Shown piece by piece: positions 1-64,000 of a stretch of 64,000 bases of DNA; the first letter of the stretch is position 1; each line of letters opens with the position of its first letter. The notes beneath the pieces were generated by a model. The model ran no database searches. It had not been told where the DNA came from and saw only the letters and a program-made list of their open reading frames with translations. Both the position numbers and the translations under genes were made by a program. The stretch is from positions 109,534 through 173,533 of the forward strand of contig JACKGS010000002.1 in the NCBI GenBank assembly GCA_020631865.1. The letters are read 5' to 3'. The DNA is from Candidatus Nomurabacteria bacterium (GTDB taxonomy: Bacteria > Patescibacteriota > Saccharimonadia > Saccharimonadales > UBA7683).

Positions 1-1677
<1,677 letters not shown>

Positions 1678-1678
1678 T

Positions 1679-4207
1679 ATGGATGAATCTAATACAACTA
1701 ATAATTTGCAAGATGAACAATCGGTAGTACTTCAGGATGGTAACGGAATAGAACACAGAACGCTTGAAAATGTAATGGAAGATAACTTCTTCCGATATTC
1801 CATGAGTGTCATAATAGAGAGAGCGTTGCCGGATGTACGTGATGGCTTAAAGCCAGTGCATAGACGTATTTTATATACCATGAATAGGGATGGGCTAAGG
1901 GCTGGGTCTAAGCATAGAAAGAGTGCAACTGTGGTCGGTGCCGTAATGGGTGATTTCCATCCTCATGGTGATACGGCTATTTATGATTCAATGGTGCGTT
2001 TGGCGCAGCCGTGGTCGCTTAGATATCCTTTGATTGATGGCCAGGGGAACTTTGGTTCTATGGACGGCGACGAAGCTGCTGCAATGAGGTATACCGAGGC
2101 AAGAATGGCTAGGCCGGCAGATGAGCTTTTGGTTGATATAGACAAAGATACTATTGATTTTAGAGACAACTATGATGGTCGTCTCCAGGAGCCAGTCGTC
2201 TTGCCGGCAAAATTACCTAACCTTTTACTTAACGGACAGATTGGTATTGCTGTTGGTATGGCTACAAATATACCGCCACATAATCTTGGTGAGCTAGTTG
2301 ATGCGTGCATAGAACTTATAGATAATAAAGAGGCAACGATAGACGACTTACTTACCCACGTTAAAGGTCCAGATTTTCCAACAGGGGCTACTGTTTATGG
2401 TGGAGCACCAATGAAACAGGCGTATTTGACCGGCCGTGGAAGCGTGGTTATGCGCGCAGTAGCTAATATTGAAGAGACTAAAAAAGGTCGTCATCAGATA
2501 ATTATTACAGAAGTGCCATATGGTGTAAATAAAGCAACACTTATTGAAAAAATTGCTGAACTCGTTAAGGATAAAAAAATTGCCGGTATCGCAGATCTCA
2601 GAGACGAGACAGCTAGAGGGTCTGTACGAGTCGTAATTGAGCTTAAAAAAGATGCGTACCCCAAAAAGTTGTTAAATCAGTTGTATAAACAGACGACACT
2701 ACAATCTAGCTTTAACTTTAACATGCTTTCACTTGTTGACGGTATACAGCCACGTATTCTTGGCTTACAAGATATGCTTCAGGAGTTTATCAAGCATAGG
2801 CAGAAAGTCGTTCGCAGGCGTACTGAATTTGAGCTCAGGAAGGCCAAGGAGCGCGCACATGTTCTGGAAGGCTATAAAATAGCCCTCGATAATATCGATG
2901 CTGTAATTAAAACAATACGTTCAAGCAAAACCCAGGAGGAAGCTGAGAAAGGGCTTATTAAGCAATTTAAACTTTCAGAAATTCAAGCTAAGGCCATCTT
3001 GGCTATGCAACTTCGACGCTTGACTGGCCTGGAGCGTCAGGCGATTGAAGATGAATTAAATGAGCTAATGAAGATTATTGCTAAACTTGAGGCGATATTA
3101 GCTGACGAGGAAGAGATATTAAAAATTATTAAGACCGAGTTACTTGAGATGAAAGAAAGATTTGGTGACGAGCGAAGGTCTAAAATAATTAACCATGAAC
3201 TAGGTAAGTTTAGTGACGAAGAATTGATTCCAGAAGAACAGGTTGTTGTAACTGTTACATCAGAAAACTATATTAAACGAAGTTTGGCATCTGAATATCG
3301 ACGGCAAAATCGTGGTGGTAAGGGCAAGCGAGGAATGGCTACTAAAGAAGAGGATGTGATCGAACACGTTGTTCTTGCAAGTACTCACGACTTCTTGCTC
3401 TTCTTCACTAATAAAGGTAGGGTATTTAGGCTGAAGACTTATGAAGTTCCGGCAGCGGGATTAAATGCCAAGGGAGTTGCTGCGGTTAATCTATTACAAC
3501 TTCATCCAGAAGAGGTTGTGACGGCTGTAATAAAACACGATCCTAAGCACAAGACTGGCTATCTATTTATGACAACCAAGCAGGGGACTGTCAAAAAAAC
3601 TAAATTAGAGGATTACAATAATATACGAACTAGTGGTTTGATAGCCATAAAGATTGATGAAGGTGATGACCTTAAGTGGATTAGAGTTACAACCGGTGAT
3701 GATGAAGTTGTAATATCTACATCACTGGGGCAGGCTATTAGGTTCCATGAAAATGATGTTCGCCCAATGGGTCGTACTGCCAGGGGTGTAAGAGGTGTGC
3801 GACTTAAGGCTGGTGATGTCGTGGTCGGAATGGATATAGTACAGGAGAGCTCAAGTATCTTTGTGATCAGCGAGAAAGGGTACGGAAAGCGTACTAAAAT
3901 AGCTCAATTTAGCCCACATAAGCGAGGTGGGGTTGGTATTCGTTCAGCTGTTGTAAATACAAAAACAGGTAACCTTATATCAGTTAAGTCACTTACGGAT
4001 GAAACGCCTGAAGTAATAATCATATCTACAGCTGGCCAGACTATACGTCTTGGGTTGAAGGATATTCCTCAGCTTGGTAGAACAACACAGGGTGTTAGGA
4101 TAATGCGACTAGCGGACGGTGATGGTGTCGCTTCCATTGCCTTGGTTAGTAAAGATCAGTCTGGAAACGAGGAAGAAGAGGTGGTGAATGAGACAGTTTC
4201 TGAGTAG
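1679..4207 (+). CDS. gyrA: DNA gyrase subunit A
   Basis: ATG lies 1 nt after the gyrB stop. Has [16 protein letters not shown], the active-site region [10 protein letters not shown], and C-terminal repeated beta-pinwheel-like blades. 842 aa. Confidence 0.97.
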
Positions 4208-4631
4208 CTACGCATACTTTGTTATTCCGATACTAGCTTGGATTATCGCTCAGGTATGCAAGATATTCATTAAAGGGATATTCGAGAAAGACTGGAACTG
4301 GAGGTATATATACAGATCTGGGGGAATGCCGAGCGCACATACTACCGTTATTATCTCTCTTTGTACTGTACTGGCCTATAGGCTAGGTACCCAGAGTCCG
4401 GAATTTGGTATTGCATGTATTCTTGCAGCAATAGTGATGTATGATGCCATGAACGTTAGGCATGCCGTAGGTGAACATAGCCAGGCTATCAGGATGATGC
4501 TGCCAAAAGTGCTAAAAGGCAAGCCAGCTCATATGATCATTCATCAGTCCAACGGTCATACTCCGGCAGAGGTTTTCGCGGGCTTCTTTATAGGGGTAAT
4601 TGTACCAGTGCTTGTGTTTATTGTTACTTAA
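4188..4631 (+). CDS. divergent PAP2 / DUF212-like membrane protein
   Basis: 147 aa with several hydrophobic segments. Motifs SGGMPSAHT and GHTPAEV are typical of the acid-phosphatase/vanadium-haloperoxidase-related family. Overlaps the gyrA end by 20 nt. Confidence 0.7.
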   Translation: MRQFLSSYAYFVIPILAWIIAQVCKIFIKGIFEKDWNWRYIYRSGGMPSAHTTVIISLCTVLAYRLGTQSPEFGIACILAAIVMYDAMNVRHAVGEHSQAIRMMLPKVLKGKPAHMIIHQSNGHTPAEVFAGFFIGVIVPVLVFIVT

Positions 4632-4655
4632 ATTACAACAAATACTATTTATCTA

Positions 4656-4684
4656 TTGACATCCAGTTAGCTTTTCCATACAAT
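4656..4684 (+). promoter_or_regulatory. sigma70-type promoter for 16S rRNA
   Basis: TTGACA (4656-4661), 17-nt spacer, TACAAT (4679-4684). About 215 nt upstream of 16S. Confidence 0.6.
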
Positions 4685-4897
4685 TGCTTGCAGTCTGTCT
4701 GATCTTTTATGCGAGATTGCGAGTAAAGTTAGTAAACTTTATTCAAGTAATCATTCTTAATCACTACAGGTAGAGGCTAGTTTAAAAACTTAGTAGTGTA
4801 ACGTCAACGTTAAATTTTTTTGATGTTTGAATATAATTTGAGATGTTAGTATTTCATTGAAGTTAGAATTGAACACTTTGATCTGTTTTACAGATTT

Positions 4898-6531
<1,634 letters not shown>

Positions 6532-6686
6532 CTAGGGAGTATTAGCCTTAACTATGAGCAATCTAGTTAAGAGCGAGGTCGGTCTTGTTGTTTTAACGGA
6601 TCTATAAAACAACTTTGTTCCAATTTTTTGGAAAAGACTAGATTCACCTTTATTCAACAGCGACGTTACACTACTAAGTCTTTAAA

Positions 6687-6717
6687 CAAAATACCACTTA
6701 GTAAGTGGTATTTTTTA
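6687..6717. terminator. bidirectional intrinsic terminator after 16S
   Basis: 9-bp stem ATACCACTT / AAGTGGTAT with a 3-nt loop. Preceded by AAAA and followed by TTTTTT. Sits directly after the 16S trailer stem. Confidence 0.65.
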
Positions 6718-6788
6718 TGCGATACACGCATTAGTTTGGTCAATTATATTTAATAATTAACCTCATTGCGGTGTAATGGTATTAGTTT

Positions 6789-7055
6789 TTATTCTTGAGA
6801 CGGGCTTATCATTTTTGTGATAGGCGAGAGTATCCAGCCGAGCACCTCGTCGTAAAATCCAAACATTACTGTAAAGCCTATGAATACTCCAATAATTGCA
6901 AAAATTTTCCAAATCAAATATGAGCTACCTGGACCCATCTTAGATTCAAAGAAAGGAAGAGGTATACTGTTTGCTACTTGATAATTTTTCATAAGAATCA
7001 AAACACTAACAACGATAATAATTAAGCCGAGTAAGATTTGTCCGAATATTCCCAT
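6789..7055 (-). CDS. small membrane protein (hypothetical)
   Basis: 88-aa ORF with two clear hydrophobic helices. Lies downstream of the two minus-strand tRNAs. No recognisable family. Confidence 0.4.
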   Translation of the reverse strand: MGIFGQILLGLIIIVVSVLILMKNYQVANSIPLPFFESKMGPGSSYLIWKIFAIIGVFIGFTVMFGFYDEVLGWILSPITKMISPSQE

Positions 7056-7148
7056 TGTTAATAGTATAACCGATATCGTATATAATTAATAATACATTTT
7101 AAAAATAATAATAACGTAGGTACGGTTAACTATGTGTCAAATTGCGGC

Positions 7149-7225
7149 TGGTGGGCGATGGTGGACTTGAACCACCGACCTCGTCATTATCAGTGACGCG
7201 CTCTAACCAACTGAGCTAAACGCCC
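7149..7225 (-). tRNA. tRNA-Ile (anticodon GAU), CCA encoded
   Basis: Reverse complement GGGCGTTTAGCTCAGTTGGTTAGAGCGCGTCACTGATAATGACGAGGTCGGTGGTTCAAGTCCACCATCGCCCACCA. Folds as a cloverleaf with anticodon loop CTGATAA and one T-T mismatch in the acceptor stem. Confidence 0.93.
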
Positions 7226-7266
7226 ACAAGCTGAAATTCGACATGTAAAAGAAAAAAATCACAGTA

Positions 7267-7343
7267 TGGTGGAGCAACAGGGACTCGAACCCTGGACCCC
7301 CGCCTTGCAAAGGCGGTGCTCTAGCCAACTGAGCTATTGCCCC
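7267..7343 (-). tRNA. tRNA-Ala (anticodon UGC), CCA encoded
   Basis: Reverse complement GGGGCAATAGCTCAGTTGGCTAGAGCACCGCCTTTGCAAGGCGGGGGTCCAGGGTTCGAGTCCCTGTTGCTCCACCA. The G3:U70 alanine identity pair is present. Confidence 0.95.
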
Positions 7344-7362
7344 ATAGGCTGTGACAGATGTT

Positions 7363-7391
7363 AGTTTAACTGATTAACAGATATTTTTCAA
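7363..7391 (-). promoter_or_regulatory. candidate promoter for tRNA-Ala/tRNA-Ile transcript
   Basis: On the minus strand: TTGAAA, 17 nt, TAAACT. Ends about 19 nt upstream of the tRNA-Ala 5' end. Confidence 0.5.
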
Positions 7392-7583
7392 CAAGATTAC
7401 ATTATAAATTAAAAAATTAGGGTAGCCTGTTAGTTGCAGGGGGTTAGTATGCACTGTGAGATGCGAATTAATGTAAAATCAACACTTACTATATTAACTG
7501 CAAAATATGATATTGTCTCAAACTCGTATCAGATGAAATATAACATAAGCGTTGTTCTAGATACATCAATATTCGATAAACTA

Positions 7584-7612
7584 TTGACCATAAACGAGGT
7601 GTTTGCTACTAT
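7584..7612 (+). promoter_or_regulatory. candidate promoter (CTATTGACC-17-TACTAT)
   Basis: TTGACC (7584-7589), 17 nt, TACTAT (7607-7612). Shares the CTATTGAC upstream context with the 16S promoter. Confidence 0.4.
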
Positions 7613-7645
7613 GTATGTACGAAGCGAATGTTTCAAGGGTTGAAA

Positions 7646-7701
7646 CCTCTGGCGATTGTATCCACCACAATTAGTGCACAATCATCAGAGGCTTTTTTAT
7701 T
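7646..7701 (+). terminator. terminator-like hairpin in the 23S upstream region
   Basis: CCTCTGGCGATTGT (7646-7659) pairs with ACAATCATCAGAGG (7678-7691), 12 of 14 positions. Followed by CTTTTTTATT. Confidence 0.4.
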
Positions 7702-7728
7702 GAAAATAATCTGTTTCGTAGAATGTAC

Positions 7729-7757
7729 TTTACAAGTAAAAATCCATCTGATACAAT
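7729..7757 (+). promoter_or_regulatory. candidate 23S-5S promoter
   Basis: TTTACA (7729-7734), 17 nt, TACAAT (7752-7757). About 200 nt upstream of 23S. Confidence 0.45.
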
Positions 7758-7956
7758 AATCAAGCTCTGGAGTTTAAATGAGAAATTGATAAGTCTGACA
7801 GATCATTCGAAGACTTAAACTAATCAATAACAGCATTTGAACTTTAGTTCACGCAAGAAATTGTATCTGGAGTTTGTAAATTAACAATTTAGTTGGTCTT
7901 TTAAATTAAATTGGACAACGGCAAGTTATTGATAATTATCAATAACTGGTCAAACC

Positions 7957-11225
<3,269 letters not shown>

Positions 11226-11230
11226 GACTA

Positions 11231-11297
11231 GATTTTGGATTATTGATTTTAGATTTTAGTTTTCTATAATCTATAATCAATGTCCAACAATCTAATC
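11231..11297 (+). repeat. heptamer-periodic hairpin in 23S trailer
   Basis: 5' arm GATTTTG GATTATT GATTTTA GATTTTA, loop TTTTC. 3' arm TATAATC TATAATC AATGTCC AACAATC. The arms pair imperfectly. Confidence 0.7.
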
Positions 11298-11449
11298 TAT
11301 GTTTGACCAGTTTTTGATGAGTATCATAATGTATATTCATGCAATTTGTTTCAATTTAATAATTTAGACCAAAACTTGCCGTCATCGTGAACTTGTTTCA
11401 GGATCCGGTATGGATGATCATCGACCAACTTCTCATTGAGCGAGAAGTG

Positions 11450-11515
11450 GACTGAAGACTGGAGACTGGAGACTGGAGAATTTATTCTTCAATCCTCAAT
11501 CTTCAATCCTTAATC
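11450..11515 (+). repeat. heptamer-periodic hairpin in 23S-5S spacer
   Basis: (GACTGAA/GACTGGA)x4, loop ATTTATT, then (TCAATCC/TCAATCT/TTAATCT)x4. By hand the arms pair with one mismatch per heptamer and G-U pairs on the + strand only. Confidence 0.75.
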
Positions 11516-11538
11516 TACTTCTTGCCTGTGGCAAGAAG

Positions 11539-11643
11539 TCGGTGCTCATAGCGCTGGGGAAACGCCTGTTCTCATTCCGAACACAGAAGCTAAGCCCAGT
11601 AGCGGCGATAATACTCTCTTAGGGGAAGGTAGCACGGCGCCGA
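11539..11643 (+). rRNA. rrf: 5S rRNA (short, about 105 nt)
   Basis: Has CCGAACACAGAAGCTAAGCCCAGTAGCGGCGAT. Helix I is TCGGTGC / GCGCCGA (one G-U). Preceded by the 9-bp hairpin CTTCTTGCC-TGT-GGCAAGAAG. Confidence 0.88.
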
Positions 11644-11653
11644 ATTATAGAAC

Positions 11654-11683
11654 AAAGAGACCTAGTAGGTCTCTTTTTCTTTT
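11654..11683 (+). terminator. intrinsic terminator after 5S
   Basis: AAAGAGACC-TAGTA-GGTCTCTTT followed by a T-run. Confidence 0.8.
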
Positions 11684-11734
11684 ACTTGTAATTACATGTT
11701 GTTCTGAATTTAAGAGCATTTCCTTGTTGCAACC

Positions 11735-12625
11735 TTGACAAAAGCGAAAAAGTCTTATAAAATGTACATTGATAGTATAAATACAAATATCATGAGTAAA
11801 AATGAACAAGCTACGAATGTACTGATAGACAAAAGTTTAGGCATTCTGCAAATACCAGAAGTTTCTCATCGTTTGGGTGATTATAATGATCAACTGACTA
11901 GGGCTTTGAATAGGGTGACGCATTCCAATGTGAATACAGATGGTTTTCTAGAGTTGCGTGCCGAAGCCGACACAATTCCTGTTGTTATACGTAGTATTGG
12001 CGAGTATGCCGTACTTCACGCTAGGGATTCAGCAATGAATCCACATCAAATAGGATCGCTTAGTACCCAGATTGGTTTTGAAAAGGCTACAGTTGCAGAT
12101 CGGAAGTTTCGTAGCTACTTATCTAGCACAGCAGCGCACAAAGCCTTGCCAGTGTTTGAAGATAGAAAAGATATGGCTGTAAAAGGTTCCAACTGGTGGT
12201 TACCAGAACCGAGAACGATCGTAAAGGGTAGGCCTTATGTATCAATGAATGGTGATGCAGCAATTGGAGCTAGCTTAAGCCCTGTTGTATTCCTGCATGA
12301 ATTAATGCATGTATTACAAACAGAAGCTAACCCTGTAGGTAGTACTGATGAACTAGCGAGAAACAAGGTTCGTGGGGAGCTAGAGGCATATCATATTGCT
12401 GCACAGATTATTCTGGGTATGGAAGAGGCTGATCGACACCATGAATTACTTGAACATACCCCTCGGGATGAACTAGATCGCGCACTGGATATTGAATTAG
12501 TGCGTATAAACTCACAAGATTCTAGTGATCATTTCGAACCTAATGATAAGGTGGTTAGCGCTCTTGTTCGAAAGCAACACGCCATCACCAGTGAAATCAG
12601 TGATATAATTCGAAAAGTTGCCTGA
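11735..12625 (+). CDS. hypothetical protein with HExxH motif (putative metallopeptidase)
   Basis: 296-aa ORF with VVFLHELMHVLQ followed by GELEAYH. The start is uncertain (TTG 11735, ATG 11762 or ATG 11792). Confidence 0.6.
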   Translation: MTKAKKSYKMYIDSINTNIMSKNEQATNVLIDKSLGILQIPEVSHRLGDYNDQLTRALNRVTHSNVNTDGFLELRAEADTIPVVIRSIGEYAVLHARDSAMNPHQIGSLSTQIGFEKATVADRKFRSYLSSTAAHKALPVFEDRKDMAVKGSNWWLPEPRTIVKGRPYVSMNGDAAIGASLSPVVFLHELMHVLQTEANPVGSTDELARNKVRGELEAYHIAAQIILGMEEADRHHELLEHTPRDELDRALDIELVRINSQDSSDHFEPNDKVVSALVRKQHAITSEISDIIRKVA

Positions 12626-12739
12626 GGATACAGTCAAAAGAGCAATATAAATCCATAGTTTTCCATTTTCGAGTGTTTTATTCTGATAGAGACTGAGACT
12701 ACCTGCTCTACCATAATACAATAATCACAAGCGAGACTA

Positions 12740-12768
12740 TTGACACAAGCATAATAGTGTGTTAACAT
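12740..12768 (+). promoter_or_regulatory. candidate promoter
   Basis: CTATTGACA, 17 nt, TAACAT. About 115 nt upstream of the KGG-repeat gene. Confidence 0.45.
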
Positions 12769-12883
12769 AAGGGTAATTTCAGAGGTGAAATTGTTGGAGG
12801 GTTCGCGTAACACCATTCGCGAGCTCTTTTTGTATTTCTCATTCTGGGAGGTGGAATAATTAACTTTAATAGGAGGTCATGAA

Positions 12884-13108
12884 ATGGCTGGAACTAAAGC
12901 TGGTGGCGCAAAAGCTGCTTTAACAAATAAATCAAAGTACGGAAGTGACTTTTATGCATCTATTGGTGCAAAAGGTGGCAAAAAAGGTAAAACTGGTGGT
13001 TTTGCTAGTGACAAAAAGGGTGCTGACGGCCTAAGTGGTCGTGAACGCGCAAGACTTGCTGGTGCTAAAGGCGGTCGAATTTCTCGACGCGTTAAAACTA
13101 GCAAATAG
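12884..13108 (+). CDS. KGG-repeat general stress protein (YciG/GsiB-like)
   Basis: 74 aa. Repeated GAKGG/KGGKKG/GAKGGR motifs. Strong SD (TAGGAGGT) 7 nt upstream. Confidence 0.8.
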   Translation: MAGTKAGGAKAALTNKSKYGSDFYASIGAKGGKKGKTGGFASDKKGADGLSGRERARLAGAKGGRISRRVKTSK

Positions 13109-13125
13109 AGTTACATATTGTATCC

Positions 13126-13160
13126 AAGAAAAGGGCGTTAAATACGCTCTTTTCTTTTTA
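13126..13160. terminator. bidirectional terminator
   Basis: AAGAAAAGGGCGT-TAAAT-ACGCTCTTTTCTT with one mismatch and T/A runs on both sides. Lies between convergent genes. Confidence 0.6.
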
Positions 13161-13631
13161 ACTAGTTAACTTTAGTCGGTAGTGTCGGGTCTGTTGATTA
13201 TATGGAACCTTCCAGGTTTGATGACAATTAAAACACTTAAATATTGATTCATCGGTTTCAAAAGATACGTTTTTACAAGTCGGGCATGTGCTACGAATAT
13301 GCAGCCAATTTCTGTAGCTATCTAGGCACTGTTCAATCAACTCATCTTTAATTTCGAGAGAGTAGTCTTTGGCAATTAGCCTAGCTTTTTGCCATGCCTC
13401 AGCCTCTAAGGTAATTAGCTCTATGCTGGACGTGTAATTCTTATGGCCACAAAGTGCATGTCCAATTTCATGAATCAGCTTCATAAAACCATCATATTTA
13501 ACTAGCAGTTTTTTATTAAAATAGATGGTTTGATCTTTAGCGCTCCAATAAAATACCTTAGATTCGGCAAATTTAAAGTCCGGAAAGTCTAGCCTTACTT
13601 GTTCAATGCTTGGTAAGCTTTGCTTTTGCAT
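13158..13631 (-). CDS. putative Zn-metallopeptidase (ImmA/IrrE-like HExxH) with C-terminal zinc ribbon
   Basis: Has LIHEIGHALCGH plus CPTCK...CFNCH. The ORF extends to 13646, but ATG 13631 (MQKQSL) reduces the overlap with the upstream gene. Confidence 0.6.
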   Translation of the reverse strand: MQKQSLPSIEQVRLDFPDFKFAESKVFYWSAKDQTIYFNKKLLVKYDGFMKLIHEIGHALCGHKNYTSSIELITLEAEAWQKARLIAKDYSLEIKDELIEQCLDSYRNWLHIRSTCPTCKNVSFETDESIFKCFNCHQTWKVPYNQQTRHYRLKLTS

Positions 13632-14427
13632 AATAATAACATCCATAAATTACAGACTCTTCGGCTAGTTTCGGAGTAAATAGCTTTTGAGGTAGAACTA
13701 TATTGTCATGCAGATATTGTCTTGAGGTATACGGCTCAATAAAGTCACGGAATTTATCTATATATTGACCAAGGCCACCGCCAAAAATGATTGCATCAAC
13801 TTGAAAAGTTGCACATATCATACTAACGCCAAGGCCAATGTAGTCGGAAAACTCTTTCCATATAGCTGGATCGTTGACGTCGACTGCCTTGGTGTCATAT
13901 TTTTTATAAAAGGCCTTGCCAGATGCAAATTCTTCCCATACTAATACTTTGGTTTTATGAAGCATCGGAACTTTACCCACCTCAGAGTCAATCATTTGCT
14001 CTGATAATTTGCCGTTCACTAGTAGCGCTCCGCCAATGCCGGTGCTTATTGTGATGTAGAATACACGCTTGTATTCGGTGCTTATTTGCTTGACTTCTGC
14101 TAAGCCACCTAATTTGCTGTCATTTTCTATTACAATATTGCGTACATTAAGCGCCTTCTTTGCGTCATTTAAAATTGGAATATCTCGCCACTGTAGATTA
14201 CCAAAAGAGTAAGCCACTCCCGAATTTCTATCTATTCTTCCCGGTACGGAAATACAAGCAATTTTACATTTACTGGACTCTAATTTATCGGCATGAAACT
14301 TTAGATCATTTAGAAATGTTTCGTAGTTAGGGCTTGTATCAAAGCGAACCTCATTAAGTAATTTACCGCTTTCAGTGAATACTGCCATTAATGTTTTTGT
14401 TCCTCCGATATCTACCCCAATAATCAT
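13603..14427 (-). CDS. ROK family sugar kinase (glucokinase-like)
   Basis: N-terminal MIIGVDIGGTKT and internal ISTGIGGALLVNG. 274 aa. Confidence 0.8.
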   Translation of the reverse strand: MIIGVDIGGTKTLMAVFTESGKLLNEVRFDTSPNYETFLNDLKFHADKLESSKCKIACISVPGRIDRNSGVAYSFGNLQWRDIPILNDAKKALNVRNIVIENDSKLGGLAEVKQISTEYKRVFYITISTGIGGALLVNGKLSEQMIDSEVGKVPMLHKTKVLVWEEFASGKAFYKKYDTKAVDVNDPAIWKEFSDYIGLGVSMICATFQVDAIIFGGGLGQYIDKFRDFIEPYTSRQYLHDNIVLPQKLFTPKLAEESVIYGCYYYAKAKLTKH

Positions 14428-14522
14428 GCTTATATTGTAGCATTAAGAAATGCGATTAATAAACTGCTTATCTTTGCACTTTTATAATTGTTCAGATAAG
14501 CTGTATCTATACGGAGGATTTT

Positions 14523-14942
14523 ATGGAGCAGAGTGGAAATACTATACAAAGATTCAGTGGATTAATACGGTTAGCGGTGTTTATAATTTTTGTTTTAGCG
14601 CTATTAATTTTAACAATAAGATGGATATCAAATAGGCGAGCTACTCAAAGGGCAGAGCAGGCTGTCAAGACGGCCGTAAAGCCTGATGAGGCACAAAAAT
14701 CTAAAGAAGATGGTGATCAAAAATCTGGTGTTGCAGAAAAGTCTCAGCCAGATAATTCTCCGGTAGAAGTTACTATTCCAAGCGGAATATCCGAAGAGTC
14801 TGAAGTAGATGACAAGAGTAGTGCGACTAGTGTTCCTAATGCTGGCATTGAAGATGTTGTTATGCCTACGTTTATGATTTCGATAATTGTGTACCTATTT
14901 GTATTAAATTCAAATCTAAAGAAGACTGTAAACCAATTTTAG
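14523..14942 (+). CDS. hypothetical membrane-anchored acidic protein
   Basis: 139 aa. N-terminal TM helix and a low-complexity acidic middle. The C-terminus is VPNAG, then a hydrophobic helix, then a basic tail, which resembles a sorting signal. Confidence 0.55.
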   Translation: MEQSGNTIQRFSGLIRLAVFIIFVLALLILTIRWISNRRATQRAEQAVKTAVKPDEAQKSKEDGDQKSGVAEKSQPDNSPVEVTIPSGISEESEVDDKSSATSVPNAGIEDVVMPTFMISIIVYLFVLNSNLKKTVNQF

Positions 14943-15039
14943 GTTATAATTTTGACTTATTGCTACCAGATGAGGTACAATATATTTAATCTTATGGCAC
15001 TAGCCTCAAGAAATATTTTTTGGAAGGAGTTTTGTTTAG

Positions 15040-16095
15040 ATGGCAAAACAAACTATAACTATGGACGATCTTTTAGGAGACGTTCAATATAAACAGCTAG
15101 CAACCGGCGAGGTTGTTGAAGCTACGGTGTTAAATGTAAAGAAGCACGAAATCTGGTTAGACCTTGGTCTCAACGGTATTGGTATGGTACCTCGCAGAGA
15201 GATCGGTTTTGGCCAACAGTTCAATATTGGCGACAAAGTTGTCGCTAGTGTTGTCGAGCCAGAGATCGAAGATGGCCAGGCTTTATTGAGCTTGCGTAGA
15301 GCTGCAAAAGATCGCGGATGGGATGAGGTTAAAGCTCAGTTTGAAAAAGGTGAGACAATCGAGGTAACAGCATATGATGCCAATAGGGGCGGAATGTTAG
15401 TTGAGCTTGAGGGTGTAAGAGGTTTTCTGCCGGTTTCTCAGCTATCAGCAGAGCATTATCCGCGTGTTGGGAGTTCTGACAAAGATGAAATTCTGCAAAA
15501 ACTTAATAGCTTAATAAATAAGCCTATTAGAGTTAGAATCCTAGATGTTGACAGAAAATCTAACAAACTAATCTTTAGCGAAAAAGAGGCTATTCGCGAA
15601 GATATGCAATCCCGATTTGAAAAGCTTTCAGTTGGAGACAAGGTGTCTGGAGTAGTAACTGGTGTTGTAGATTTCGGGGCATTCGTAAATGTAGATGGAA
15701 TTGAAGGTTTGGTTCATATTTCTGAAATCTCTTGGGAAAGAGTTGAAAATCCATCTGACTACGTTAAGATTGGCGATGAGATCAATGCTCAGATAATTGC
15801 CATCGACAAAGATAGACTTTCTTTGAGCATGAAGCAGACTCAGGAAGATCCATGGGCGAAAGAAGCAGAAGCGTTTAATAAAGATGATGTTATTGAAGGT
15901 ACTGTTACTAGAATAACTCCTTTTGGCGCATTTATTCAGCTAAGTCCAGCCGTTGAGGCTCTGGTTCATATTTCAGAACTTGGCGAAGGTCAGAGTGCAG
16001 ATCCTGAAAAACTATTTAAGCTCAATGAAAAGAAAAAATTTAAAGTATTAGATATAGACCGCGAAAACCGTAAAATTTCACTAAGCTTACAGTAA
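15040..16095 (+). CDS. rpsA: 30S ribosomal protein S1 (four S1 domains)
   Basis: Repeated S1-domain signatures (GxVxGxVxxxxxFGAFVxL, GLVHISE). 351 aa. SD GGAAGGAG. Confidence 0.9.
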   Translation: MAKQTITMDDLLGDVQYKQLATGEVVEATVLNVKKHEIWLDLGLNGIGMVPRREIGFGQQFNIGDKVVASVVEPEIEDGQALLSLRRAAKDRGWDEVKAQFEKGETIEVTAYDANRGGMLVELEGVRGFLPVSQLSAEHYPRVGSSDKDEILQKLNSLINKPIRVRILDVDRKSNKLIFSEKEAIREDMQSRFEKLSVGDKVSGVVTGVVDFGAFVNVDGIEGLVHISEISWERVENPSDYVKIGDEINAQIIAIDKDRLSLSMKQTQEDPWAKEAEAFNKDDVIEGTVTRITPFGAFIQLSPAVEALVHISELGEGQSADPEKLFKLNEKKKFKVLDIDRENRKISLSLQ

Positions 16096-16138
16096 TTTAA
16101 ATAATGTAAAACTAAATCATCACGAAAGGTCGGAGATC

Positions 16139-17905
16139 ATGGAAAAAAAAGTAATAATAATTGAAAACATGATCACCGTCGGTGATTTGGCGACCAAGCT
16201 GGATATCCCAGTGTCTAATTTAATCGGTGAATTATTCAAGAATGGAATAATGACGACCGTTAATCAATTGATAGATTTTGATACTGCAGAGATAATCGTT
16301 TCAGAGCTTAAGTTGGAAGTTAAGCTTTCTCGAAATAATGACAATGAAGAGTCTGAGGACACTTCTCAGAAGTCGGAGCGACATACTGCCGAAACGGCAG
16401 AAGTTAGACCGCCAGTTGTAGCGGTTATGGGTCACGTTGATCATGGAAAAACAAGCTTACTCGATGCAATTTTGAACCAAAAAGTTGTTAGTGGTGAGGC
16501 AGGTGGTATAACTCAACATATATCTGCCTATCAAACTACTCATGGTGATAGAAAAATCACTTTGCTAGACACTCCGGGACATGAGGCTTTTTCTGCTTTA
16601 AGGCAGCACGGTGCAAGGTTAACTGATGTTGTTATTATTGTGGTGGCTGCGGACGATGGAGTTAAGCCTCAGACTGTTGAGGCTATCAAATTTGCTCAGT
16701 CTGCAAAAGCTAAGATAATTGTAGCTCTTAATAAAATCGATAAACCCGAAGCCGATGCTAATAGAGCTAAGCAAAGTTTAGCAGAAGCTGGGTTGATGCC
16801 AGAGGATTGGGGTGGAGATACAACTATTGTGGAGGTTTCAGCTAAAACCAAACAGGGTATAGAGCAGTTGTTAGATCTAATAATCTTAATGGCTGATATA
16901 GAAGAGCTGAAGGGCGACATCGAAGGTCTAGCTGAAGGTATTGTGATAGAGGCTCATCTAGAGCAGGGCAAGGGGGCTACTGTTTCTGCAATGATAGAGC
17001 ATGGCAGACTAGAAAAAGCTAATTTTGTAGTCATCGGCACTACTTACGGTAAAATTAGAACCCTAGAAGATTGGTCCGGAGTGCCGATTGTTTTTGCGGG
17101 ACCTTCAACACCTGTAAAAATGACTGGATTCAAAGAGCTGCCTCAATTTGGAGATCGCGTTACTGTCGCAGCTTCTGAAAAAGAAGCCAGAGAACGAGCT
17201 GATAGTGCAAAAGATAAGGCCGTTAAAGGCAGGCTAAATATGACTAGTAATGATCTGCTCGGGCTGATTAATAAGAATGCTCAGTTAAAAGAGGTGCCTA
17301 TTATTATCAAAGCTGATGTGCAGGGCTCTTTAACTTCAATAAGTGATAGTCTCAGACTGCTAGAAAACCAAGAGCTAAAGATGCAGATTATCGGTTCTGG
17401 TATTGGTGGAGTGTCTGAAAGTGATGTTCAGATGGCGTCTACTAGTGGTGCATTAATTTATGCTTTCAATACTTCAGCTCAGTCTGCTGTTAAAAAATTA
17501 GCCGAAAGAGAAGGTGTGTCGATTCGTGAATTTAAGGTTATTTATGAACTGCTCGATGATGCTAAAGAGGTATTAAGTGCACTACTGGAGCCAGAGATAG
17601 TCGAGACCGACATAGGCAAGTTAGTAATTAAGGGAGTTTTTAGGACAACTAAAGATGAAATAATCTGTGGTGGTGAAGTCACAAAAGGTAAGGTTGAGCC
17701 AGGTATTAAAGCTAGGGTATTTAGAGACAAAGAACTACTTGGTGAAGTTGATGTCGTAAAGGTTCAGCGTCAACAATCTGAAGCCAAAGAGGTGTTTGAG
17801 GGTGAGATGTGTGGTCTGTCATTGAATACAAGTAAAAAGATGCTGATAGAAGAAGGTGACAAGCTAGAATTTTATAAAAGCGAAGAAATCCAGCGTACAC
17901 TTTAA
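16139..17905 (+). CDS. infB: translation initiation factor IF-2
   Basis: G-domain motifs VMGHVDHGKTSLLD, DTPGHEAF, NKID. The C-terminal domains are conserved. Confidence 0.95.
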   Translation: MEKKVIIIENMITVGDLATKLDIPVSNLIGELFKNGIMTTVNQLIDFDTAEIIVSELKLEVKLSRNNDNEESEDTSQKSERHTAETAEVRPPVVAVMGHVDHGKTSLLDAILNQKVVSGEAGGITQHISAYQTTHGDRKITLLDTPGHEAFSALRQHGARLTDVVIIVVAADDGVKPQTVEAIKFAQSAKAKIIVALNKIDKPEADANRAKQSLAEAGLMPEDWGGDTTIVEVSAKTKQGIEQLLDLIILMADIEELKGDIEGLAEGIVIEAHLEQGKGATVSAMIEHGRLEKANFVVIGTTYGKIRTLEDWSGVPIVFAGPSTPVKMTGFKELPQFGDRVTVAASEKEARERADSAKDKAVKGRLNMTSNDLLGLINKNAQLKEVPIIIKADVQGSLTSISDSLRLLENQELKMQIIGSGIGGVSESDVQMASTSGALIYAFNTSAQSAVKKLAEREGVSIREFKVIYELLDDAKEVLSALLEPEIVETDIGKLVIKGVFRTTKDEIICGGEVTKGKVEPGIKARVFRDKELLGEVDVVKVQRQQSEAKEVFEGEMCGLSLNTSKKMLIEEGDKLEFYKSEEIQRTL

Positions 17906-17961
17906 GTTGTTGCATTGATACAACTAAGAAACATATGTACAATAGCTACTAGAGGAAAAAT

Positions 17962-18546
17962 ATGATAAGAATAGACGATAGTTTACTAGAAGAGATAGGA
18001 TTAATTGGCCTTCCAGAGCACGAACGTCGTGAAATGCTAAAGCATATCTATAGTACTTTAGAAATGAGAGTCGGTATGCGTTTGGCTGAAAGAATGAATG
18101 ACCAGCAACTAGATGAGTTTGAAAAATTCATAGATGGTGATTTGGTTTATATAGAAAATTATCTTAATCAATTAAAGCCCGGTTGGCAACAAGCGCCAGC
18201 TTATATCAAAGAGCTTCAAATGGCTCACGAGGCATCCCAACGAAACAACACCCCCTTTAATGAGCTTTCAGTTAAATCTCAGTTCGGTGCACTAACCTGG
18301 CTAGAAACTAACTTTCCAGATTATAAAAATGTTGTAGCTGGCGAGCTAGATAAATTAAAAATAGAAATTAAACAAGATAGCTCTAAAATTATTGAAGCTA
18401 CTAGCGGCGATCAGCCTGCAGCTCAGGCTCCTGCGCAAGGTAGTCAACAGATCTCTCAGGAGTTCAACCCTTCTGTTCAGGATATTCAGAATCCCCAGGG
18501 TCCTCAACCTCAGGGTGAAAACCAACAGCCGCCATTAGCTGCCTAG
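17962..18546 (+). CDS. hypothetical protein with Q/P-rich tail
   Basis: 194-aa ORF with SD AGAGGAAAA. No family is assignable from sequence alone. Confidence 0.6.
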   Translation: MIRIDDSLLEEIGLIGLPEHERREMLKHIYSTLEMRVGMRLAERMNDQQLDEFEKFIDGDLVYIENYLNQLKPGWQQAPAYIKELQMAHEASQRNNTPFNELSVKSQFGALTWLETNFPDYKNVVAGELDKLKIEIKQDSSKIIEATSGDQPAAQAPAQGSQQISQEFNPSVQDIQNPQGPQPQGENQQPPLAA

Positions 18547-18598
18547 CCGTAGCCTTATTAAGATCCCAAGTCACACAAGCTTAATATTTATAATGGTG

Positions 18599-19480
18599 TT
18601 ATAACTTACTTCCATAGCCAGCTATAAAGGCACCGCTACCCATAACATTTTTACCAGCAGGCTTAAGAGTCTCGATTATCAAGCTGCCCTCGGCTGTTTT
18701 AATAGATAATTTTTTCTCAGATGTTACAGTTATTGATCCGGTGTTACCATTTGGATTTATGATATCAGAAGCCGTAGCATCTAATATAACTACATCTTTG
18801 CCCGCAATTTGAGTACGTGATTTTGGCCATGAAGAGTATGCACGTATCTCTCTTTCTAGAACAGTCGCTGGTTTTGAAAAGTCTAATATGCCATCAGACT
18901 TAACTAGTTTTCTTGAGTATGTTGCTCGGTCTGGGTGTGGTTGACTTCTCGGCTTAGTTTCGTTATTTAGGTATTTTGGAATATGCATAGATAGCATTTC
19001 GGCACTTAGGTTAATAAGTTGTTTTGTGAGCTCAGAGTTGTTGACCTTTAAATCAAGTTTTAATGTTTTTTGAGCAATTAATTTACCCGTATCCATTCCT
19101 TCATCAATTAGCATTAAGCTGACTCCTGTTTTTTCTTGGCCACTTAATATCGAAAAGGTGATCGGATCTGCGCCTCGCCATTCTGGTAACAGAGAAAAAT
19201 GGCTGTTAACAATCCCAAACTCAAACTTTTGAATAACTTTTTTTGATACTATAATTCCAAAATCAATAAGTATAGCAACTTGGCTATCAAAATTTTTCTC
19301 AAGAATTAACTCATCTAGTTCCGACTTGGTGCTAACACCAAAAATTGGAGGCTGGCTAATAGTGACCTTCATTTCGTGCACCGTAGTTGGCTTAGTAATA
19401 ATTGCTTCAATTTCAAAGTGCTTCTCAAGAAGTCGCAAACTATCAGCAGCAACGGGACCACTCCCAAAGAATACAATCAT
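18599..19480 (-). CDS. fmt: methionyl-tRNA formyltransferase
   Basis: Has MIVFFGSGP... and NSHFSLLPEWRGADPI. Lies downstream of def. Confidence 0.92.
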   Translation of the reverse strand: MIVFFGSGPVAADSLRLLEKHFEIEAIITKPTTVHEMKVTISQPPIFGVSTKSELDELILEKNFDSQVAILIDFGIIVSKKVIQKFEFGIVNSHFSLLPEWRGADPITFSILSGQEKTGVSLMLIDEGMDTGKLIAQKTLKLDLKVNNSELTKQLINLSAEMLSMHIPKYLNNETKPRSQPHPDRATYSRKLVKSDGILDFSKPATVLEREIRAYSSWPKSRTQIAGKDVVILDATASDIINPNGNTGSITVTSEKKLSIKTAEGSLIIETLKPAGKNVMGSGAFIAGYGSKL

Positions 19481-19503
19481 CTGCCATCTCCATTTTCAGA
19501 TGA

Positions 19504-19590
19504 GCAATATGAAATATGAAGTATAAAATATGTGTTCCATTCCGCGGTAGACTGCAGCCTCTCCATATTCCATATTCCATATTCCATATT
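19504..19590 (-). repeat. 28-bp heptamer-periodic RNA hairpin in the def-fmt spacer
   Basis: On the minus-strand RNA, (GGAAUAU)x4 (from + 19563-19590) pairs with AUAUUUU AUACUUC AUAUUUC AUAUUGC (from + 19504-19531). Hand count: 22 Watson-Crick pairs, 4 G-U pairs and 2 mismatches. The loop is about 31 nt. Confidence 0.8.
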
Positions 19591-19612
19591 TCTTTTCTCG
19601 TATTCCATTTTG

Positions 19613-20188
19613 CTAGCCCCACAATATAGAGTTGTCTTTAATGTCCTTCTCGTAGTCAAGCGGCTCCAGCCCACCCCCGGGCATTAATCTGAAGAAGGCC
19701 TCGGGATCGTCTTTGATGTGGTCAATAAATACCATGCCATTCGTGTGGTCTACCTCATGTTGTAAGATTCTTGCTAAAAATCCATAAGCTGTTACACGGA
19801 ATTCTTCGCCACGTTCGTTTAGTGCCTTAACTTTTACGCCATGATAGCGCTTAACCTTTCCGTATACATCCGGTACACTTAAGCAGCCTTCATAATCATC
19901 TTCGAGTGGCTCTATAGTTTTGGTTATTTCAGGGTTTATAAAAACTGTAAATTTTTTATCTTCGGTATTTTCAAAATCATTACGAACAAGAAATATTCTG
20001 TAAAGCTTATTCACTTGTATGGCGGCAAGACCAACAGCTGCTTCATGATCACGAGAATTCTCCCAATCAATCGTTGCTTCTCGCATATCACTGATCAGTT
20101 TTGTAATTTCATCTGTAATAATACCAACACGAGCTGATTTTTTACGTAAATTTGGTTCCGGCAATGTAACAATATCATCTTTATTCAT
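19613..20188 (-). CDS. def: peptide deformylase
   Basis: Motifs GLAAIQV, EGCLSVP and HEVDHTNG. Confidence 0.95.
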   Translation of the reverse strand: MNKDDIVTLPEPNLRKKSARVGIITDEITKLISDMREATIDWENSRDHEAAVGLAAIQVNKLYRIFLVRNDFENTEDKKFTVFINPEITKTIEPLEDDYEGCLSVPDVYGKVKRYHGVKVKALNERGEEFRVTAYGFLARILQHEVDHTNGMVFIDHIKDDPEAFFRLMPGGGLEPLDYEKDIKDNSILWG

Positions 20189-20248
20189 CTGAAGTAGTAT
20201 ATCAGACAGGAGTGGATGAGTTAAGGGATGTATAGTGTGCTTAGTGCT

Positions 20249-20278
20249 AGGAATATGAAGTATGAAATATAGAAAAAG
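20249..20278 (+). repeat. solo purine-rich heptamer arm (same family as 19504-19531 and the complement of 30148-30185)
   Basis: AGGAATATGAAGTATGAAATATAGAAAAAG closely resembles the reverse complement of the 3' flank of the four-helix-bundle cassette (GAGGAATATGAAAAATGAAATATGAAAAATGG). Confidence 0.6.
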
Positions 20279-20329
20279 GTAATTAAGACAGTGTGCTGTG
20301 GAAAACTGATCATCTGATCCATAATTTTA

Positions 20330-20358
20330 TTGACAGCCATCGTAAGCTTAAGTACAAT
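20330..20358 (+). promoter_or_regulatory. near-consensus promoter of the giant surface-protein gene
   Basis: TTGACA (20330-20335), 17 nt, TACAAT (20353-20358). Confidence 0.65.
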
Positions 20359-20402
20359 TTATAGTAGTAACTAATATATTTTACGTATATTAATGAGGTA
20401 TC

Positions 20403-23400
20403 GTGGGTAATATAAATACATCGACATGGGATCTATATGGATCGGGAGACTTGGAATTTGAAGATACTCCAAAAGATGGAGGGTCGTCTTTTGGGGCTGT
20501 TTCAGGCCAAGAAAGGCCTCATGTTTTTGAATCTCAAGATTCAATTTCGAATCATCCTAGTGAAGATAAATTAGATGTTTTAAATTCAAATACAGAGCCT
20601 GCTTCTGGCGGCGTTAGTGATAATAGCAATAGGAATCAAAAGTCTAGCCCATCTTCTTCTGGTAATACGCTATTATCTCCACGCCCTAACAAACCCAATG
20701 ACTCAAAGCATTCTTGGAGGAAGCCACTTTTAATTACGGTAATTTTACTTTTGCTACTAGGTTCGATAACTACATTAGCTCTATACCGTAATTCCGTGGC
20801 TAAATACAATAATTTGAAATCTGCTCAAAGCGCTTTACAGCAAGAGTTGCTGAAATCAGATGAAGCTAGCGCGGAAGAGCTTAAGGAGCTGGGCGACAAA
20901 GTTTCTATAATACGCGGCGAATTAGATAAAGATATTCCAGAGGATCTTCAGGAGCAATACCAAGATTTACTGCTTCAAATAAACTCTTTAACACAGAGCT
21001 CTAATCAGGCTGTTGCAAGTTCCGCCCAAGATCTACTCGCAAAATTAACCAACCAAGCTGGTGCTGGTATTTCACTTTCTCCGGACGGCAAGACCATTAC
21101 AAACTCTGGTGTACTATCGGTTAATAGTCAAACGGGTAATTTGAGTATTCAAGGTACGGCTAATCAAACAAATGTTACTCAAAACGGATCAACAACAACT
21201 ATTGGTACGGCTCAAGATATTGCGCAAACATCTAGTCCGACGTTTAACAATCAGACCTTAACTGGCAACGGAAATATCCAGGGCGGTTTGACAGTTGGCG
21301 GAACTACAACAACCAATAACCTAACAATACAATCTAGTGGAACGCAAAATGGTTACGCACTTTGTGATGCTAGCAATAACTGTGGTTACTCTGGTGCTGG
21401 TAGTAGTTATGTTCAGGGTGGTAATAGTTTTGGTAACCCTGCTTACTTGGGTACAAATGATAACAACTCTCTTAATTTAGAAACCAATGGAACTACTAGG
21501 TTGACAATAGATACCGCCGGCAACACAAGCTTGACTGGTAACTTAACAACCCCCGGCAGCGTTTCTGCCTCAAGCCTAAGCGGAAATGGCTCAGGCGTAA
21601 CAAATGTTGATGCTACTGCCTTAAACGGTAACACAGCAGGTAATAATAGCGGTCAGATTTCACTTAATAATGGTACAGTCAATTCTAATCTTAATTCAGA
21701 TCTTCTTGACGGCCAACATGGAAGCTACTATCAAAATGCAAGCAATATTAATGCCGGGACACTTTCAGATGCAAGACTGTCTTCTAATGTAACCCTGCAA
21801 GGCAATAGCTTTAACGGTATTAATCAATTAGTGCAATTGAATGGTTCCGGGTATTTACCGTCACTTAACGGTTCTTTAGTAACAAATGTAGATGCGCTAA
21901 CGCTTCAAGGAAATAGCGCTAGCTACTTTACAAATGCAAGCAACATAGCCTCTGGAACACTTTCGGATTTACGCCTCAGCTCTAACATACCCTTAAAAAA
22001 TGCCACTAACACCTTCACCGGCACAAATAACTTTGCCGGAATAACTGCAACCGGAATTCTACAAGGTGGCTACAGTGTTTGCGATGCCAGCAATAACTGT
22101 AACTACGCTACAAATTCTCAATTTGCATCTGCAATTCTACAGGGTGGCAACTCTTTTGGCACAACAATGAGGATAGGTACAAACGATAGCCAGAGTCTTG
22201 TTTTGAAGTCTAACAATGTTGATGCTATGACAATTGCTTCCGATGGTAGGATAGGTATAAATAGTACACCATCCGCTGTCTACAGACTGTCAGTGAATGC
22301 TGATGCTAGGGCTATGTTTGTAGGGCATGTTTCAATACCCGTACTTGATAATAGTTTTTCATTGAATGTTTCAAATTACTATCAATCACATGGTGCAATT
22401 GGTATTCGTCTGAATGCAGGAACAACCGCTCCGCACATTAGGTCATATCTAGATAGCACTAAGGTATTTGAGGTTGGATCAGCCGGTCAAGGGTATTTTG
22501 CCGGTAATACTAGTATTGGAACTACGTCTGATCTTGGACAGTTAGCCGTGGTGAATACAAGTACAACACAGGCGGTTATGGTGGTTCGCGGAGCTTCTGG
22601 TCAAGCAGGTGATTTGCAGCAATGGCAGAATAGCTCAGGTACAGTATTGAGCAGGGTGGCTAGTAATGGCGCTATACAGCTAGGTTTTAATGTAGCACTA
22701 CAAGCGGAGCATTCTGGTGGCGGTGGTTTTGTTGATCTCATAAAAAGAGGGAGTGGGAATAGTGTATATGTAGGTAATACAACTTCAGAGACATTTTTGC
22801 AGGGGCATAATTATACCTTCCTTACAACTTCAAGTTCTCAGGGTGGGATAAGGCTATATGCCTCGGAGGTTACAAAGTACGGAGGTATTGGATACTTGGG
22901 TACTAGTTCAATTCCGTGGAATCAATTATTTCTACAGTCTGTAACAAATTCAGCTACGCCACTATACGTTAAGGGTGCTTTGTCACAAACTGCCAACTTA
23001 ACCGAATGGCAAGATAACTCAGGCTCTATTTTAGGATCAGTCAATAACTTGGGGAATCTTACTATGGACAGGGGTTTTAGTGCAATCAGCGCTGGCGTGG
23101 CAGGTGCAACGTATAGTATTGGTTATAATGGAGTATCAATAGCGGCATGGAGATCAGATCCTGTTTGGGAGTCTGGTAGTTCAGTTCTTTCACCTTCTGC
23201 TGGAAAGTCCATATTTGTGAAGAGCTCAGCGGTCGGTGATACGGCGCTTAAAGTTAAGGCATTCACTGGTCAAACCGCAGACCTCCAACAATGGCAAAAT
23301 AGCTCTGGCACGGTGCTTTCTAGAATTACATCTGACGGCAGGTTGGCTGTTACGGATGCAAGTGATGGCGTTGTAGTTGCTAGCGTAGGAAGTCAGCTTG

Positions 23401-24407
23401 TGGGTGCGGGCATAAATCTTGGACGAGGTAAGTATGATACAAGCTCGTATGGCTTATGGGGTAACCCTGATTCGGCAACAGGAGATGGCAATATAACGAT
23501 TGCACCAAGGAATAAAAACAATAGTAACGGTGCTTATGTGACAGTGGGCCAAACTAGCTCATCAACTGACAGGGGATATATCAGGCTACAGGCTGGGTAC
23601 TACGCTGGGAGTTCAATGTATGGTAGAGTTGTGATTTCTACGGGATCTACGCCAGGTGCAAATTCATTTGTGGTTAATGAAAACCAGCAAGTTGGCATTG
23701 GAACGGCTACATTTGGAGCCAGCAATAAATTTACAGTTAATAGTAATACTACATCGGATAATTCGGCTTCAGTACAAATAAATACCGGTGGCACCAGTAA
23801 CAAGGGGATAGTAGTACAGGGTATTACTTCTCAATCAGGTGATTTACTGCAGGCACAAGATTCAACTGGTGCTGTGCTTGCAAAGATTGATGCAGATGGG
23901 GACTTGACGGCAAGGAGCGGGGACTTTGGTTCATCTTCGGTTACGTATGGTTTGTTCAGCAGAGGTTCTAGTGCAGCAGTTCTGGGTCAGGCTTATGGTG
24001 GGGATGGCATTAGAGGTCAATCATTGACGAATGGATCGGTAGCTTTGGCAGCCACTGGATGTGCCGGTTGTGCTGGTGATCTTCTTCAGGCAAGAGATTC
24101 GGTGGGGACAGTTTTGGCTAGAATAACTGCTAGCGGGGATTTGACGGTGAAGAATGCGAGTGTTGAAGGAGCGTATATTACGTTCAGTAATAATATCCGT
24201 GGATATAATGTGAGTGTTACAGCTTCGGCTACCTCTCAGACAGTTAGTTTCGGTACAGCACATCCAGATGCAAACTATGCAGTTTTCTGTACCCCAGACT
24301 GGAACACCAGCTGTTATGTAAGCAATAAAACAGTCAACGGCTTCACACTAAACTACGGCACCGCCGCCCCAGCCGCCCAACAAGTAGACTGGTTCGTCGC
24401 CAGATAA
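20403..24407 (+). CDS. 1334-aa membrane-anchored fibre/adhesin-like surface protein
   Basis: Disordered N-terminus, then one TM helix (LLITVILLLLLGSITTLALY), then a coiled coil. Long G/N/T/S-rich repeats follow (two CDASNNC[GN]Y modules, two LSD[AL]RLSSN motifs). Five copies of G/A-DL-xx-W/A-Q-[ND]S-xG-x-[VI]L-x-x-[VI]. C-terminal ~70-aa globular domain ending DWFVAR. Confidence 0.85.
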   Translation: MGNINTSTWDLYGSGDLEFEDTPKDGGSSFGAVSGQERPHVFESQDSISNHPSEDKLDVLNSNTEPASGGVSDNSNRNQKSSPSSSGNTLLSPRPNKPNDSKHSWRKPLLITVILLLLLGSITTLALYRNSVAKYNNLKSAQSALQQELLKSDEASAEELKELGDKVSIIRGELDKDIPEDLQEQYQDLLLQINSLTQSSNQAVASSAQDLLAKLTNQAGAGISLSPDGKTITNSGVLSVNSQTGNLSIQGTANQTNVTQNGSTTTIGTAQDIAQTSSPTFNNQTLTGNGNIQGGLTVGGTTTTNNLTIQSSGTQNGYALCDASNNCGYSGAGSSYVQGGNSFGNPAYLGTNDNNSLNLETNGTTRLTIDTAGNTSLTGNLTTPGSVSASSLSGNGSGVTNVDATALNGNTAGNNSGQISLNNGTVNSNLNSDLLDGQHGSYYQNASNINAGTLSDARLSSNVTLQGNSFNGINQLVQLNGSGYLPSLNGSLVTNVDALTLQGNSASYFTNASNIASGTLSDLRLSSNIPLKNATNTFTGTNNFAGITATGILQGGYSVCDASNNCNYATNSQFASAILQGGNSFGTTMRIGTNDSQSLVLKSNNVDAMTIASDGRIGINSTPSAVYRLSVNADARAMFVGHVSIPVLDNSFSLNVSNYYQSHGAIGIRLNAGTTAPHIRSYLDSTKVFEVGSAGQGYFAGNTSIGTTSDLGQLAVVNTSTTQAVMVVRGASGQAGDLQQWQNSSGTVLSRVASNGAIQLGFNVALQAEHSGGGGFVDLIKRGSGNSVYVGNTTSETFLQGHNYTFLTTSSSQGGIRLYASEVTKYGGIGYLGTSSIPWNQLFLQSVTNSATPLYVKGALSQTANLTEWQDNSGSILGSVNNLGNLTMDRGFSAISAGVAGATYSIGYNGVSIAAWRSDPVWESGSSVLSPSAGKSIFVKSSAVGDTALKVKAFTGQTADLQQWQNSSGTVLSRITSDGRLAVTDASDGVVVASVGSQLVGAGINLGRGKYDTSSYGLWGNPDSATGDGNITIAPRNKNNSNGAYVTVGQTSSSTDRGYIRLQAGYYAGSSMYGRVVISTGSTPGANSFVVNENQQVGIGTATFGASNKFTVNSNTTSDNSASVQINTGGTSNKGIVVQGITSQSGDLLQAQDSTGAVLAKIDADGDLTARSGDFGSSSVTYGLFSRGSSAAVLGQAYGGDGIRGQSLTNGSVALAATGCAGCAGDLLQARDSVGTVLARITASGDLTVKNASVEGAYITFSNNIRGYNVSVTASATSQTVSFGTAHPDANYAVFCTPDWNTSCYVSNKTVNGFTLNYGTAAPAAQQVDWFVAR

Positions 24408-24440
24408 CCCCCCCTCCGCCTTCATCTCTCTAAGGAGATT

Positions 24441-24467
24441 GCCTGGCGAGGACAGTCCTCGCCAGGC
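24441..24467. repeat. REP-like palindrome (upstream copy)
   Basis: GCCTGGCGAGG-ACAGT-CCTCGCCAGGC, a perfect 11-bp stem. Confidence 0.85.
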
Positions 24468-24486
24468 GGTAAATTAGTGATACAAT

Positions 24487-25152
24487 ATGTTTATGCCAAG
24501 TCGGAATGCTATTAAAGATTATGTTTCAGATAGTTTCTATCATATATATAATCGTGGTGTTGAGAAGAGGAAGATTTTTTTAGACGAGCGAGATTATGCA
24601 GTTTTTCTTAGCTATTTCAAGGTGGCTCTTAGTGAACGAATAGATGAAGATATAGAAAATGAGGCACTTTCAGTGGTTGAAGAAGCTAGGCTAAGGAGGT
24701 TAAATTTACATAAAGATATCGAACTAGTTGCATACTGTCTTGTGCCCAATCATTTTCATTTATTAATTTATCAAAAGGGAAATCCACAAGCTATCACTGA
24801 ACTGATGCGTTCCACGATGTCAGGGTATGTTAGATATTTCAACAAGCGATACAATAGAGTCGGCAGTTTATTTCAAGGGAGATACAAAGCTAGTTTAATT
24901 GATGAAGAAGCATATCTATGGCATATATCGCGCTATATACATTTAAATTCATTAGATAAAAAGACTGAACCCGAACAGGATGAACACAGTAGCTACCAGT
25001 ATTATATTGGTAAAAAGAGCGCAGAATGGTTGCATCCAGAGAGAATTTTAGAAATGCACGGCTCCATAAAAGAGTACACAGATTTCGTAGAAGATTACAG
25101 AGATCGCAAAGAACTCCTCGACGAAATAAAACACCAACTAGCCAACCACTAA
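24487..25152 (+). CDS. REP-associated tyrosine (Y1, IS200-like) transposase, RAYT-like
   Basis: Has YHIYNRG, the HUH motif VPNHFHLLI, YFNKRYNRVGSLFQGRYK, and the catalytic-Tyr region ISRYIHLN. 221 aa. Confidence 0.85.
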   Translation: MFMPSRNAIKDYVSDSFYHIYNRGVEKRKIFLDERDYAVFLSYFKVALSERIDEDIENEALSVVEEARLRRLNLHKDIELVAYCLVPNHFHLLIYQKGNPQAITELMRSTMSGYVRYFNKRYNRVGSLFQGRYKASLIDEEAYLWHISRYIHLNSLDKKTEPEQDEHSSYQYYIGKKSAEWLHPERILEMHGSIKEYTDFVEDYRDRKELLDEIKHQLANH

Positions 25153-25154
25153 AT

Positions 25155-25200
25155 ATTGCCTGGCGAGGACAGTCCTCGCCACAATAGTCCTCGCCACAGT
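25155..25200. repeat. REP-like palindrome (downstream copy plus partial third copy)
   Basis: TGGCGAGG-ACAGT-CCTCGCCA (8-bp stem) followed by AGTCCTCGCCACAGT. Confidence 0.8.
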
Positions 25201-25275
25201 AATGAAGTTGAGGTTTTGCTAGATAGTTTTTGGAAGGTTTAGTATAATGGTTATAGTAAAAATAAGAGGAGATTT

Positions 25276-25776
25276 ATGGATCAGTTTAGAAAACCGGCTT
25301 TAAAGCCTAAGGCAGTTGTTAATACCCAAGAGCGTGTCGTTGTTGCCCAGGAGCCGAATCGCTCAAAGTTGCCATATATAATAATTGCTGTGCTTTTGGT
25401 CGTAATAGTTTCTGCTATAGCGGTTGTGGCAAAAAAGAACTACATGGCTCATTCAAATACATTAGTTGGAGTAAAGGACGATAAATATCAAGCGTTATTT
25501 TTAACCAATGGCCAGGTGTACTTCGGTAAAATTAGTTTGGCAGGTAAAAATACAGTAAAGATAAATGATATCTACTATCTGCAAGTAGCGCAGAAAGTAC
25601 AGCCAGAAGATAGCAAGCAAGAAACACAAGCAACTGAACCTCAGTTGATTAAGCTGGGCGAAGAGTTACACGGTCCAGAAGACGAGATGTTTATTGAACG
25701 TTCGCAAGTTTCTTTTTGGGAGAATCTAAAAGATAATAGCAAGGTCGTTGAGGCTATCAAAGCTTATAAAAAATAG
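25276..25776 (+). CDS. hypothetical N-terminally anchored protein
   Basis: 166 aa. One TM helix (LPYIIIAVLLVVIVSAIAVVA). SD AGAGGAG. Confidence 0.65.
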   Translation: MDQFRKPALKPKAVVNTQERVVVAQEPNRSKLPYIIIAVLLVVIVSAIAVVAKKNYMAHSNTLVGVKDDKYQALFLTNGQVYFGKISLAGKNTVKINDIYYLQVAQKVQPEDSKQETQATEPQLIKLGEELHGPEDEMFIERSQVSFWENLKDNSKVVEAIKAYKK

Positions 25777-25799
25777 TAAGCATTTGCTATAATTTAATT

Positions 25800-26234
25800 A
25801 TGACAAAAACGGATCCATACATTACAAGAAAAGATTTAGATGAGGCTATGGATAAAGTTGTCTCTGGCATATCGGATGTTATTGCTGATCTCGCACATAA
25901 TATAGATCAAAGATTTGAAGGTGTCGATCAGAGATTCGAAAGCATTGATAAAAGATTCGAAAGCATTGATCAAAGATTCGATGGTGTTGAAAAAAGATTA
26001 GACAACATGGATATTAGAATGTCGCGTATAGAATACGACGTTTCTGATATTAAAACTGATATCGTACACTTGAAAGAATCACACGATAGACTGCTTAATA
26101 CCGTAGATAGATTCATTGGTAGAATTGAGAAGTATGAAACAGAACTTTCAGCAAGAGATTCCCAGTTCGAGAGACTATTAGATTGGGCTAAGAAGGTTTC
26201 TGTCAAAACCGGTATACCTCTAGAAGACTTTTAG
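25800..26234 (+). CDS. coiled-coil protein with six 7-residue (21-nt) tandem repeats
   Basis: IDQRFEG VDQRFES IDKRFES IDQRFDG VEKRLDN MDIRMSR. 144 aa. Confidence 0.65.
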   Translation: MTKTDPYITRKDLDEAMDKVVSGISDVIADLAHNIDQRFEGVDQRFESIDKRFESIDQRFDGVEKRLDNMDIRMSRIEYDVSDIKTDIVHLKESHDRLLNTVDRFIGRIEKYETELSARDSQFERLLDWAKKVSVKTGIPLEDF

Positions 26235-26241
26235 TAAGCAT

Positions 26242-28185
26242 TTAAAGAAGATTAATTGGGTCTAGGGTAAATTGCCAGCGCTGTGGAAGATTCTTGGCAA
26301 TTTCTACTAATGTAGACCTTCTTGATGAGCTGACGGTAAGCTGTTGATAGAACAATTTACCTCGATGCTCATGGAAAGCCGGCGATGGTCCACGTACGAA
26401 TATACCTTTATATTTTATCTTCAGTTCTTTTGTAAGTTTTTGTGCTGCATTTTCAGCAGTGGATACAGATGCATAGCCGGTTGTTAAATGAAGCAAGAAT
26501 GTGTGTGGTGGCATGTGTTCTGCGCTACGTTCATTAATTTCATAATCGTAAAATTTTCCATAATTTTGTTCACAAGCAAATTGAATTGCCGGATGATCTG
26601 GATTAAGTGTCTGGATTATTACATGGCTTTTATGCCCGCCTCTGCCAGCGCGACCGATTACCTGAGTGGTGAGTTGAAATGAGCGTTCGCAACTTGAATA
26701 ATCTGGGATAAATAATTCTGAATCTGCCTGAATAATACCAACGGTATTTAAGTGAGGAAGATCTAATCCTTTGGCGATGCCTTGAGTACCTATTATTATC
26801 TGAATTTTATTATCGTACAGGTCTTGGTATCTGTTATGAAGTTGTTCATTCTCCGGGGTGTCACCATCAAATCTTGCTACGACACTATCCGGAAATAGTT
26901 TAATAACTTCTGATTCAATTCGCTTGCTCCCAAAGCCCTTAAAGTCTATGTTTGGGCTTTTGCAATCTGGACATACTTGTGGTGGTCTTTGCGTCAGTCC
27001 ACAAGTATGACACTTCAAAATATTTTTGTCGTGATGAAGTCGAAAGGGTATGTGACAATTTTGACACTCGGCAGACCACCCACAGTCAGAGCACAGGCTC
27101 ATTCTAGCAGTTCCACGACGATTATGAAAAAGTAAAATTTGTTCGTTTTGGGTAATGGAATTATTCATCGCTTCTAGTAGTTTTTTGCTGAATAACTGAT
27201 GTGTTCCAAAAGAGCTTCTGTCTCGCATGTCCACAACTTCGATAGCGGTATTTCTTGCTTGAGTAGTATTATTTAAAGATATAACCGGCGTTCCGGTAGC
27301 TTGAGCAATAAAGTAGTCAGCTATGGCTGGTGTTGCACTGCCGAGCACTAATTTTGCATTTTTTTGTAGCTCAGCTAATTTTCTGGCAACTCGTAGAGTA
27401 GAATATTTTGGTTGTGAATCTTGGATATAGCTGGGCTCATGACACTCATCAATAATAATAAGTCCTAAGTTGGATATTGGCGCAAAAAGACTAGACCTTG
27501 GCCCAACAATTACCCAGGGATCTTCGGTGCCATTAAGTATTTGCCAATTTTTATGTCGCTGAGATTCTGTAAGCCCAGAATGTAAAACCAGCACTCTGTC
27601 ATGTAGCTGTTCAAATTCTGTTGCTAATTGTGGCGTTAAAGAAATCTCGGGTACCAAAACTAAAACACTTTTTTGTTCTTTGAGTATTTTTTTGGCTAGC
27701 TCTTGATAAACCCGTGTTTTGCCTGAGCCAGTTATGCCATGAAGTAGATGTGTAATAGAATTTGAATTTTCAATTTCCACTATGGCATTTTGCTGATCAC
27801 GTGTTAGCGTGTGTAGGGTTTCAGATCTTTTGATTTTCATAAAATTGTTTTCGGCGGTACGCCTCTTTTTGTCTAGGCCTTTTGGTAAAATTGACTGCAA
27901 AACTATAGAAAGCCTGGTGGCGTAAAATTCACTTATCCAAACAGCTAGATCAATTAAGTGCTTCGGAACGGCCTCATCCAATGTTTCATCTATATCTTTT
28001 GTTGCAAACCTGGGTTTTGAAGTAGTGTCGACAATTATCCCCAGCTTCTTTAGCTTCCCAAATGGAATACGCGCTACGGTACCAATGGTAATTTCTTTTT
28101 CAGAGCTATAAGTTAAAAGATCTTCACGTCCACCAATAACTCCAATCGGACAAACTAGATAGTAATTCACATATTCAAGTATCAA
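26242..28185 (-). CDS. priA: primosomal protein N' (replication restart helicase PriA)
   Basis: Walker A GITGSGKT, DExH-like IIDECHE, and the Cys-rich insertion CSDCGW..CQNC...CHTCG...CPDC. The start is uncertain (TTG 28185 or GTG 28170). Confidence 0.92.
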   Translation of the reverse strand: MILEYVNYYLVCPIGVIGGREDLLTYSSEKEITIGTVARIPFGKLKKLGIIVDTTSKPRFATKDIDETLDEAVPKHLIDLAVWISEFYATRLSIVLQSILPKGLDKKRRTAENNFMKIKRSETLHTLTRDQQNAIVEIENSNSITHLLHGITGSGKTRVYQELAKKILKEQKSVLVLVPEISLTPQLATEFEQLHDRVLVLHSGLTESQRHKNWQILNGTEDPWVIVGPRSSLFAPISNLGLIIIDECHEPSYIQDSQPKYSTLRVARKLAELQKNAKLVLGSATPAIADYFIAQATGTPVISLNNTTQARNTAIEVVDMRDRSSFGTHQLFSKKLLEAMNNSITQNEQILLFHNRRGTARMSLCSDCGWSAECQNCHIPFRLHHDKNILKCHTCGLTQRPPQVCPDCKSPNIDFKGFGSKRIESEVIKLFPDSVVARFDGDTPENEQLHNRYQDLYDNKIQIIIGTQGIAKGLDLPHLNTVGIIQADSELFIPDYSSCERSFQLTTQVIGRAGRGGHKSHVIIQTLNPDHPAIQFACEQNYGKFYDYEINERSAEHMPPHTFLLHLTTGYASVSTAENAAQKLTKELKIKYKGIFVRGPSPAFHEHRGKLFYQQLTVSSSRRSTLVEIAKNLPQRWQFTLDPINLL

Positions 28186-28209
28186 GTATCAAGTATCAAG
28201 TATCAAGTA
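28175..28209. repeat. perfect heptamer tandem array (TCAAGTA)x5
   Basis: Five exact 7-nt units overlapping the annotated priA start, in the priA / wHTH-gene divergent region. Confidence 0.9.
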
Positions 28210-28321
28210 TCTCAATAGTATTGCGCTAAGAATCATCATTATCAAACACCCTATGTAAATGGGTCAAAATTGTGAAATATTGTACTTTCAACAATAATGA
28301 ACGTGGTATAATTGAATAGTA

Positions 28322-28600
28322 ATGTTAGACACGTTTATTACATCAAGAGTGAGACGCAAAATCATAATTGTTTATGCTAAATATCCAGATTTTAAAACTC
28401 ATGTTAGAGGTTTGGCTAAACTTATACGTGAAGATGCCGGTAATATACAACGTGAACTAAAAAAGCTGGAGAAGATTGGATTTTTGCATTCTGAAAAGAA
28501 GGGTAATAGCAAAGTTTATTCGACAAACAAGCAGTTCATTATCTTTAAAGAACTTCAGAACATTGTCTTAAAATCACAACGAGCCGGCCAAACAAAATAG
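28322..28600 (+). CDS. small winged-helix transcriptional regulator
   Basis: 92 aa. LAKLIREDAGNIQRELKKLEKIGFL...KVY fits a wHTH recognition helix plus wing. Confidence 0.6.
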   Translation: MLDTFITSRVRRKIIIVYAKYPDFKTHVRGLAKLIREDAGNIQRELKKLEKIGFLHSEKKGNSKVYSTNKQFIIFKELQNIVLKSQRAGQTK

Positions 28601-28626
28601 AGCCGGCAGTTAGGGCAGGAATTTGA

Positions 28627-29022
28627 GTGATGAGTAATCAATTACACAGAGTATGTATCAAGGCTCTTATTAAAGATGGCGATAAGATACTATTGGCACG
28701 TGAACCTACTGGTGTTTGGGATTTGCTAGGTGGTGGCATAGAGGGCACGGAATCTCCGCTAGAGTGTCTTGTGCGTGAGATTAAGGAAGAGTCTGGAATT
28801 GATTTAAAATCTTACACTACCCAACCAAGCTTCTTTTTTACATCACTCAGCAACAGAGGAAGCCCGGTCGCAGTAGCTGTTTACGAAGTGGAGCTGGCGT
28901 CTATGAATTTTCGACCTTCTGAAGAATGTGAGGAGTTGCGTTTTATCGCAAAGAGCCATGTGGATACTTTGAAAATCTCACCAAGTGCTAAAAAACTCAT
29001 CGAATTGATTCAAGATGCTTGA
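28627..29022 (+). CDS. NUDIX hydrolase
   Basis: Nudix box GGGIEGTESPLECLVREIKEESGI. ATG 28630 is the likely start. Confidence 0.85.
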   Translation: MMSNQLHRVCIKALIKDGDKILLAREPTGVWDLLGGGIEGTESPLECLVREIKEESGIDLKSYTTQPSFFFTSLSNRGSPVAVAVYEVELASMNFRPSEECEELRFIAKSHVDTLKISPSAKKLIELIQDA

Positions 29023-29055
29023 ATATCCGATACATCTGTAGTAGAATATTTTGGT

Positions 29056-29271
29056 ATGATTCAAGTAACAAGAAAAGACAACAAAGAAGGTCTAGAAAAC
29101 CTTATTCGCCGTTTCAATCGCAAGGTTGCATCTGCAGGTATTATTACCACTATGAAGAATGGTGAATTTTTTACTAAACCAATTAGTAAAGTTGAGCGAC
29201 GTAAAAAAGCAATTATTAGAAAAGCTCGTAAATCTGAAAAGATGAAGCGAATTCGCTTAGGTCAGAGGTAG
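29056..29271 (+). CDS. rpsU: 30S ribosomal protein S21
   Basis: 71 aa and basic. Has LIRRFNRKV...FTKPISKVERRKKAI.RKARK. Followed by the yqeY-like gene, a conserved pairing. Confidence 0.8.
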   Translation: MIQVTRKDNKEGLENLIRRFNRKVASAGIITTMKNGEFFTKPISKVERRKKAIIRKARKSEKMKRIRLGQR

Positions 29272-29273
29272 CC

Positions 29274-29732
29274 ATGTCGTTAAAACTGCGTATTGAAGCC
29301 GATATTAAATCGGCCATGCTTTCTCGTGAGCAATTTATTGTCGAAACTCTTAGGACAGTTAAAGGTGTAATTCTTAATGAAGAGGTGGCCAAGGGTGTTC
29401 GAGATGCAGGTTTAGACGATGCTTCAATAGAGAGTCTGCTGGCAAAAGAGGTTAAAAAGAGGCATGAAGCTGCTGAACTATTTGAAAAAGGTGGAAATTC
29501 TGAGTCGGCTAAAAAAGAACTTAAAGAAGCCGAGCTTCTACAGGCATACTTGCCGAAACAGCTTTCTGAAGAAGAAATAAAATCAGTCATAGATTCAGTT
29601 ATTTCTGAAACTGGAGCTAGCTCTGCTGGGCAGATGGGACAAGTGATCGGTGGCGTTAAAGCCAAAGTCGGTAATCAGGCAGACGGCGCGCTTATTGCAC
29701 GGTTGGTGAAGCAGATGCTTGCACAAGACTAG
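29274..29732 (+). CDS. GatB/YqeY domain protein
   Basis: Has IKSAMLSRE...TLR, AYLPKQLSEEEI and GQMGQVIGGVKAKVGNQADG. Confidence 0.85.
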   Translation: MSLKLRIEADIKSAMLSREQFIVETLRTVKGVILNEEVAKGVRDAGLDDASIESLLAKEVKKRHEAAELFEKGGNSESAKKELKEAELLQAYLPKQLSEEEIKSVIDSVISETGASSAGQMGQVIGGVKAKVGNQADGALIARLVKQMLAQD

Positions 29733-30185
29733 AAATACGTAATAAGAAAAAAGAAATATGGGAAAACAAAACGAACTAAAAGCATTTCAAGATCTAACAG
29801 TATGGCAAGAAAGTAGAAAACTGTTCTTTATAATTTATAAATTAACTAAACAGTTTCCAAAAGAAGAGGTTTTTAGTTCAGTTTCACAGATGCGTAGATC
29901 TTCTATGTCCATCTCGTCTAATATTGCAGAAGGATTTGGAAGGTCATCAATAGCGGATAAGTTACATTTTTATATTATGGCTCGTGGGTCTTTGACAGAA
30001 TTGCAAAATCAAATAATACTTACTGGAGATGTTGGTTTGATTACAGCAGAAAATATAAAAATAGCACTTGAACAAGCTGAAATAACCCATAAACTGGTAG
30101 TAGGTTTAATTAAAGTAACTGAACGGAGAAAACAATGAAGCGAAGTCCATTTTTCATATTTCATTTTTCATATTCCTCTTCTCTC
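29732..30185 (+). other. four-helix-bundle gene cassette bracketed by heptamer-periodic arms
   Basis: The 5' arm AGAAATACGTAATAAGAAAAAAGAAATATGG contains the ATG. The 3' arm is CCATTTTTCATATTTCATTTTTCATATTCCTC. By hand, about 22 of 31 positions can pair across the ORF. Confidence 0.6.
29758..30138 (+). CDS. four-helix-bundle protein ('23S rRNA intervening-sequence protein' family)
   Basis: 126 aa. Family-typical FxDLxVWQ, QMRRSSxSISSNIAEG.GR and ARGSL.EL. Confidence 0.85.
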   Translation: MGKQNELKAFQDLTVWQESRKLFFIIYKLTKQFPKEEVFSSVSQMRRSSMSISSNIAEGFGRSSIADKLHFYIMARGSLTELQNQIILTGDVGLITAENIKIALEQAEITHKLVVGLIKVTERRKQ

Positions 30186-30199
30186 ATGGGAGACTTCCG

Positions 30200-30754
30200 A
30201 TGATAATATTTTTCGGACCTGCTGGGGCGGGTAAAAGTGTACAGGGTCAATTATTGGCGGCTCGATATGGTTGGAGATGGCTTTCTGCGGGACAATTACT
30301 TAGAGATACCAGAGACCCTCAGCTTTTAAAAGAGATGCAAAGCGGTGGTTTGGCTAATAGCGAAAAGGTTAATGAAATCTTTGAAGATGCTTTAATAAAG
30401 GCTAAAGATATAGATGGCGTTATATCTGATGGTTTTCCGAGAGAGCTTAGTCAGGCAAAGTGGTTAGTAGATGCACTGCCAAAGCACGAACGTTCAATAG
30501 CATTGGTTGTCGTGTTGGAGGTTCCGCGTTCAGAAATCGACAACCGTCTTAAGTTAAGAGGTAGAGCTGATGATACCCCAGATGCCATAGAGCAAAGATT
30601 GAGTATTTATAGGCAAGAAGTCTACCCAATCTTAAATTACTTTGCCGAAAAAGGTTTAAAAATAGCACATATAGACGGAACGGGTTCGGTTGGCCAGGTA
30701 CATGACCGCGTTGTTTCTGAGCTTCAAGCAATTAATCTAAATCCAGCGGTATAA
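30200..30754 (+). CDS. adk: adenylate kinase (short form, no Zn lid)
   Basis: P-loop GPAGAGKS, then DGFPR and RxDD. Followed by map, as in spc-operon ends. Confidence 0.85.
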   Translation: MIIFFGPAGAGKSVQGQLLAARYGWRWLSAGQLLRDTRDPQLLKEMQSGGLANSEKVNEIFEDALIKAKDIDGVISDGFPRELSQAKWLVDALPKHERSIALVVVLEVPRSEIDNRLKLRGRADDTPDAIEQRLSIYRQEVYPILNYFAEKGLKIAHIDGTGSVGQVHDRVVSELQAINLNPAV

Positions 30755-30765
30755 CAGAGATTTTT

Positions 30766-31515
30766 ATGCAGACAAAAGTTAAAACACAACAAGAGATTAA
30801 AGATATACGCGTATCGGGTCAGATGTTGGCTCAAGTTTTGGCTTATTTAAAGCCAAGGACAGTAGTGGGTATAACTACTAAAGAACTTGCTGATATAGCT
30901 GCTAAAGAACTACAAAAACTGGGTGGCAAGCCGGCCTTTCTAGGATACGGAGGATTTCCTGATGTAATTTGTATTTCACGCAATGAAGAAGTGGTGCATG
31001 GTATTCCAGGGCTAGAGGTGGTTGAAGATGGTGATTTAGTAAGCCTGGACTTCGGCGTGGATTATAACGGCATGATTACAGACTCTGCAATTACAGTATT
31101 AGCAGGCAATTCAACAGGCGAAAAAAGAAAGCTTTTAAAGGGCACGGAAGAGGCATTGATGGCCGGTGTTAATGTAGTTAAAAATGGGGTCAAGACTGGT
31201 GATATTGGAGCAGCGGTTGAAAAAGTGATGTTGCAATACGGCTTTGGTATTGTTCGAGATCTAGTAGGTCACGGTGTTGGGCATAATGTCCACGAAGAGC
31301 CAGATATCCCAAATTATGGTGTTGTCGGCACTGGCAAGGCCTTGCAAACTGGTATGACCATCGCAATAGAACCAATGAGCACACTCGGTAGCGAGCGGGT
31401 GGTATTAGATAAAGACGGCTGGACAATTAGTACTTACGATAAATCTCTAAGCGCTCACTTTGAGCACACAGTCTTAATTTTAGAAGACTCCGCAGAAATC
31501 CTCACCCTAGCTTAA
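30766..31515 (+). CDS. map: methionine aminopeptidase type I
   Basis: Metal-ligand context VHGIP, DFGV..NGMITD, HGVGH, IEPM and FEHT. Confidence 0.93.
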   Translation: MQTKVKTQQEIKDIRVSGQMLAQVLAYLKPRTVVGITTKELADIAAKELQKLGGKPAFLGYGGFPDVICISRNEEVVHGIPGLEVVEDGDLVSLDFGVDYNGMITDSAITVLAGNSTGEKRKLLKGTEEALMAGVNVVKNGVKTGDIGAAVEKVMLQYGFGIVRDLVGHGVGHNVHEEPDIPNYGVVGTGKALQTGMTIAIEPMSTLGSERVVLDKDGWTISTYDKSLSAHFEHTVLILEDSAEILTLA

Positions 31516-31570
31516 TTGATTTTATGGATGTTGTTGCGGAAAATACTCCATAAGCGTTATACTAGCTGTT

Positions 31571-32812
31571 ATGAATGAACATCAACAAACGGCGGTAGGT
31601 ATTGATATTGGTACCACAAATATTCGCTGTGTAATCGGGTTAGTAAAAGAAGATTTAACTGTTAACGTTGTGGGGGTTGGCGAGGCACCAAACAACGGTT
31701 TCAGAAAAGGCTCGGTAGTTAATATTACTGAAACTGCCAACGCTTTAGATCAAGCGATAGCAAATGCAGAAAGAATGGCGGGTTTACAGGTTGGAAGCGC
31801 GACAGTTAACATTAATGGAACACATATCAAAGGTGTGGATTCTAAGGGAATTATAGCAATCTCTGGTAGTGAAGTTACGCAAGAAGATTTGTACAGGGCT
31901 GAAGATGCATCAACGGTACTTCAGATACCACAGCATCATGAAATTCTGAGTGTCTTCCCAAGATCTTATACGGTTGATGGCCAAGATAATATTAAAGACC
32001 CTGTTGGCATGAGCGGCACAAGATTAGAAGTGGATGCTCATGTTGCAACTGTTTCGGCGCCAGCTTTGAAAAACCTAGAGAAAGTACTAGAAGTTACGGA
32101 TACTCATATTAATAGAATAAGTGTTGGTAGCCTGGGTTCGGCACACGCAACTGTAACGGCCGAGCAAAAAGAAAATGGTGTTGCGGTGTTGGATATTGGC
32201 GCTACCACTACTAATTTAATTGTTATTGAAGATGGTGATGTTCAACATGTTGCAGTGGTGCCTATTGGAGGAAATCAGATTACTAACGATTTAGCTATCG
32301 GGCTTAGGACGGATTTGAATATTGCAGAAGCGGTCAAGCGAAACTATAAATATTTGGCTACGCCTGGTAAAACTAGACCAAAGCACGTCAAGGTACTGGT
32401 TTCTGGAAAAGAGCATGTCTTCCCGACAAAAGATATAGAACTAGTTATTACAGCAAGGCTAGCAGAGCTATTTGAGTTGGTAGATAAAGAGCTTGCCAAG
32501 ATCAGGCGATCTAAAAAATTGCCCGGAGGGATTAATATTACTGGAGGAACAGCCTCTTTGCCTGGTATCGATGTTATCGCCAAAGAAGAGTTGGCGCTTT
32601 CTACAAGAGTTACACTTCCAAGAGGTATAGCTGGGCTGAAAGAGAAGGTTTCAAAGCCTGAATACGCAACTAGTGTAGGTTTGATGTTACTTGATGTACA
32701 TAAAGATGAAGATGGTTCATACGGTGGCCGAGGTATTGGTGGCAGGTTGCAACATGGCGCCGATCAAGCTAGATCGTTATTTAAGCAGATCGCAGGGCGA
32801 CTAGGCTTTTAG
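31571..32812 (+). CDS. ftsA: cell division protein FtsA
   Basis: Actin-fold motifs GIDIGTT and VLDIGATTT. Lies upstream of ftsZ. Confidence 0.9.
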   Translation: MNEHQQTAVGIDIGTTNIRCVIGLVKEDLTVNVVGVGEAPNNGFRKGSVVNITETANALDQAIANAERMAGLQVGSATVNINGTHIKGVDSKGIIAISGSEVTQEDLYRAEDASTVLQIPQHHEILSVFPRSYTVDGQDNIKDPVGMSGTRLEVDAHVATVSAPALKNLEKVLEVTDTHINRISVGSLGSAHATVTAEQKENGVAVLDIGATTTNLIVIEDGDVQHVAVVPIGGNQITNDLAIGLRTDLNIAEAVKRNYKYLATPGKTRPKHVKVLVSGKEHVFPTKDIELVITARLAELFELVDKELAKIRRSKKLPGGINITGGTASLPGIDVIAKEELALSTRVTLPRGIAGLKEKVSKPEYATSVGLMLLDVHKDEDGSYGGRGIGGRLQHGADQARSLFKQIAGRLGF

Positions 32813-33010
32813 TAGAACTTAGTAACATTTATTTTATAATTTTTATTGAGCATTGTGCCTAAAGCAGGTCTTGTTGAGTAATAAATTTTTTACAATGTAC
32901 ACTAAAGTTATTCGTGTTCACATCTGTGAAATATACAAATATTATTGAAGTTTGATTTTACTAGTAGATACATTATATACTGAATAATATAAGTAAGTGG
33001 GGGAGATATT

Positions 33011-34288
33011 GTGCCAGAAGTAAAGCCTGCAGAAATTCAAGCGTTTGCATCAATCAAAGTTATTGGAGTTGGTGGTGCTGGTGGCTCAGCAGTTAATAGA
33101 ATGGTTCAAGCTGGACTGAAGGGCGTTCAGTTTGTAGCCGTAAACACAGATGCTCAGGCGCTGTTTCATTCTGATGCAGCGATGAAGATTCATATCGGTA
33201 AAGATGCTACTCGTGGACTTGGTGCTGGCGCCGACCCTAGTGTTGGGCAGAGGGCAGCCGAGGAATCTGAAGCAGAAATAAAAGAAGCATTAAATGGTGC
33301 TGATATGGTGTTTATTACTCTTGGTGCAGGTGGCGGAACCGGAAGTGGTGCTGCGCATGTTGTAGCTAAAGTTGCTCAGGAGATGGATATCTTAACAGTA
33401 GGTGTGGCGACAAGGCCATTTGCCTTTGAGGGCGAAAGACGCCGAAAGAATGCCGAGTTTGCAATTGAAACTCTTTCTAAATACGTTGATACCCTAATTA
33501 CAATACCTAACGACAGGCTGTTGCAGACTATCGATAGAAACACGCCCTTAGTTGAGGCATTTACCGTTGCTGATGATGTTTTGCGTCAAGGTGTTCAGGG
33601 TATCTCAGATTTAATTACCGAACACGGGTTAATAAACCTTGACTTTGCTGATGTAAAATCTGTTATGAAGCAGGCTGGCTCTGCTTTGATGGGTATTGGT
33701 CATGGTACTGGTGAAAATAGGGCAGTGATAGCTGCTCAGCAAGCCATAGAGTCGCCATTGCTAGAGGTTTCTATAGATGGTGCTAGAGGAGTGGTCTTTA
33801 ATATTACTGGCGGAAGCGATCTTTCAATGCATGAAGTCAATGAGGCGGCAGAGGTTATTACGGCTGCAGTTTCTCCAGATGCCAACATTATTTTTGGTGC
33901 AACTATCAAGCCAGAGCTTCAAGATAGAATAGAGATAACAGTTATTGCGACTGGCTTTGATGCCTCGTATTTTAATAAGCGAAACTCAAGTGTTGTTGAA
34001 TCTGCGGAAGAAGAGAGCAGCTTATCTGGCGATATTACCGACGTAGATGAAGATGTTGAAACTATAAATATGGATGAAGATAGGGCTTCTGAAATTGCTG
34101 GAGATCACATCGATGAAGAATCAACGCCTTTCCATAAAACTGAAGATGTTCCTAGCGAAAATATATGGGCTAGTGAAGATGATGACAAAAAAGATGAGTC
34201 AGAGAGTGATATCCCAGCCTTCTTAAGAAGATTCAGGCGTAAGAAAACAGATGAGAAACAAGTCGAAGGCGAGTCGACCGAAAATTAA
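33011..34288 (+). CDS. ftsZ: cell division protein FtsZ
   Basis: GTG start with SD GGGGGAG. Has [13 protein letters not shown], tubulin signature GGGTGSGAA and NTDAQAL. Acidic tail ending DIPAFLRR. Confidence 0.96.
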
Positions 34289-34419
34289 CATTACAAAAAA
34301 TCTACTATTTTAGTATTGCAACTACACTAGCATTAGCGTTATACTAAAGTAGAGATACGCTACAGCTGGGGTAGTTGGAATGTATCTAGAATATTAAATA
34401 ACTAACGTGGAGTACCAAA

Positions 34420-34881
34420 TTGAAGTGTCCAAACTGCCAGATTGACGATTCGAAAGTGATTGAATCACGTGATGTTGCAAGTGGTGATAGTATCAGAAGG
34501 CGCCGTGAGTGCGAAACATGTGGACATCGATTTACGACATACGAAAGAGTCGAAAGACCAAATCTAGTTGTTGTAAAAAAAGATGGAGTCAGAGTAATCT
34601 TTGACAGACAAAAAGTTCTTGCTGGCATAGAGCGTGCATCTGAAAAAACTTCAATTACAGGCCCACAGCGTGAAGAGATTGTTGCAAGGATCGAACGAGC
34701 ATTGTACGATTTAGGTAAGCCAGAAGTGAGGGCTGAACAAATAGGCGAGCTAGTTATGGATGAGCTTGCAAAGGCTGATGAAGTTGCATATGTTCGCTTT
34801 GCAAGTGTCTACAGACACTTTACAAGCATCAAAAGCTTCGAAGAAGGTCTAAGTGTCTTAAAAGCACGTAAAAGTAAATAA
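34420..34881 (+). CDS. nrdR: transcriptional repressor NrdR
   Basis: TTG start. Zn ribbon MKCPNC...CETCGHRF followed by an ATP-cone. Confidence 0.92.
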   Translation: MKCPNCQIDDSKVIESRDVASGDSIRRRRECETCGHRFTTYERVERPNLVVVKKDGVRVIFDRQKVLAGIERASEKTSITGPQREEIVARIERALYDLGKPEVRAEQIGELVMDELAKADEVAYVRFASVYRHFTSIKSFEEGLSVLKARKSK

Positions 34882-35057
34882 GAGTCGACCGAACAGGTTG
34901 TTGCCCTTTATTTTTTATAGAGACCATAAAGAATAATGGGGAGTGACTAAGTGGAGGGTGGTTTTAGCCCGCTGACGCTCTAAACAAAAATTATTTATCT
35001 CATATATAAAAATGAGAGACTAAAAAACAAATTAAAAGCTAATAGGAGGGGTAAGCT

Positions 35058-37859
35058 ATGGCACAGACAGCAGTGTTGGGTATTAAGCGCTATTTTACAA
35101 AAGAGGGCGCAGATCCGTATGAGATGTTTTCTTGGGTAGAGAGAGACTCCAAGATTGACAATCCAATGACAGGTAAAATTGCCTTTGAGCAAAAATCAGT
35201 TGAATTTCCAGATACCTGGAGTTTAAACGCTGTAAATATTGTTAGCCAGAAATACTTTACCGGAACACCGGGAACAAGCGAACGCGAGGCTAGTTTAAAG
35301 ACGTTAATTAATCGCGTTGCAGACACTGTAACGCGTCACGGTCAGCAAGAGGGCTATTTTGATGACGCTACTCAGGCAGAGACATTTAATGCAGAACTAA
35401 AATATATACTTACCTCACAACGAGCGGCATTTAATAGTCCGGTTTGGTTTAATATTGGAGCTGCAGACAGGTCTCAGCAGGCGAGTGCTTGCTTTATCTT
35501 GGCGGTAGATGACACTATGCCTTCAATTTTAAATTGGTATAAAGAAGAGGGTATGATCTTCAAGGGTGGATCGGGTTCGGGAATTAATATTAGCTCAATT
35601 AGATCTAGTTTTGAGCCCCTTGGTAAAAGCGCTGGTACATCTTCGGGGCCACTTTCTTTCATGCGTGGAGCAGATAGTTCCGCGGGGGCAATTAAATCTG
35701 GTGGTAAAACTAGACGAGCAGCCAAGATGGTTATTATGAACGCAGATCACCCAGATGTCGAAGAGTTTATTTGGTGTAAGGCAATTGAGGAGCGCAAGGC
35801 TAGAGTTCTTCAAGAAGCTGGTTTTGATATGGATTTGGATGGGAAAGATATTTTTTCAGTTCAATACCAAAATGCTAATAACTCAGTACGGGTAACAGAT
35901 GAATTTATGCAGGCAGTCGAAAACGACGAAGACTGGAACTTGGTTGGCGTAAAAGACAAGAAGGTTTATAAGACCGTCAAAGCACGCGATTTATGGCGTC
36001 AGATTGCCGAAAGTGCATGGGAATGTGCTGACCCAGGTTTACAGTTTGACACAACTATCAACCACTGGCATACCGCTCCTAATGCAGGTAGAATTAACGG
36101 CTCCAATCCATGTTCTGAATACATGCACCTAGATAATTCAGCATGTAACTTGGCTTCAATTAACTTACTCAAATATTTAAATGAAGATGGTACTTTTGAT
36201 GTTGAGGCATATAAACAGACGATTGAAATTGTATTCACGGCTCAAGAGATTTTAGTTGGATACTCGGAATATCCAACTGAAAATATAACTAAAAATGCCA
36301 GAGCATATCGCGAGCTTGGCTTGGGATATGCTAACCTAGGTGCTTTGCTTATGGCACAAGGTCTTCCGTATGATTCAGATGAGGGTCGAGCTCAAGCTGC
36401 TGCTCTTACGGCCATTATGACCGGCCATGCTTATGCTACATCGGCTAAGATTGCAAAGCAGGTGGGTACCTTCTCTGGTTTTAATAAAGACCGCGAAGGT
36501 ATGATGAGGGTTCTTTCCCAACATCGCGATGCAGTAAGAGACATAGATGCTCGTTTGGTAGCCGAAGATTTGCTTTCAACTGCTGCCGAGGTGTGGGATG
36601 AGGCAGTTGAGCTAGGTAATAAATACGGTGTTAGAAATTCACAGGCATCAGTACTTGCTCCAACGGGTACAATCGGCTTCATGATGGATTGTGACACTAC
36701 TGGTGTTGAGCCAGACTTCAGCCTTACTAAGTTTAAAAAATTGGTTGGTGGTGGAAATATGGTGATAGTAAATCAGACTATTCCACGCGCCCTAAAAACC
36801 ATGGGATATACTCAGGGTGAAACTGAAGATATAGTTGCTTACATTCATGAAAATGGAAACGTCATTAACGCTCCACATCTTAAAAAACAAGACTATGATG
36901 TGTTTGCATGCGCCGTAGGTGAAAATGCTATTCATTACAACGGACACGTTAAGATGATGGGGGCTGTGCAGCCGTTTATTTCTGGCGCAATTTCAAAAAC
37001 TGTAAATATGCCGGTTGAATCAACAGTTGAAGATATCGAAGATTTACATATGCTTTCATGGAGGCTTGGCCTAAAGGCAGTAGCAATTTATCGAGATGGC
37101 TCTAAGGTTGCCCAGCCACTTTCTTCTAAAAAAGAAGAAAAGAAGGAAGAAAGCTTGTCCGCACACGAGCCTCAGACTGCTGAGCAGGTAACAGAGCAGC
37201 TAGTCGCCATGCAGCCACATGTTCGTAGAGAAATTCCTCGTGTTCGAACAGCTAAGACATTTGAATTTAGAGTTTCAGATAGTAAAGGATTCGTAACTGT
37301 AGGTGAGTTTGAGGACGGCACGCCAGGAGAGTTATTCCTAAGAATCGCTAAGCAGGGCTCAACACTAGCTGGAATAATGGATGCCTTTGCAATCTCAGTT
37401 AGTCACGGTCTGCAATATGGAGTTCCACTCAAGAGCTATGTTAAGGCATTTACAAATATGTCATTTGCTCCATCTGGAATTACCGATGACGTTGAAATTA
37501 AAACAGCTTCAAGTTTGGTAGATTATATCTTCCGAAGATTAGCAAAAACATATCTGAGCTTAGACGATCAGCTAGAACTCGGATTGGTGAGCTTAGATGA
37601 TTTGGATGCTGAATTAATGTCACATCAAGCTAGCTTGCTAGACGACGCGATAGAAAGCCTAGAATCAACTGTAGATGATCAGAAAACTGATATCAAACAA
37701 GTTTCTATTCCTGTCCCAGAGATTCCGGTTCAAAGAATAAAGCCAGTAGTTTCAAGCGCCGAAATAGCACCTCTTTGCTACAATTGCGGGAACCAAACCC
37801 AACGTGCCGGTAGTTGCTACGTCTGTACATCTTGTGGAACCACTAGCGGCTGCAGCTAA
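35058..37859 (+). CDS. nrdJ: class II (adenosylcobalamin-dependent) ribonucleotide reductase
   Basis: 933 aa. Has NPCSE, SACNLASINL and TNMSFAPSG. Cys-rich C-terminal tail CYNCG...CYVCTSCG. SD TAGGAGGGG. Confidence 0.92.
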   Translation: MAQTAVLGIKRYFTKEGADPYEMFSWVERDSKIDNPMTGKIAFEQKSVEFPDTWSLNAVNIVSQKYFTGTPGTSEREASLKTLINRVADTVTRHGQQEGYFDDATQAETFNAELKYILTSQRAAFNSPVWFNIGAADRSQQASACFILAVDDTMPSILNWYKEEGMIFKGGSGSGINISSIRSSFEPLGKSAGTSSGPLSFMRGADSSAGAIKSGGKTRRAAKMVIMNADHPDVEEFIWCKAIEERKARVLQEAGFDMDLDGKDIFSVQYQNANNSVRVTDEFMQAVENDEDWNLVGVKDKKVYKTVKARDLWRQIAESAWECADPGLQFDTTINHWHTAPNAGRINGSNPCSEYMHLDNSACNLASINLLKYLNEDGTFDVEAYKQTIEIVFTAQEILVGYSEYPTENITKNARAYRELGLGYANLGALLMAQGLPYDSDEGRAQAAALTAIMTGHAYATSAKIAKQVGTFSGFNKDREGMMRVLSQHRDAVRDIDARLVAEDLLSTAAEVWDEAVELGNKYGVRNSQASVLAPTGTIGFMMDCDTTGVEPDFSLTKFKKLVGGGNMVIVNQTIPRALKTMGYTQGETEDIVAYIHENGNVINAPHLKKQDYDVFACAVGENAIHYNGHVKMMGAVQPFISGAISKTVNMPVESTVEDIEDLHMLSWRLGLKAVAIYRDGSKVAQPLSSKKEEKKEESLSAHEPQTAEQVTEQLVAMQPHVRREIPRVRTAKTFEFRVSDSKGFVTVGEFEDGTPGELFLRIAKQGSTLAGIMDAFAISVSHGLQYGVPLKSYVKAFTNMSFAPSGITDDVEIKTASSLVDYIFRRLAKTYLSLDDQLELGLVSLDDLDAELMSHQASLLDDAIESLESTVDDQKTDIKQVSIPVPEIPVQRIKPVVSSAEIAPLCYNCGNQTQRAGSCYVCTSCGTTSGCS

Positions 37860-37952
37860 ATGCATATTGGGCATAGTTTTTATTAACGAAGCGAGCATGA
37901 CTTAAATAAAGCATATCCACATAAGCTTTACCTAGATGATATACTAAGTTGT

Positions 37953-38219
37953 ATGAAAGTAGTTATTCTTTATAAGCCGATATCTGAACTTGCAAGCTCT
38001 GTTGAGGCCTATGCTCGTGAGTTTGAAAGAGAAACAGGTCGTCAACTCACTTTACTTAATTTTGAAAGTAAAGAAGGTATTGCGCTGGCTGGCGTGCATG
38101 ATATTGTTCGCCAGCCAGTATTGCTAGCCTTGCGGGATAGTAGTGAGCTAATTGAAGCGTGGCCTGATCGTGACAGCTGGCCGACTATGTCTCAGCTCAG
38201 CGCCTATATTAATAATTAA
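37953..38219 (+). CDS. hypothetical small protein
   Basis: 88-aa ORF with no recognisable motif. Confidence 0.5.
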   Translation: MKVVILYKPISELASSVEAYAREFERETGRQLTLLNFESKEGIALAGVHDIVRQPVLLALRDSSELIEAWPDRDSWPTMSQLSAYINN

Positions 38220-38232
38220 GTCTACTTCAACT

Positions 38233-38271
38233 TTGCAAGGATTAACCCTGCAACAGGGCTAATCCTTGCAA
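38233..38271. terminator. 18-bp hairpin (possible terminator / REP-like palindrome)
   Basis: TTGCAAGGATTAACCCTG-CAA-CAGGGCTAATCCTTGCAA with 17/18 positions paired. There is no T-run. Confidence 0.4.
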
Positions 38272-38284
38272 GAGGCGTGCGAGG

Positions 38285-38313
38285 TTGAAATTTTCAGCAA
38301 GATTATTTATTAT
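38285..38313 (+). promoter_or_regulatory. promoter of the structured leader
   Basis: TTGAAA (38285-38290), 17 nt, TATTAT (38308-38313). Confidence 0.55.
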
Positions 38314-38329
38314 AAGCATAGAAAAGCGT

Positions 38330-38495
38330 TTGAGTGGCTATCATCCACGAGCTGTGAGAAGAACGGAGAAATCTTAGTAGAACTCACCGGACCTGACCCG
38401 TAAGATCAGAAAATAAGTGCTAAAAGAATCACTTCTTTTGGAAGCCAGATGGTACCTCCCAATTTGGGATCTGGCAGACAAAGGAAGTGATTTTT
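38330..38495 (+). promoter_or_regulatory. T-box-like leader RNA (candidate tRNA-sensing riboswitch)
   Basis: - Antiterminator-like element: A1 GCCAGA (38444-49), 7-nt bulge UGGUACC (38450-56), A2 UCCC-AAUUU-GGGA, then A1' UCUGGC (38470-75).
- Upstream hairpin GUGG-CUAUCAU-CCAC has AUC-A in its loop.
- A second stem has an AGUAGAA internal loop.
- Small stem III AAGUG/CACUU.
- A 14-bp outer stem (38427-40 / 38479-92) is followed by a U-run. Confidence 0.45.
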
Positions 38496-38508
38496 ATATG
38501 GAGAAAAT

Positions 38509-39492
38509 ATGACAGAGAAGTTAAAGCAACCAAGATGGATCATTAGAGAAGCTGATTATGATGATTTACTAGATATCAGAACAATGCATGCTAAATCATG
38601 GTTAGAGACGTATCCAGATGAGGAAAACGGTGTTAGTGAAGATTGGGTTAGAGAGCGAGTTTCTGCCTGGACCACCCCTGATGGAATTCAAAAGTCCAGG
38701 GAGCATTTTAAAGATATATTTGGAAATCCGGATCATTTTTATAGAATTGCCGAGAAAGATGGAGAGATAGTTGGTTTGGTTCACGGGTCTCAATCAGATG
38801 GTTTGCAAAATTTGGAGGCACTTTACGTTGATAAGTCAGAGCATGGGAAGGGTTTAGCTCAAGATTTGATGGGTCTTGTTGATGAGTGGTTTGACGATAC
38901 ATTGCCGGTGAAGCTTGGAGTGGCAAGTTATAATGATCGTGCTATTAGATTTTATGAAAAATATGGTTTTAAAATTATACCGGATTCAAAGAGCATGTAT
39001 GCAGATAAAATTCCTATAGTTGATATGATTCGCCCGGGAGAAGGACAAAAATATCCAAATTTGAATCCAAGGCTGGAAATCAAAGATTCACCAGTTGAGG
39101 GCAGGGGAATTTTTACCAAAGTACCGATACATAAAGGCGAGAAGATTATTATTAATATTGACCCACAGCCTGTAGAAGTTCATGAATTTACAGATGTAGA
39201 ATTTGCAAAATTCAGAGAAGATTGCATAAAAAAGGGTTTGCAATGGGACTCTGTCTCACTTGGAAATGGGATGCATCGAGCGGCAATTTCTGACAGAGAT
39301 AAAAACCCAGAAAACTACGGTAATCATAGCTGTGATCCAAATTTAAGTTCTGACCATGTTGCATTACGTGATATTGAATCAGGCGAAGAATTGACGGTAG
39401 ATTATGCTGAGTTTTCAGATGTAAGCTGGTCTATGGAGTGCCATTGCGGTAGTAATAACTGTAAAGGGATCGTAAGAGGAAGGGTAAAGTGA
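38509..39492 (+). CDS. GNAT acetyltransferase - SET-domain methyltransferase fusion protein
   Basis: The N-terminal half has GNAT motifs (LEALYVDKSEHGKGLAQDLM, RAIRFYEKYGFK). The C-terminal half has SET motifs (GRGIFT, NHSCDPN, ELTVDY) plus a post-SET CHCGSNNCKG. Confidence 0.8.
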   Translation: MTEKLKQPRWIIREADYDDLLDIRTMHAKSWLETYPDEENGVSEDWVRERVSAWTTPDGIQKSREHFKDIFGNPDHFYRIAEKDGEIVGLVHGSQSDGLQNLEALYVDKSEHGKGLAQDLMGLVDEWFDDTLPVKLGVASYNDRAIRFYEKYGFKIIPDSKSMYADKIPIVDMIRPGEGQKYPNLNPRLEIKDSPVEGRGIFTKVPIHKGEKIIINIDPQPVEVHEFTDVEFAKFREDCIKKGLQWDSVSLGNGMHRAAISDRDKNPENYGNHSCDPNLSSDHVALRDIESGEELTVDYAEFSDVSWSMECHCGSNNCKGIVRGRVK

Positions 39493-39686
39493 TGAAAAAG
39501 GGTATAGTTTATATTATGACAACGGCAGTCTCTGGGTTGATTAAAATTGGCAAGACTCAAACAGCTAATTTTCCAGAAAGAATGAGGTTTCTGGAAGCAA
39601 ACGGTTACTATAATGTGGTTGGTCTGAAGAGATTTTTTGCAATAGAGTTAGATGATTATGACGATAAAGAAAGTTTAATTCAATGA
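39489..39686 (+). pseudogene. truncated T5orf172/GIY-YIG-like domain gene
   Basis: Has GIVYIMT...GLIKIGKT...RMRFL and stops after 65 aa. A +1 frame continues FNEIFNKK. The start overlaps the SET gene stop (GTGATGA). Confidence 0.5.
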
Positions 39687-39795
39687 AATCTTTAACAAAA
39701 AAGGAGTCGATACTGCGCATATTCATCGCTGCATCGACTCACTACTATCATTATAGCACTAATGGCTACTATATGTCAATACAGGAGGAAAAGAG

Positions 39796-42654
39796 ATGAA
39801 ATTTAAACACGGGACACGAAGACGAGCGTTGGAATATGAAAAAGATTGGGTAAAACGCTGGAAGGAAGATAAAACTTTTGAAAAGTCGGTAGAAAATCGA
39901 CCCGAGGATAACAAATGGGTATTTTATGATGGACCTCCATTCTTGACTGGCACACCGCATCACGGGCATTTACTTGTTTCATCTGTTAAAGATGTGATGG
40001 GTCGTTTTCATACTATGAAGGGTCAGCGTGTAGAGCGAACATGGGGCTGGGATTGTCATGGTTTGCCAGCGGAAGTGTTTGTAGAAAAGCAACTTGGTAT
40101 TAAAAACAAAAAAGAGATTGGTACTAAAATTAGTATTGAAGAATATGTTAAACAATGTCGTGCTGCAATGGTAAAAACTGGAACCGAGTGGGAAGATACT
40201 ATCGACCGACTTGGTCGTTGGGTTGAATTTGAGGGTGCCTACAAAACTATGGACAAAGAGTACATGGAAAGTGTGTGGTGGGCTTTCAAAGAAATGCATG
40301 AAAAAGGCAAGATTTACGAAGGTGAGAAAATCCTCGTTTATTGCACGAAAGATGCCACGCCAATTTCTAAATCTGAAGTTGCTATGGAAAACAGCTATCA
40401 GATGGATACTGACCCAAGTGTATTTGTTTACTTTAAGATTGAAGATGAAGACGAATATATGCTGGCTTGGACAACAACGCCGTGGACGTTGCCGGCAAAT
40501 GTAGCGGTGGCCGTAAATCCAGAAATCAACTATTCTCTTATCGAACATGGTAACAAGAGGTTTTATGTTGCTAGCGAAGCAGTGAGCCGTGTGATGCAAA
40601 ACGAGAAGAAGCAACCGCTTGAATACACAGTATTGAAGCAAATAAAAGGCGCAGAATTAGTTGGAAAACGCTATGAGCCACTGTTTGAAAACCATGGCCC
40701 TGATGCGCACCGAGTATTGGCGGCTGATTTTGTAACCGACACCGACGGTACTGGTTTGGTACATGAAGCTCCGGCTTACGGTGAAGAAGATTACGATTTG
40801 TGCAAAAAAGAGCATGTGCCAATTGTTTCCATTGTTGACGAAGACGGCCATTATACGTCTGGTCGCTGGATTGGCGAGAATATCTGGGAGGTCAATAAGG
40901 CAATCGCCAAAACACTTGTTGAAGAAGGTAGGGCGCTTAAGGTTGAGTATATTCGTCACGAATATCCGCATTGCCATCGCTGTGGAACCAAGCTTATGTA
41001 TCGCGCACACCCGAGCTGGTTTGTAGATATACAGTCGCAAAAAAAGGAAATGCTAGAAGAGAATGCCAAGACAAACTGGAATCCAGATAATCTGCGTACT
41101 GGTCGGTTCCACAACATTATTGAGCAGGCGCCAGATTGGAACATCTCTCGTGATCGCTATTGGGCAACGCCAATTCCAGTTTGGAAAGGATACCGTCAAG
41201 ATGGTACGGAGGTCGTGAAGGTTATCGGCAGTTACGATGAGTTTGAAGAGCTTACTGGCAAAAAGCTCGATGATTATCATTTGCCACAAGTTATGAATGT
41301 AACGTTTGAATGTGATGATATAGAAATGCGCCATATTGGCAAGGTGTTAGATTGTTGGTTTGAAAGTGGCTCAATGCCTTTTGCACAGTTCCATTACCCA
41401 TTTGAAAACAAAGAAAAATTTGAAAGCATGTTCCCGGCCGATTTCATTATTGAGGCGATTGACCAAACCCGTGGCTGGTTCAATAGTTTGATGGCGGTCA
41501 ATGTTGCGCTTTTTGGTCAGGCACCGTGGAAAAATCTTATTTGCACTGGGTTTGTTATGGCTGGTGATGGGAAAAAACTTAGTAAAAAACATAAAAACTA
41601 TACCGATCCAATTGAACTTATGGACAAAGTCTCGGCAGATTCTTATAGATTTACCATGCTCAGTAGTCCGCTTGCTAATGGTGATAATTATGTCATGCAA
41701 GATAAAGATATTAACGATGTGGCACGCAAACTTAGCATGGTTTGGAATATGTATGATTTCTTTACCATGTATGCTGAAGTTGATGGTTGGGAGTTTGACG
41801 GCGGGCTCGAAGATCCGCTTGAGGCGCTCGCAAATCCACTAGATATTTGGGTAGTGTCACGGTTACATCAGTTGGTTGGTGTGGTAGAGGAGCGAACTGA
41901 AGCATATGATTTACAGGGTGCACTAAAACCAATTCTGCCATTTCTAGATGATGCCTCCAATTGGTTTGTGCGACGTAGTCGCCGCCGTTTTTGGAAGTCG
42001 GAAGATGATGGCGACAAAGCTGATGCCTACAGAACATTACATTATGTGTTGGTTCGACTAGCGTACCTCTTGGCGCCGTTTACGCCGTTCCTGGCAGAAG
42101 AGTTGCACGAAAAACTTACTGGCGACAAAGAGTCAATTCATCTCAAAGATTGGCTACCAGCGGGTCGTGTAAATCAACTAGTTATGGATGAGATGGAGCA
42201 GGTGCGAGAGTATGTAAACGAAGGCTTGGGTTTACGTGCCAAGGCTCAACTTAAGGTGCGTCAACCACTGGCAAGTATTACAGTCCCAAGCATGGGTGAG
42301 CATGTTGATTTTGAACCGATTTTGATAGATGAGCTCAACGTTAAGTCAGTAAAAGTTGGCAAAGAAGTGACTATTGATGAAAATATCACTCCAGAACTAA
42401 AGCGAGAAGGCTTGATGCGTGAAGTGGTGCGTCATGTGCAGTCAGCTCGTAAAAACGCTGGTCTAAATGTTGATGATCGTATTCAGCTTTCACTTACAAC
42501 TACCGATGACCAACTTCAGGCTGCCATAACTGAGTACATCGAAACCATTAAAACCGAAACACTCGCAGTCGATATTGCGGAGGCGGAACTTGAGCATTTG
42601 TCAACCGTAAGGGTCGAGGGTACCGAACTAAAAATCTCTCTAACAAAAAACTAG
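39796..42654 (+). CDS. ileS: isoleucyl-tRNA synthetase
   Basis: HIGH motif PHHGHLL and KMSKS-like KLSKKHKN. 952 aa. SD AGGAGGAA. Confidence 0.96.
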   Translation: MKFKHGTRRRALEYEKDWVKRWKEDKTFEKSVENRPEDNKWVFYDGPPFLTGTPHHGHLLVSSVKDVMGRFHTMKGQRVERTWGWDCHGLPAEVFVEKQLGIKNKKEIGTKISIEEYVKQCRAAMVKTGTEWEDTIDRLGRWVEFEGAYKTMDKEYMESVWWAFKEMHEKGKIYEGEKILVYCTKDATPISKSEVAMENSYQMDTDPSVFVYFKIEDEDEYMLAWTTTPWTLPANVAVAVNPEINYSLIEHGNKRFYVASEAVSRVMQNEKKQPLEYTVLKQIKGAELVGKRYEPLFENHGPDAHRVLAADFVTDTDGTGLVHEAPAYGEEDYDLCKKEHVPIVSIVDEDGHYTSGRWIGENIWEVNKAIAKTLVEEGRALKVEYIRHEYPHCHRCGTKLMYRAHPSWFVDIQSQKKEMLEENAKTNWNPDNLRTGRFHNIIEQAPDWNISRDRYWATPIPVWKGYRQDGTEVVKVIGSYDEFEELTGKKLDDYHLPQVMNVTFECDDIEMRHIGKVLDCWFESGSMPFAQFHYPFENKEKFESMFPADFIIEAIDQTRGWFNSLMAVNVALFGQAPWKNLICTGFVMAGDGKKLSKKHKNYTDPIELMDKVSADSYRFTMLSSPLANGDNYVMQDKDINDVARKLSMVWNMYDFFTMYAEVDGWEFDGGLEDPLEALANPLDIWVVSRLHQLVGVVEERTEAYDLQGALKPILPFLDDASNWFVRRSRRRFWKSEDDGDKADAYRTLHYVLVRLAYLLAPFTPFLAEELHEKLTGDKESIHLKDWLPAGRVNQLVMDEMEQVREYVNEGLGLRAKAQLKVRQPLASITVPSMGEHVDFEPILIDELNVKSVKVGKEVTIDENITPELKREGLMREVVRHVQSARKNAGLNVDDRIQLSLTTTDDQLQAAITEYIETIKTETLAVDIAEAELEHLSTVRVEGTELKISLTKN

Positions 42655-42657
42655 TTC

Positions 42658-42694
42658 TTCAAGGTTAGACTTTGATCCAAGGTCTAACCTTGAA
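42658..42694. terminator. 13-bp hairpin after ileS
   Basis: TTCAAGGTTAGAC-(11 nt)-GTCTAACCTTGAA, 4 nt after the ileS stop. There is no clear T-run. Confidence 0.45.
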
Positions 42695-42800
42695 TATGGA
42701 GTTGTTGGTGTGCGATAAGCAAAGGGCACAAGAGGTATTGATGGCTAAACAAGAGAATGATTATTGTGCTAGTTAAAATTTAAGTATATACTTAAATATA

Positions 42801-43070
42801 ATGAACACAGCACCACTAATAATAGATACTCGTGAGCCATTTGAATATCAAATGAGCCATGTTGATAATGCAATAAATATTCCACCAGACGAGTTCATGA
42901 CAGGAGTGATTCCGGAAAAATTGAAAGATATCTCAAAAGATCAGCTAATTATCCTGTATTGTCGCAGTGGTCAGCGTTCTAATACTTGCTCTATGATCTT
43001 GAGTCAATTTGGTTTTACGAATGTGGTCAACGGTACCAGCGAGCAGCGTGTTAAGCAGATGTTGCGATAA
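42801..43070 (+). CDS. rhodanese-domain sulfurtransferase
   Basis: 89 aa. Active-site loop CRSGQRS. Confidence 0.85.
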   Translation: MNTAPLIIDTREPFEYQMSHVDNAINIPPDEFMTGVIPEKLKDISKDQLIILYCRSGQRSNTCSMILSQFGFTNVVNGTSEQRVKQMLR

Positions 43071-43074
43071 GATT

Positions 43075-43488
43075 ATGAATATTCCTACCGACCAAGAGTT
43101 TTCAAAATTAATAGGCCAAGCCCTGGATGAATTACCTGAAAAATATATTTCACGCTTAAGCAACGTATTGATTACGTACGAAGACGAGCCGACACCAGAG
43201 CAGCACACAAAACTAGGTCTCAGATGCAATCAAAGCCTTTTTGGGCTATACGAAGGTATTCCGCTTCCCGCACGAATAGGGAGGAACGCCAGCGGCGTCG
43301 TACATTTGCAGCTTCCAGATAAAATCACGCTCTTCAAACTCCCATTATTCCACTACGCAAACGGCAACGAAGAAAAGTTCAAAGCTCAAATTAAACACAC
43401 TCTCTGGCACGAAATCGCCCACTACTTCGGCCTAGATCATGACCGTATCCACCAACTCGAACAATTAAATACGAATGCTTTACAGTAG
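43075..43488 (+). CDS. zincin-like metallopeptidase (DUF1025-type)
   Basis: Has MNIPTDQEF... and TLWHEIAHYFGLDHDRI. ATG 43075 was chosen over the longer ORF that overlaps the rhodanese gene. Confidence 0.75.
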   Translation: MNIPTDQEFSKLIGQALDELPEKYISRLSNVLITYEDEPTPEQHTKLGLRCNQSLFGLYEGIPLPARIGRNASGVVHLQLPDKITLFKLPLFHYANGNEEKFKAQIKHTLWHEIAHYFGLDHDRIHQLEQLNTNALQ

Positions 43489-43611
43489 TGGGATTATCTG
43501 GTAAACTTGTAATCGACTTGTTTTAATAAATGATGTTGGGTTTTGGCTCCGAATGGCGGGTAGTCATCTCGGGTGAGTCAAGTTCAGAATCTGACGAAGG
43601 AAAAGTAAGTA

Positions 43612-43920
43612 ATGAGTAAAAAAGCAGTAATTGAAGTAAAAGGACATCAATTTATAGTTTCTGAAAAAGAGAAGCTGAAGGTTGATTTAGTGGGTGACGA
43701 AAAGAAGTTAAGCTTTGAACCACTTTTAGTAATAGATGGCGAAAAAGTGCAAGTTGGAACTCCGACAGTTTCTGGTGTAAAAGTAGAAGCAACTGTTGTC
43801 GAAGAATCTGTTAAAGATGATAAGGTTGTAGCAATTCGCTATAAATCTAAGAAGCGCGTGAATAAAAAACGTGGCCATCGCCAGCAACACTCTATTATTG
43901 AGATTACAAAGATTGCATAA
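43612..43920 (+). CDS. rplU: 50S ribosomal protein L21
   Basis: 102 aa. Has AVIEVKGHQFIV and KKRGHRQ. Confidence 0.92.
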   Translation: MSKKAVIEVKGHQFIVSEKEKLKVDLVGDEKKLSFEPLLVIDGEKVQVGTPTVSGVKVEATVVEESVKDDKVVAIRYKSKKRVNKKRGHRQQHSIIEITKIA

Positions 43921-44060
43921 GGGCAGGCTGTATATCTTAAAAAAGCGGGCTGAAAGGCTCGTTTTTTTGTGCTATATTCTAAGCTCTAAAATCTAACTTC
44001 TCACTTCTGATTCCAAGTTGTATAATAGAGGGTGACGTTCGGAGGGAAAATAAAACTATC

Positions 44061-44813
44061 ATGGCTCAAATTATTGCAGTGACAAACCAAAAAGGTGGAG
44101 TGGGCAAGACGACCACTACTATAAATATTGCATATAATTTGGCAAAGGCTGGTAAAAAAGTTCTGCTAGTTGATTTAGATCCTCAGGGAAACGCCTCGAG
44201 CGGGCTCTCGGTGAGCAAATCTAAAAAAACAACTAGAGATGTGCTTTCAGGAAGCGTTGCATTAGAAGGTGCGGTGCAAAAAACGGAATATGCAAATCTT
44301 TTTGTACTGCCAACAGATGCTGAGCTTGCGACACTTGAAACTGAAATTGCCACTGCTAAAGACCGTGCGCTACGCCTAAAAAAAGCTCTAAGTAACACAG
44401 GGTATGATGTTATTTTTATTGATTGTCCGCCAAGCCTAGGGTTATTAACCGTAAATGCACTAACTGCAGCAACTGCGGTAATCATCCCTGTGCAGACTGA
44501 ATATTATGCACTTGAGGGATTGGGTCAGCTACTTGAGACTATGAAGCTGGTCCGGCAAGCATTAAATCCTCGCCTGTCTATTTTAGGTGTAGTTATGACT
44601 ATGCATAATGCGCGAACAACACTTTCTGCACAAGTAGAAGCTCAGCTTAAGGCAAACTTTAAAGACCGTTTGTTTGAAACTGTTATTCCACGTAATATTA
44701 GAGTAGCCGAAGCGCCAAGTCACGGTAGGCCAGTTGGTGAATATGATAAGTGGAGTAAGGGTGCTCGTGCATATAAGTCGCTTAGCAAAGAGATTATGGA
44801 AAGAATATCATGA
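44061..44813 (+). CDS. parA: chromosome partitioning ATPase ParA/Soj
   Basis: Deviant Walker A NQKGGVGKTTT, plus DLDPQGN and IDCPPSL. Confidence 0.95.
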   Translation: MAQIIAVTNQKGGVGKTTTTINIAYNLAKAGKKVLLVDLDPQGNASSGLSVSKSKKTTRDVLSGSVALEGAVQKTEYANLFVLPTDAELATLETEIATAKDRALRLKKALSNTGYDVIFIDCPPSLGLLTVNALTAATAVIIPVQTEYYALEGLGQLLETMKLVRQALNPRLSILGVVMTMHNARTTLSAQVEAQLKANFKDRLFETVIPRNIRVAEAPSHGRPVGEYDKWSKGARAYKSLSKEIMERIS

Positions 44814-44817
44814 TATC

Positions 44818-44953
44818 AGGAGAAGAAATATGAGATACGGGATAGATAATATGGAGAAAATTATGGATGATCGGGAATTTAATCTAATCAAGCAAACTCG
44901 TCAGGTTGATTGCATATCAGCCCATATGCTATATTCTATGTTCCATATTCCTG
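44818..44953 (+). repeat. ORF-less heptamer-arm element in the parA-parB spacer
   Basis: The 5' arm GAGAAGAAATATGAGATACGGGATAGATAATATGGAG and the 3' arm CCCATATGCTATATTCTATGTTCCATATTCCTG resemble the flanks of the 29732-30185 cassette. Confidence 0.6.
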
Positions 44954-44972
44954 TGACCGCAGGGGGCATCTC

Positions 44973-45833
44973 ATGAAGGGGCTAGGTAAAGATTTTTCAG
45001 CTTTAATTCCTGATGATATGCTCTCCGAGGCGTTGGCGGTTGGCCCATCTACCGATAGCGTAGAGCAGATTGCACTAGATAAAATAGCCCCAGATCCTCA
45101 GCAGCCACGCAAGCAGTTTGATGAAACGGCATTAGAAGAGCTGGCTTCTTCTATTAGTGTTCACGGCATAGTGCAACCACTGATTGTCGCTAATAGTGGC
45201 AGTAGTTATATTATTATTGCTGGCGAGCGGAGATATAGAGCTGCGCAATTATTAAAACTGGATGTTGTGCCGGTAATAGTACGTTCTTTCGGAGATCAAG
45301 AAAAGTTAGAAATTAGCTTGATTGAAAATGTCCAACGTGAGGATTTAACTAAGCTAGAGCTTGCCACTGCATATGCTAGATTACACGATGAATTTAATCT
45401 TGATCACAAAGAGATAGGCCAGAGGGTTGGCAGAAGTGAATCTGCAGTTGTAAATATTATTAGACTCTTGAAACTTCCAATCAAAGCCAAAGAGGCGCTT
45501 AACCGAAATTTAATTACCGAAGGACACGCACGACAGATAGTGGCTCTTAAAGAAGAATCTGAGCAGCTTAAGCTTTTGGATTTAATTATTAAAAATCATT
45601 GGACCGTACGTCAGGCAGAGCAGTATGTAGTGGGTCATAAAAAAGCTGGCCAAGATCAAAAGGCTAAAGAGGGTATGCGTCTAACAAAGACAGAGACTAA
45701 AGAAACTAAACAACTTTCAAAAAGACTTAATGCACCGGTTAGCATTAAGCATATGGCTAAGGGTGGACGTTTGATAATTAACTTCAAAGATGAGTCACAC
45801 TTAGATAACCTGATGAAAAACTTGCTAGATTGA
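44973..45833 (+). CDS. parB: chromosome partitioning protein ParB/Spo0J
   Basis: Starts MKGLGKDFSALIP with SD AGGGGG. Has GERRYRAA and an HTH region. The longer ORF from 44910 runs through the repeat element. Confidence 0.93.
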   Translation: MKGLGKDFSALIPDDMLSEALAVGPSTDSVEQIALDKIAPDPQQPRKQFDETALEELASSISVHGIVQPLIVANSGSSYIIIAGERRYRAAQLLKLDVVPVIVRSFGDQEKLEISLIENVQREDLTKLELATAYARLHDEFNLDHKEIGQRVGRSESAVVNIIRLLKLPIKAKEALNRNLITEGHARQIVALKEESEQLKLLDLIIKNHWTVRQAEQYVVGHKKAGQDQKAKEGMRLTKTETKETKQLSKRLNAPVSIKHMAKGGRLIINFKDESHLDNLMKNLLD

Positions 45834-45838
45834 GTACT

Positions 45839-46555
45839 TTAAAAGAACTGAGCGCTATTGAAGGGGAAGAACCGTACTTTCATAACACCAATAATATTTT
45901 CTTGAGGTACAGTGCCTAGTTCATTACGAGAATCTAGAGAATTACTACCTTCTCGGTTGTCTCCGCTAACAAATAAATGACCTTCTGGCACAGTAATGTC
46001 TATATTGCCACTAGTGACCGGCAGGTTTTTACCATACGGTGCATCATCTGGATTAAAGCCATCAGGATTTTCGTTGTTATATACCGTAATTCTACCATCT
46101 CCAACAACTACGCGCTCGTTAGGTAGCCCAATCACACGTTTAATTAATTGTAAATCTGGCTGTAGTGGATCTACAAAAACAATTACTTCACCACGTTCGG
46201 GCTGAAAAGTTTTTTTAGTAATCTTTGAAGCAGAGCGAGAGATTTTAGAAATAATCAGCCTGTCGCTATTATGTAAAGTTGGGTACATGCTGCTACCAAA
46301 AACTTTATAGCTCTGGAAGAAATATAAGTTAATGACTTGAACAAGCAAGAAGGCTATAACTAATGTTGCAATAAATGAAAATATCCCACCTTCTTTACGT
46401 TCTTTAGGAATGCTATCTTCACGATTATTTTTAATCGGACTAATAGAAGGCTGCGCTTGTTCTGGTGCCGTATTTATTGCAGCAGGTTGCTCCATTGAAG
46501 GGTTGGCGGTGCCGTATAGTTGTGTATTTTCTTGATTAAGGTCATCGTTGTTCAT
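45839..46555 (-). CDS. lepB: signal peptidase I
   Basis: Has SSMYPTL (Ser box), KRVIGLPNE (Lys box) and GDNREGSNSLDSR. Confidence 0.92.
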   Translation of the reverse strand: MNNDDLNQENTQLYGTANPSMEQPAAINTAPEQAQPSISPIKNNREDSIPKERKEGGIFSFIATLVIAFLLVQVINLYFFQSYKVFGSSMYPTLHNSDRLIISKISRSASKITKKTFQPERGEVIVFVDPLQPDLQLIKRVIGLPNERVVVGDGRITVYNNENPDGFNPDDAPYGKNLPVTSGNIDITVPEGHLFVSGDNREGSNSLDSRNELGTVPQENIIGVMKVRFFPFNSAQFF

Positions 46556-46649
46556 AACAGAGTTATTATAGCAACTAAACCATTAACATCAATACATTTT
46601 CGACTTTACCGCTTACGGCAAAGCAGATATACTAGGTTAAGCATATTTT

Positions 46650-48356
46650 ATGAATAAGAAAAGTCGTACACCCGGAAGCATGGCAATGGATGGTTTTGTC
46701 CGTCGCAATGGGCCTAATCGTAGAAGAAGGCCTACTCTTGATGATGCAAGAAAAGAAATATCCTTTTCTGAAGATAAAAGTCAGCCGATACCCCAAGATA
46801 TAGAAGATAATCAGGATACTAATGATATTTGGAAAGATGAGAATACTTTGGAAATAGGTAGTGATACTGGTAGCGCGGAAAGATTTAAATCTGGCTTTAG
46901 CAATAAGCAAAAAAAACCTCATTTCTGGCAATTTAGTAAGAAGAAAGAGTACAAAAAGCAGCGTCAGGTAGAAAAGGACGCCAAGAAACAGAAGCGCAAA
47001 AGAATTCTGAAATTCACTTCGATAGTGATTTTAATGATAATTGTAGGTGTTGGTGGATTTTTGGGTTGGAAGACATTAAGAAATACCTCTAAGGTGTTTA
47101 ATGGCAATGTTCTCGGATTTTTGGATTCCACAAAATTAAAAGGTGAAGAAGATGGTCGAGTCAACTTGTTACTAGCTGGTACCTCAGAAGATGATCCAGG
47201 ACACGACGGCGCGATGTTAACAGATTCAATCATGGTAGTAAGCATTGATACCGTAAATAAAAATGCATTTATGATCTCTATACCTAGGGATTTATGGGTG
47301 GACTATCAAACAAAAGAATGCTCTGTTGGCTATCAGGGCAAGATTAATGCCGTATATACTTGTGGTGAGCAAATAGAGTTTAAAGAGACGGGATATCCCG
47401 AGGGCGGCATCGGCTTATTAAGTAAGGTGGTGGAAACTAACTTTGGTATGCCGATTCACTATTATGCAAAAATAAATTACACTGCATTTCGCGATGCGGT
47501 AAATGCTGTCGGCGGTATAGATATTACTCTTAAAACAAATGACCCGCGGGGAATCTTAGATAGAATATTTGACTGGGAGTGTAAATATCAGTGTTATAAA
47601 GTTAAATATCCTAACGGTCCACTGCATTTGAATGGCGATCAAGCCTTGGCGTTGGCTAGAGCTCGTGGTGATATAGCGCCAACCTACGGTACTGGAAATG
47701 ACTTCGGTAGAACTGAGCGACAAAGACAAATGCTCATCTCCCTGAAAGATAAAACCTTGAGTGCGGGTATACTAACCAATCCAGCTAAGATCGGCGGGTT
47801 ATTAGATGCTGCAGGTGATAACGTAAATACCAATTTTCAGACTAATGAGCTTCGCCGTTTGTATGAAATAGGCAAGGATATTAAGAGTCATAATATTAAG
47901 TCTATTGGTCTAACTGACGAGAGTGTAAATTTAGTTGAGACCTTTACGGCCTACAACGGAGCGAGTGCTGTTAGGCCGACGGCTGGTACAAGTGATTTTT
48001 CAGAGATAAAAAACTTTATCAAAAAACTAATTAGCAGCGACCCAATTGTACGTGAGGGTGCAAGTGTTGTTGTGCTAAATGCTAGTGGAGTGGTTGGTGA
48101 GGCGCAAAAGAGAGCGGACATTCTAGAGTCTAAAGGTTTAAATATTCTAGATATCGGTAATGCCACCTCCCGTGAAGGCAATCAAGTTATAAATATTAAT
48201 AAAAATACCAAAACCCATACACAAAAATTATTAGAGCAACAGTTTCAGACTTCAACAGTAGCTACTCAAGATTTGGTTTCGCAGTATTCAAAATTATATC
48301 AAGCAGATTTTGTGGTAATTATCGGGAAGCTAGTGTCTAGCCCGGCCACTAACTAG
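46650..48356 (+). CDS. LCP (LytR-CpsA-Psr) family cell-envelope transferase
   Basis: TM anchor, then LLLAGTSEDD...TDSIMVVSID...SIPRDL and LALARAR. A LytR_C-like C-terminal domain is present. Confidence 0.88.
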   Translation: MNKKSRTPGSMAMDGFVRRNGPNRRRRPTLDDARKEISFSEDKSQPIPQDIEDNQDTNDIWKDENTLEIGSDTGSAERFKSGFSNKQKKPHFWQFSKKKEYKKQRQVEKDAKKQKRKRILKFTSIVILMIIVGVGGFLGWKTLRNTSKVFNGNVLGFLDSTKLKGEEDGRVNLLLAGTSEDDPGHDGAMLTDSIMVVSIDTVNKNAFMISIPRDLWVDYQTKECSVGYQGKINAVYTCGEQIEFKETGYPEGGIGLLSKVVETNFGMPIHYYAKINYTAFRDAVNAVGGIDITLKTNDPRGILDRIFDWECKYQCYKVKYPNGPLHLNGDQALALARARGDIAPTYGTGNDFGRTERQRQMLISLKDKTLSAGILTNPAKIGGLLDAAGDNVNTNFQTNELRRLYEIGKDIKSHNIKSIGLTDESVNLVETFTAYNGASAVRPTAGTSDFSEIKNFIKKLISSDPIVREGASVVVLNASGVVGEAQKRADILESKGLNILDIGNATSREGNQVININKNTKTHTQKLLEQQFQTSTVATQDLVSQYSKLYQADFVVIIGKLVSSPATN

Positions 48357-48396
48357 TGCTCGACAATGATTGCATGGTATAATTAACAATTAGTTT

Positions 48397-49170
48397 ATGT
48401 TGCAACCAAAGAAACATTTTTGGGGTAAAAAACCCGGTTTTGACATCGGTGATGTATTGCACGTTTTGGTCAATATCTCTTTTGTGGCAGTCATTTATCT
48501 AATGGTTCAGTATTGGCACTTGGCATACTTGGCTGTAGTAATAATATTCCTTAGCAAATGGCGTGTATTGGCTGTTCAGCCAAGGTTTTGGCTGCCTAAT
48601 ATTAAAGCTAATATGGTTGATTTGATCGTGGGAGTGAGTACGGTTGCTTTGATTGCCAGTTCTCCAGCCGATTGGATAGCTATTTTCTGGACTGTACTAT
48701 ATATCGCTTGGCTATTATTCTTAAAGCCTCGTGAACATAACGTACTAATTGGCATACAGGCATTATGGGGCGTGATAATAGGGATGATTGCAGTATTCAC
48801 AATGATAGATTTCATAAAGTTACCGGTGTTTGTAGTTGCGCTAGTTTGGATTGTGGCTTGGGCATCAGCTAGACATTTCTTTAGTAATTACGAAGAGCCT
48901 CATTACCGTACACTAAGTATTGTATGGGCATTGATGGTGGCAGAGATAGCATGGTTTGGTTTGCATTGGGTCCAGTACTACTTTGTATTTGATGTTAAAA
49001 TCTCTGTAGTTGCTGTTATTGTTGCAATTCTATCACTCGGAAGTGCTGGTATATATCATTCGTATAAACATAACTCCTTAAATAAGGCGATTATTGTTGA
49101 AAATGTGCTTTTTGTCACAGCTTTATTGGCTGTGGTGATGGCTACATCTGGTTGGGTTGTAAATCTTTAA
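48397..49170 (+). CDS. polytopic membrane protein (hypothetical)
   Basis: 257 aa with about 7 hydrophobic helices. No motif recognised. Confidence 0.65.
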   Translation: MLQPKKHFWGKKPGFDIGDVLHVLVNISFVAVIYLMVQYWHLAYLAVVIIFLSKWRVLAVQPRFWLPNIKANMVDLIVGVSTVALIASSPADWIAIFWTVLYIAWLLFLKPREHNVLIGIQALWGVIIGMIAVFTMIDFIKLPVFVVALVWIVAWASARHFFSNYEEPHYRTLSIVWALMVAEIAWFGLHWVQYYFVFDVKISVVAVIVAILSLGSAGIYHSYKHNSLNKAIIVENVLFVTALLAVVMATSGWVVNL

Positions 49171-49183
49171 ATTTAGCAGGAGG

Positions 49184-50392
49184 GTGTTGGTGGAGAATCA
49201 GACGAATTTAAGTGAAAACAAAGTAGATGAAAGCAAAGCGGTCGATACTAAAATAAGTAACAAAAGACACAGTTCTAAAAAAATATTGGCAGTGGTCATT
49301 ACTAGTTGTTTTTTTACTGCTGTATTTACAGTAGGGGCGATGTCGGCTGCCTTTTTGCTCGGTAGGGCAGAAAGTGAAACGAGTTTAAGTCAAACCAGAC
49401 AAACTGTTGTGCAGGAAGGCGAAGTGATTGCTGATGTAGCTCAGAAGGTTAGTCCTAGTGTCGTTTCTATTGTTACGGAGCAACAGTCACAAGTAAGCAG
49501 TGGATATTTCGGGTCCAGAACTCGCAAGAGTCAAGCGGCGGGTACCGGATTAGTCATTGATTCTAACGGTCTGATACTTACAAATAAGCACGTAGTGCCA
49601 GAAGGAATTACGGCTTTAAGTGTCGTAATGAATGATGGTGTTAGGTATGAGGATGTAGAGGTTGTCGGCCGCGATCCACTAAATGATCTAGCGATAATTA
49701 AGGTTAAAAGTCCAAAAAATTTTGTTAAAGCTACACTAGGTGATTCAGATAGAATGCGAACTGGTCAAAAAGTTATCGCTATCGGAAATGCATTGGGACA
49801 GTTTCAGAATACAGTAACATCGGGCATTATCTCCGGCATGGGTAGGCCTGTTGAAGCGGGAGATGAAAGCAACCAGACAATGGAGCAATTAACTAATTTA
49901 TTCCAAACTGACGCAGCAATAAACTCTGGAAATTCTGGGGGTCCACTGCTTAATTACAACGGCGAGGTGATTGGTATCAATACCGCTGTCGCAGCAGATG
50001 CAGAAAATATAGGGTTCGCAATCCCGGTTAATGAAGCCAAGGGGATTATTGCTAGCGTAGTAGAAACCGGTAAATTTTCTAGACCATTTTTAGGAGTCAA
50101 ATTTGTAACTCTAGACCAATCTGTTGCTAAAGAGCTGAAGTTAGATATTTCAGAAGGTGCTTATATAGGCACTGAAGGTGACTCAATTGTGGCTGGTAGT
50201 CCAGCAGAAAAGGCTGGCATAAAGCCTGGTGATGTAATAACTAAAGTGAACAATACCAAGCTTTCTGCGCGAAATCAGCTCACGAGTGTTATTAGTAGAT
50301 TTAGAGTTGGACAAGAAGTGACGTTAACTGTCGTAAGATCTGGAGAAGAACTCAAGCTTAAGACCATTTTGTCTGAAGCGCCAAAATTATAG
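49184..50392 (+). CDS. HtrA/DegP-family serine protease with PDZ domain
   Basis: Has TNKHV, DLAIIKV and GNSGGPLLN, plus a C-terminal PDZ (GIKPGDVITKVN). Confidence 0.9.
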   Translation: MLVENQTNLSENKVDESKAVDTKISNKRHSSKKILAVVITSCFFTAVFTVGAMSAAFLLGRAESETSLSQTRQTVVQEGEVIADVAQKVSPSVVSIVTEQQSQVSSGYFGSRTRKSQAAGTGLVIDSNGLILTNKHVVPEGITALSVVMNDGVRYEDVEVVGRDPLNDLAIIKVKSPKNFVKATLGDSDRMRTGQKVIAIGNALGQFQNTVTSGIISGMGRPVEAGDESNQTMEQLTNLFQTDAAINSGNSGGPLLNYNGEVIGINTAVAADAENIGFAIPVNEAKGIIASVVETGKFSRPFLGVKFVTLDQSVAKELKLDISEGAYIGTEGDSIVAGSPAEKAGIKPGDVITKVNNTKLSARNQLTSVISRFRVGQEVTLTVVRSGEELKLKTILSEAPKL

Positions 50393-50397
50393 AACAG

Positions 50398-51216
50398 TTA
50401 TTTTTTAAGTTTAGGACTAAACGCTTGCACAAGAGTATTTGTAGTCGTGAGTTGATACCCAGATTCTGTAGCCATTTTTTGTAGACTTTCATGTTGCTCT
50501 AGAAGACTTTCTGTAATAATAAGAGTGGGTTTGTGTGGAGTTATATCGATAGCCCCCCAGAGTGCGCGATAGTGATTCAACCCGTCATTTCCTGAAAATA
50601 ATGCTAGCTCAGGTTCTTTAGTAATCTCTTCGGAAGTAATCATGCCGTCAGGTACGTAAGGGAGGTTGGCGGTCACAACATATGGGCGGGTACTCGGCAT
50701 GTTTGGGATGTCATTTTTAGTAATATCCATCTCTCTCCACTGTACTTGAGTATTGTGACTCCGTGCATTTTTGCGTGCTACTTTTAAGGCACTTGAGGAG
50801 ATGTCAATACCAGTCACGTGTACATTGGGCAGCTCTTTTTTTAGGGTGATTGCAAGGCAGCCAGAGCCGGTACCGACATCAATAACTGTATTTATATCAT
50901 TATTTTTTGCTGCATCCAGTACCATCTCAATGATTACCTCAGATTCTGGCCTAGGTATTAAAACATCTTTATTAACAAGAAACCGACGACCGTAAAACTC
51001 TTTTGAGCCAATTATGTAGGAAAGTGGGATTCTTTTTTCTCGCTGAGCAACAAATTCACTCAATTGTTCGAGGTTTTGTTTAGTTATAGCCGCCTCGTTA
51101 TTTGCCAATAGCCATTCACGACTTGCACCTAGTGCGTGTTCAAGCAGTAGTAGGCAGTCTAATCGAGCTGATTCTATACCGGTATTTTTAACCGTGCGGT
51201 ATTTTCTATAAGCCAA
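50398..51216 (-). CDS. prmC: release-factor glutamine methyltransferase
   Basis: SAM motif DVGTGSGCLAI and an NPPY variant TANLPYV. Lies in the prfA neighbourhood. Confidence 0.88.
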   Translation of the reverse strand: MAYRKYRTVKNTGIESARLDCLLLLEHALGASREWLLANNEAAITKQNLEQLSEFVAQREKRIPLSYIIGSKEFYGRRFLVNKDVLIPRPESEVIIEMVLDAAKNNDINTVIDVGTGSGCLAITLKKELPNVHVTGIDISSSALKVARKNARSHNTQVQWREMDITKNDIPNMPSTRPYVVTANLPYVPDGMITSEEITKEPELALFSGNDGLNHYRALWGAIDITPHKPTLIITESLLEQHESLQKMATESGYQLTTTNTLVQAFSPKLKK

Positions 51217-51265
51217 TTATGAATTGTTAAAGGTGAGGCTTGGGTATTATTGTTCTTCATTTTAC

Positions 51266-52063
51266 TTATTTTGTATGCTCAGTAGCTTCGCTGCGTTGTC
51301 GTACGAGTTCGTAGGAAATAACCGCAGCAGCATTGCTGACATTTAGTGAATCGTTAAGTCCTTTCATCGGTATCATGATTGGCTTAGAGCGTGTTTGCCA
51401 AAATTCGCTTAGTCCATCGTGTTCGGTACCAAGAATAATTGCAGATGGCGGGGTGAAATCCGTGTCGGTATAATTACGTGACTTATCAGAAATTATGGCA
51501 CCATAAGCTGTGATTTCATGTTTTTGCAGAAAGTCATACGCCTCTTCTTTTGTACCATTGGCAACTTGCTTAGTGAAGACTAAGCCTACGCTAGATCGGA
51601 TCACATTAGGGTTGAAGAAGTCTGTTTTTTCATCACAGATAATTACTCCGTCGATACCAGCACCATCAGCAGTTCTAATGATAGCCCCAAGGTTGCCCGG
51701 TTTTTCAACCGCCTCAAGAACCAAAAGGCTAGGGTTGGAGCTAAGATTGAGTGAGTCTAACTTGGTGCTTTTGGATTGAAATATTGCAATGATTCCATCT
51801 GATCCGCTTCTGTAAGATATTTTTTCAAACACTACCTTGTTCATAGTAAAGACGTCTTCAGTATTAATACCAGAAAGGCTATCATTGTAAATGTCGGGAC
51901 ATATAAAAAAAGTTACAGGTTTAAATCCGCCATCTATCGCATAGGCAATTTCTTTAGAGCCTTCAACTAAAAAGACACCTTTGCGCCTGCGTGCACCATT
52001 ATTATGTAAACTTTTTACCCATTTAATTTTTGGGTTGCTAGTACTTTTAATATCAATGTCCAT
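51266..52063 (-). CDS. TrmH/SpoU-family RNA 2'-O-methyltransferase
   Basis: SpoU motifs LEAVEKPGNLGAIIRTA, ILGTEHDGLS and LNVSNAAAV. Confidence 0.85.
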   Translation of the reverse strand: MDIDIKSTSNPKIKWVKSLHNNGARRRKGVFLVEGSKEIAYAIDGGFKPVTFFICPDIYNDSLSGINTEDVFTMNKVVFEKISYRSGSDGIIAIFQSKSTKLDSLNLSSNPSLLVLEAVEKPGNLGAIIRTADGAGIDGVIICDEKTDFFNPNVIRSSVGLVFTKQVANGTKEEAYDFLQKHEITAYGAIISDKSRNYTDTDFTPPSAIILGTEHDGLSEFWQTRSKPIMIPMKGLNDSLNVSNAAAVISYELVRQRSEATEHTK

Positions 52064-52227
52064 CTGTTAAATTATAACATTTCTCATAAAATTACATACC
52101 AGCAAACCCTACTGCTTGACAAAATAATATAGTAAGAGTGTACTTACAAGATGCACCTACTATATTAGTGTCTCCTGAACATATCGATCTGGAAATGATA
52201 ATCGTCCAAATTGGTAGATTTAACCCT

Positions 52228-53282
52228 TTAGGCTTCACGAGCTAGTTGGGATTCGTAAGATTGTAGTTTGGCAATAATATCGTCTATTTCGCCATTCATG
52301 GCTTGTGGGATACTGCTGCGCGAATACTGCACGCGGTGGTCGGTAATTCTGTCTTGTGGGAAGTTGTAGGTACGGATTTTTTCACTTCTGTCACCAGACC
52401 CAATAAGGCTTTTTCTTTGAGCAGAAAGCTTGGCATTTTCTTCGTCAAGCTGTTTTTGAAGTAGGCGAGAACGAAGTACACTCATAGCTTTAAGCTTATT
52501 TTTAATTTGAGACTTCTCGTCTTGATTGGTCACTACGATTCCAGAAGGTAGGTGAGTAATGCGAACGGCGGAATCGGTAGTGTTTACGCTTTGGCCTCCG
52601 TGGCCAGAGGCGCGGTAGGTATCTATTTTTAAATCGGCATCTTTAATTTCTACATCTGTTTCTTCGGCCTCGGGCATTACGGCTACGGTAACGGTAGAGG
52701 GTATGAATACGCCCCTGGCTTTCAGTAGCAGGAACACGTTGAACGCGGTGCACACACACCTTCAAACTTCAGCTGTTTGTAGGCGTCCTCACCTTGGCCA
52801 TGAAATAACTCTTTATAGCCGCCAGAATCGCTGGCGTTTTCAGACATAATTTCGGTTTTTAAATTATGCGTTTCGCAGTAGCGTAGATACATTCTTAAGC
52901 GGTTCTGCTGCAAATAAAGCCAGCTTCATCGCCACCGGCGCCAGCTCGAACTCAATCACGCAGTTTTTATGGTCATTTGGATCTTTTGGGGTGAGTAGTT
53001 CCATTAATCTTTCTTCCACTAATGTAGTTTTTCTCTTCTAGTTCTGGAATTTGGTTTGGCAAGTCAGAAAGCTCGCTATCATTGCCGCGCAGAATCTTCA
53101 TTAGCTTCAATAAGATGTTTTGAGAGTGTCACGTTCGTCAAAAAGCATCAATAATCTCTATCAGTTCAGCCTGTCGACGATTCTTTTCTCCAATTTTTTG
53201 GATCAGAAAACGCATCCGTGCTGAACTAATAAAATCAGTTAACTCCTTTAGTTCATCTTCTTAATTTCTGTTCGGCTTCCAT
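52228..53282 (-). pseudogene. prfA: peptide chain release factor 1, frameshifted upstream of ~52700
   Basis: The intact C-terminal 175 aa include SGHGGQSVN. Upstream fragments [32 protein letters not shown] and an N-terminal MEAEQK lie in different frames. Total length is not a multiple of 3. Confidence 0.85.
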
Positions 53283-53351
53283 CAATACCTATTATAACAG
53301 ATAGAATAGGTATTTAGAATTTACATAATCACATAAAATATGCCAAAGCCC

Positions 53352-53380
53352 TTGACAAAATTAGAGAGAGAGATTATTGT
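53352..53380 (+). promoter_or_regulatory. cassette promoter copy 1 with (AG)n spacer
   Basis: TTGACA, a 17-nt spacer containing AGAGAGAGAGA, then TATTGT. Confidence 0.5.
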
Positions 53381-53422
53381 GTTTAGTTTCAATAAAATAA
53401 ATATATCAAGAAGGAAAATAAA

Positions 53423-53845
53423 ATGAGTAAAAAACACCTGTGGCAAATAAAGAAAGTAATAGCGGGTTAACACCGGATCAAGTAGATTTCAGGGCAAAGG
53501 ATTTTGTGGGTCGTCATAATGCTGAGGTAGACTACAGGAGATTATTACGCCGAGAAGGCTCTTGAGTACGCAAAGAATACAAATACAATACATGATACTT
53601 TGCGGCTGGCAGATTCTGGCTTGTCTAAAGCTCTCAAAGGTGTAGCAGAAGAATTGAAGAAAGAACGCAGTGGATGGAATCGTAAACGATCGGAGAGTTT
53701 AGTTAACGTACATAAATTTAATGATGGTCGTAAAGTTGTTCTGTTTGACGCAAGAGAGCATTATGAACAGAATAAAGACGCGTATAGCGGCTGCTAAAAG
53801 GATGCTGAGGCTGCTGGCCATAAAGTGGATCTTGTAAAAGGTTAA
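53423..53845 (+). pseudogene. cassette 1 ORF (unknown function, several frameshifts)
   Basis: ATG-AGT-AAA start. Reading-frame pieces ...GLTPDQVDFRAKDFVGRHNAEVDY / YYAEKALEYAKNT...FDAREHYEQNKDAY / KDAEAAGHKVDLVKG join only if frames are shifted. Confidence 0.4.
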
Positions 53846-53903
53846 TACCTGCATCGAAAAGTGGATTCTTCATAAAGATAACTATTAAGTAATGATAAAA
53901 AAC

Positions 53904-53925
53904 AGAGGTGTTTACCTCTATTTTT
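53904..53925. terminator. terminator of cassette 1 (bidirectional)
   Basis: AGAGGT-GTTT-ACCTCT with flanking AAAAAAC and ATTTTTGG. Paralogous to 56854-56876. Confidence 0.6.
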
Positions 53926-53940
53926 GGACCAATAAAGATA

Positions 53941-54264
53941 CTACTTTTGCAATCGTTCGGCTATGGCGAATTGCATGAAGTATTGTTTAGTCTCGAGTCT
54001 TCCTTATCGGTGAGTATACTTTCAATAGCAATTGTTCGCGAGCTATTAAAAGCTCGTGGTAGGCAGATTTACCTTTGTTTGGTCCAGGCGTTTACTGTGG
54101 CGTTGATTAAATCCACGTCACGATAGAACGCACTGAGCATGCGAACCTCTTAGGCTACGGCGTTTAGCGTTTAATGCTCTACCAACTTCTGAGCCTATAT
54201 TGCCTAGTTGCCAAAATACCGACTGCTGAGACCAGGATTCCTGGTCAAATTCGTGGCTACTCAT
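53941..54264 (-). pseudogene. second gene of a small overlapping two-gene operon (frameshifted)
   Basis: Starts MSSHEFDQESWSQQSVFWQLGNIGSEVGRALNAKRR, then continues in other frames (...AFYRDVDLINATVNAWTKQ / KGKSAYHELLIAREQLL...). The ATG overlaps the upstream stop (ATGAGTAG). Confidence 0.4.
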
Positions 54265-54598
54265 GAACAATCTCATTTATAATATCGGTAATTTTTGTAC
54301 GAATATCAGCATCCAGCACATCTCTAGATGAATTTCCTTGAGAGGGGCGTATGTTGATCATAGAATCGAACTCTATAAAATTATCTGTACCGTAATCTTC
54401 TGGGTAAAGATTGATGCCCCAAATATCTTTTTGTTTTGAGCCGTTTTTCAGTAACTCTTGCTCGCCGTCATAATGCATCGGCATGTCTATGATCACAATT
54501 TTCTTAACAATATCTACATCAGCCTTCACTAGTTCGCCGAACATTTTGTTTGCCATTTCTTGAATCTCACCTATGCTAATTTTTTGCACAATCTTCAT
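54257..54598 (-). CDS. 113-aa hypothetical protein (intact)
   Basis: Starts MKIVQKISIGEIQEMANKMFGELVKADVD... ATG 54598 was chosen because the longer ORF runs into the divergent promoter. Confidence 0.55.
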   Translation of the reverse strand: MKIVQKISIGEIQEMANKMFGELVKADVDIVKKIVIIDMPMHYDGEQELLKNGSKQKDIWGINLYPEDYGTDNFIEFDSMINIRPSQGNSSRDVLDADIRTKITDIINEIVHE

Positions 54599-54669
54599 GA
54601 ATTTATTGTATAACAGATGTGATTTTTCACCAATAAATTGTAAATATAGTAGAAAAGTTGCATAAAGAC

Positions 54670-54697
54670 TTGACAAATTAAGAGAGAGTATTATGTG
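54670..54697 (+). promoter_or_regulatory. cassette promoter copy 2 with shorter (AG)n spacer
   Basis: TTGACAAATTAAGAGAGAGTATTATGTG. It matches copy 3 apart from one substitution and two missing AG units, which leaves TATTAT only 13 nt from the -35. Confidence 0.45.
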
Positions 54698-54739
54698 TTT
54701 AGTTTCATAAAAATAACAGGAACACAAAAAGAAAGCATA

Positions 54740-55243
54740 ATGAGTAAATTTCATCATCCAGAAGCGAAGCTAAAGATGTATCTTCATCTGATTTACGTGA
54801 TAGTGATTCGAGGGCATCAGCCTACGCCGAAGAATTGGCAAGAGCCAAGAGGGTTATCGGCGCCGTGCAATCTCTAATTGATACTGAAAATATGCGTAGA
54901 GGCTGGTAGCAGTGAATTTACGAAGACACTTTTTAGTGAAGGCATGAGCACTACTGGGTATCCTGATAATCATCCAGCGGTTCAGCGTCAGAGCTTCTGA
55001 CGGACTTAGGGTAGACTATAAGCCAGTATACGAAATTGAGTCCTAGATACTGGCGTTTTCTTAACGAGGTACTCTTTTGAAGAAGTCGACGGGATGCAGC
55101 GCAAGCATCATTCGATAAGAACATTTGAAACTAACTTATCTTTCGTCAAAGCTGACGGTATGGCTCTTATTGGTGATGTAGTAGTGGAAGATAAACATAC
55201 TACAGAAGGTGATGGTGGGCAACAATATATGAAAGTCGATTAA
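54740..55243 (+). pseudogene. cassette 2 ORF (unknown function, several frameshifts)
   Basis: ATG-AGT-AAA start. Pieces ...ASAYAEELARAKRVIGAVQSLIDTENMRR / AGSSEFTKTLFSEGMSTTGYPDNHPAVQRQ / VDYKPVYEIE / ...FEEVDGMQRKHHSIRTFETNLSFVKADGMALIGDVVVEDKH lie in different frames. Confidence 0.4.
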
Positions 55244-55416
55244 AGCCCATGACTTCAAGACAAGAAGAGTTTGCGCGAAGTGTTGAATTGTTTCTAGTCC
55301 TGTCGTGTTAGTCCACGCCTACCTGGGTACATTAGATCTCTTAATAAAGTAAAAGCATGGTGGAATTTTATACGAAGGCTAAGATTGATGTAATTGTTTA
55401 AAGATAAGCAAGTCTA

Positions 55417-55451
55417 TTGACTTAAAGTTTAACTTCATGTTAAACTTTAAG
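55417..55451 (+). promoter_or_regulatory. TA promoter with 13-bp perfect inverted repeat (operator)
   Basis: TTGACT (55417-22) overlaps CTTAAAGTTTAAC-TTCAT-GTTAAACTTTAAG (55421-55451). Confidence 0.6.
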
Positions 55452-55452
55452 T

Positions 55453-55711
55453 ATAAAACAATCACTGCAGTAGAACTTAGAAACAACATGGCTGAAATTC
55501 TCACTAGGGTTCAGGAATGGCGAAAGAGTTGCTGTAACATATCGCGGCGGTAACCTGTTGTGATTGAGCCTGAGGGTACGGATAGACAGCGACAGAGTAA
55601 CGGTAAAGACCTTGCTGAAGCACTTTAGTAGCGTTGCATCACAGGCAAAAATTCCCGAGCGTTACAAAACAGGTAATCTTAAAAGAACTGTATTATCAAG
55701 ATATGGCTAAA
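55453..55711 (+). pseudogene. Phd/YefM-type antitoxin (frameshifted, start codon not evident)
   Basis: Pieces KTITAVELRNNMAEILTRV, NGERVAVTYRGG and KPVVIEPEG lie in three frames. Confidence 0.6.
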
Positions 55712-55715
55712 AAAC

Positions 55716-56091
55716 ATGGTCTTGTCTCTGACGCAAATGTCCTGCTGGAAGTGATATTGTGTCGCCAAAATCACATTAGAGCTATCGAAGCGATCAGTCG
55801 TATAAAAAGCCGACCATATATTTCTATGCTATCTATTCACCTCGTAGTATATTTTAGTCGCGTGGCACACTTGCCTTTTAGTGTAATTCATGACTCATTA
55901 ACTAAAGTCGACATACTAGACCTCAACGCCGAAGACTATGAATGGGCAAAATTAATATGCGCGATGATGATTTTGAAGATGCTCTGCAAATTGCAGTTGC
56001 AATAAGAAACAGCTGCGAAACGTTCTTAACCCTTGATAAAAACTCTACGATACCTACAAAAGCTTGCCTCAACTTAAAATACAGCTTGTAA
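55716..56091 (+). pseudogene. PIN-domain (VapC-like) toxin, at least one frameshift
   Basis: Starts MVLVSDANVLLEVIL. After a shift near 55965 it reads DDFEDALQIAVAIRNSCETFLTLDK. Confidence 0.6.
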
Positions 56092-56116
56092 AATAACAAA
56101 AAAGTTGTAAAAAACC

Positions 56117-56145
56117 TTGACAAATCAAGAGAGAGAGAGTATTAT
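56117..56145 (+). promoter_or_regulatory. cassette promoter copy 3 with (AG)6 spacer
   Basis: TTGACA, a 17-nt spacer containing AGAGAGAGAGAG, then TATTAT. Confidence 0.5.
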
Positions 56146-56194
56146 GTAGTCATAATCATAAAACAAAGAGTAAAATAAACAAAAGGAAAATAAG

Positions 56195-56826
56195 ATGAGT
56201 GAACAAGCACCGCAAATTGGACACGAACAACTAGATCAGGCGATGATCGATTTAGGCTTCAAAATGTTGCAGTCAAGAGTGAGAGCGGTGGTACGAGAAT
56301 TTGAGTTGAGTATACATGAGCATAATCAAAAGATACGATTTTTATCGAGACACTATAAAGAGCTAGACAGGGCATCAGACATGGATGTACACCTGAGACA
56401 TGACTCATGTAAGTGCGGCTCATTTTAGTGAGTATGGAGACGATGGCGAGCGCACTAAGCTGACTGTAGATGTGCAAAATGCTGCCAAGCTGTATGGAGT
56501 AGAATATAGAACTCAAAAGCCCAAACTAAAAATATGATATAGGGCTAGACCATATCCATAAAAAGATGCCTGGTGAAAAGCACAAAAGCTGTGCCGATAC
56601 AGTGCGGTAGATGATGAGCCAAACCGTCGGTGTTTATCGTAGGAGACAAGTAAATCCAAAGACCGGATATGAAGCTCCCGTAGTACATGAATTAACTGGA
56701 GCAAGAGCAGAAAAGGCAAAAGCAATATTAAAACGTCGTGCAGCACGACATATTATCGACGCTACGATGAAAAAGGAAGTTATTATTAATGATAAGGCCA
56801 GTGAACGGATGGCCCTAGTTTTCTAA
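56195..56826 (+). pseudogene. cassette 3 ORF(s) (unknown function, frameshifted)
   Basis: Begins with 77-aa MSEQAPQIGHEQLD... and ends with 71-aa ...VYRRRQVNPKTGYEAPVVHELTGARAEKAKAILKRRAARH.... Out-of-frame pieces (EYGDDGERTKLTVDVQNAAKLYGVEYRTQKP) lie between them. Confidence 0.4.
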
Positions 56827-56853
56827 ATCAAATATAAGCGAGACAATGTAAAA

Positions 56854-56876
56854 CAGAGGCTCATGCCTCTGTTTTT
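56854..56876. terminator. terminator of cassette 3 (bidirectional, also faces rpmE)
   Basis: CAGAGGC-TCAT-GCCTCTG followed by TTTTT and preceded by AAAA. Confidence 0.65.
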
Positions 56877-56934
56877 GGTGATTTGAAGGAGTTTGCCATT
56901 TTTTGAATCAGCTTGTTTGTCTATTGTGCCTTCT

Positions 56935-57268
56935 TCAGCAAACTTCTTTTTTCTTGGTAGGTTTCTTTACTGGTTTACTCTTCTGCTTTTTGGCAGCAGC
57001 AATTTTAGCTTCTTTAGCTTTTGCGGCAGCTTCGGTACGAGCCTTAAACTTATCAACGCGACCTCTATATTCAGAACTTTTCTTCACCGGTGAAGAATGG
57101 GTGAGAAGCGCTAGAAACGTGAACTTTTACTAAAGGATATTCGTTGCCGTCTTCCCATTTGATGGTTTCATTTGAGGCTGCTGTTGAGCGAGTCAAAATT
57201 TTAAAATCGCTTGATGTGTCTTGAAAAACTACTAGGCGGTAGTTATCTGGGTGTAAATCTTTTTTCAT
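56935..57268 (-). pseudogene. rpmE: 50S ribosomal protein L31 type B, one frameshift near 57075
   Basis: [17 protein letters not shown]...[31 protein letters not shown], then in another frame [23 protein letters not shown].... No CxxC motif. Confidence 0.8.
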
Positions 57269-57385
57269 GATTACCTTGATGTCCATTAGTTGAGCGGTTA
57301 GCAGTGGACAACCTGCAGTCGCAATATTTATAACTACGCAATTGTATCTGTTTTTAATAAAAAATGCAAGGTATAATAGGCGTAA

Positions 57386-59229
57386 ATGAAGCTTAGGTCA
57401 AGTAAACAATCAAAAAAAGAAGATCAAATGAGTACGCGTGATGTTTTGAGCGCACTATTGAGTGTTTTGAAGATAATTTTTAAGATTTCTCCATCTACGG
57501 TAATGGTAAAACTTATCAAGAGCATTGTTGATGCCGTGTTACCGTTGCTGGTTGCATTTTGGCAGCTTCGTAATCACTAATATTACAAAAAACAGTCTCA
57601 GGTGATGAGGTAGCAAAATCCACGGCAGTAATATTTGTGATACTTACAGCACTGGTGACATTACTTTCATCTGCACTAAATAGCGTGAAGTAATTGCATC
57701 CGATGAAATTATGCGATTTAAGGTTGAATCTAAGGTGACGGATATGTTGTTTGATAGATTCGTTAGCCTAGATTTTGGCGATATGAAGATAAAGAAACTA
57801 TCGAAATGCTGATAAGGGCCCAGGATTTCGCTAGATTTTTTGCCTATATGGTAGATAGGATTGCCGGACTCTTCACTGCATTATTTGGTATAGTTTCCGC
57901 ACTGCTGGCTCTCGGTTTGATTTCTTGGTGGCTGGTGGCTATTTTTGTATTAGCAATTTTGCCCGAATGGTTATTCAGTATCTGACTTTCTAGAATGAAT
58001 ATTAACATTGGCGGTTATCTGTAACAGATAGACGTAAACAAAGCTTCATTGAATACAATATGATTCAACGCAGGTAATCTCTGAATTACGATTGTATAAC
58101 TTGGCGAGTACTTTTTGGATCTCAGGGCATTTACAGAGACCGAGATCAGGGTAGGCGGTTAGAGTTTGAAAAGGTATATCAAGTGGCGGCTACTGGGCGA
58201 TGCACTGATGGCTGTTGTTGAATTCAGTACTCTTTTGTGGACGATCGCCTTGGTGATAGCTAGAAAGGTTTCTAGTTGGGCAGTTTATCTATGTTCAACA
58301 AGTGGTGTCTAGGACTATTGGTTCGGCTGATAGTTTAATTCTCAATATGGTAGCGCTGATGAAGATTTAGCAAAATTGAAAGACTTTAATGATTTTATGA
58401 AAATTACCTCTTGGCAGAACGATCGTGGTCATAAGATCCAAACTGTAAATACTGTAGAGTTTCAGGAGGTTCTTTATTTGCTTATCCTGGTAGCGATAAG
58501 CTCGTTCTCGATAATATTTCCATAAAAATTAATAAGGGTGATCACGTGGCATTCAGTTGAGAAAATGGTGCTGGAAAAGAGTACTCTTATTAAGATATTG
58601 CTGGTTTTATACTCACATCAGGACGAGTGATTGATTAATGGCTTAGATTTGGAAGTGGTTAATTTAGCAAGCTGGCACAGAGCGGGTGGGAGTGTTGTTG
58701 CAAGACTTCACCTCTTTTCAGTTTACTACTGTGGGCGAAAATATTAGATTTGGTGATGTATCGGCAAAAAATCTAGGGCAGAGGATTGATCGGGCTATGC
58801 AGCACGCCGAGGCTGACGAATTTATCAAAGAGCTTCCACTTGAGTTCTAGATACGCCTATGGCGCCGTGGATGGAGGAGAAGCATGCAGTTGATCTTTCA
58901 GGAGGTCAGTGGCAAAGAGTGGGGCTCGCAAGAAACTTTTATCGGAATCTCAGTAATGATTTTAGATGAGCCAACATCCGCGATTGATGCTTTGCAGAGG
59001 CTAAGATATTTGACAGGCTGTTCTATAAAACAAATAAAAGAACAATAATTGCCATTAGTCAGATGAATGACAACAATAGAACAGGCCGATATCATATATG
59101 TCTTAAAAGATGGTTTGATCGTCCAGGAGGTAAGGCACAAAACTTGGGACAAAGAGTGGCCAATACGTTAAAATGTTCCGTCGCCAATTAAAAATACCTA
59201 AGTCGCATAAATTAAAAAGCATAATTTAG
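57386..59229 (+). pseudogene. ABC transporter permease/ATPase fusion (MsbA-like), many frameshifts
   Basis: An N-terminal TM region, then LSGGQWQRVGLAR, Walker B-like ILDEPTSA fragments and a C-terminal KSGQYVKMFRRQL, all in different frames. Confidence 0.75.
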
Positions 59230-59428
59230 ACATGCGAGCAACGTTAATTAATACAAATAGTTCACAGTGTGATGATCTGGTCTAATTGATTTCGCTTGAT
59301 TTAGTAACTCTAATCTGTTAGTATCTTCAAGGTAAACATTAATCAGCAGGTGAGGTGATCCTTCTGAATGTGGCTTGCTCAAAGCTCCATTACAGTTGCT
59401 TATCTATGAAGAACGAAAGGATTATTTT

Positions 59429-60186
59429 ATGGCAATAGCCGTAGATATTAAGAAACTATTGAAAGTGGTGCCTATTTTGGCCCTAAACAAGCCGTTGGCA
59501 TCCAAAAATGGCTAAGTTTATTCATAGTAAAAGGGCTGGAAATCATATTATAGATTTAATCAAAACTGTCGGAAAGCTATAGAGGCTAAGTTTGCCACTT
59601 ATTGAAAAAACAGCAGCCAGTGGCAAGTCAGATTGTTTTGGTTGGAACAAAGCGACAGGCTAAAGAGTTGGTAAAAAAACTGCTGCCGAAGAAACTGGTA
59701 TACCATACGTAGTTAATCGATGGTTGGGGAATGTTGACTAACACCACGACTATGAATGCTAGAATTAAGCATCTTCAGGATCTTGAAAATAAAATGGCTA
59801 GTGGTGAGCTTGCAAATAAATATAGCAAGCTTGAGGTTCAGAGGTTTCAAGAAGAAATTGACCAAATGAACATACTCTACGGTGGTATCAAGGATCTACA
59901 AGGGCGCCCAGGGTTAGTTTATGCGTAACCGATGTTGTAACGGATCATTTGTGAGTTAAGAAGCTAAGCAGCTCATTGGTGCCTGTAGTAGGCTGTTGAT
60001 AAGTAACGCCAATCCAGATTTAGTCGACTATCCAATTCCAGCTAATGACGATGCCTTGAAAGCGATTGAAACTATCTTAAGCATGTTATTAGTACAATAA
60101 ATAATGGTAAGGCGGCACAAAGTCAGCTAAATCCGAAGAGTAGGTTATCTTAAACCTGCAGCTTAAAGATACTGGCAAGGAAAAAT
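59429..60186 (+). pseudogene. rpsB: 30S ribosomal protein S2, many frameshifts (3' end approximate)
   Basis: MAIAVDIKKLL.., [16 protein letters not shown] and ELANKYSKLEVQRFQEEIDQMNILYGGIKDL are recoverable only by shifting frames. Confidence 0.75.
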
Positions 60187-60205
60187 AAAGTACAAGGAGA
60201 GTTTG

Positions 60206-60790
60206 AATGGCAATTTCAATTGAAGATATCAAAGACTAAAGAAGAACTAACTGGCGTTGGAATGACTGATGCTAAGCAGGCATTAGTAGAAGTTGATAGT
60301 GATTTTGACAAAGCGCTAGAAGCTATGACGCAAAAGGCTTAACAAAAAAGCTGAAAAAAGGTGAGCGAGAAGCCAGACAGGGTATAGTTGATGCCTATTC
60401 TGCATAGTGGGCGTATCGGCGTTTTGGTAGAGGTTAATTAATGGAAACTGATTTTGTAGCGCGAACCGACGATTTCAAGAATTTTGTACATGACGTTGCT
60501 ATGCATGTTGCAAGGTGGCACCAGAATATATTTCTTTAGATGATATTTCAGATACTGAAAAGAAGCTGAGTAGCTGAATTTACTGAAAAAAGTAAAGAAC
60601 GAAGGCAAGCCAGAAAATATGGTTCCACAAATTGTCGACGGAATGATTAAAAGCACTTTTGCCGAAAGTGTTTGCTTGATCAGCCGTTTATCAAAAACCC
60701 AGACCAAACATGTCGGCGATCTTCCAAAGAACATATTGCTAAACTGGGTGAAAATATGGTTATTCGCCAGATGTACACGCATTGAGCTTC
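60206..60790 (+). pseudogene. tsf: elongation factor Ts (short form), many frameshifts (3' end approximate)
   Basis: MAISIEDIK, TGVGMTDAKQALVE, ETDFVARTDDFKNFVHDVAMHV and LGENMVI are in different frames. SD AAGGAGAG. A hairpin terminator lies at ~60821-60857. Confidence 0.75.
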
Positions 60791-60906
60791 AGTACTATCC
60801 AGCAAAATTTACACCAGTTTACAGAGAGTCTTTCCGTATCGGAGGCTCTCTGTTTTATATAATGTTTAATATCTTTTGGTATAATTTAAGTAGCAAGGAG
60901 TAAGTT

Positions 60907-61447
60907 ATGGATGTAAATAGTTATATAGAAGATGCAAAGTGCCATAGATCACCTGTAGTGGAGCTTAAAAAAGTTCGTACGGGTCGTGCACACCCCAGTA
61001 TTATTGAAGGGTTACTGTTGAAGTTTATGTCCAGATGATGCCACATCAAGTGGCAAATATTACTGCACCTGAGCCTCAACTACTGCAGGTCACACCCATT
61101 TGACCGCTACTACACAGAGCTATCTCCAACGGCCATTAGAAACGATCGAAGCCAAGAAGCTTGAACCCCTAACGATGATGGCGGTGGTACGTACCATGCC
61201 GCCATTAACCGAAGAGCTACATGTCGCCAGATTGTTACAGTTTAGGTGATACCGTGAAGAACAAAGATATCACTTAGAAACATTCGCCACGGTACCTTAA
61301 AGAAGCAAAAGAGCCAAAGACGCTAAGAGATGTCGGATGATGATGTTAAAAGAATAGATACACAAATAACCGAAGCAACTCAATGAATTTAATTCAAAGG
61401 TAGAGTCTGCTCAGAAGGCTAAAGAGCAAGAAATAATGACCGTTTAA
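60907..61447 (+). pseudogene. frr: ribosome recycling factor, many frameshifts
   Basis: MDVNSYIEDAK..., ELKKVRTGRAHPSIIEG and C-terminal AKEQEIMTV. The length of 541 nt is not a multiple of 3. Confidence 0.75.
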
Positions 61448-61540
61448 AAGCTGGATACGTGACATTATCGATATTCCATAGGTGTTATGTCTGAGATTTT
61501 GGTCTGATATTATTCAACAATTAATGTATACTATCATTTA

Positions 61541-62265
61541 ATGAGTTCAAATTCTCAATCTGCATCATCAAGTTCATGTCTAACAACATACCGGCTCATC
61601 TGCTTGGTATTAGATGGTAACAGGCGTTGGGCAAAATCTCAGGGGCTACCAACTCCAGAGGTCACAGAAGAGGTTATGAGAACTTAAAACAATTGCCAGG
61701 GAGTCGTTTAATCGGGGTATTAAATATGTCTCTACTTATATATTTTCTACTGAAAACTGGAACAGAACCAAAGAAGAGGTCGACTATTTAATGAGCCTGG
61801 CTTATGAAGATAGCTACAAAGATGCTAAGGAATTGATTAAAGAAAATATTAAAATTATCGTTCTTGGTATAGAAGATAGAGTTGTACCTAAATTAATTAA
61901 GGCTTGCAGAGACGCCGAAGAGGATTCTAAGAATAATACTGGTGGCACCTTGGCTTTGTGCTTTAACTATGGGGGCGGATTGAAATCACTGATGCCGTGA
62001 AGAGAATAGTGCAGTCAGGGCATTGGGGCAAAAGACGTCACGCCAGAGTTAATTGCAAATAACCTATATCATCCAGAACTGCCTCCAGTTGATCTGATGG
62101 TTCGAACTAGCGGAGAGCAGAGAATTAGTAATTTTATGTTGTGGCGTATAGCTTATGCAGAAATGTATTTTGCTGATGTCCACTGGCCGGCTTTTTAGTA
62201 AAGAAGAGTTATCAAAAGCACTTAGTGAATATGGTTCAAGAAACCGCCGCTTTGGCGGCAATTAG
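61541..62265 (+). pseudogene. uppS: undecaprenyl-diphosphate synthase (cis-prenyltransferase), many frameshifts
   Basis: [37 protein letters not shown] and EYGSRNRRFGG are in different frames. Confidence 0.75.
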
Positions 62266-62374
62266 ATTCCTCTAGGTATATTTCCGTAAGTGGGTATATG
62301 ATATTTTAATAATTTTCGTAATTAGGCTATATCTTTAGGCTCAAGGCTCGTTTGATTTCTGGTATACTTGAAGA

Positions 62375-63450
62375 ATGCTTATATTTTTAGGATTGGTTTT
62401 ATTTGTATTATTAGTAGTAGTTCAAGAGTTTGGTCATATGATTATGGCAAAAAGAGTGGGTAGAAGTTGAGGAATTTGGGGTTGGGTTTCCACCGCGTGC
62501 CAAACTTCTGACAAAAGGATGATACCAGTATACGCTTAACTGGCTGCCTCCTCGGTGGTTTTGTAAAGTTAAAAGGCTGAACACGATAAGCGCTACTGGC
62601 AAGGGCACTTTTGGTGCAGCAAGTTTTGGAACAAAACTAAAATTATATTAGCTTGGCCGGTGTATTGATGAACTGGCTTGCAGCGATTATTATCTTTACT
62701 ATTATCGCTTTGATCGGTATGCCTCAGCTAATTGAAAATCAATTTCAGATTAAGAATGACTCAAGGGTTTCTAAGCAAGAAGTGTTGGCCGGTTTTGTTG
62801 AAGAGGGTTCCCCGGCTGATTCTATTGGATTAACTCAAGGAGATAGAATAGTTCAGATTAACGATCATCAAATTCTAAATTCATCTGATCTTCGTTCAAC
62901 AACTAAAAAATTTGCCGGCGAAAGTGTAGATGTGAGGTTTGTTCAAGGTGGTCAAGAGATATCTAAATCCGTAACTTTGCGTAATGATGAAACAAAAGGA
63001 AATTTTGGTGTAGCACCAGCTGATAATACTTTGGTTAGATCAACTTGGTCGGCACCAATAGTTGGGGTTGGAACAACGGTTCAATTTACGGCAGAAACCT
63101 TCAAAGGATTATTTAATGCGGTTGCAAATATATTTCAGGGAAATGCCTCAAAAGCTGGAGAGGCTGTCACTGGGCCAGTTGGTATTATCGTAGTTTTGAA
63201 GGATCTTTCAAATCAAGGGCTGGTGTTCGTCTTGTTCTTAATTGGTGTAATTTCAGTCTCGCTAGCAGTTATGAACACACTGCCTATACCAGCTTTAGAT
63301 GGTGGAAGGCTGTTTGTGATGGCGATATTTAAGTTACTCAAGAAGCCACTTACCAAAGATCTTGAAGAGAAGATTCACGGTACAGGTATGGCAGCCCTGT
63401 TGATTCTGGCGGCATTAATTACTGTTTTGGATGTTAAACGATTCTTCTAG
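62375..63450 (+). pseudogene. rseP: RIP metalloprotease RseP (site-2 protease); first ~280 nt frameshifted, rest intact
   Basis: N-terminal VVVQEFGHMIMAKR (HExxH) and EEFGVGFPP are in shifted frames. The intact ORF 62653-63450 contains a PDZ domain and NTLPIPALDGGR. Confidence 0.8.
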
Positions 63451-63453
63451 ACC

Positions 63454-64000
63454 ATGCAGAGTCAACAGATATCAAAAGCAGAAGTTCTTAAGAAGATACT
63501 TCTTAACCCAATTATTGTATTAATATTATCAATTGCAATATTTACAATTGCACAATTGGTGGGTGTTTCTATTGCTTCCAAGTTATTTAATGGTGCAGGT
63601 AGCACAAATCTAATAATGTCATCATATGTTGTTTTTAGTTCTTTATTTTTGCTACTTTTTATATTTATTACCAAGAAGATTCTAAAGTTCAAATGGAGTA
63701 CGCTGGGGGTTAAGTGGCCCAGCTGGAAAGGTATGTCTGCGGCAGTACCGGCACTATTTAGTTATTTTGTCATCTCTCTTATTCTAACATTTATAGCCAC
63801 CAAGATTGTGCCTGGGTTCAAGTTAGAGCAAGCACAAGATGTGGGATTCAAAGATATTAAACAACCCGTTGAATTGATATTGGCCTTTTTGGCATTGGCG
63901 GTATTTACCCCAATAATGGAGGAGCTTGTATTCAGGGGTATGCTGTTTAAGGGGCTTAGTAAAAGGCTCCCATTTTGGATAAGTGCTGTTGTGACTAGTT
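63454..64000 (+). CDS. CPBP-family intramembrane protease (3' end off-window)
   Basis: ATG 63454. Multiple TM helices. The EELVFRG motif lies near the window end. The frame is open to base 64000. Confidence 0.75.
   Translation, partial: MQSQQISKAEVLKKILLNPIIVLILSIAIFTIAQLVGVSIASKLFNGAGSTNLIMSSYVVFSSLFLLLFIFITKKILKFKWSTLGVKWPSWKGMSAAVPALFSYFVISLILTFIATKIVPGFKLEQAQDVGFKDIKQPVELILAFLALAVFTPIMEELVFRGMLFKGLSKRLPFWISAVVTS

Follow-up and report, generated by a model that had tools for sequence, protein, structure and literature searches.

How bacterial rRNA intervening sequences (IVS) and the S23p (PF05635) proteins they encode originated, how they spread and what they do has been called unclear (PMC4990558, PMC11270868). 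[quoted passage not shown] No other description of PF05635 genes with heptamer arms was found in the literature. A heptamer repeat, (ATCTTTC)n, also forms a hairpin in the 5'-UTR of Haemophilus influenzae hmw1A, which is a substrate of RNase III (PMC12721329). Other bacterial heptamer simple-sequence repeats (SSRs) are the cyanobacterial heptanucleotide repeats, GGGAATC in Xanthomonas and TAACTGA in Beggiatoaceae (PMC4692102, PMC4679880); the passages on heptamers in these two papers do not make a link to PF05635.

Here we describe a hairpin of heptamer repeats in the spacer between def and fmt. With a probability of roughly 0.6, we regard it as an ORF-less element of the IVS type that was gained by ectopic recombination and is probably an RNase III substrate uncoupling the two genes.

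Architecture and fold of the def-fmt spacer

The window, i.e. the whole 64-kb stretch of DNA that was analysed, carries def (peptide deformylase, 19613–20188, ORF of 191 aa) and, downstream of it, fmt (methionyl-tRNA formyltransferase, 18599–19480, ORF of 293 aa) on the minus strand. Pfam domains (PF01327 for def, PF00551 and PF02911 for fmt) were assigned on the same genes in identical metagenome contigs (L001–L011). The fmt product begins with MIVFFG and has no N-terminal extension. All relatives possess one, their Fmt starting with MKNGIREIVKPYIVFFG, MADTQTKIIFFG and similar sequences.

The spacer of 132 nt (19481–19612, minus strand) contains the whole of the ORF-less hairpin element. Its 5' heptamer array is kept in one register, GGAATAC GAGAAAA GAAATAT (GGAATAT)x3 G (19564–19606), and the portion 19564–19590 provides the 5' arm of the helix in the list of base pairs. 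In the spacer and likewise in the PF05635 cassette of the window (see below), the array runs up to an ATGG. At this ATGG, which is equivalent to the start codon of the cassette, a loop of 31 nt opens (GAGAGGCUGCAG...GGAACAC, 19533–19563). It is followed by the 3' heptamer arm AUAUUUU AUACUUC AUAUUUC AUAUU (19506–19532), delimited by TRF and the pair list. TRF reported (TCCATAT)x4.1 with 100% identity at 19562–19590 and a degenerate x3.9 array at 19506–19532. The tail (19481–19505) contains a small hairpin of 5 bp as well as a Shine-Dalgarno (SD) sequence, GGAG, at 19488–19491, 7 nt ahead of the fmt ATG. This ATG is located 25 nt downstream of the end of the 3' arm; a preliminary description had correctly placed the element next to the fmt start, but had given 24 nt. 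A possible uORF of 43 codons (MEYEKRNMEYGIWNMERLQSTAEWNTYFILHISYCSSENGDGR, 19477–19608, minus strand) can be read from the sequence. It begins 4 nt past the def stop codon and terminates in a TGA that shares bases with the fmt ATG (ATGA).

The sense (minus-strand) RNA of the spacer folds with a minimum free energy of -37.6 kcal/mol (z = -6.09). The null distribution of 200 dinucleotide shuffles gave -19.45 ± 2.98 kcal/mol, and none of the 200 was as good. In the main helix, residues 19590–19564 are paired with 19532–19506. It consists of 26 pairs (22 Watson-Crick and four G-U) and one 1x1 A.C mismatch, that is 27 positions. The hand count in the preliminary description, 28 positions with two mismatches, came very close to this. 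[quoted passage not shown] Both the antisense RNA (-24.6 kcal/mol, z = -2.8) and the single-stranded DNA (-11.2, z = -1.5) fold much less well, so the structure is specific to the sense RNA. A DNA cruciform was rejected, because the fold of the single-stranded DNA was not significant. The order of the arms, with the purine-rich one first, was discarded as an orientation marker since it is symmetric under reverse complementation and therefore uninformative about the strand.

One event may account for all four G-U pairs, as the 5' arm consists of four identical units: a mutation that arose once and was multiplied when the repeat duplicated. The family as a whole shows no excess of G-U; the arms of 45 cassettes contain 17 G-U, 24 A.C and 121 transversion mismatches. 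Transition-type mismatches are thus unbiased toward G-U, and RNA-level selection on the arms is not demonstrated family-wide; wobble pairs were dropped as a sign of such selection. An Rfam scan of the spacer at the gathering threshold matched no family, and the E-value scan returned only a chance hairpin match, mir-556 (21.8 bits vs 84). An intrinsic terminator was likewise rejected. The spacer contains no terminator-like site, and the A-U-rich stem is followed by GCUCAUCUG.

The spacer is identical, except for one SNP, in 11 metagenome contigs from different samples (L001–L011), which were chosen by their identical Fmt, represent one lineage and are uninformative about selection. Position 19520 is the only one that varies naturally: in L009 its U is replaced by C, which disrupts an A-U pair and weakens the stem. 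With this single, stem-weakening SNP among 11 contigs, within-species covariation was abandoned as an argument. The number of heptamer units does not vary among the 11 contigs either. All of them contain a 132-nt spacer with four units, and a phase-variable simple-sequence repeat was discarded given this fixed unit number in the assembled contigs.

Related copies in the window, in relatives and at PF05635 loci

The PF05635 gene of the window (23S rRNA intervening-sequence protein, four-helix-bundle, S23p; Pfam E = 2.1e-32) is located at 29758–30138 on the plus strand between yqeY and adk. Its 5' heptamer arm, GAAATAC GUAAUAA GAAAAAA GAAAUAU GGG (29732–29762, plus strand), includes the ATG of the ORF (29758). 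Behind the ORF, the 3' heptamer arm (30147–30176) and a tail with an SD sequence occupy positions 30147–30199 of the plus strand, directly ahead of the adk ATG at 30200. The tail of the def-fmt spacer is homologous to the tails that precede adk or atpC in such cassettes. The cassette protein (126 aa) additionally shows a weak match to PF22296 (bAvd-like, E = 0.005), and many of its relatives carry both PF22296 and PF05635.

We aligned both spacer arms by the Smith-Waterman method with every 100-nt interval of the window on both strands. The mean score was 12–14 ± 2.7. Scores of 32–41 were obtained only for 30101–30200, 29701–29800, 44801–45000 and 20201–20350, which correspond to the cassette 3' flank, the cassette 5' flank, the parA-parB spacer and the stretch upstream of def, respectively; the best unrelated interval reached 26–27. 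Pattern searches of the window yielded 9–10 matches vs 0.5–0.7 expected. The likeness between the spacer and the cassette flanks, which the preliminary description had proposed, therefore exceeds low-complexity expectation (32–41 vs 12–14 ± 2.7). The two individual matches it had listed were also confirmed. The first part of the spacer agrees with the cassette 5' flank in 21 of 23 positions, judged by eye and allowing for a gap of one heptamer. In its last part, the 3' arm is identical to the 3' flank of the window cassette in 29 of 35 positions.

Two of the high-scoring intervals contain partial or degraded copies. The solo array of the 3'-arm type, UUUCUAUAUUUCAUACUUCAUAUUCC (20250–20275, minus strand), lies upstream of the putative def promoter and is kept in the sister lineages. 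Downstream of it, at 20224–20196, a promoter-like site (TTAACT-17-tgTATACT) is found 7 nt before the def ATG. The parA-parB spacer contains a degenerate copy of both arms (44814–44972, plus strand). Its fold is no better than that of shuffles (z = 0.03), and it was rejected as a second functional hairpin. Two more heptamer-periodic hairpins (11226–11297 and 11438–11525) were observed in the 23S-5S spacer (11226–11525, plus strand); they use other heptamer units, and a fold z-score of -5.9 was obtained there. Arrays similar to (TTCATAT)n precede def, adk, parB and priA. Among the array periods in the window, 7 alone is over-represented (seven arrays vs none for periods 5, 6 and 8–11).

The best match of the 3' half of the spacer is the 3' flank of the orthologous cassette of a related species (L155), with 49 of 58 positions identical (84%) and a score of 71; the median over 74 other cassettes was 15. 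This match spans the SD sequence, the ATG and 5 nt of the downstream gene. A sister genome contains a second PF05635 cassette, between atpD and atpC. The flank of the atpD-atpC cassette in L066 aligns with the spacer through the ATG (score 50). The spacer loop aligns weakly and over a short distance with the last codons of a PF05635 ORF and the spacer behind its stop codon. In two contigs (L061 and L062) of a sister lineage with about 94% nucleotide identity, an ORF-less insert of about 170 nt with GAAATAT-type arms is located at the tip of 23S rRNA helix 25, a classical location for an IVS, between positions 583 and 584 of the Rfam LSU model; the 23S rRNA of the window is free of this insert. 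It folds with z = -5.05 and aligns with the def-fmt spacer with a score of 58 (shuffles 25 ± 5, maximum 46). The spacer loop also aligns with the loop ends of the IVS in the 23S rRNA of L061.

For an assessment of how general this architecture is, 73 metagenomic PF05635 loci were surveyed. The 5' and 3' flanks of the PF05635 genes are complementary, with a mean duplex energy of -32.9 kcal/mol vs -21.6 kcal/mol for mismatched pairings. The autocorrelation at period 7 in the flanks amounts to 0.479; all other periods from 2 to 12 are at or below 0.304. The density of period-7 arrays is 6.1/kb in the 80 nt next to the ORF ends and 0.18/kb elsewhere; arrays of other periods reach about 0.02/kb at these loci. 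The cassettes are mostly oriented like their neighbours (upstream neighbour co-directional in 56 of 64 cases, downstream neighbour in 44 of 59). ORF-less heptamer hairpins are also present within the surveyed loci.

The hairpins of this family have arms of tandem heptamers that are inverted relative to each other. In full-length members the loop contains a PF05635 (S23p / four-helix-bundle, Avd-like) gene, and elements of this type are of one kind with the IVS of 23S rRNA. The def-fmt spacer very probably belongs to the family. It shares with the ORF-bearing members the complementary arms of 7-nt period and the homology of arm and 3' tail, and it differs from them in the missing PF05635 ORF; given the loop of only 31 nt, it is an ORF-less derivative. 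The window-wide Smith-Waterman comparison together with the alignment to the sister 23S insert bears out the earlier assignment of spacer and cassette flanks to one repeat family. Further copies with and without an ORF are represented by the parA-parB spacer, the solo arm, the sister 23S insert and the sister atpD-atpC cassette. Members in sense orientation occupy the protein-coding operon spacers yqeY-adk, atpD-atpC, def-fmt and parA-parB, which shows that intervening sequences of the rRNA type also reside in ordinary operons.

Origin and possible role of the element

In all of 22 other Saccharibacteria species, def and fmt overlap or are at most 42 nt apart. The gap in a sister with about 94% nucleotide identity is 18 nt long and free of the hairpin, and the alignment with this sister breaks exactly at 19478–19576 of the window (99 nt). 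These are the empty sites that the preliminary description had suggested looking for. From this sequence comparison, the def-fmt copy was in all likelihood gained after the split from the ~94% sister. The sister lineages already have a 5'-arm-like array of five to seven heptamer units at the junction, which is called there as the N-terminal extension of Fmt. The element replaced this ancestral extension and provides the SD sequence and the ATG of fmt.

Because the junction array is already present in the sister lineages, the gain resembles a recombination or conversion event more than a simple insertion. We propose the following route, which we consider tentative. A donor of the cassette type, with most of its ORF lost, would have passed on the element by ectopic recombination or gene conversion. 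The pre-existing heptamer array at the def-fmt junction may have served as the 5' anchor of the exchange, and the beginnings of the adk and fmt reading frames, which are nearly the same (ATYGTCTTCTTTGG, coding for I-V-F-F-G), as the 3' anchor. A near-identical donor of the 99-nt insert was not present among 155 loci; the closest sequences are the cassette flanks of L155 and L066.

In the def-fmt transcript the arms are predicted to pair as a 26-bp, A-U-rich stem. By analogy with the known IVS, RNase III might cleave it, at odds that we put near even or slightly below. Cleavage would split the def and fmt mRNAs, which are overlapping or translationally coupled in every relative. No rnc gene is located within the 64-kb window. 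Most probably the element is selfish or close to neutral, and not a selected regulator.

A selected role is unlikely, though it survives better than the other alternatives. The def:fmt ratio might be set by the hairpin, as a stabiliser or a processing site of the mRNA, or the 43-codon uORF might serve as a translational bridge that brings back the coupling of fmt to def. The geometry of the uORF can indeed be read from the sequence, the SD sequence is overlapped by the small hairpin, and the same spacer occurs in 11 contigs from different samples. Moreover, expression of hmw1A is raised by RNase III processing (PMC12721329). However, the 11 contigs are one lineage picked by identical Fmt, and the uORF is statistically unremarkable, since heptamer arms of this type are stop-free in every frame and an open frame is expected by chance. 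Every relative does without the element, and the degenerate parA-parB copy shows that members of the family decay.

Growth of the hairpin in place, by slippage of the junction microsatellite and subsequent fold-back or template switch with no input from a cassette, appears improbable. It would account for the array of five to seven units in the sister lineages, for the perfect (GGAATAT)x4 of the 5' arm, which is typical of recent slippage, and for period 7 as the only over-represented array period (seven arrays vs none). However, when the 3' arm is compared with the local 5' array in reverse complement, at least nine of about 38 positions disagree (counted by eye), which is more than expected of an event that postdates a divergence of about 6%. 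The 84% identity of the 3' arm and tail, SD sequence and ATG included, with a cassette 3' flank could not be produced by fold-back. Finally, the 5' part is closer to the cassette 5' flank (21 of 23) than to the orthologous sister array (27 of 33).

Recombination with a cassette is hence preferred over slippage, and it is also preferred over transposition. The preliminary description had called the spacer a MITE-like or deleted version of the cassette. The second term agrees with the match to the L155 3' flank (49 of 58) and with the weak alignment of the loop to the end of a PF05635 ORF, but the first does not hold, as neither a target-site duplication nor a transposase was found to go with the element. 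Terminal inverted repeats, small size and several copies would fit a MITE- or REP-type element, and a Y1_Tnp gene (IS200/RAYT-like) that might have moved it is located 5 kb away (24487–25152). This gene is flanked by unrelated, G+C-rich hairpins (TGGCGAGGACAGTCCTCGCCAGGC, 24444–24467 and 25158–25181), which led us to reject a RAYT/REP link. Filled and empty sites at def-fmt, 23S helix 25 and yqeY-adk reveal no target-site duplication, and the full-length members encode a four-helix-bundle PF05635 protein, not a transposase. Mobilization by a transposase is therefore very improbable.

An internal promoter in the 3' arm that drives fmt independently is just as hard to sustain: (TTCATAT)n places a -35-like TTCATA 17 nt ahead of a -10-like CATATT hexamer, and comparable arrays lie ahead of def, adk, parB and priA, but a consensus scan, for Saccharibacteria promoters that are themselves uncharacterised, detected no site in the spacer and a regional count not above shuffles, and the candidate was rejected.

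Gain of an ORF-less IVS-type element by recombination thus remains our favoured explanation. On a wider and more doubtful view, heptamer-armed hairpins with or without an Avd-like PF05635 gene could be one widespread, hitherto unrecognised class of operon-embedded intervening elements that moves between rRNA helices and mRNA spacers, with the classical IVS as its rRNA subset. Spread might proceed via array-anchored recombination or via RNA released by RNase III. Harm would be avoided by excision from the transcript and by supplying the downstream gene with its own RBS and start codon.

The same type of element is present or absent at a 23S helix and at an essential-gene junction in lineages only about 6% apart, and a third such site is the yqeY-adk junction in comparison with a more distant relative. 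This constitutes a testable natural system that offers ORF-bearing and ORF-less forms side by side. PF05635 genes together with complementary arms of 7-base period furnish a signature for finding such elements genome-wide. If RNase III cuts stems of this kind, many intergenic hairpins, in CPR as well as in other bacteria, would mark points at which operons are processed into separate mRNAs, and the long-noted heptamer microsatellites of bacteria would be partly explained.

Comparison with known systems

The bacterial heptamer SSRs, as described in the passages on them cited above, resemble the present arrays in their intergenic over-representation, their frequent position just ahead of start codons and their sometimes inverted arrangement. 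According to the same passages they are mostly direct repeats of one genome-wide unit, whereas the units here are element-specific and form complementary arms around an ORF or a loop.

Small inverted repeats between operon genes are also found among the Correia and REP/REPIN elements, whose co-transcribed hairpins affect mRNA processing and stability. The Correia elements of Neisseria are transcribed MITEs that are cut by RNase III; they have conserved ends and are accompanied by target-site duplications. A REPIN goes together with a RAYT gene flanked by the same repeat. In contrast to both, the def-fmt element has no target-site duplication, and the local Y1_Tnp gene is not flanked by its repeat.

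The cassette protein is of the same fold family as Avd, the accessory protein of DGRs (PF22296, bAvd-like). This likeness concerns the full-length ORF only, and none of the DGR parts (reverse transcriptase, template repeat, variable repeat) was seen.

The hmw1A system resembles the spacer in that one side of a long mRNA hairpin, situated ahead of a gene, consists of a transcribed heptamer SSR. In hmw1A the unit number varies and tunes expression (phase variation), whereas the length is constant here in 11 contigs, and the hmw1A hairpin has no link to PF05635.

The closest counterparts are the IVS of 23S rRNA with an S23p / PF05635 ORF in Coxiella burnetii, Leptospira and Salmonella. Unlike these, the def-fmt copy is located in an mRNA spacer between protein-coding genes and not at the tip of an rRNA helix (23S helix 25 or 45), and it provides the RBS and the start codon of the downstream gene. 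IVS are excised by RNase III; for the def-fmt copy, excision is suggested by analogy. In both cases a long inverted-repeat stem is present (28 bp in Coxiella, 26 bp here). As in the S23p-type IVS, it is built from tandem heptamers that end at an ATG and occurs in ORF-bearing and ORF-less forms, and a homologous ORF-less copy resides in helix 25 of the sister's 23S rRNA itself.

The def-fmt hairpin and its relatives in the window

The source genome belongs to the Saccharibacteria (TM7), and the best relatives of its Fmt in GTDB are uncultured Saccharibacteria with at most 65% identity. On the minus strand, def (19613-20188) and fmt (18599-19480) are separated by a spacer of 132 nt. A promoter-like sequence (TTAACT-17-tgTATACT) ends 7 nt before the def start codon. 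Since a site scan of the spacer yielded no promoter-like or terminator-like site, we take def and fmt to be co-transcribed. By the same scan the element is not an intrinsic terminator.

All structural statements are predictions. The sense RNA of the spacer has a minimum free energy (MFE) of -37.6 kcal/mol (z = -6.09), with none of 200 shuffles as good. The main helix connects 19590-19564 with 19532-19506 through 22 Watson-Crick pairs, four G-U pairs and one A.C mismatch. A perfect (GGAATAT)x4 array makes up the 5' arm, in register with two or three further degenerate units, and the 3' arm is a degenerate array complementary to it. The fold depends on strand and molecule: the MFE is -24.6 kcal/mol (z = -2.8) for the antisense RNA and -11.2 kcal/mol (z = -1.5) for single-stranded DNA of the sense strand. 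The sense-specific stability rests on the four G-U pairs. Both the helix between the heptamer arms and its G-U dependence on the sense RNA, as claimed in the preliminary description, are thus borne out. An Rfam scan of the spacer returned no matching family.

Each spacer arm was scored against all 100-nt windows on both strands of the 64-kb window, which is also the range over which copies of the family in this genome were surveyed. Against a background of 12-14 ± 2.7 (maximum 26-27), only four other places score 32-41: the 3' and 5' flanks of the PF05635 cassette, the parA-parB spacer and a stretch upstream of def. The spacer arms are therefore members of a repeat family, related to the cassette flanks as proposed, and not low-complexity sequence. 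The cassette ORF (29758-30138, between yqeY and adk) encodes a '23S rRNA intervening-sequence protein' (PF05635, E = 2e-32). Its flanks are complementary heptamer arrays (GAAATAC GTAATAA GAAAAAA GAAATAT and CCATTTTTC ATATTTC ATTTTTC ATATTCC) that pair with each other in the MFE structure of the whole cassette. The parA-parB copy is degenerate and its fold no longer beats shuffles. Upstream of def, beyond its promoter, lies a solo arm of the 3' type that is kept in sister lineages.

The window contains seven arrays of period 7 and none of periods 5, 6 or 8-11. Two of the seven form long hairpins in the 23S-5S spacer, each conserved to 99.8% in the sister lineage. The hairpin at 11226-11297 is built from TAGATTT/TCTATAA units and the one at 11438-11525 from GGAGACT/TCAATCC units, most of the heptamers in the latter containing a C.A mismatch.

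Gain of the hairpin and source of the new segment

Comparison with related genomes indicates, with a probability of roughly 90%, that the hairpin at def-fmt is a recent, lineage-specific gain. The two genes overlap or are separated by no more than 42 nt in 22 other Saccharibacteria species. The sister contigs L061, L062 and L063 share the gene order of the window and have 93-94% identity with it across most of 20 kb. The alignment breaks exactly at the spacer, where 99 nt of the window (19478-19576) face only 18 nt in the sisters; the preliminary description had suggested looking for such empty orthologous sites. These contigs and the locus L065 carry a 5'-arm-like array (GGAATAT GAAAAAT GAAAAAT GGGATAC GGGAAAT) without a 3' arm, which is called as an N-terminal extension of Fmt (MKNGIREIVKPY-IVFFG). 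Fmt of the window begins directly with M-IVFFG, behind a new GGAG Shine-Dalgarno sequence. The spacer is common to all 11 metagenome contigs encoding an identical Fmt, with a single variant, a U-to-C change at 19520 that breaks an A-U pair and weakens the stem.

The 3' half of the spacer, made up of the arm, a tail, the Shine-Dalgarno sequence, the ATG and 5 coding nt, agrees at 49 of 58 positions with the 3' flank of a yqeY-adk cassette in a related species (L155), an ortholog with a 79% identical PF05635 protein. The score is 71, compared with a median of 15 over 74 other cassette flanks. A further alignment through the ATG exists with the flank of an atpD-atpC cassette (locus L066, score 50). 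The 5' part matches the cassette 5' flank at 21 of 23 positions with one heptamer deleted, better than it matches the orthologous sister array (27/33, by eye). At the junction adk of L155 and fmt of L061 have ATYGTCTTCTTTGG (I-V-F-F-G) in common, a plausible 3' recombination anchor. The loop opens with ATGG where the cassette start codon sits and shows a weak alignment to the final codons of a PF05635 ORF and its post-stop spacer, which might fit an internal deletion of the ORF. Of the proposal that the spacer is a miniature or deleted cassette, the flank homology stands, and the deletion is tentatively suggested by the weak loop alignment. No near-identical donor of the new segment was found among the sequences compared.

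Several further features of the surroundings were observed. Fmt is merely 75% identical to that of L061 (window 18599-19480, L061 10001-10903), whereas the flanking DNA is about 94% identical. By inspection the differences lie mainly in the C-terminal half, which points to recombination confined to fmt or to a relaxation of constraint on this gene. Between priA and def, a block of about 6 kb (20403-26234) contains a repetitive surface-type protein of 1334 aa (1115-1334 aa among near-identical lineages), a Y1 transposase and two small ORFs, one of them a coiled coil with 21/42-nt repeats at 25905-26013. In the loci L012 and L064 priA lies next to def without this block. On either side of the Y1 (IS200-like) transposase gene (24487-25152) stands a G+C-rich palindromic hairpin of 24 nt (TGGCGAGGACAGTCCTCGCCAGGC), the two being inverted relative to each other (24444-25181); the gene is present in L062, with shorter ORFs instead in L061. 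At the 5' end of priA lies a perfect (TCAAGTA)x5.3 array (28173-28213; TTGATAC on the minus strand), and a (TTGATAT)n array takes the equivalent place in the nearest GTDB relative (L012 7356-7383). Each array yields a TTGATA-17-GATACT promoter-like match (9/12). Positions 52756-62650, about 10 kb, are almost without ORFs above 100 aa. The adjoining RF-1-domain ORF (52228-52755) has just 175 aa, its N-terminal half seemingly missing or frameshifted. Possible causes are pseudogenes, indels in the assembly or a stretch of non-coding DNA.

Heptamer arms at PF05635 genes and in rRNA

The heptamer-arm pattern of PF05635 cassettes is general in a sample of 73 metagenome loci from one PF05635 subfamily, whose encoded proteins are related to the cassette protein with 44-72% identity. 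The duplex energy between 5' and 3' flanks averages -32.9 kcal/mol versus -21.6 kcal/mol for mismatched flank pairings, and 40% of the loci fall below the 5th percentile of this control (5% expected). The autocorrelation in the flanks is 0.479 at period 7 and 0.27-0.30 at the other periods from 2 to 12. Period-7 arrays occur at 6.1 per kb within 80 nt of ORF ends versus 0.18 per kb elsewhere; away from ORF ends, arrays of periods 5, 6 and 8-11 occur at about 0.02 per kb. The unit differs from cassette to cassette (e.g. GAGTTAA, GTAGCTG, GATTTAA, GGAATAG). The ATG is located at the inner end of the 5' arm and the stop codon often inside the 3' arm. The upstream gene runs in the same direction as the cassette in 56 of 64 cases and the downstream gene in 44 of 59; the upstream stop codon is a median of 36 nt away.

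ORF-less heptamer hairpins also occur in PF05635 loci and beyond. An Acidobacteriota contig (L037, 10981-11073) has one of about 30 bp, (GTGGCAA)n/(TTGCCAC)n, directly downstream of fmt, so that hairpins of this type also exist outside the CPR bacteria. The site between yqeY and adk is empty in L064 (5623-5646, a 22-nt spacer) and holds a PF05635 cassette with quite different arms (GAGTCAT type) in L012 (4842-5283). Judged from these sequences, either the site would have been targeted twice, or the arms would have turned over wholly while remaining complementary.

The 23S rRNA of L061 and L062 contains an insert of about 170 nt (L061 19937-20111, minus strand) that is absent from the window (8654-8666), whose 23S is otherwise more than 99% identical. 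An intervening sequence (IVS) is thus polymorphic, present or absent, among very closely related lineages. According to Infernal, the insertion point is between LSU model positions 583 and 584, within a hairpin loop that we take to be that of helix 25, one of two places in 23S rRNA from which IVSs cleaved by RNase III have been reported. The insert lacks an ORF. GAAATAT GAAATAT GAAAAAT GAAATAA and CATATTG CATATTC CTTATTA CTTATTT form its arms, and its fold has z = -5.05. Its alignment with the def-fmt spacer includes both arms and both loop ends (score 58; shuffles 25 ± 5, maximum 46), and a sister genome has a second PF05635 cassette of like heptamer type between atpD and atpC. In this clade one heptamer family is thus present in an rRNA helix, in three operon spacers and as a relic near a promoter.

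The 16S rRNA (4898-6531) has an insertion of about 130 nt in its 5' region (4974-5146), apparently in V1 from the flanking sequence. It contains 7/14/25-nt tandem repeats (TGCTAAA/TGCAAAA) and forms a long stem of -71.9 kcal/mol on the plus strand versus -57.0 on the minus strand. Between 16S and 23S, tRNA-Ile(GAT) and tRNA-Ala(TGC) (7149-7343) lie on the strand opposite the rRNAs, an unusual arrangement for such a spacer.

Possible mechanism and comparison with known elements

In Haemophilus influenzae RNase III processes a long hairpin in a 5'-UTR, formed by a transcribed array of (ATCTTTC)n (PMC12721329). By analogy with this hairpin and the Coxiella IVS, the 26-bp stem in the def-fmt transcript could be an RNase III substrate. 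Cleavage would part two mRNAs that seem to be translationally coupled in every relative, and fmt translation would then depend on the Shine-Dalgarno sequence and ATG of the element. Within the window no rnc gene was located. A 43-codon uORF spanning the hairpin ends in ATGA on the fmt start and could restore the coupling; however, since these repeats are free of stop codons, a reading frame of this sort would be expected by chance. The four G-U pairs may be one amplified mutation, and a count over 45 cassettes gave no G-U bias across the heptamer-arm family as a whole. Since these two points and the stem-weakening variant limit the evidence for selection at the RNA level, the element is probably near-neutral or selfish.

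Phase variation is not demonstrable, the spacer having 132 nt and four units in each of the 11 contigs. The element is not of the REP/RAYT type, as the sequences flanking the Y1 transposase are different, and the label MITE-like, given in the preliminary description, is not upheld, as the element has neither a target-site duplication nor a transposase partner.

Heptamer microsatellites are known in several bacterial groups, with no linked gene in the accessible parts of these reports (PMC4692102, PMC4679880). In the searchable literature, heptamer arms beside a PF05635 gene are described only for Coxiella, and we found no account there of IVS-type elements inside protein-coding operons or of an element supplying the start codon of a downstream gene. 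The IVS of Coxiella burnetii has tandem heptamers (GACAGAT) directly upstream of the S23p ATG, in numbers that vary between strains, and a terminal-repeat stem of 28 bp that RNase III cleaves in its middle (PMC4990558), compared with 26 bp in the def-fmt element. The latter lies outside rRNA and is thus not an IVS in the strict sense; by analogy it would work like an IVS-type hairpin, and it is homologous to one.

Follow-up and report, generated by a model that had tools for sequence, protein, structure and literature searches.

A PF05635 four-helix-bundle gene between complementary heptamer arrays at the yqeY-adk junction of a Candidatus Nomurabacteria bacterium

Introduction

Why does the gene of a small four-helix-bundle protein lie between two complementary arrays of heptamers, at the junction of yqeY and adk, in a Candidatus Nomurabacteria bacterium? 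The locus touches on three things that have been known separately, and unexplained, for decades: the very widespread PF05635 family of small proteins (kin of the DGR protein Avd), the rRNA intervening sequences (IVSs) that fragment 23S rRNA, and the excess of 7-nt tandem repeats, STRR among them, in many bacterial genomes. A full-text search found no literature linking PF05635 genes with heptamer arrays in general; the description of the Coxiella IVS alone brings the two together. A sequence-only reading of the 64,000-nt stretch of DNA analysed here (the window) had placed the gene in the loop of a heptamer hairpin and had joined it with ORF-less arms and rRNA hairpins into one family of stem elements. 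The features concerned are listed in Table 1; the gene, its arms and its tail are called the cassette below.

Table 1. The four-helix-bundle gene, its flanking elements and other heptamer-periodic features of the window.
Feature	Position	Strand	Basis and remarks
16S helix-6 insertion, 7/25-nt periodic repeat	5063-5123	+	TRF; fold z = -0.8, not significant
Heptamer-periodic hairpin lengthening a 23S rRNA helix	10425-10525	+	TRF; fold z = -3.4
Heptamer-periodic hairpin, 23S-5S spacer, TAGATTT-type	11229-11300	+	TRF; fold z = -6.6
Second hairpin, 23S-5S spacer, GACTGGA x4 / TCAATCC x4	11446-11516	+	TRF; fold z = -5.9
ORF-less hairpin, def-fmt spacer, AATATGG x4 / TCATATT	19481-19612	-	With def-fmt transcription
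Solo array, GGAATAT GAAGTAT GAAATAT AG	20249-20279	.	TRF, pattern search; heptamer family of the cassette
5' arm, four purine-rich heptamers (GAAATAC GTAATAA GAAAAAA GAAATAT GG), GAAATACGTAATAAGAAAAAAGAAATATGG	29732-29761	+	Sequence; inverted repeat with 30147-30176
Four-helix-bundle protein gene, 126 aa	29758-30138	+	PF05635 / TIGR02436 profile matches
3' arm, four pyrimidine-rich heptamers (CCATTTT TCATATT TCATTTT TCATATT CC), CCATTTTTCATATTTCATTTTTCATATTCC	30147-30176	+	TRF period 7/14; inverted repeats I1-I3
Short tail, TCTTCTCTCATGGGAGACTTCCG	30177-30199	+	Shine-Dalgarno-like GGGAG for adk; missing at empty sites
Degenerate inverted heptamer arrays, parA-parB spacer, GAAATAT GAGATAC GGGATAG ... 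CCATATG CTATATT CTATGTT CCATATT	44818-44953	+	TRF period 7 at 44924-44950

Results and Discussion

The gene and its product

The cassette is surrounded by priA, an HTH gene, a NUDIX gene, rpsU, yqeY, adk, map, ftsA and ftsZ, and Pfam verified the names that def, fmt, parA, parB, yqeY and adk had received from the sequence. Its product scored above the curated thresholds of both PF05635 (Pfam; E=2e-32, 111.9 bits, cut-off 33.8) and TIGR02436 (NCBIfam; E=7e-30, 103.5 bits, cut-off 24), a family also named '23S rRNA IVS protein' or 'S23p', and the gene is the only PF05635 member in the 64-kb window. An AlphaFold model, which is of the monomer only, has four helices (pLDDT 95.4). The top Foldseek match was Xcc0516 of Xanthomonas campestris (2GSC; TM 0.87-0.97, rmsd 0.7 A, 34% identity), followed by BT_0352 (2RLD; TM 0.76-0.89) and then by Avd (4DWL, 8UB7). 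Profiles and fold alike thus bear out the '23S IVS protein' identity that had been proposed. Among the family structures, 2GSC, 2RLD and 4DWL are homopentamers with five chains each. The RxxxSxxxNxxE(G) motif of the family (Zhang & Ye 2013; Lin 2006, as cited in PMC3936711) is present as R47-S51-N55-E58-G59 within QMRRSSMSISSNIAEGFGR, and S54, A57, E58, G59 and R62 are invariant in an alignment of 56 sequences. We recognised no enzymatic domain in the protein, whose part as an 'autonomous' mobility factor would be hypothetical. The gene is under purifying selection, with a dN/dS of 0.08 against a 94% orthologue and a second value of 0.05. The phage records searched contained no homologue, hence no evidence of a phage or DGR-phage origin.

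Arms, stem and tail

The arms and ORF were found between yqeY and adk with the coordinates, reading frame and complementarity that had been described. The 5' arm overlaps the yqeY stop codon by its final base and takes in the cassette ATG, which places four heptamers immediately 5' of the ORF start, as in Coxiella. The 3' arm begins 8 nt after the TGA. As in an IVS, terminal inverted repeats build a stem that has the ORF in its loop, at this locus and throughout the family. Tails like that of the window copy (CTCATCTGA...GGAG) also follow the 3' arm in a copy located between atpD and atpC and in the def-fmt element.

An inverted-repeat search gave 84% complementarity of the arms over 25 nt in one register and 72-80% over 20-29 nt in shifted registers; the earlier count by hand of 22 paired positions in 31 is right for the register used. 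Both the MFE and the centroid folds of 29720-30200 kept this long-range stem. The arm duplex has an energy of -19.8 kcal/mol, which stands out from shuffled arms (z = -2.6, 4/300) but is not exceptional against random pairs from the window (501/3000), so that the proposed pairing passed one control and looked ordinary in the other. Given this unremarkable energy, the case rests on comparative data.

The cassette is co-oriented with its operon and lacks promoter-like and terminator-like signals, a scan for both having returned nothing above shuffle expectation. A consensus-like -35/-10 pair inside the ORF (29992-30020) was not significant. Rfam gave no family for 29650-30260, even at E<=1. The 3' arm is identical in a lineage whose flanking genes diverge by 13-15%, within an identity island of about 200 nt in the two lineages compared; this island could be a recombination tract rather than a sign of constraint.

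Cassettes across the family

We compared 82 homologous loci, mostly from Patescibacteria. Period-7 arrays were found on the 5' side of 67 loci, on the 3' side of 70 and on both sides of 60 (82-85% per side), with median lengths of 4.4 (5') and 4.3 (3') units (IQR about 3.5-5). They are tightly placed: in the loci with an array, 5' arrays run to a median of 5 nt beyond the first base of the ATG, and 3' arrays begin a median of 4 nt ahead of the stop codon's end. In the usual family layout the stop codon therefore lies inside the 3' array, whereas the window copy has its array after the stop. At a stricter threshold, arrays occurred at 43-45% of cassette flanks versus 5-8% of control gene flanks, and no lag other than 7 exceeded 1%. 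Other four-helix-bundle genes had been expected to carry such arms, and they do, beginning with the paralogue between atpD and atpC.

The two arms of a locus belong together. Median complementarity was 18/21 with the own partner and 14/21 with permuted partners, and 77% of own pairs reached at least 17/21 versus 11% with other loci, which places the pairing well beyond the background. Consensus units of both arms lay at most one mismatch apart in 29 of 46 loci (11% when permuted), and in 29 of 65 loci the stem kept a fixed phase, modulo 7, to the ends of the ORF (p=4e-9). Arm sequences differ between loci, radically even between related cassettes, yet match their own partner.

The layout recurred in every phylum sampled: Patescibacteria, Cyanobacteria and Bacteroidota (plasmids of Calothrix, Nostoc and Stanieria and of Riemerella, respectively) and Gammaproteobacteria. 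In Xanthomonas, the Xcc0516 orthologue lies between accB and accC, co-oriented, with complementary GGGAATC-type arms. At the sequence level, these comparisons show that ORF and arms are a conserved unit of the PF05635 gene family across phyla, and that arm sequences turn over while staying 7-periodic and matched to their own partner. Chance complementarity of AT-rich spacers around an ordinary small gene, with which the ordinary energy of the window stem would agree, is already refuted by the recurrence of the layout among loci and phyla, the rarity of arrays at control flanks and the far better pairing of own than of permuted arms. The window itself points the same way, with nine arrays of at least four units at lag 7 and none at lags 4-6 or 8-12.

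Cassettes are also biased in orientation, as had been predicted: 65 of 76 run in the direction of both neighbours, versus 89 of 147 control triples (61%; p=1e-4). The neighbours belong to more than 90 different families and are often two subunits of one enzyme.

In three quarters of the loci, the consensus units of the two arms disagree at 1-2 positions, and mismatches keep a fixed phase, with rates of 2-7% at heptamer positions 0 to +2 and of 25-31% at +4 and +6; neither is expected from selection for maximal pairing alone. Among non-Watson-Crick stem positions, G:U (46) did not significantly exceed A:C (33; p=0.18), so sense RNA is not singled out as the level of selection.

In a second, tentative explanation, the arrays serve first of all as binding sites of the four-helix-bundle protein. 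A homopentameric ring would sit on about five single-stranded or partly melted RNA heptamers, autoregulate translation of its own mRNA and act in trans on ORF-less arrays, the complementarity of the arms being secondary, much as TRAP acts on GAG repeats or Avd on a stem-loop with flipped-out bases. Array lengths in units near the five subunits of the Xcc0516, BT_0352 and Avd pentamers would suit such binding, as would the heptamer units, in which a conserved triplet (G 96%, A 73%, A 69%) precedes a variable remainder (T/Y/A/W). In a DGR ribonucleoprotein, each of the five Avd protomers touches the same RNA stem-loop via flipped-out bases (bioRxiv 10.1101/2023.10.23.563531). Cassettes with more similar proteins have more similar heptamers (Mantel r=-0.27, 0/2000 permutations), tandem cassettes of one genome have their own heptamer each (L015, L020, L038, L052), and extra arrays carry the heptamer of the resident cassette at a rate of 33%, versus 9% for other genomes. 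The Mantel correlation is, however, equally explained by co-inheritance, and binding to one arm would not require that the 3' arm be kept as the complement of the 5' arm. The window also contains at least four other types of heptamer hairpin and only one four-helix-bundle gene. DGR Avd, the family member with known RNA binding, is only 8-10% identical to the window protein. Binding is compatible with RNase III processing of the stem, on which it could be layered.

Insertion sites and paralogues

Relatives with rpsU-yqeY-adk-map synteny have a yqeY-adk gap of only 4 nt, or of 30 nt in one case. In relatives with an empty junction, YqeY identity is 74%, 70% and 62%, and the junction reads TAA+AGTT/GGTT/GCTT+ATG or holds the 30-nt spacer. 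The empty sites L100-L102 (TAA + 4 nt + ATG) lack the cassette tail as well. Sister genomes hence vary in presence and absence, as the earlier hypothesis demanded, and sequence comparison shows the cassette as an insertion into an otherwise 4-nt junction.

The copy between atpD and atpC is a 70%-identical paralogue with the arms AATATGA/AAAATGG and CCATATT/TCATATT. The window copy is most closely related to the atp copy found in the same lineage, and the two have one heptamer class. Vertical inheritance of one ancient atpD-atpC insertion was not supported, the eight atp-site proteins not being mutual closest relatives.

The longest direct repeats flanking the cassettes averaged 4.67 nt versus 4.32 nt when permuted, and no target-site duplication rose above chance. 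By eye, flanking direct repeats of 5-7 nt can be seen at three loci (AGACT, TGAGC, AAAATGG). No near-identical cassette copies were found within a genome, the two paralogues being only 70% identical, and no mobility enzyme was found for the cassette. Because these three signs are missing, 'mobile' rests on comparative inference.

The same data weigh on a third explanation, which sees in the arms the terminal inverted repeats, at the DNA level, of a non-autonomous MITE/REP-like element served by an enzyme encoded elsewhere, with the gene as passenger cargo. Such an element would account for the occurrence of arms, ORF and tail at many unrelated inter-cistronic sites, for the insertion polymorphism among sister genomes, for the existence of ORF-less arm pairs and solo arms and for the lack of a significant sense-strand RNA signature; in addition, Nostoc plasmid copies lie beside transposase genes. 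We nevertheless regard it as improbable. Target-site duplications and near-identical copies with conserved ends would be expected, arms that differ radically among related cassettes are unlike ends recognised by a transposase, and no transposase is annotated in the 3 kb around the window locus and its orthologues, the scan of the 80 other loci having covered the commonest families of immediate neighbours. The ORF is also unlike cargo: it is under strong conservation and takes up the loop exactly, its start and stop codons falling within the arms.

ORF-less and ribosomal elements

Two spacers of the window had been said to hold ORF-less relatives of the arms, and only one of them stood up, although both contain the heptamer family of the cassette. 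The def-fmt hairpin, in a spacer between two minus-strand genes, folds at -37.6 kcal/mol (z=-6.1, 0/200 shuffles). Its 3' half is identical to an atp-type cassette at 33 of 37 positions (score 59, shuffle maximum 20), and the non-repeat tail CTCATCTGA is common to hairpin and cassette. This supports its interpretation as an ORF-less derivative of the cassette. The parA-parB arms pair in the MFE structure, but their fold is unremarkable (z=-0.4) and their similarity to cassette arms is near shuffle level; they are possibly, on weak grounds, a decayed relative. ORF-less arm pairs do exist in genomes with cassettes. The solo arm noticed at 20249 was recovered; it lies where def and a 1334-aa ORF diverge, has no partner arm and shows no stable fold (z=+1.1).

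The rRNA hairpins had been described as architecturally similar. Those in 23S and in the 23S-5S spacer fold significantly, and the 16S element is periodic without a significant fold. Compared with E. coli, the 16S helix-6 insertion follows positions 76-92 and the 23S insertion follows positions of about 2180-2213, in the H78/79 region (vs rrlH). The second hairpin of the 23S-5S spacer has one mismatch per heptamer and G:U pairs. None of the window's rRNA insertions contains a four-helix-bundle ORF, and their heptamers differ from those of the cassette, with which they appear to have architecture alone in common. The proposed single family of stem elements is supported for the cassette and the def-fmt hairpin, with the rRNA hairpins as hypothetical members.

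A proposed IVS-type cassette riding host operons

The reading that we prefer, with a probability of about 0.6, is that ~29733-30199 is an inserted, promoter-less IVS-type cassette that rides host operons. Its start codon is set inside a 5' array of about four heptamers, a complementary 3' array lies downstream of the ORF, and the tail would provide the next host gene with a new ribosome-binding site. Within the polycistronic transcript, the arms would pair as an AU-rich stem of ~30 bp, weakened at roughly every seventh nt, which would loop the ORF out and sequester its start codon. Host RNase III would cut this stem, as it does in the 23S IVS of Coxiella, Leptospira and Salmonella; through this cut, the four-helix-bundle mRNA would be freed or controlled, and the insertion would become tolerable for its host RNA, be it rRNA or operon mRNA. 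Arrays would change by replication slippage, complementarity being kept by selection and/or quasi-palindrome correction, and the cassette would occasionally duplicate as a unit to new inter-cistronic sites. We infer pairing of the arms in vivo from their sequences, and RNase III processing of the window cassette by analogy with the rRNA IVSs. For mobility the evidence is indirect and comparative: the nearest relative being the atp copy of the same lineage, the Mantel correlation and the tail shared with the def-fmt element would all speak for spread as a unit.

Comparison with known systems

The closest parallels are the 23S IVSs of Coxiella (helix 45) and Leptospira, which have the same protein family and the ORF in the loop of an inverted-repeat stem. 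In Coxiella, the S23p ORF is preceded by 2-3 GACAGAT heptamers, strain-variable in number and directly upstream of the ATG, and RNase III cuts at the first of these in vitro (PMC4990558). RNase III cleavage is known for the rRNA IVSs of Coxiella, Leptospira and Salmonella, and the IVS has no promoter of its own and rides a highly expressed host transcript (PMC4990558). The window copy differs in lying in a protein-coding operon, not in an rRNA helix, and in having a tail that restores the ribosome-binding site of the next gene. The Coxiella ORF is decaying, unlike the window ORF with its purifying selection.

Avd shares the four-helix-bundle fold and is a pentameric relative, and Patescibacteria are rich in DGRs. 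On this basis, one could imagine that a DGR or group II reverse transcriptase already present in the cell copies a stem-closed transcript, with the Avd-like protein as cofactor, and that the cDNA recombines into new transcribed sites. The fold is that of an obligatory reverse transcriptase cofactor that binds structured RNA beside its own gene, and cassettes occur only in transcribed, co-oriented contexts. Even so, we hold this route to be very unlikely. No reverse transcriptase is annotated beside the window cassette, where no template/variable repeat was noticed either, and none is among the commonest 25 of about 90 families of immediate neighbours at 80 other loci. The cassettes have no poly-A or other cDNA hallmark, and their shared tail lies outside the stem.

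Like the transcribed palindromic repeats of the ERIC/IRU, Correia/CREE, REP/BIME and MITE families, the cassette's ORF-less relatives occupy transcribed inter-cistronic spacers, and Correia elements are RNase III substrates. These families have a conserved sequence, numerous copies that are almost identical and, as a rule, a target-site duplication, whereas the cassette conserves its 7-nt periodicity and self-complementarity, not its sequence. Two further candidates were discarded. An integron cassette, which has a single imperfect-palindrome attC 3' of its gene and 7-bp core sites, does not fit the arms on both sides of the ORF, and neither a GTTRRRY core nor a nearby integrase was seen. In telomere-like terminal arrays, telomerase products have the opposite arrangement to the G-containing strand at the 5' end of each arm.

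The comparisons show the four-helix-bundle gene and an inverted pair of heptamer arrays as one conserved unit, found both in rRNA and in ordinary operons. Through this layout, PF05635 may be connected with the surplus of 7-base repeats in bacterial genomes, which has long lacked an explanation. A bolder proposal, which we consider speculative, is that PF05635 proteins are pentameric, sequence-specific binders of tandem heptamers, that every gene moves together with its cognate array, the two forming one self-contained cassette, and that a substantial part of the bacterial heptamer excess consists of cis-elements, decay products or trans-targets of the family. If this were true, the explained excess would take in STRR, Xanthomonas GGGAATC, Geobacter and Beggiatoa heptamers and the heptamer-periodic rRNA expansion hairpins of Patescibacteria. 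With the conserved unit in view, 'function unknown' for PF05635 gives way to concrete questions about heptamer binding, RNase III excision from mRNA and movement without an enzyme. The results are also relevant to annotating the rRNA and operon structure of candidate-phyla bacteria and to reading heptamer SSRs as regulatory or phase-variable elements.

Two known sets of repeats deserve mention in this respect. Xanthomonas has 70-75 convergent GGGAATC repeat pairs, which were not connected with the four-helix-bundle gene (Rehm et al. 2015, PMC4692102); unlike those of the window, these heptamers are GC-rich and are proposed to form G-quadruplexes. The STRR of cyanobacteria and the repeats of Beggiatoaceae, Bacteroidetes and Geobacter resemble the cassette arms in being tandem 7-nt arrays that are intergenic, often intra-operon and sometimes in inverted pairs. 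STRR have other unit sequences (the window heptamers presumably differ from those of STRR1-3), and most STRR arrays lie away from four-helix-bundle genes; that they are functional or evolutionary equals of the cassette arms is a hypothesis. The likeness to STRR, first pointed out from the heptamer periodicity, nonetheless proved a good lead: PF05635 genes on cyanobacterial plasmids are themselves flanked by heptamer arrays.

A four-helix-bundle gene between inverted heptamer arrays

The window carries an rRNA operon with insertions as well as the gene order priA(-), a small HTH gene, NUDIX, rpsU, yqeY, a four-helix-bundle ORF, adk, map, ftsA and ftsZ, with everything from the HTH gene to ftsZ on the + strand. 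The ORF is the only PF05635 member in the window and its product gave a confident four-helix-bundle model (pLDDT 95.4). The closest solved structures were Xcc0516 (2GSC; TM 0.87-0.97, 34% identity) and BT_0352 (2RLD), followed in the ranking by the DGR accessory protein Avd (4DWL, 8UB7; 8-10% identity).

Coordinates of features in the window
Feature	Position	Strand	Site	Remarks
16S insertion	4974-5146		after E. coli 76-92, helix 6	~157 nt; heptamer-periodic; fold z=-0.8
tRNA-Ile(GAT), tRNA-Ala(TGC)	7149-7343	-	between 16S and 23S	opposite to both rRNA genes
23S insertion	8266-8409		after E. coli ~299	144 nt
23S insertion	9794-9966		after E. coli 1718-1749, H63 region	~142 nt
23S insertion	10389-10529		after E. 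coli 2180-2213, H78/79 region	~108 nt; heptamer-periodic; fold z=-3.4
Heptamer hairpin	11229-11300	+	23S-5S spacer	fold z=-6.6
Heptamer hairpin	11446-11516	+	23S-5S spacer	fold z=-5.9
Solo arm	20249			unstructured
1334-aa ORF	20403-24407			no Pfam match
Tandem repeat	25905-26013			21/42 nt
TCAAGTA array	28170-28215		between priA(-) and 92-aa HTH-like ORF	5.3 units
NUDIX gene	28627-29022	+	5' of rpsU
5' arm	29732-29761	+		heptamer array
Four-helix-bundle ORF	29758-30138	+	between yqeY and adk	126 aa; PF05635 E=2e-32; also TIGR02436 'four helix bundle protein'
Sigma-70-like site	29992-30020		within ORF, upstream of adk	TTGACA-17-AATACT (10/12)
3' arm	30147-30176	+		complementary heptamer array
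Tail	30177-30199	+	before adk	23 nt, part of added DNA; GGGAG Shine-Dalgarno supplied to adk

The arm positions proposed by an earlier, sequence-only reading matched exactly when we re-read the sequence. In their best register, 21 of 25 arm positions pair; registers offset by the repeat period still give 72-80%. Folding of 29720-30200 retained this long-range stem in the MFE structure as well as in the centroid. At -19.8 kcal/mol, with z=-2.6 relative to shuffled arms, the stem lies inside the range of random window pairs and is not exceptional. Its thermodynamics are unimpressive, and the window by itself is insufficient to decide the matter. The distinctive property of the arms is their periodicity: all nine tandem arrays with 4 or more units in the window have period 7 (also by TRF), and none was found there at periods 4-6 or 8-12. 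The number of sigma-70-like sites in the cassette region, including the one within the ORF, was not above shuffle expectation.

Insertion of the cassette

The window locus was found as identical sequence on many metagenomic contigs, and the cassette (both arms, ORF and tail) is also present in another lineage, L007, with a 94% identical protein. Insertion polymorphism, anticipated from the sequence-only reading, was indeed observed. Relatives with YqeY 74%, 70% and 62% identical keep the order rpsU-yqeY-adk-map-ftsA and lack the four-helix-bundle gene. Overall, four relatives with this synteny have an empty site. In three of them, the TAA of yqeY is followed by AGTT, GGTT or GCTT and then by the ATG of adk, and the fourth has a 30-nt spacer. 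Since these junctions are short and gene-less, the cassette corresponds to ~467 nt added to a translationally coupled junction. Elsewhere in this region, the presence of the NUDIX gene varies among strains and lineages (L003, L004 and L007 versus L001, the window-lineage locus), and it is absent from some carriers of an identical or 94%-identical four-helix-bundle protein. The map-ftsA interval holds ~900 extra nt in L002 (4758-5710) and a 160-aa minus-strand ORF without Pfam match in L007 (4771-5974), both absent from the window lineage.

Between atpD and atpC lies a co-oriented paralogue of 70% identity, with the 5' arm AATATGAAAAATGGAATATGAAAAATGGG (start codon within), the 3' arm CCCCATATTCCATATTCCATATTTCATATTTCAT and a GGAG-bearing tail before atpC. 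Among all sampled proteins, the window protein is nearest to this copy of its own lineage and not to the atp-site proteins of other species, which suggests that the entire unit was duplicated inside this lineage. The atpD-atpC site is occupied in eight loci, seven from different species; L009 and L012, two of the eight, belong to a single 89%-identical protein lineage. At least five heptamers are in use among these loci, and the proteins do not form a monophyletic group, indicating that a favoured site received insertions repeatedly or that replacement occurred. No signal of target-site duplication was detected at the cassette loci; the DNA-level MITE and retro-mobility models are less well supported than that of a cassette dependent on host transcription.

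The four-helix-bundle protein is under purifying selection, with dN/dS of 0.08 (window versus L007) and 0.05 (L009 versus L012). Between the window lineage and L007, the 64 nt after the stop codon (spacer, 3' arm, tail) are identical, as part of a 200-nt block of 100% identity (locus 3299-3498; window ~30056-30255) spanning the ORF 3' end, 3' arm, tail and first 55 nt of adk, while identity in the flanking genes is 76-90%. Synonymous divergence (dS) was 0.30 for the cassette versus 0.8-0.95 for yqeY and adk. The block may be conserved through constraint or mark a tract of recent recombination.

Census of cassette loci

A profile built from 56 sequences, run against a single genome of each GTDB species, yielded 80 loci (45-60% identity), nearly all from Patescibacteria, with a few records labelled otherwise. 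In the printed flanks, almost every locus had a period-7 array just 5' of the gene and a complementary array just 3' of it. Unit types varied among loci (GATTTAT/TAAATCA, GAATTAT/TAATTCA, GTATTAA/AAATACT, GGAATAT/CCATATT, CACATTT, GAGTCAA/TGACTCA and others).

Heptamer arrays at cassette loci and in comparison sets
Property	Cassettes	Comparison
Flanks with >=4-unit arrays at >=80%	43% upstream, 45% downstream	control genes 5% and 8% (p=6e-14 and 3e-11)
>=3-unit arrays at >=75%	5' 67/82 loci, 3' 70/82, both 60/82
Median units per array (82 loci)	4.4 (5'), 4.3 (3')
5' array end	+5 nt beyond A of ATG
3' array start	4 nt before stop-codon end
Own-arm complementarity, median	18/21	permuted partners 14/21
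Own-arm complementarity >=17/21	77%	11%
Arms' consensus units <=1 mismatch apart	29/46 loci	permuted 11%
Stem register vs ORF ends in one class modulo 7	29/65 loci	p=4e-9
Both neighbours co-directional	65/76	control triples 89/147 (p=1e-4)

Arrays at any other lag (4-12) were seen in at most 1% of cassette flanks. A chance origin of the arms is excluded. Two expectations of the sequence-only reading hold across these loci: four-helix-bundle genes elsewhere, the atp copy included, are mostly flanked by arms as well, and these arms match their own partners better than those of other loci, with the genes mostly running in the direction of both neighbours. The position and register of the arrays relative to the ORF ends indicate that the loop is filled by the ORF. 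The neighbours span more than 90 Pfam families. Frequently the two belong together as parts of a single enzyme, as with ATP synthase (gamma/beta/epsilon), pyruvate:ferredoxin oxidoreductase, split transketolase, PurL and T4SS pilins. Four patescibacterial loci (L015, L020, L038, L052) carry two cassettes in tandem or within ~2 kb, each with a different heptamer unit.

The unit consensus in 62 stems was G-A-A-T-Y-A-W. The G:C pair was broken in 2%, phases +4 and +6 were mismatched in 25% and 31%, and mismatch spacings were enriched at 7, 14 and 21 nt. The stems are thus helices with one weak spot per repeat rather than perfect duplexes. Mismatches were chiefly A:A and U:U; the excess of G:U over A:C (46 versus 33) was not significant and does not prove that sense RNA is the selected molecule. 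Protein and heptamer similarity were correlated (Mantel r=-0.27, 0/2000 permutations), indicating that the ORF and its arms are co-inherited or co-evolving.

Other phyla and a model for the cassette

Using tblastn, we located the PF05635 family on cyanobacterial and Bacteroidota plasmids. The Calothrix gene is flanked by complementary arrays (GGGTGTA x4 / CTACACC x4), that of Nostoc punctiforme by CAGGAGT xN and CCTGACT x3, with the stop codon inside the array, and that of Riemerella by GGTTTAA and AAACCTT. Stanieria has a 3' array with a short complementary stretch farther upstream, and in Nostoc PCC 7120 arrays are confined to the 3' side. The likeness to cyanobacterial STRR repeats noticed earlier was a useful lead: PF05635 plasmid genes of Calothrix, Nostoc and Stanieria do adjoin heptamer arrays. 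In several Xanthomonas species (L104-L106), members of the family of the crystallised 'hypothetical protein' Xcc0516 lie within the accB-accC operon between heptamer arrays; the Xcc0516 orthologue has CGGGAAT CGGGAGT GGAGAAT GGGGAAT on one side and CTCCATT CCCGATT CTCCATT CCCAATT on the other. These arms are the GGGAATC repeat studied as G-quadruplex motifs and catalogued by Rehm et al., who listed 70-75 convergent pairs but drew no connection to the four-helix-bundle gene (PMC4692102). The notable result is that, in all four phyla sampled, most examined PF05635 genes carry inverted period-7 arrays. We did not find this association stated in general form in the full-text literature searched, with coverage incomplete and absence of evidence only. 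The rule suggests a connection, open to testing, with the heptamer repeats of bacterial genomes that so far lack an explanation.

The family has been reported within CPR 16S/23S insertions (bioRxiv 10.1101/2024.02.27.582315) and wedged among cas genes, e.g., cmr3 / cmr2 (PMC3936711). In Coxiella, the helix-45 intervening sequence (IVS) with an S23p ORF has 2-3 GACAGAT heptamers before the ATG, their number varying among strains, and a 28-bp terminal stem; RNase III cut it in vitro at the first repeat (PMC4990558). The element described here is an IVS-type four-helix-bundle cassette, in this case in an mRNA operon, and its dependence on host transcription is the best-supported model. The arms would pair in the transcript, looping out the ORF and sequestering its start codon. 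By analogy with studied rRNA IVSs, RNase III would cut the stem, which could allow the host RNA to tolerate the insertion. The arrays probably turn over by slippage, and the cassette would move as a unit. In a second model, compatible with this IVS-type one, the protein may, as a pentamer, bind the ~4-5 tandem heptamers of its own array. The unit count per array, the pattern of conserved triplet and variable spacer and the protein-heptamer correlation are in line with such self-binding, as would be, by analogy, the five protomers of Avd gripping an RNA stem-loop via flipped-out bases.

ORF-less elements and rRNA-associated hairpins

The sequence-only reading had also placed ORF-less relatives in two spacers and a solo arm. 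The def-fmt hairpin stood up well (-37.6 kcal/mol, z=-6.1, on the minus, transcribed strand). Its 3' half aligned with the atp-type cassette at 33/37 positions, including the non-repeat tail CTCATCTGA (score 59 versus a shuffle maximum of 20), which fixes its orientation; judging from this sequence, it is probably a deletion derivative. The parA-parB element has a cassette-type unit but is degenerate, with a fold z of -0.4 and an alignment at shuffle level. The solo arm is present as claimed. In 431 kb of 80 foreign loci, we found 65 additional period-7 arrays, some as inverted pairs. Their units differ by at most one mismatch from the unit of the resident cassette in 33% of cases, versus 9% for cassettes of other genomes.

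Only two of the four rRNA insertions are heptamer-periodic and none contains a four-helix-bundle ORF. The hairpins noted earlier in 16S, 23S and the 23S-5S spacer are confirmed in architecture, although the 16S fold is not significant. They resemble the cassette arms in architecture but differ in units, and kinship is not positively supported; given the many unit types among cassette arms, this difference is compatible with relatedness. The original observation is confirmed and its interpretation as one family of stem elements is partly supported. The antisense placement of two tRNA genes in the rrn spacer is an unusual arrangement.

The perfect TCAAGTA array follows CATATTC in a divergent region and has neither an inverted partner nor a predicted structure; in another genome (L062), cassette arms are built of GTATCAA-type units. 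The 1334-aa ORF, rich in Ser/Thr/Asn/Gly repeats, may encode a large surface protein, and the solo arm at 20249 lies ~125 nt 5' of its start. The 21/42-nt repeat AGATTCGAAAGCATTGATAAA occurs in ~4 copies at 75-77%, 21 being 3 x 7.

Follow-up and report, generated by a model that had tools for sequence, protein, structure and literature searches.

A probable isoleucine T-box leader of the actinobacterial short type in Saccharibacteria

The stretch of DNA analysed here, 64,000 nt at its full length and called the window below, contains a leader that raises two questions: which kind of RNA it encodes and which genes it serves. A sequence-only reading had proposed a T-box leader specific for isoleucine, with a UGGUACC bulge in an antiterminator-type layout, that does not stand directly in front of an aminoacyl-tRNA synthetase gene. 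All the sequence features listed in that reading were found where it had placed them. Very probably, the leader is an isoleucine T-box of the actinobacterial short type, here present in the ultrasmall, parasitic Saccharibacteria, and forms the 5′ leader of an operon whose last gene is ileS.

The promoter already recognised in the sequence-only reading, TTGAAA-17-TATTAT, scored 10 out of 12 in a promoter scan, and the transcript probably starts near position 38320. By inspection, homologues display a −10-like box 8-12 nt 5′ of the K-turn. As read from the sequence, positions 38320-38495 hold the complete set of T-box modules in T-box order (K-turn, Stem I, Stem II, IIA/B pseudoknot, purine string, Stem III, AA and A1/bulge/A2), and all modules of the window copy fit the list that defines T-boxes in a review of the field (PMC7583486). 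The features of the leader are the following.

38285-38313, plus strand: sigma-70-type promoter, TTGAAA (38285-90), 17-nt spacer and TATTAT (38308-13)
38325-38353, plus strand: K-turn and ultrashort Stem I, assigned from covariation, the kept specifier and the Nocardia farcinica layout
38325-27 and 38351-53, plus strand: C-stem of the K-turn, AGC with GCU
38328-31, plus strand: K-turn bulge GUUU, with the tandem GA formed by 38332-33 and 38349-50
38334-37 and 38345-48, plus strand: Stem I, 4 bp, GUGG with CCAC, 7-nt loop CUAUCAU
38340-42, plus strand: specifier AUC in the Stem I loop, followed by the purine A 38343
38354-38387, plus strand: Stem II, with the lower helix GUGAG (38354-58) and CUCAC (38383-87)
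38361-63 and 38377-81, plus strand: Stem II S-turn (loop E), GAA and GUAGA, with a short upper helix and a GAAA cap
38388-38409, plus strand: Stem IIA/B pseudoknot, 22 nt, with the F-box CCGUAA (38398-403)
38388-90 and 38398-400, plus strand: helix IIA, CGG with CCG
38393-96 and 38406-09, plus strand: helix IIB, CUGA with UCAG
38415-38443, plus strand: 5′ part of the discriminator, namely purine string, Stem III and then AA (38442-43)
38415-19, plus strand: purine string AAGUG (RRRxG motif)
38420-26 and 38435-41, plus strand: Stem III, CUAAAAG with CUUUUGG, loop AAUCACUU
38444-38475, plus strand: antiterminator, A1 formed by GCCAGA (38444-49) and UCUGGC (38470-75)
38450-56, plus strand: bulge UGGUACC, with the A2 cap UCCC-AAUUU-GGGA
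38424-38495, plus strand: intrinsic-terminator-like hairpin (OFF fold), the minimum-free-energy fold
38479-90, plus strand: 3′ strand of this hairpin, CAAAGGAAGUGA, which pairs with UCACUUCUUUUG (38429-40)

With a folding energy of −54.5 kcal/mol (z = −3.4), the leader folds better than every one of 200 shuffled sequences. The heptamer TGGNACC by itself is unremarkable, with 24 copies in the window against about 16 expected, so that the weight of the assignment rests on its context. A scan against Rfam at E <= 10 returned chance-level matches only, such as SAM-II at 14.6 bits and some snoRNAs, and other riboswitch classes were rejected on this result. The T-box model of the same database, RF00230, did not match the window copy either at its gathering score (93 bits) or at E <= 10. 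The commonness of the heptamer and the missing RF00230 match would both suit the view that the likeness to a T-box arose by chance in an AT-rich leader, and the homologues bear directly on this view.

More than 100 homologues were found on Saccharibacteria-type contigs. Eight lineages were reached by synteny, through a neighbouring 88-aa ORF, and 120 metagenome loci by a DNA pattern, one of them (L112) being a chance match; a search of genome contigs with the GNAT-SET protein encoded downstream of the leader gave a single locus. The metagenome pattern fixed CTTCTTTTGGAA and TGGTACC, which are therefore invariant by construction in those loci, so that only the eight synteny-derived lineages are independent for them. 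The UGGUACC bulge is also invariant in these eight, which were chosen without regard to RNA sequence. With a covariance model of the family, the window copy scored 164.6 bits (E = 1.7e-34), near the top of the family, and each locus had one copy. Across 99 sequences, 96.6% of the cells are paired and 22 of the 33 pairs show changes on both sides. The observed values were not reached in any of 500 shuffles, and partners slid by 1-3 columns gave at most 51% paired. Seven helices covary across the more than 100 homologues, among them Stem I, Stem II, IIA/B, A1 and A2.

The comparison with RF00230 was then informative below its threshold. None of 20 homologue loci reached the gathering score, and annotation with RF00230 at its curated threshold overlooks the whole family. 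Sub-threshold matches were obtained in four of eight homologues (L035, 38.6 bits; L124, 33.9; L137, 30.6; L069, 23.4), with clearly significant E-values of 8.6e-6, 1.4e-4 and 1e-3 and a marginal fourth of 0.07; among the matches to homologues, E-values go down to 3e-7. On L035, the model placed Stem II, F-box, AAGCG, Stem III and A1/bulge/A2 on the same bases as the present assignment and deleted 69 model positions of distal Stem I. The sequence-only reading had named the lack of an RF00230 match combined with the lack of covariation as its refutation; the first was found for the window copy, and covariation proved strong.

The decoding half of the leader showed the clearest likeness to known systems. 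Stem I is 99% paired with compensatory changes in all four pairs, and the AUC specifier is kept by every full-length homologue. Inspection of the C-stem of the K-turn gave at least seven pair combinations (AGC/GCU, UCC/GGA, GGC/GCC, GGC/GUC, UGC/GCA, ACG/CGU and UAC/GUA). Many homologues have a hairpin inserted into the K-turn bulge; the automated count was uninformative at fixed offsets and partial after the inserted hairpins had been excised (60 of 95), and the covariation of the K-turn therefore rests mainly on inspection. The stem GUGAG/CUCAC with an S-turn-like AGUAGAA had been recognised before. It is Stem II, with AGUAGAA on the 3′ side and compensatory changes in each of the five pairs of the lower helix. 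GAA and UAGA are found in nearly all copies that retain Stem II, which one homologue, L106, has not. An alternative leucine specifier, CUC within GAA-CUC-A, was discarded because this CUC is part of the Stem II 3′ strand that covaries with GUGAG. CUGA and UCAG are present as had been noted, in helix IIB of the IIA/B pseudoknot and not in a simple hairpin; IIB is 81% paired with compensatory changes in its four pairs, and IIA is 99.7% paired.

This half is colinear with the Nocardia farcinica T99 and Mycobacterium tuberculosis T87 sequences, at an identity of 45-69%, which mostly overlaps the 53-74% found among the Saccharibacteria copies themselves. The ileS T-boxes of Actinobacteria (N. farcinica, PDB 6UFM; M. 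tuberculosis, PDB 6UFG; M. smegmatis) share the module order and near-identical motifs with the Saccharibacteria leader. The K-turn follows the scheme xxC-bulge-GA ... GA-Gxx (GGC-GAC-GA-stem-CCAUCA-stem-GA-GCC in N. farcinica), Stem I has 4-5 bp with AUC-A in its terminal loop, Stem II carries AAGAA / AGUAGAA and the pseudoknot CCGU(C/A)A, the F-box of N. farcinica being CCGUCA (PMC7583486). Both also have the RAG/RRRxG string, Stem III and the UGGN bulge, both show insertions in Stem III and in A2, and both have ileS as their target, which here is of the 'eukaryote-like' type 2. GAA lies 21 nt from the specifier, a spacing equal to that of N. farcinica (A16 to G37). The leader was also examined for a long Stem I that carries, at its distal end, the interdigitated T-loop platform for the tRNA elbow. 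None is present, and the lack of it is what defines the actinobacterial short-Stem-I class; the 4 bp of Stem I close a loop of 7 nt, against 6 nt in Actinobacteria. The actinobacterial IleRS enzymes are also of type 2. A chance likeness has virtually no probability left: seven helices covary, the specifier fits the synthetase encoded downstream, crystallised T-boxes align colinearly with the decoding half and RF00230 matches homologues. This view is already refuted by the covariation, the actinobacterial alignment and the RF00230 alignment.

The discriminator is built as expected of a T-box up to the antiterminator. In the purine string, A85, G86 and G88 are invariant in the homologue alignment and position 87 is free to vary. 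A stem III formed by AAGUG and CACUU, as had been proposed earlier, was rejected because position 87 is A, C or U in about one third of the copies each while the base proposed to pair with it is constant; AAGNG agrees with the RRRxG string instead. Stem III as assigned here is 98.6-99% paired. Almost all of its changes are one-sided and preserve pairing (A to G, U to C), just one cell is altered on both sides, and insertions occur in the loop of homologues. The antiterminator-type layout proposed for the UGGUACC bulge is borne out by A1 (99.8% paired, four of six pairs compensatory) and A2 (100% paired, three of four pairs compensatory). The basal pair of A2 is a G.U wobble in 85 of 97 homologues, as in known T-boxes, where it acts as a steric sieve against aminoacyl groups; in the window copy and seven others it is U-A.

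The question of the genes served by the leader can be approached from the following features.

7149-7225, minus strand: tRNA-Ile(GAU), discriminator A73, encoded CCA
38500-39492, plus strand: first regulated gene, a GNAT-SET fusion, with the Shine-Dalgarno sequence GGAGA (38500-04) and a CDS at 38509-39492 (327 aa)
39494-39686, plus strand: truncated T5orf172 (GIY-YIG-like) ORF, a cargo remnant between leader and ileS
39796-42654, plus strand: ileS, a type 2 isoleucyl-tRNA synthetase of 952 aa (tRNA-synt_1, Anticodon_1, DUF5915)

The first gene matches Acetyltransf_1 (3e-14) and SET (3.5e-11). The truncated ORF has a full-length relative of 199 aa in locus L100 that matches PF10544 (T5orf172), and the best solved relative of the ileS product is an IleRS, 8c8u. 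These two intervening genes bear out the claim that the leader does not directly precede a synthetase gene; in the window, a 110-nt gap and a hairpin lie directly before ileS. The specificity for isoleucine has gained from the homologues: of 134 loci, 107 have ileS downstream in the same orientation, 35 of them immediately, and in 72 of the 107, as in the window, accessory genes stand between leader and ileS. Of the 27 loci where ileS was not seen, 26 have at most 3.3 kb of downstream sequence. In relatives, the cargo genes overlap one another and ileS by a few bases in an operon-like manner. The ancestral target of the leader is ileS, and the window leader probably controls the GNAT-SET gene and, by read-through, ileS. 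The tRNA-Ile(GAU) with discriminator A that had been pointed out in the window is the predicted ligand, as judged from the sequence: its anticodon GAU matches AUC and its A73-CCA end matches UGGU of the bulge, where the variable N is U, complementary to A73.

The same data bear on the view that the leader is a free-standing small RNA gene, T-box-like or T-box-derived, which no longer controls downstream genes, or a decayed T-box. It has its own promoter and a strong terminator spaced to give about 175 nt, its window copy has neither the usual G.U at the A2 base nor an RF00230 match, foreign genes separate it from ileS, and locus L064 has no ileS within 9 kb downstream. Set against this are the orientation and position before an ileS-ending operon in the 107 loci, the operon-like overlaps, the near-top family score of the window copy and the conservation of both pairings of the switching strand, which is expected of a switch and not of a plain terminator. 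This view is accordingly given very little probability, and a T-box that serves the ileS operon is preferred. Housekeeping RNAs (6S, SRP, RNase P), suggested by the combination of promoter and terminator, were dropped given the homologues and the ileS synteny. A mini-ORF, AUG GAG AAA AUA UGA (38498-38512), located 3′ of a Shine-Dalgarno-like strand, was dropped because homologues do not have it.

The terminator half is where the leader departs from known T-boxes. Canonical T-boxes form the 5′ strand of the terminator or sequestrator from the 3′ strands of A1 and A2 (PMC7583486). Such a terminator was sought, and by eye no complement to the A1/A2 3′ strands was found in about 100 nt downstream; the segment 38479-90 is complementary to 38429-40, not to the 3′ side of A1/A2 at 38457-75. 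The pairing partner, UCACUUCUUUUG, comprises the Stem III loop plus the Stem III 3′ strand, and AAGAA (38424-28) is able to pair with the U-run UUUUU (38491-95); 13 nt separate this U-run from the ATG at 38509. The earlier claim of two exclusive folds through an outer stem holds for the alternative pairing and not for its length, which is 12 core pairs plus five A-U/G-U pairs extending into the U-run in place of 14 bp. The terminator had rightly been called atypical, since it pairs with the Stem III loop and 3′ strand while A1 and A2 stay formed at the apex of the hairpin. Apparently, the switch is thrown at Stem III, unlike in canonical T-boxes. The terminator fold lies at −30.3 to −35.5 kcal/mol and the Stem III (discriminator) fold at −19.2, which makes OFF the default state, as it is for known transcriptional T-boxes. 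In the homologue alignment, the terminator fold is 98.5% paired overall (main stem helices 97-99%, outermost pair 85%), and the U-run is conserved at 99-100% over its first four positions and 81% at the fifth. Like Stem III, the terminator stem shows mostly one-sided A-U to G-U changes and few double compensatory ones; conservation extends to both of the pairings open to the switching strand.

It could be argued that the leader acts on translation like its actinobacterial relatives and that the long hairpin is a sequestrator or a structural element, not a terminator. Among the traits described for translational T-boxes are an ultrashort Stem I as well as insertions in Stem III and in A2, and transcriptional ones as a rule depend on a long Stem I and its elbow-binding platform, which is absent here (PMC7583486). 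Moreover, the switching strand, AUCACUUCUUUUGG, is similar to the 3′ end of the 16S rRNA, ACCUCCUUUCU, and its partner strand, AAAGAGGUGA in most copies, is Shine-Dalgarno-like. However, this strand lies about 20 nt from the conserved IleRS start, whereas the real Shine-Dalgarno sequence GGAGA and the start codon lie outside the hairpin, at least 5 nt past the U-run, also in copies directly before ileS such as L034 and L096. The conserved U-run after the hairpin is the signature of an intrinsic terminator. While the actinobacterial ileS T-boxes sequester the Shine-Dalgarno sequence, the Saccharibacteria leader has it outside the hairpin and a U-run after the stem, so that it looks transcriptional, and translational control is considered unlikely.

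From these parts, which are themselves present in the leader, we infer tRNA binding, termination and read-through as follows. The anticodon of tRNA-Ile(GAU) would pair with AUC in the Stem I loop, and the K-turn and pseudoknot would place the Stem II S-turn so that it latches the three-base-pair anticodon duplex. [quoted passage not shown] If the tRNA is charged or absent, CAAAGGAAGUGA would invade from the Stem III loop UCACUU and displace the Stem III 5′ strand. The resulting helix of 12-17 bp would stack below the intact A1/A2 and end at the U-run as an intrinsic terminator, stopping transcription 13 nt before the first start codon, the ATG at 38509.

Compared with the Firmicutes T-boxes (RF00230; B. 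subtilis tyrS and glyQS), the leader shares the pairing of anticodon and specifier, the K-turn, the S-turn, the F-box pseudoknot, RRRxG-Stem III-AA and A1 / 7-nt UGGNACC bulge / A2, together with a terminator that is more stable than the antiterminator fold and is followed by a U-run. It differs from them in having no long Stem I, specifier internal loop or distal double T-loop platform, in matching the 14-nt T-box consensus AGGGUGGNACCGCG just in UGGUACC, and in drawing its terminator from the Stem III loop and 3′ strand so that it encloses A1/A2. The difference from the actinobacterial leaders extends to the host, Saccharibacteria (Patescibacteria/CPR). A wider proposal, to which an even chance can be given, is that a family-wide Saccharibacteria variant combines an ultrashort Stem I with transcriptional control and uses toehold invasion at the Stem III loop without unzipping A1, so that the charging signal would be read via the Stem III/purine-string latch; that the leader was possibly exchanged with parasitised Actinobacteria; and that the gap between leader and ileS has become a place where toxin, defence and acetyltransferase genes insert, which would be expressed on isoleucine starvation.

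In the current view, the long Stem I is required in transcriptional T-boxes to capture the tRNA quickly, and switching shears A1 (PMC7583486). The Saccharibacteria family seems to break both rules, which opens the part that Stem III plays in signal transduction to direct tests. The hosts of cultivated Saccharibacteria are Actinobacteria, and the likeness at the sequence level to actinobacterial ileS T-boxes raises the question of a transfer between parasite and host. The life style of Saccharibacteria is host-dependent and amino-acid-auxotrophic. Full-text searches of the literature returned no paper in which T-boxes are named alongside Saccharibacteria, TM7 or the Candidate Phyla Radiation, and a 2024 perspective on Patescibacteria mentions riboswitches merely as a tool to import. 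A native tRNA-sensing switch would be the first amino-acid sensor described in Saccharibacteria, and the leader would also serve as a ready-made regulatory part for the new genetics of these bacteria.

The leader, an Ile T-box-like RNA at about 38320-38495, was examined within positions 37900-38900 of the window, where all the elements listed by the sequence-only reading (promoter, hairpins, UGGUACC bulge, cap and downstream pairing) were found.

Elements of the leader in the window
38285-38313, plus strand: promoter TTGAAA-17-TATTAT (sequence and promoter scan)
AUC at 38340-42, plus strand: specifier hairpin GUGG-CUAUCAU-CCAC, AUC followed by A (sequence)
Plus strand: GUGAG/CUCAC helix (Stem II) with AGUAGAA on its 3′ side (sequence)
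Plus strand: CUGA/UCAG, pseudoknot helix IIB
Plus strand: GCCAGA/UCUGGC interrupted by exactly UGGUACC, with cap UCCC-AAUUU-GGGA (sequence)
Plus strand: downstream strand CAAAGGAAGUGA pairing back to UCACUUCUUUUG, then UUUUU (sequence)

The leader fold (-54.5 kcal/mol, z = -3.4) was better than those of 200 out of 200 shuffles; the TGGNACC heptamer by itself had no significance in the window. A tRNA-Ile(GAU) with A73 and an encoded CCA is located at 7149-7225 (minus strand). It lies alongside tRNA-Ala(UGC) (7267-7343, minus strand), both between the plus-strand 16S (4898-6531, 1634 nt) and 23S (7962-11221, 3260 nt) genes, which are about 100 and 335 nt over the Rfam model lengths, an excess that points to insertions.

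Searching genome contigs with the GNAT-SET protein yielded one locus (L001, a Candidatus Saccharibacteria MAG), where the leader again stands behind the 88-aa ORF (orf88) and carries large insertions inside Stem II and atop A2. A metagenome scan with the pattern CTTCTTTTGGAANNNNNNTGGTACC returned at least 120 loci, among which L112 was discarded as a chance match. The pattern fixed the Stem III 3′ strand and the bulge, whose invariance was tested independently only by the eight lineages found through synteny. The covariance model R1, derived from a 32-sequence seed (alignment A1), identified exactly one copy per locus and scored the window copy at 164.6 bits; a second copy sought with it in the window was not found. 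One homologue (L106, 611-753) has neither Stem II nor S-turn, its Stem I almost abutting the pseudoknot, and reaches 121 bits all the same. Further, a palindrome of about 29 nt (TGTCATCCTGAACTTGATTCAGGATCCAA) recurs several times per kb in L010 (651-1667), L013 (5861-6145) and L001 (4115-4931). One copy is set within the Stem II apical loop and another just past the terminator, as though a small repeat of the REP or MITE kind were colonising the variable loops.

Covariation was scored in alignment A3 (99 sequences) for the discriminator fold plus the pseudoknot. Overall, 96.6% of cells were paired and both-sided changes occurred at 22 of 33 pairs, values reached by none of 500 shuffles; sliding the partners by 1-3 columns left at most 51% of cells paired. 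Compensatory changes were present in helices A1 and A2 and in the specifier hairpin (Stem I), where the sequence-only reading had proposed to look for them.

Compensatory changes and pairing by helix in alignment A3
Stem I: 4/4 pairs compensatory; 99% paired
Stem II (lower): 5/5 pairs compensatory; 93.9% paired
IIA: 1/3 compensatory, other two invariant; 99.7% paired
IIB: 4/4 pairs compensatory; 81% paired
Helix A1: 4/6 pairs compensatory; 99.8% paired
Helix A2: 3/4 pairs compensatory; 100% paired
Stem III: 1/7 compensatory (a single cell), the rest one-sided and pairing-preserving; 98.6-99% paired

The terminator fold was 98.5% paired. For the K-turn C-stem, where automated counts were partial, inspection revealed covariation, with the pairs AGC/GCU, UCC/GGA, GGC/GCC, GGC/GUC, UGC/GCA, ACG/CGU and UAC/GUA. 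The proposed Ile specifier is kept, AUC standing in a 7-nt loop in every full-length copy; the non-AUC copies in A3 turned out to be misalignments from extra hairpins. A Leu specifier (CUC), left as an ambiguity, was rejected because CUC sits in the covarying Stem II strand. AAGUG/CACUU, taken for Stem III, had to be replaced by CUAAAAG/CUUUUGG: AAGUG is the purine string, and its fourth base is free to vary while the proposed partner is invariant. The bases of CUGA/UCAG are present as described, not as a simple hairpin but as helix IIB, interleaved with IIA (CGG/CCG) in the pseudoknot.

T-boxes are characterised by a K-turn, a specifier followed by a purine, a Stem II whose S-turn has a string of five purines, a IIA/B pseudoknot that is compact (about 21 nt) and bears the F-box (CCGUCA in N. 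farcinica) and a discriminator, 5′-RRRxG-Stem III-AA-3′, with A1, A2, a 7-nt bulge carrying UGGN at its 5′ edge and a G.U at the A2 base (PMC7583486). The window copy has every feature except this G.U: its A2 base (38457/38469) is U-A, as in seven others, and G.U is found in 85 of 97 copies. In solved T-boxes the G.U wobble is a steric sieve against aminoacyl groups (PMC7583486).

The Rfam T-box model RF00230, suggested as a check, gave a divided answer. It matched neither the window at the gathering score (93 bits) nor the leader at E <= 10, and none of 20 homologue loci reached the gathering score. At relaxed thresholds it matched four of eight homologues (L035, 38.6 bits; L124, 33.9; L137, 30.6; L069, 23.4; E-values 8.6e-6 to 0.07). 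In L035, 69 distal Stem I model positions are deleted, and the model's Stem II GAA/AGUA, CCGUUA, AAAGuG, Stem III, AA and A1-UGGUACC-A2 fall on bases assigned independently here. The closest relatives are two ileS decoding modules, T99 from N. farcinica and T87 from M. tuberculosis (PMC10651847, Supplementary Table 2), which are colinear with the Saccharibacteria copies (alignment A4) and share the blocks GA-stem-(C/U)NAUCA-stem-GA, AAGAA, AGUAGAA and CCGU(C/A)A. Identity to T99/T87 (45-69%) mostly overlaps that among Saccharibacteria copies (53-74%), and both groups have a 21-nt spacing between the specifier and the S-turn GAA. Insertions in Stem III and at the A2 top, typical of the actinobacterial class (PMC7583486), also occur in the Saccharibacteria homologues. 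With the corrections to Stem III, the pseudoknot and the Leu alternative, the T-box interpretation is supported, and the leader is very probably a true Ile T-box.

The invariant strand UCACUUCUUUUGG has two conserved, mutually exclusive pairings, in agreement with the two folds originally proposed. Pairing with CUAAAAG gives Stem III (discriminator fold, -19.2 kcal/mol), and pairing with CAAAGGAAGUGA gives a stem beneath intact A1/A2 (-30.3 to -35.5 kcal/mol), followed by a conserved U-run. Stem and U-run had been anticipated, at 14 bp and 14 nt before the start codon; the values are 12-17 bp and 13 nt to the ATG (38509). Uncharged tRNA-Ile would lock the discriminator and block Stem III invasion, allowing read-through, and without this lock the terminator would form. 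Taken alone, the Stem III-invasion mechanism is somewhat favoured; the full explanation, including terminator control via Stem III competition, is likely. In canonical T-boxes the terminator takes its 5′ strand from the 3′ sides of A1 and A2 (PMC7583486). Contrary to this, the terminator here pairs with the UCACUUCUUUUGG strand and leaves A1/A2 intact, bearing out the suspicion of an atypical arrangement. An ultrashort Stem I combined with apparent transcriptional control is likewise unusual (PMC7583486). Translational control is less likely because the Shine-Dalgarno and start codon lie outside the hairpin, although the invariant switching strand AUCACUUCUUUUGG (38429-38441) resembles the 16S 3′ end GGAUUACCUCCUUUCU (6520-6535) and the terminator partner at 38479-38490 (AAAGAGGUGA in most copies) resembles a strong Shine-Dalgarno. 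To judge from these sequences, the terminator stem favoured here may descend from an SD/anti-SD-type sequestrator helix.

The leader is classed as a T-box family member of the short-Stem-I ileS group; its host phylum and expression-platform topology are apparently new. No paper joining T-boxes with Saccharibacteria, TM7 or the Candidate Phyla Radiation was found in the non-subscription full-text literature. A few papers do mention riboswitches together with Patescibacteria; one of them, a 2024 perspective, treats riboswitches as synthetic tools only. The TBDB translational Ile model was applied to Actinobacteria only, Saccharibacteria and Patescibacteria being absent from the TBDB text.

As the sequence-only reading had noted, the leader is not directly before an aminoacyl-tRNA synthetase gene; two ORFs precede ileS.

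Genes around the leader
35058-37859, plus strand: class II ribonucleotide reductase gene
37953-38219, plus strand: 88-aa ORF
38509-39492, plus strand: GNAT-SET fusion gene, next after the leader
39494-39686, plus strand: truncated T5orf172 ORF
39796-42654, plus strand: ileS
After ileS, plus strand: rhodanese gene

The window IleRS is type 2 (best solved relative, 8c8u). On contigs reached via orf88 homologues the order ftsZ-nrdR-nrdJ-orf88-leader-(0 to 6 cargo genes)-ileS-rhodanese-zincin is conserved, and in L008 the leader directly precedes ileS. An IleRS gene lies downstream on the same strand in 107 of 134 instances (a census whose metagenome part is the matches listed), within 260 nt of the leader in 35 and 0.4-5.2 kb away, with cargo between, in 72. 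Among the 27 instances without ileS, 26 have at most 3.3 kb of downstream sequence; L064 alone has 9 kb yet no ileS. There (650-9593), the genes after the Ile T-box include a GNAT gene, HlyD/MacB/OEP efflux genes and, at 7545-9593, a MetRS gene.

Between orf88 and the T-box promoter is a near-perfect 17-bp inverted repeat (38227-38272, TTGCAAGGATTAACCCTG / CAGGGCTAATCCTTGCAA) with no U-run, and L002 carries a related repeat. Close to the ileS start, on its upstream side, the minus strand holds a perfect promoter-like site (39750-39779; TTGACA-18-TATAAT plus a TG extension), which is directed away from ileS into the T5orf172 remnant.

The gap between T-box and ileS (38509-39795 in the window) is an insertion hotspot across L001-L138, its same-strand cargo genes often overlapping by a few bases. 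Their products include acetyltransferases (GNAT and GNAT-SET), PemK toxin, a CdiA-C toxin and its 126-aa partner, GDSL lipase, inositol monophosphatase, EcoRI-like adenine methylase, GmrSD(DUF262)-HNH, T5orf172 and a NucS-like protein. The toxin and defence genes of the cargo would fall under isoleucine-starvation control.

Follow-up and report, generated by a model that had tools for sequence, protein, structure and literature searches.

To our knowledge, every characterised SET enzyme other than BurB and its homologue MSMT is a protein lysine methyltransferase, and no resistance enzyme built on a SET domain is known to us. AAC(6')-Ie/APH(2'')-Ia is a bifunctional fusion enzyme that modifies small molecules, and the acetyltransferases MccE and RimL detoxify aminoacyl-adenylate antibiotics. 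Among the T-box riboswitches upstream of ileS is a class, found with actinobacterial ileS, whose Stem I is very short. BurB is a 172-aa SET protein that S-methylates free methionine, with MSMT as its homologue (PMC12542666).

The gene considered here, at 38509..39492 of the window (the whole 64,000-nt stretch of DNA that was analysed; all features below lie on its + strand), comes from a Saccharibacteria lineage in activated sludge or wastewater and encodes, from an ATG start, 327 aa (37.3 kDa, pI 5.1). The earlier note, made from the sequence alone, had read it as one polypeptide carrying a GNAT acetyltransferase and a SET domain, and this is borne out: the ORF occupies exactly these positions, both domains exceed their Pfam cut-offs with no extra domain called, and all the motifs it quoted (LYVDKSEHGKGLAQDLM, FYEKYGFK, NHSCDPN, ELTVDY and CHCGSNNCKG) are present. 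The full-length AlphaFold2 model has a pLDDT of 85.4 and a pTM of 0.73. That an assembly or frameshift artefact joined 2 adjacent genes, which the note had named as the way it could be wrong, is now vanishingly improbable. Logan contigs from 4 runs in 4 studies, each an independent assembly (covering 38484-39125, 38484-39711 or 38466-39800), cross the junction with no gaps or indels inside the ORF; 10 protein clusters from other samples have the same fused architecture (322-335 aa, 52-89% identity); a separate, adjacent SET gene is found in none of the related loci; and the catalytic and cofactor motifs are invariant in an alignment of the 11 fusion sequences. Because the contigs are continuous and the motifs are invariant in fused homologues, we regard the artefact reading as already refuted.

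A search for the same domain order elsewhere recovered, besides these 10 clusters, 2 more distant GNAT-SET fusions (P0140 and P0183), which are apparently independent fusions in other lineages; the combination has arisen at least two or three times. Hence, the suggestion that the architecture is undescribed stands only in part: searches of the literature on SET domains in Saccharibacteria, on SET with GNAT and on SET in fused bacterial architectures turned up no description of a GNAT-SET protein, but the protein is not unique. Both domains belong to textbook families, and it is their combination that is undescribed, although public databases already annotate the fusion family automatically as “RimI-like” (a JGI label), which is generic. 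The proposal that the genome belongs to a reduced, episymbiotic lineage also held, since the closest reference locus lies in a Candidatus Saccharibacteria MAG. A pattern scan of GTDB species representatives yielded nothing beyond an unrelated GNAT and, in one Saccharibacteria MAG, a remnant with an internal deletion; among the reference genomes that it could reach there was no intact fusion. By tblastn, phages gave no match and plasmids no full-length match to the fusion; 2 plasmid matches that crossed the junction were rejected as GNAT-SET proteins, being an NRPS-SET and a stand-alone SET. PADLOC assigned neither the fusion nor the nearest SET to a defence system.

The GNAT domain (aa 10-175; 38536..39033) is supported by Pfam (Acetyltransf_1, PF00583, 53.6 bits against a cut-off of 20.7, aa 48-154), by a model with pLDDT above 90 over these residues, by Foldseek (3fnc and 3f0a, E 1e-10, target-normalised TM up to 0.80) and by homology along its entire length to stand-alone GNATs that precede ileS in related genomes, P0011 among them (65% identity over 173 aa). 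Acetyl-CoA motif A (KSEHGKGLA, 38833..38859) reads H112-G-K-G-L-A117, with H in place of the Q/R of the consensus Q/R-x-x-G-x-G/A, and its G113 and G115 do not vary within the fusion family. Motif B (AIRFYEKYGF, 38941..38970) has A145, Y149 and G153 invariant in the 11 sequences, and Y149 is likely to be the general acid, a role taken over from GNAT enzymology. Outside these residues the half is loosely held: identity across the fusion family is only 34-39%, dN is 0.6-1.0 and dN/dS is 0.3-0.6. The half reaches the threshold of no named NCBIfam family; Acetyltransf_3 stays below its cut-off (22.7 against 25.4 bits), and so, by a wide distance, does RimI, the ribosomal protein S18 acetyltransferase (TIGR01575; 34.5 against 86.4 bits), although RimI, Ard1 and Naa60, all acetyltransferases of protein N-termini, are among the nearest named relatives of the GNAT. 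Nor does the gene look like a type II GNAT toxin of the TacT, AtaT or ItaT kind, as neither neighbour matches an RHH/DUF1778-type antitoxin domain, the stand-alone GNAT orthologues couple directly to ileS and the fusion draws no PADLOC match.

The remainder of the protein is a compact SET plus post-SET module (aa 184-327; 39058..39489), called by Pfam as SET (PF00856) at 43.9 bits against a cut-off of 22.4 (aa 198-299). All 50 matches listed for the full-length model in Foldseek fell on the GNAT half, and the SET half was therefore modelled separately; this model (pLDDT 91.8) finds the SET and post-SET regions of MLL1, ASH1L and NSD as its best matches (TM 0.58-0.65), with E 1e-8 and TM 0.62-0.65 to the MLL1 SET, and the C-terminal half matches the SET domains of BurB, MLL1 and ASH1L by sequence in the PDB. 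The GxG SAM-binding turn is G198-R-G200 within EGRGIF (39100..39108), the NHSCDPN motif lies at 39322..39342, ELTVDY, with the active-site Tyr299, at 39388..39405 and the post-SET CxCxxxxC cluster at 39439..39462. G198, N272, H273, S274, C275, E294, D298 and Y299 are invariant in the fusions and at least 90% conserved among 150 SET relatives; C311, C313 and C318 are likewise invariant in the fusions and, with C275 as the putative fourth ligand, make up a predicted zinc cluster. Purifying selection acts on both halves and is very strong on the SET half (dN/dS 0.04-0.10), which is held as tightly as ribonucleotide reductase (RNR). Saccharibacteria have genomes of less than 1 Mb and lose genes readily, and conservation of this order in such genomes means that the SET half is important to the cells that keep it. 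The belief that SET proteins are uncommon in bacteria did not survive the comparison: compact SETs are not rare in metagenomes, where 2495 clusters were counted (clustering at 50% identity, matches at E<=1e-3).

Upstream of the fusion gene, downstream of a promoter-like site (38285-38313), is a T-box-like leader of roughly 190 nt within 38285..38508 that is common to all related loci. Several features liken it to a T-box upstream of ileS. A specifier hairpin (GUGGCU-AUC-A-UCCAC, 38333-38349), which covaries among loci, presents the Ile codon AUC followed by a purine, A, in its loop; an F-box-like CCGUAA (also given as CCGUUA) follows at 38398; and an invariant UGGUACC bulge (38450-38456) lies between covarying helices A1 and A2, of which A1 (GCCAGA/UCUGGC) pairs in 6 of 6 positions in 8 loci with 5 different helix sequences. 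The differences are that Rfam gives the leader no T-box score (no match to RF00230 at E<=10 in the window and none at the gathering score in five related loci), that the A1-bulge-A2 element tops a long lower stem with a U-run (38424-38496), without canonical competition, and that one to six passenger genes separate the leader from ileS. To judge by these motifs and the covariation, on which the assignment rests, the leader looks like an Ile-specific T-box. Reading it as a SAM riboswitch was rejected, Rfam having returned no T-box, SAM or SAH riboswitch and only chance miRNA and snoRNA matches. A second rejected candidate was a mobile repeat at 38411-38461: this element of ~50 nt joins many different flanks in metagenomes but is single-copy in the window, and the varied flanks are explained on the upstream side by cargo that differs between strains and on the other side by an apical insert in the leader hairpin, whose length varies (0-50 nt).

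A Shine-Dalgarno GGAG (38500-38503) and then the fusion gene follow, so the claim that the fusion sits under this leader is right as to position, since it is the first gene after it, but the leader is not specific to it. The same element precedes whichever gene leads the operon, including at loci with no SET domain, and thus belongs to ileS, which is the last gene (isoleucyl-tRNA synthetase, IleRS; 39796..42654); no terminator-like site on the + strand lies between the fusion and ileS. RNR, a small ORF, a defence stub and ileS are the neighbours. The stub, 65 aa at 39489..39686 and overlapping the fusion stop codon, is the sole PADLOC match among them, and it is a truncated remnant, because only the N-terminal 63 of the 229 positions of the candidate defence protein PDC-S57 are covered. 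Other passengers of the operon are heterogeneous (lipase, tag, PemK-like, HAD, the defence remnant), so operon position may not report the function of the SET domain. The stand-alone GNATs (65%, 45% and 33% identity) in every case run 4-11 nt into the start of ileS, and translational coupling of the stand-alone GNAT to ileS is a feature of the lineage. The operon position thereby ties an uncharacterised acetyltransferase family to IleRS biology, and the Ile-T-box-like leader offers a concrete regulatory input, uncharged tRNA-Ile. Short metatranscriptome contigs cover 38905-39081 and 37900-39037 and so reach the GNAT half and the junction but go no further; at >=93% likeness they lack the SET half, probably because other SET alleles dominate those samples.

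Comparison among loci shows how the fusion came about. In this Saccharibacteria lineage the ancestral order of the operon is leader-GNAT-ileS, with the GNAT as first gene. Within a single sub-lineage the 3′ end of the GNAT then received a SET module that is most closely related to stand-alone SETs of 150 aa. The joint is an 8-residue linker, PGEGQKYP (39034..39057), between the last GNAT strand and the SET N-flank, its limits set by comparison with the end of P0011 and the starts of stand-alone SETs. The locus later became a hot spot of recombination and insertion, with the exchange breakpoint at the domain boundary. In a near-identical strain the GNAT is unchanged and the SET only 75% identical, the break falling within the linker; in nucleotides, strain L007 equals the window from 38470 to 39053 (100%), the left breakpoint maps to 39054..39066, and identity is ~70% from there to the end of the ORF. 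The gene downstream of the fusion is then unrelated between the two, and ileS is again 95-98% identical. Moreover, the GNAT alleles do not follow the IleRS tree, since genomes that agree at 93% in IleRS have GNATs of only 40% identity, and in close relatives the gene is absent, stand-alone or deleted. An essential aminoacyl-tRNA synthetase operon can thus be a hot spot of insertion and recombination in which modules are exchanged exactly at a domain boundary.

With intact motifs in both a GNAT and a SET domain and a linker of 8 residues, the protein is predicted to be a genuine bifunctional transferase, and, on “Rosetta-stone” reasoning, the recurrence of the fusion strongly indicates a functional coupling of acetylation with SET methylation on some bacterial substrate. 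The reading that we favour, at a probability of about 45%, is a bifunctional modifier of an amino-acid-like small amine. The fusion would be co-transcribed with ileS and induced by uncharged tRNA-Ile; the two tethered active sites would act on one amine-bearing substrate, the GNAT acetylating the amino group and the SET methylating an N or S centre; and this substrate would most likely be small and amino-acid-like rather than chromatin or a host protein. By analogy, candidate substrates are an amino acid, an antimetabolite or an inhibitor of the aminoacyl-adenylate type that bears on IleRS, the idea of detoxification being drawn from MccE, RimL and the bifunctional aminoglycoside-modifying enzymes. 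By sequence, the two best matches in the PDB include BurB, an enzyme of free methionine, and relatives in the SET clade are fused to or adjoin small-molecule enzymes. Within the nearest 150 SET clusters, the SET is found fused to ATP-grasp (4), GNAT (3, a count that includes P0183 at E 1.5e-4) and, once each, MFS, ABC-membrane, Kdo-transferase, SnoaL, thioesterase/hydrolase, DUF952 and HTH_31. The closest stand-alone SET (59% identity) sits in a MerR, class-I methyltransferase, SET and P-loop kinase cluster adjoined by an IS element, others lie near genes for APH-like kinases, NUDIX proteins and nucleotidyltransferases, P0183 shows translational coupling to a hexapeptide acetyltransferase and has a TetR regulator some 2 kb upstream, and a Brevibacillus NRPS carries a BurB-like SET at its end. 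Against this, the best structural matches are histone methyltransferases, the nearest named GNAT relatives include enzymes of protein N-termini, MccE and RimL show no specific similarity, the leader goes unscored by the Rfam T-box model, transcript evidence is thin, and the argument is based on guilt by association and on relatives only 35-59% identical.

A rival reading is a dual writer acting on one of the cell's own cytoplasmic proteins, a possibility that we hold to be real, if rather doubtful. Here the GNAT would acetylate an N-terminus or lysine and the SET methylate a lysine of IleRS, a ribosomal protein, EF-Tu or a nucleoid protein such as HU, tuning translation when tRNA-Ile is uncharged. 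MLL1, ASH1L and NSD, the structural best matches, are protein lysine methyltransferases, MLL1 gives full-domain sequence matches as well, RimI, Ard1 and Naa60 are among the GNAT neighbours, the deep GNAT-ileS coupling fits a translation-related protein target, and the RNR-like constraint on the SET half is what a conserved housekeeping target would lead one to expect. However, a housekeeping modifier is hard to reconcile with a gene that close relatives lack, have deleted or keep as a stand-alone GNAT, and with GNAT alleles that diverge so far beyond IleRS; RimI membership fails by score; and related SETs have partners and neighbours that resemble small-molecule enzymes. The disparity between the halves in dN/dS, together with the low GNAT identity, could also mean that only one half is catalytic, with the fast-evolving GNAT a regulatory or recruiting module, for example an acetyl-CoA sensor for the SET; this we find unlikely, given that G113, G115, A145, Y149 and G153 are invariant in 11 of 11 sequences despite the divergence and that the GNAT model is very confident. 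The earlier note had proposed a candidate effector or a modifier of nucleoid or ribosomal proteins; a host or nucleoid effector found no support, and an effector delivered to an actinobacterial host or competitor, acetylating and methylating foreign proteins, is in our estimate very unlikely. The lineage is episymbiotic, the hypervariable, recombining locus with its toxin- and defence-like neighbours (PemK-like, CdiA_C-like and the PDC-S57 remnant) has a pattern typical of conflict loci, and bacterial SET effectors such as RomA/LegAS4 are known (bioRxiv 10.64898/2026.05.29.728679). But the polar N-terminus, MTEKLKQPRWIIREADYDD, has no hydrophobic stretch and hence no signal peptide; ankyrin, other targeting or repeat domains and adjacent secretion genes are lacking, which together with the sludge origin sets the protein apart from the RomA/LegAS4 and NUE type; the GNAT half is long established in the ileS operon; and selection on the SET half is strongly purifying, not diversifying.

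A more speculative version, to which we would give only the slimmest credence, has the SET place a single methyl group on a nitrogen and the GNAT then acetylate that same nitrogen, by now a secondary amine, under the tRNA-Ile-sensing leader, giving an N-acetyl-N-methyl amine. The product would be acetyl-methyl-lysine on a protein such as IleRS, or its equivalent on a free amino acid or inhibitor; this “Kacme”-type double mark is so far known from eukaryotic histone H4 only (PMC13648224, PMC13131788), and the fusion, if the idea is true, would be the first dedicated single-chain writer of it. Obligate coupling of the two chemistries would lead one to expect just this pattern, in which different GNATs have joined this SET clade independently and more than once. 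In the case of the small-amine modifier that we prefer, a small-molecule or IleRS-inhibitor substrate would extend SET chemistry past BurB and imply a new resistance or detoxification logic; were the substrate a protein, the fusion would be a compact two-mark writer in a bacterium without chromatin.

Set against known systems, the fusion compares as follows. The small stand-alone GNATs (3fnc, Ta0374, PaiA, ArsN, RimI and Ard1) share the fold and motifs A and B, but the fusion scores below the threshold of every named NCBIfam family and is uniquely linked to ileS. With AAC(6')-Ie/APH(2'')-Ia, MccE and RimL the likeness is one of analogy only, in that there are two activities on a chain, or a GNAT protecting an aminoacyl-tRNA synthetase, and SET relatives keep company with kinases, nucleotidyltransferases, hexapeptide acetyltransferases and MerR/TetR regulators; there is no membership of MccE or RimL at the level of sequence. 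MLL1/KMT2A, ASH1L and NSD are the best full-domain matches in both sequence and structure (E about 1e-8) and have the SAM, Tyr and zinc motifs in common with the fusion, but identity is only 20-30%, the segment from NHSCDPN to the next strand is about 5-10 residues shorter in the fusion, the pre-SET/AWS, WIN and partner-binding regions are absent and the gene stands in the operon of an aminoacyl-tRNA synthetase, in a bacterium that has no histones. BurB of Burkholderia thailandensis (PDB 9l4t, 9l4v) is likewise a compact bacterial SET with NHSC, DY and a CxCGxxxC post-SET, and aligns over the C-terminal 52 residues (aa 273-324, E 7e-8; DYA..D....ECHCG..NC...ITG/VRG). This alignment is limited to the C-terminal third, and BurB is absent among the top 50 structural matches listed; it is a stand-alone, tetrameric enzyme of a DMSP/malleicyprol cluster, whereas the fusion carries a GNAT, shows neither full-length similarity to BurB/MSMT nor a burI/D/E-like neighbourhood, and has no C-terminal “TGxDW...” extension of the sort present in most relatives. 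Because BurB carries these motifs, they do not fix the class of substrate, and its example shows that such SETs can act on a free amino acid (PMC12542666).

The ORF at window positions 38509-39492 on the plus strand encodes a 327-aa protein in which a GNAT and a SET domain are joined, and every motif quoted for it in the earlier note is present. Both domains read there from the sequence clear their Pfam cut-offs: Acetyltransf_1 covers aa 48-154 with 53.6 bits (20.7 needed), and SET covers aa 198-299 with 43.9 bits (22.4 needed); the protein reaches none of the NCBIfam equivalogs, rimI scoring 34.5 bits for a cut-off of 86.4. Its C-terminal half matches in sequence the PDB chains of BurB, a compact Burkholderia thailandensis SET enzyme, and of MLL1 and ASH1L. 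In Foldseek the full-length AlphaFold2 model (mean pLDDT 85.4, pTM 0.73) is matched best by small GNATs (target-normalised TM as high as 0.80), and when aa 183-327 are modelled alone (pLDDT 91.8) the best matches are the SET and post-SET regions of MLL1, ASH1L and NSD (TM 0.58-0.65). That the ORF is an artefact and not a true single gene can practically be dismissed: at least 12 studies have the locus in their activated-sludge or wastewater runs, contigs from 4 of them span the domain junction with no indel within the ORF, and 10 more protein clusters, 303-335 aa long (322-335 in most) and 52-89% identical, show the same domain order.

The gene had been placed apparently under a leader, which is true of this genome; the leader is not gene-specific, however, being common to all 8 loci examined and also preceding GNAT-only loci and loci with another first gene. 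This conserved element of about 190 nt lies at window 38285-38508, with a promoter-like site at 38285-38313 and a Shine-Dalgarno GGAG at 38500-38503, five bases 5' of the ATG at 38509; in the loci retrieved for comparison it is found at L001 4968-5291, L003 4768-5240, L004 5192-5380, L007 495-726, L011 ~4590-4855, L020 4800-5000 and L022 4840-5000. Judged by its sequence, the leader has the typical features of a T-box specific for Ile. Its hairpin GUGGCU-AUC-A-NCCAC has covarying stems and a loop that displays an Ile codon plus purine; a CCGUUA resembles an F-box; and an invariant 7-nt bulge, UGGUACC, lies between a variable helix A2 and a helix A1 that pairs 6/6 in all 8 loci with five different sequences. 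The lower stem is long and carries a U-run (dG -36 kcal/mol, z -4.7), and the A1-bulge-A2 element tops this stem rather than competing with it. The Rfam T-box model left the leader unscored, and T-box membership is unproven by that test.

Among reference genomes the only relative is a Candidatus Saccharibacteria MAG. In all related loci the gene order starts with ftsZ, nrdR, class II RNR, an ORF of 88-97 aa and the leader, and continues with variable genes, the GNAT with or without SET, further variable genes and ileS. Stand-alone GNAT homologues (65%, 45% and 33% identity) lie directly 5' of ileS and overlap its start codon by 4-11 nt, and therefore the ancestral unit is leader-GNAT-ileS; the GNAT has long accompanied ileS and is deeply tied to a T-box-like operon, which is one source of interest in this locus. 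Between the fusion and ileS there are no terminator-like sites on the plus strand, and the RNA evidence consists only of short metatranscriptome contigs covering the leader, the GNAT half and the junction; we infer that the fusion is co-transcribed with ileS and induced by uncharged tRNA-Ile. Some features of the surrounding sequence are recorded for completeness. The 88-aa ORF of the window, within 37953-38271, has no Pfam match; 3' of it is a near-perfect 39-nt inverted repeat without a U-run (38233-38271), inside which one strain variant carries many clustered substitutions. Just upstream of ileS, the minus strand at 39750-39779 matches a sigma-70-like promoter at 12/12 positions (TTGACA-18-TATAAT, with an upstream TG). 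It faces the fusion and the PDC-S57 stub described below, and antisense transcription from it is possible.

Elsewhere in the window, the rRNA genes (4898-11645) do not form a simple operon. At 4898-6531 lies the 16S gene, which exceeds the model length by about 100 nt; 3' of it come a terminator-like hairpin near 6696-6725 and possibly a small, putative minus-strand ORF; tRNA-Ile(GAT) and tRNA-Ala(TGC) lie on the minus strand at 7149-7343; and the plus-strand 23S gene (7962-11221) exceeds its model by some 335 nt, which suggests that it contains insertions.

Outside fusions, the SET half finds its closest relatives in stand-alone proteins some 150 aa long, P0035 (59% identity) and P0036 (51%), the former from low-GC contigs with a MerR - methyltransferase - SET - kinase cluster and an adjoining IS element. 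Only 8 residues, PGEGQKYP (aa 176-183), separate the two halves of the fusion, bounded on the left by the last GNAT strand, present also in stand-alone GNATs, and on the right by the N-flank of stand-alone SETs. Strain L007, whose IleRS is 99% identical to that of the window, is nucleotide-identical from 38470 to 39053, falls to ~70% identity from codon 182 onward, has an unrelated gene downstream of the fusion, and returns to 95-98% identity in ileS. The SET module is thus swapped as one unit, and it is of interest that the exchange falls at the domain boundary. Of other close relatives, with IleRS 91-93% identical, one has a GNAT allele just 42% identical to the window's, and another has an internally deleted remnant. 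Such a deleted gene, at L011 4845-5123 in the Candidatus Saccharibacteria MAG, retains ~20 N-terminal residues (…ERMQPEDIE), which run straight into the final ~39 residues of SET (PGEELTVDY…), apparently after a deletion between two 'DIE'-coding microhomologies, and shows that the fusion gene can be lost. The P0010 allele (L010 292-1203, on a 2.1-kb contig) is a mosaic, with a quite different GNAT as far as the RFYEKYGF motif, 100% identity to window 38951-39125 past it, and divergence thereafter; this may be a genuine recombinant or else a chimera of metagenome assembly. Across the interval at window 38509-39795 and its equivalents in L001, L003, L004, L007, L010 and L011, the cargo between leader and ileS differs among genomes with 91-99% identical IleRS, and includes tag, PemK-like, CdiA_C-like, second GNAT, cupin, HAD, IMPase, pyrophosphatase-like and GDSL lipase genes. 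In the window itself, a 65-aa stub (39489-39686, plus strand) overlaps the stop codon of the fusion (GTGATG); it has a GIY-YIG-like N-terminus and is a truncated remnant of PDC-S57, a PADLOC candidate defence protein (positions 1-63/229, E 4.6e-34). The L007 breakpoint, the differing alleles, the remnant and the varied cargo mark the locus as a recombination and insertion hot spot within an essential operon, where passenger genes appear to ride with an aminoacyl-tRNA synthetase.

The two halves are under very different constraint. With window-versus-L003 identities as the yardstick, RNR is at 81% and IleRS at 64%, the SET half at 84% and the GNAT half at 38%. By Nei-Gojobori, the SET half, whose synonymous sites are saturated, has a dN/dS of 0.04-0.10; the GNAT half, at 0.3-0.6, evolves ~6x faster at non-synonymous sites. 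The low ratio means that the SET half has long been under strong purifying selection, and it is of interest that this constraint is unusually strong for a SET domain of a minimal genome. Invariant across 11 fusion sequences are the GxG turn G198, N272-H273-S274-C275, E294...D298-Y299 and post-SET C311, C313 and C318, and these residues are at least 90% conserved in the 150 nearest SET clusters. A non-catalytic GNAT half might be suspected from its rate of change; with G113 and G115 of the acetyl-CoA loop and A145, Y149 and G153 of motif B also invariant, we consider it improbable.

Motifs cannot settle the substrate class, since BurB keeps all SET/post-SET motifs, including the Tyr, yet S-methylates free methionine (PMC12542666). 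The comparative evidence leans towards small molecules. In the 150 nearest SET clusters the fusion partners are ATP-grasp (4), GNAT (3, including P0183 at E 1.5e-4) and, in single cases, MFS, ABC-membrane, Kdo-transferase, SnoaL, thioesterase/hydrolase, DUF952 and HTH_31; related stand-alone SETs have as neighbours class-I methyltransferases, P-loop/APH-like kinases, nucleotidyltransferase/NUDIX genes and MerR regulators; and P0183, an independent GNAT-SET protein, is translationally coupled to a hexapeptide acetyltransferase. In Brevibacillus laterosporus B9, an NRPS of at least 1524 aa (L024 29-4603, from NZ_CP011076.1, without annotation here) ends in a BurB-like SET and post-SET (…HSCDPN…MDYETTEDELYRQFECGCGASKCRKIITG). 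A small putative ORF downstream of it may be S-adenosylmethionine decarboxylase-like. Our main, still tentative reading, at a probability of roughly 0.45, is that the fusion would act, in connection with IleRS physiology, as a bifunctional enzyme modifying a small amine that resembles an amino acid. Against small molecules, the SET half is structurally closest to histone methyltransferases, and the GNAT has protein N-terminal acetyltransferases among its neighbours; a dual writer acting on one of the bacterium's own proteins is accordingly a real possibility, if a doubtful one. The effector role raised in the earlier note, taken here as that of a secreted protein, seems very improbable.

The GNAT-SET architecture recurs, which adds to the interest of the fusion. 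P0140 (365 aa) and P0183 (328 aa) are likewise GNAT-SET proteins, so the arrangement is not unique to this fusion; their SET halves are 43% identical and, because their GNAT halves do not align, the two fusions are probably independent. Many relatives of 350-390 aa are tandem double-SET proteins (P0038, P0054, P0057, P0058, P0066 and P0075, with P0077, P0084, P0120, P0123, P0147 and others), and 4 others are ATP-grasp-SET fusions, such as P0034 on a 4.66-Mb contig. No GNAT-SET fusion was found in phage and plasmid records, nor any description of one in the searchable literature, in keeping with the earlier note, which had not recognised the architecture as described; the fusion is nonetheless built from two known kinds of enzyme, a GNAT and a SET.
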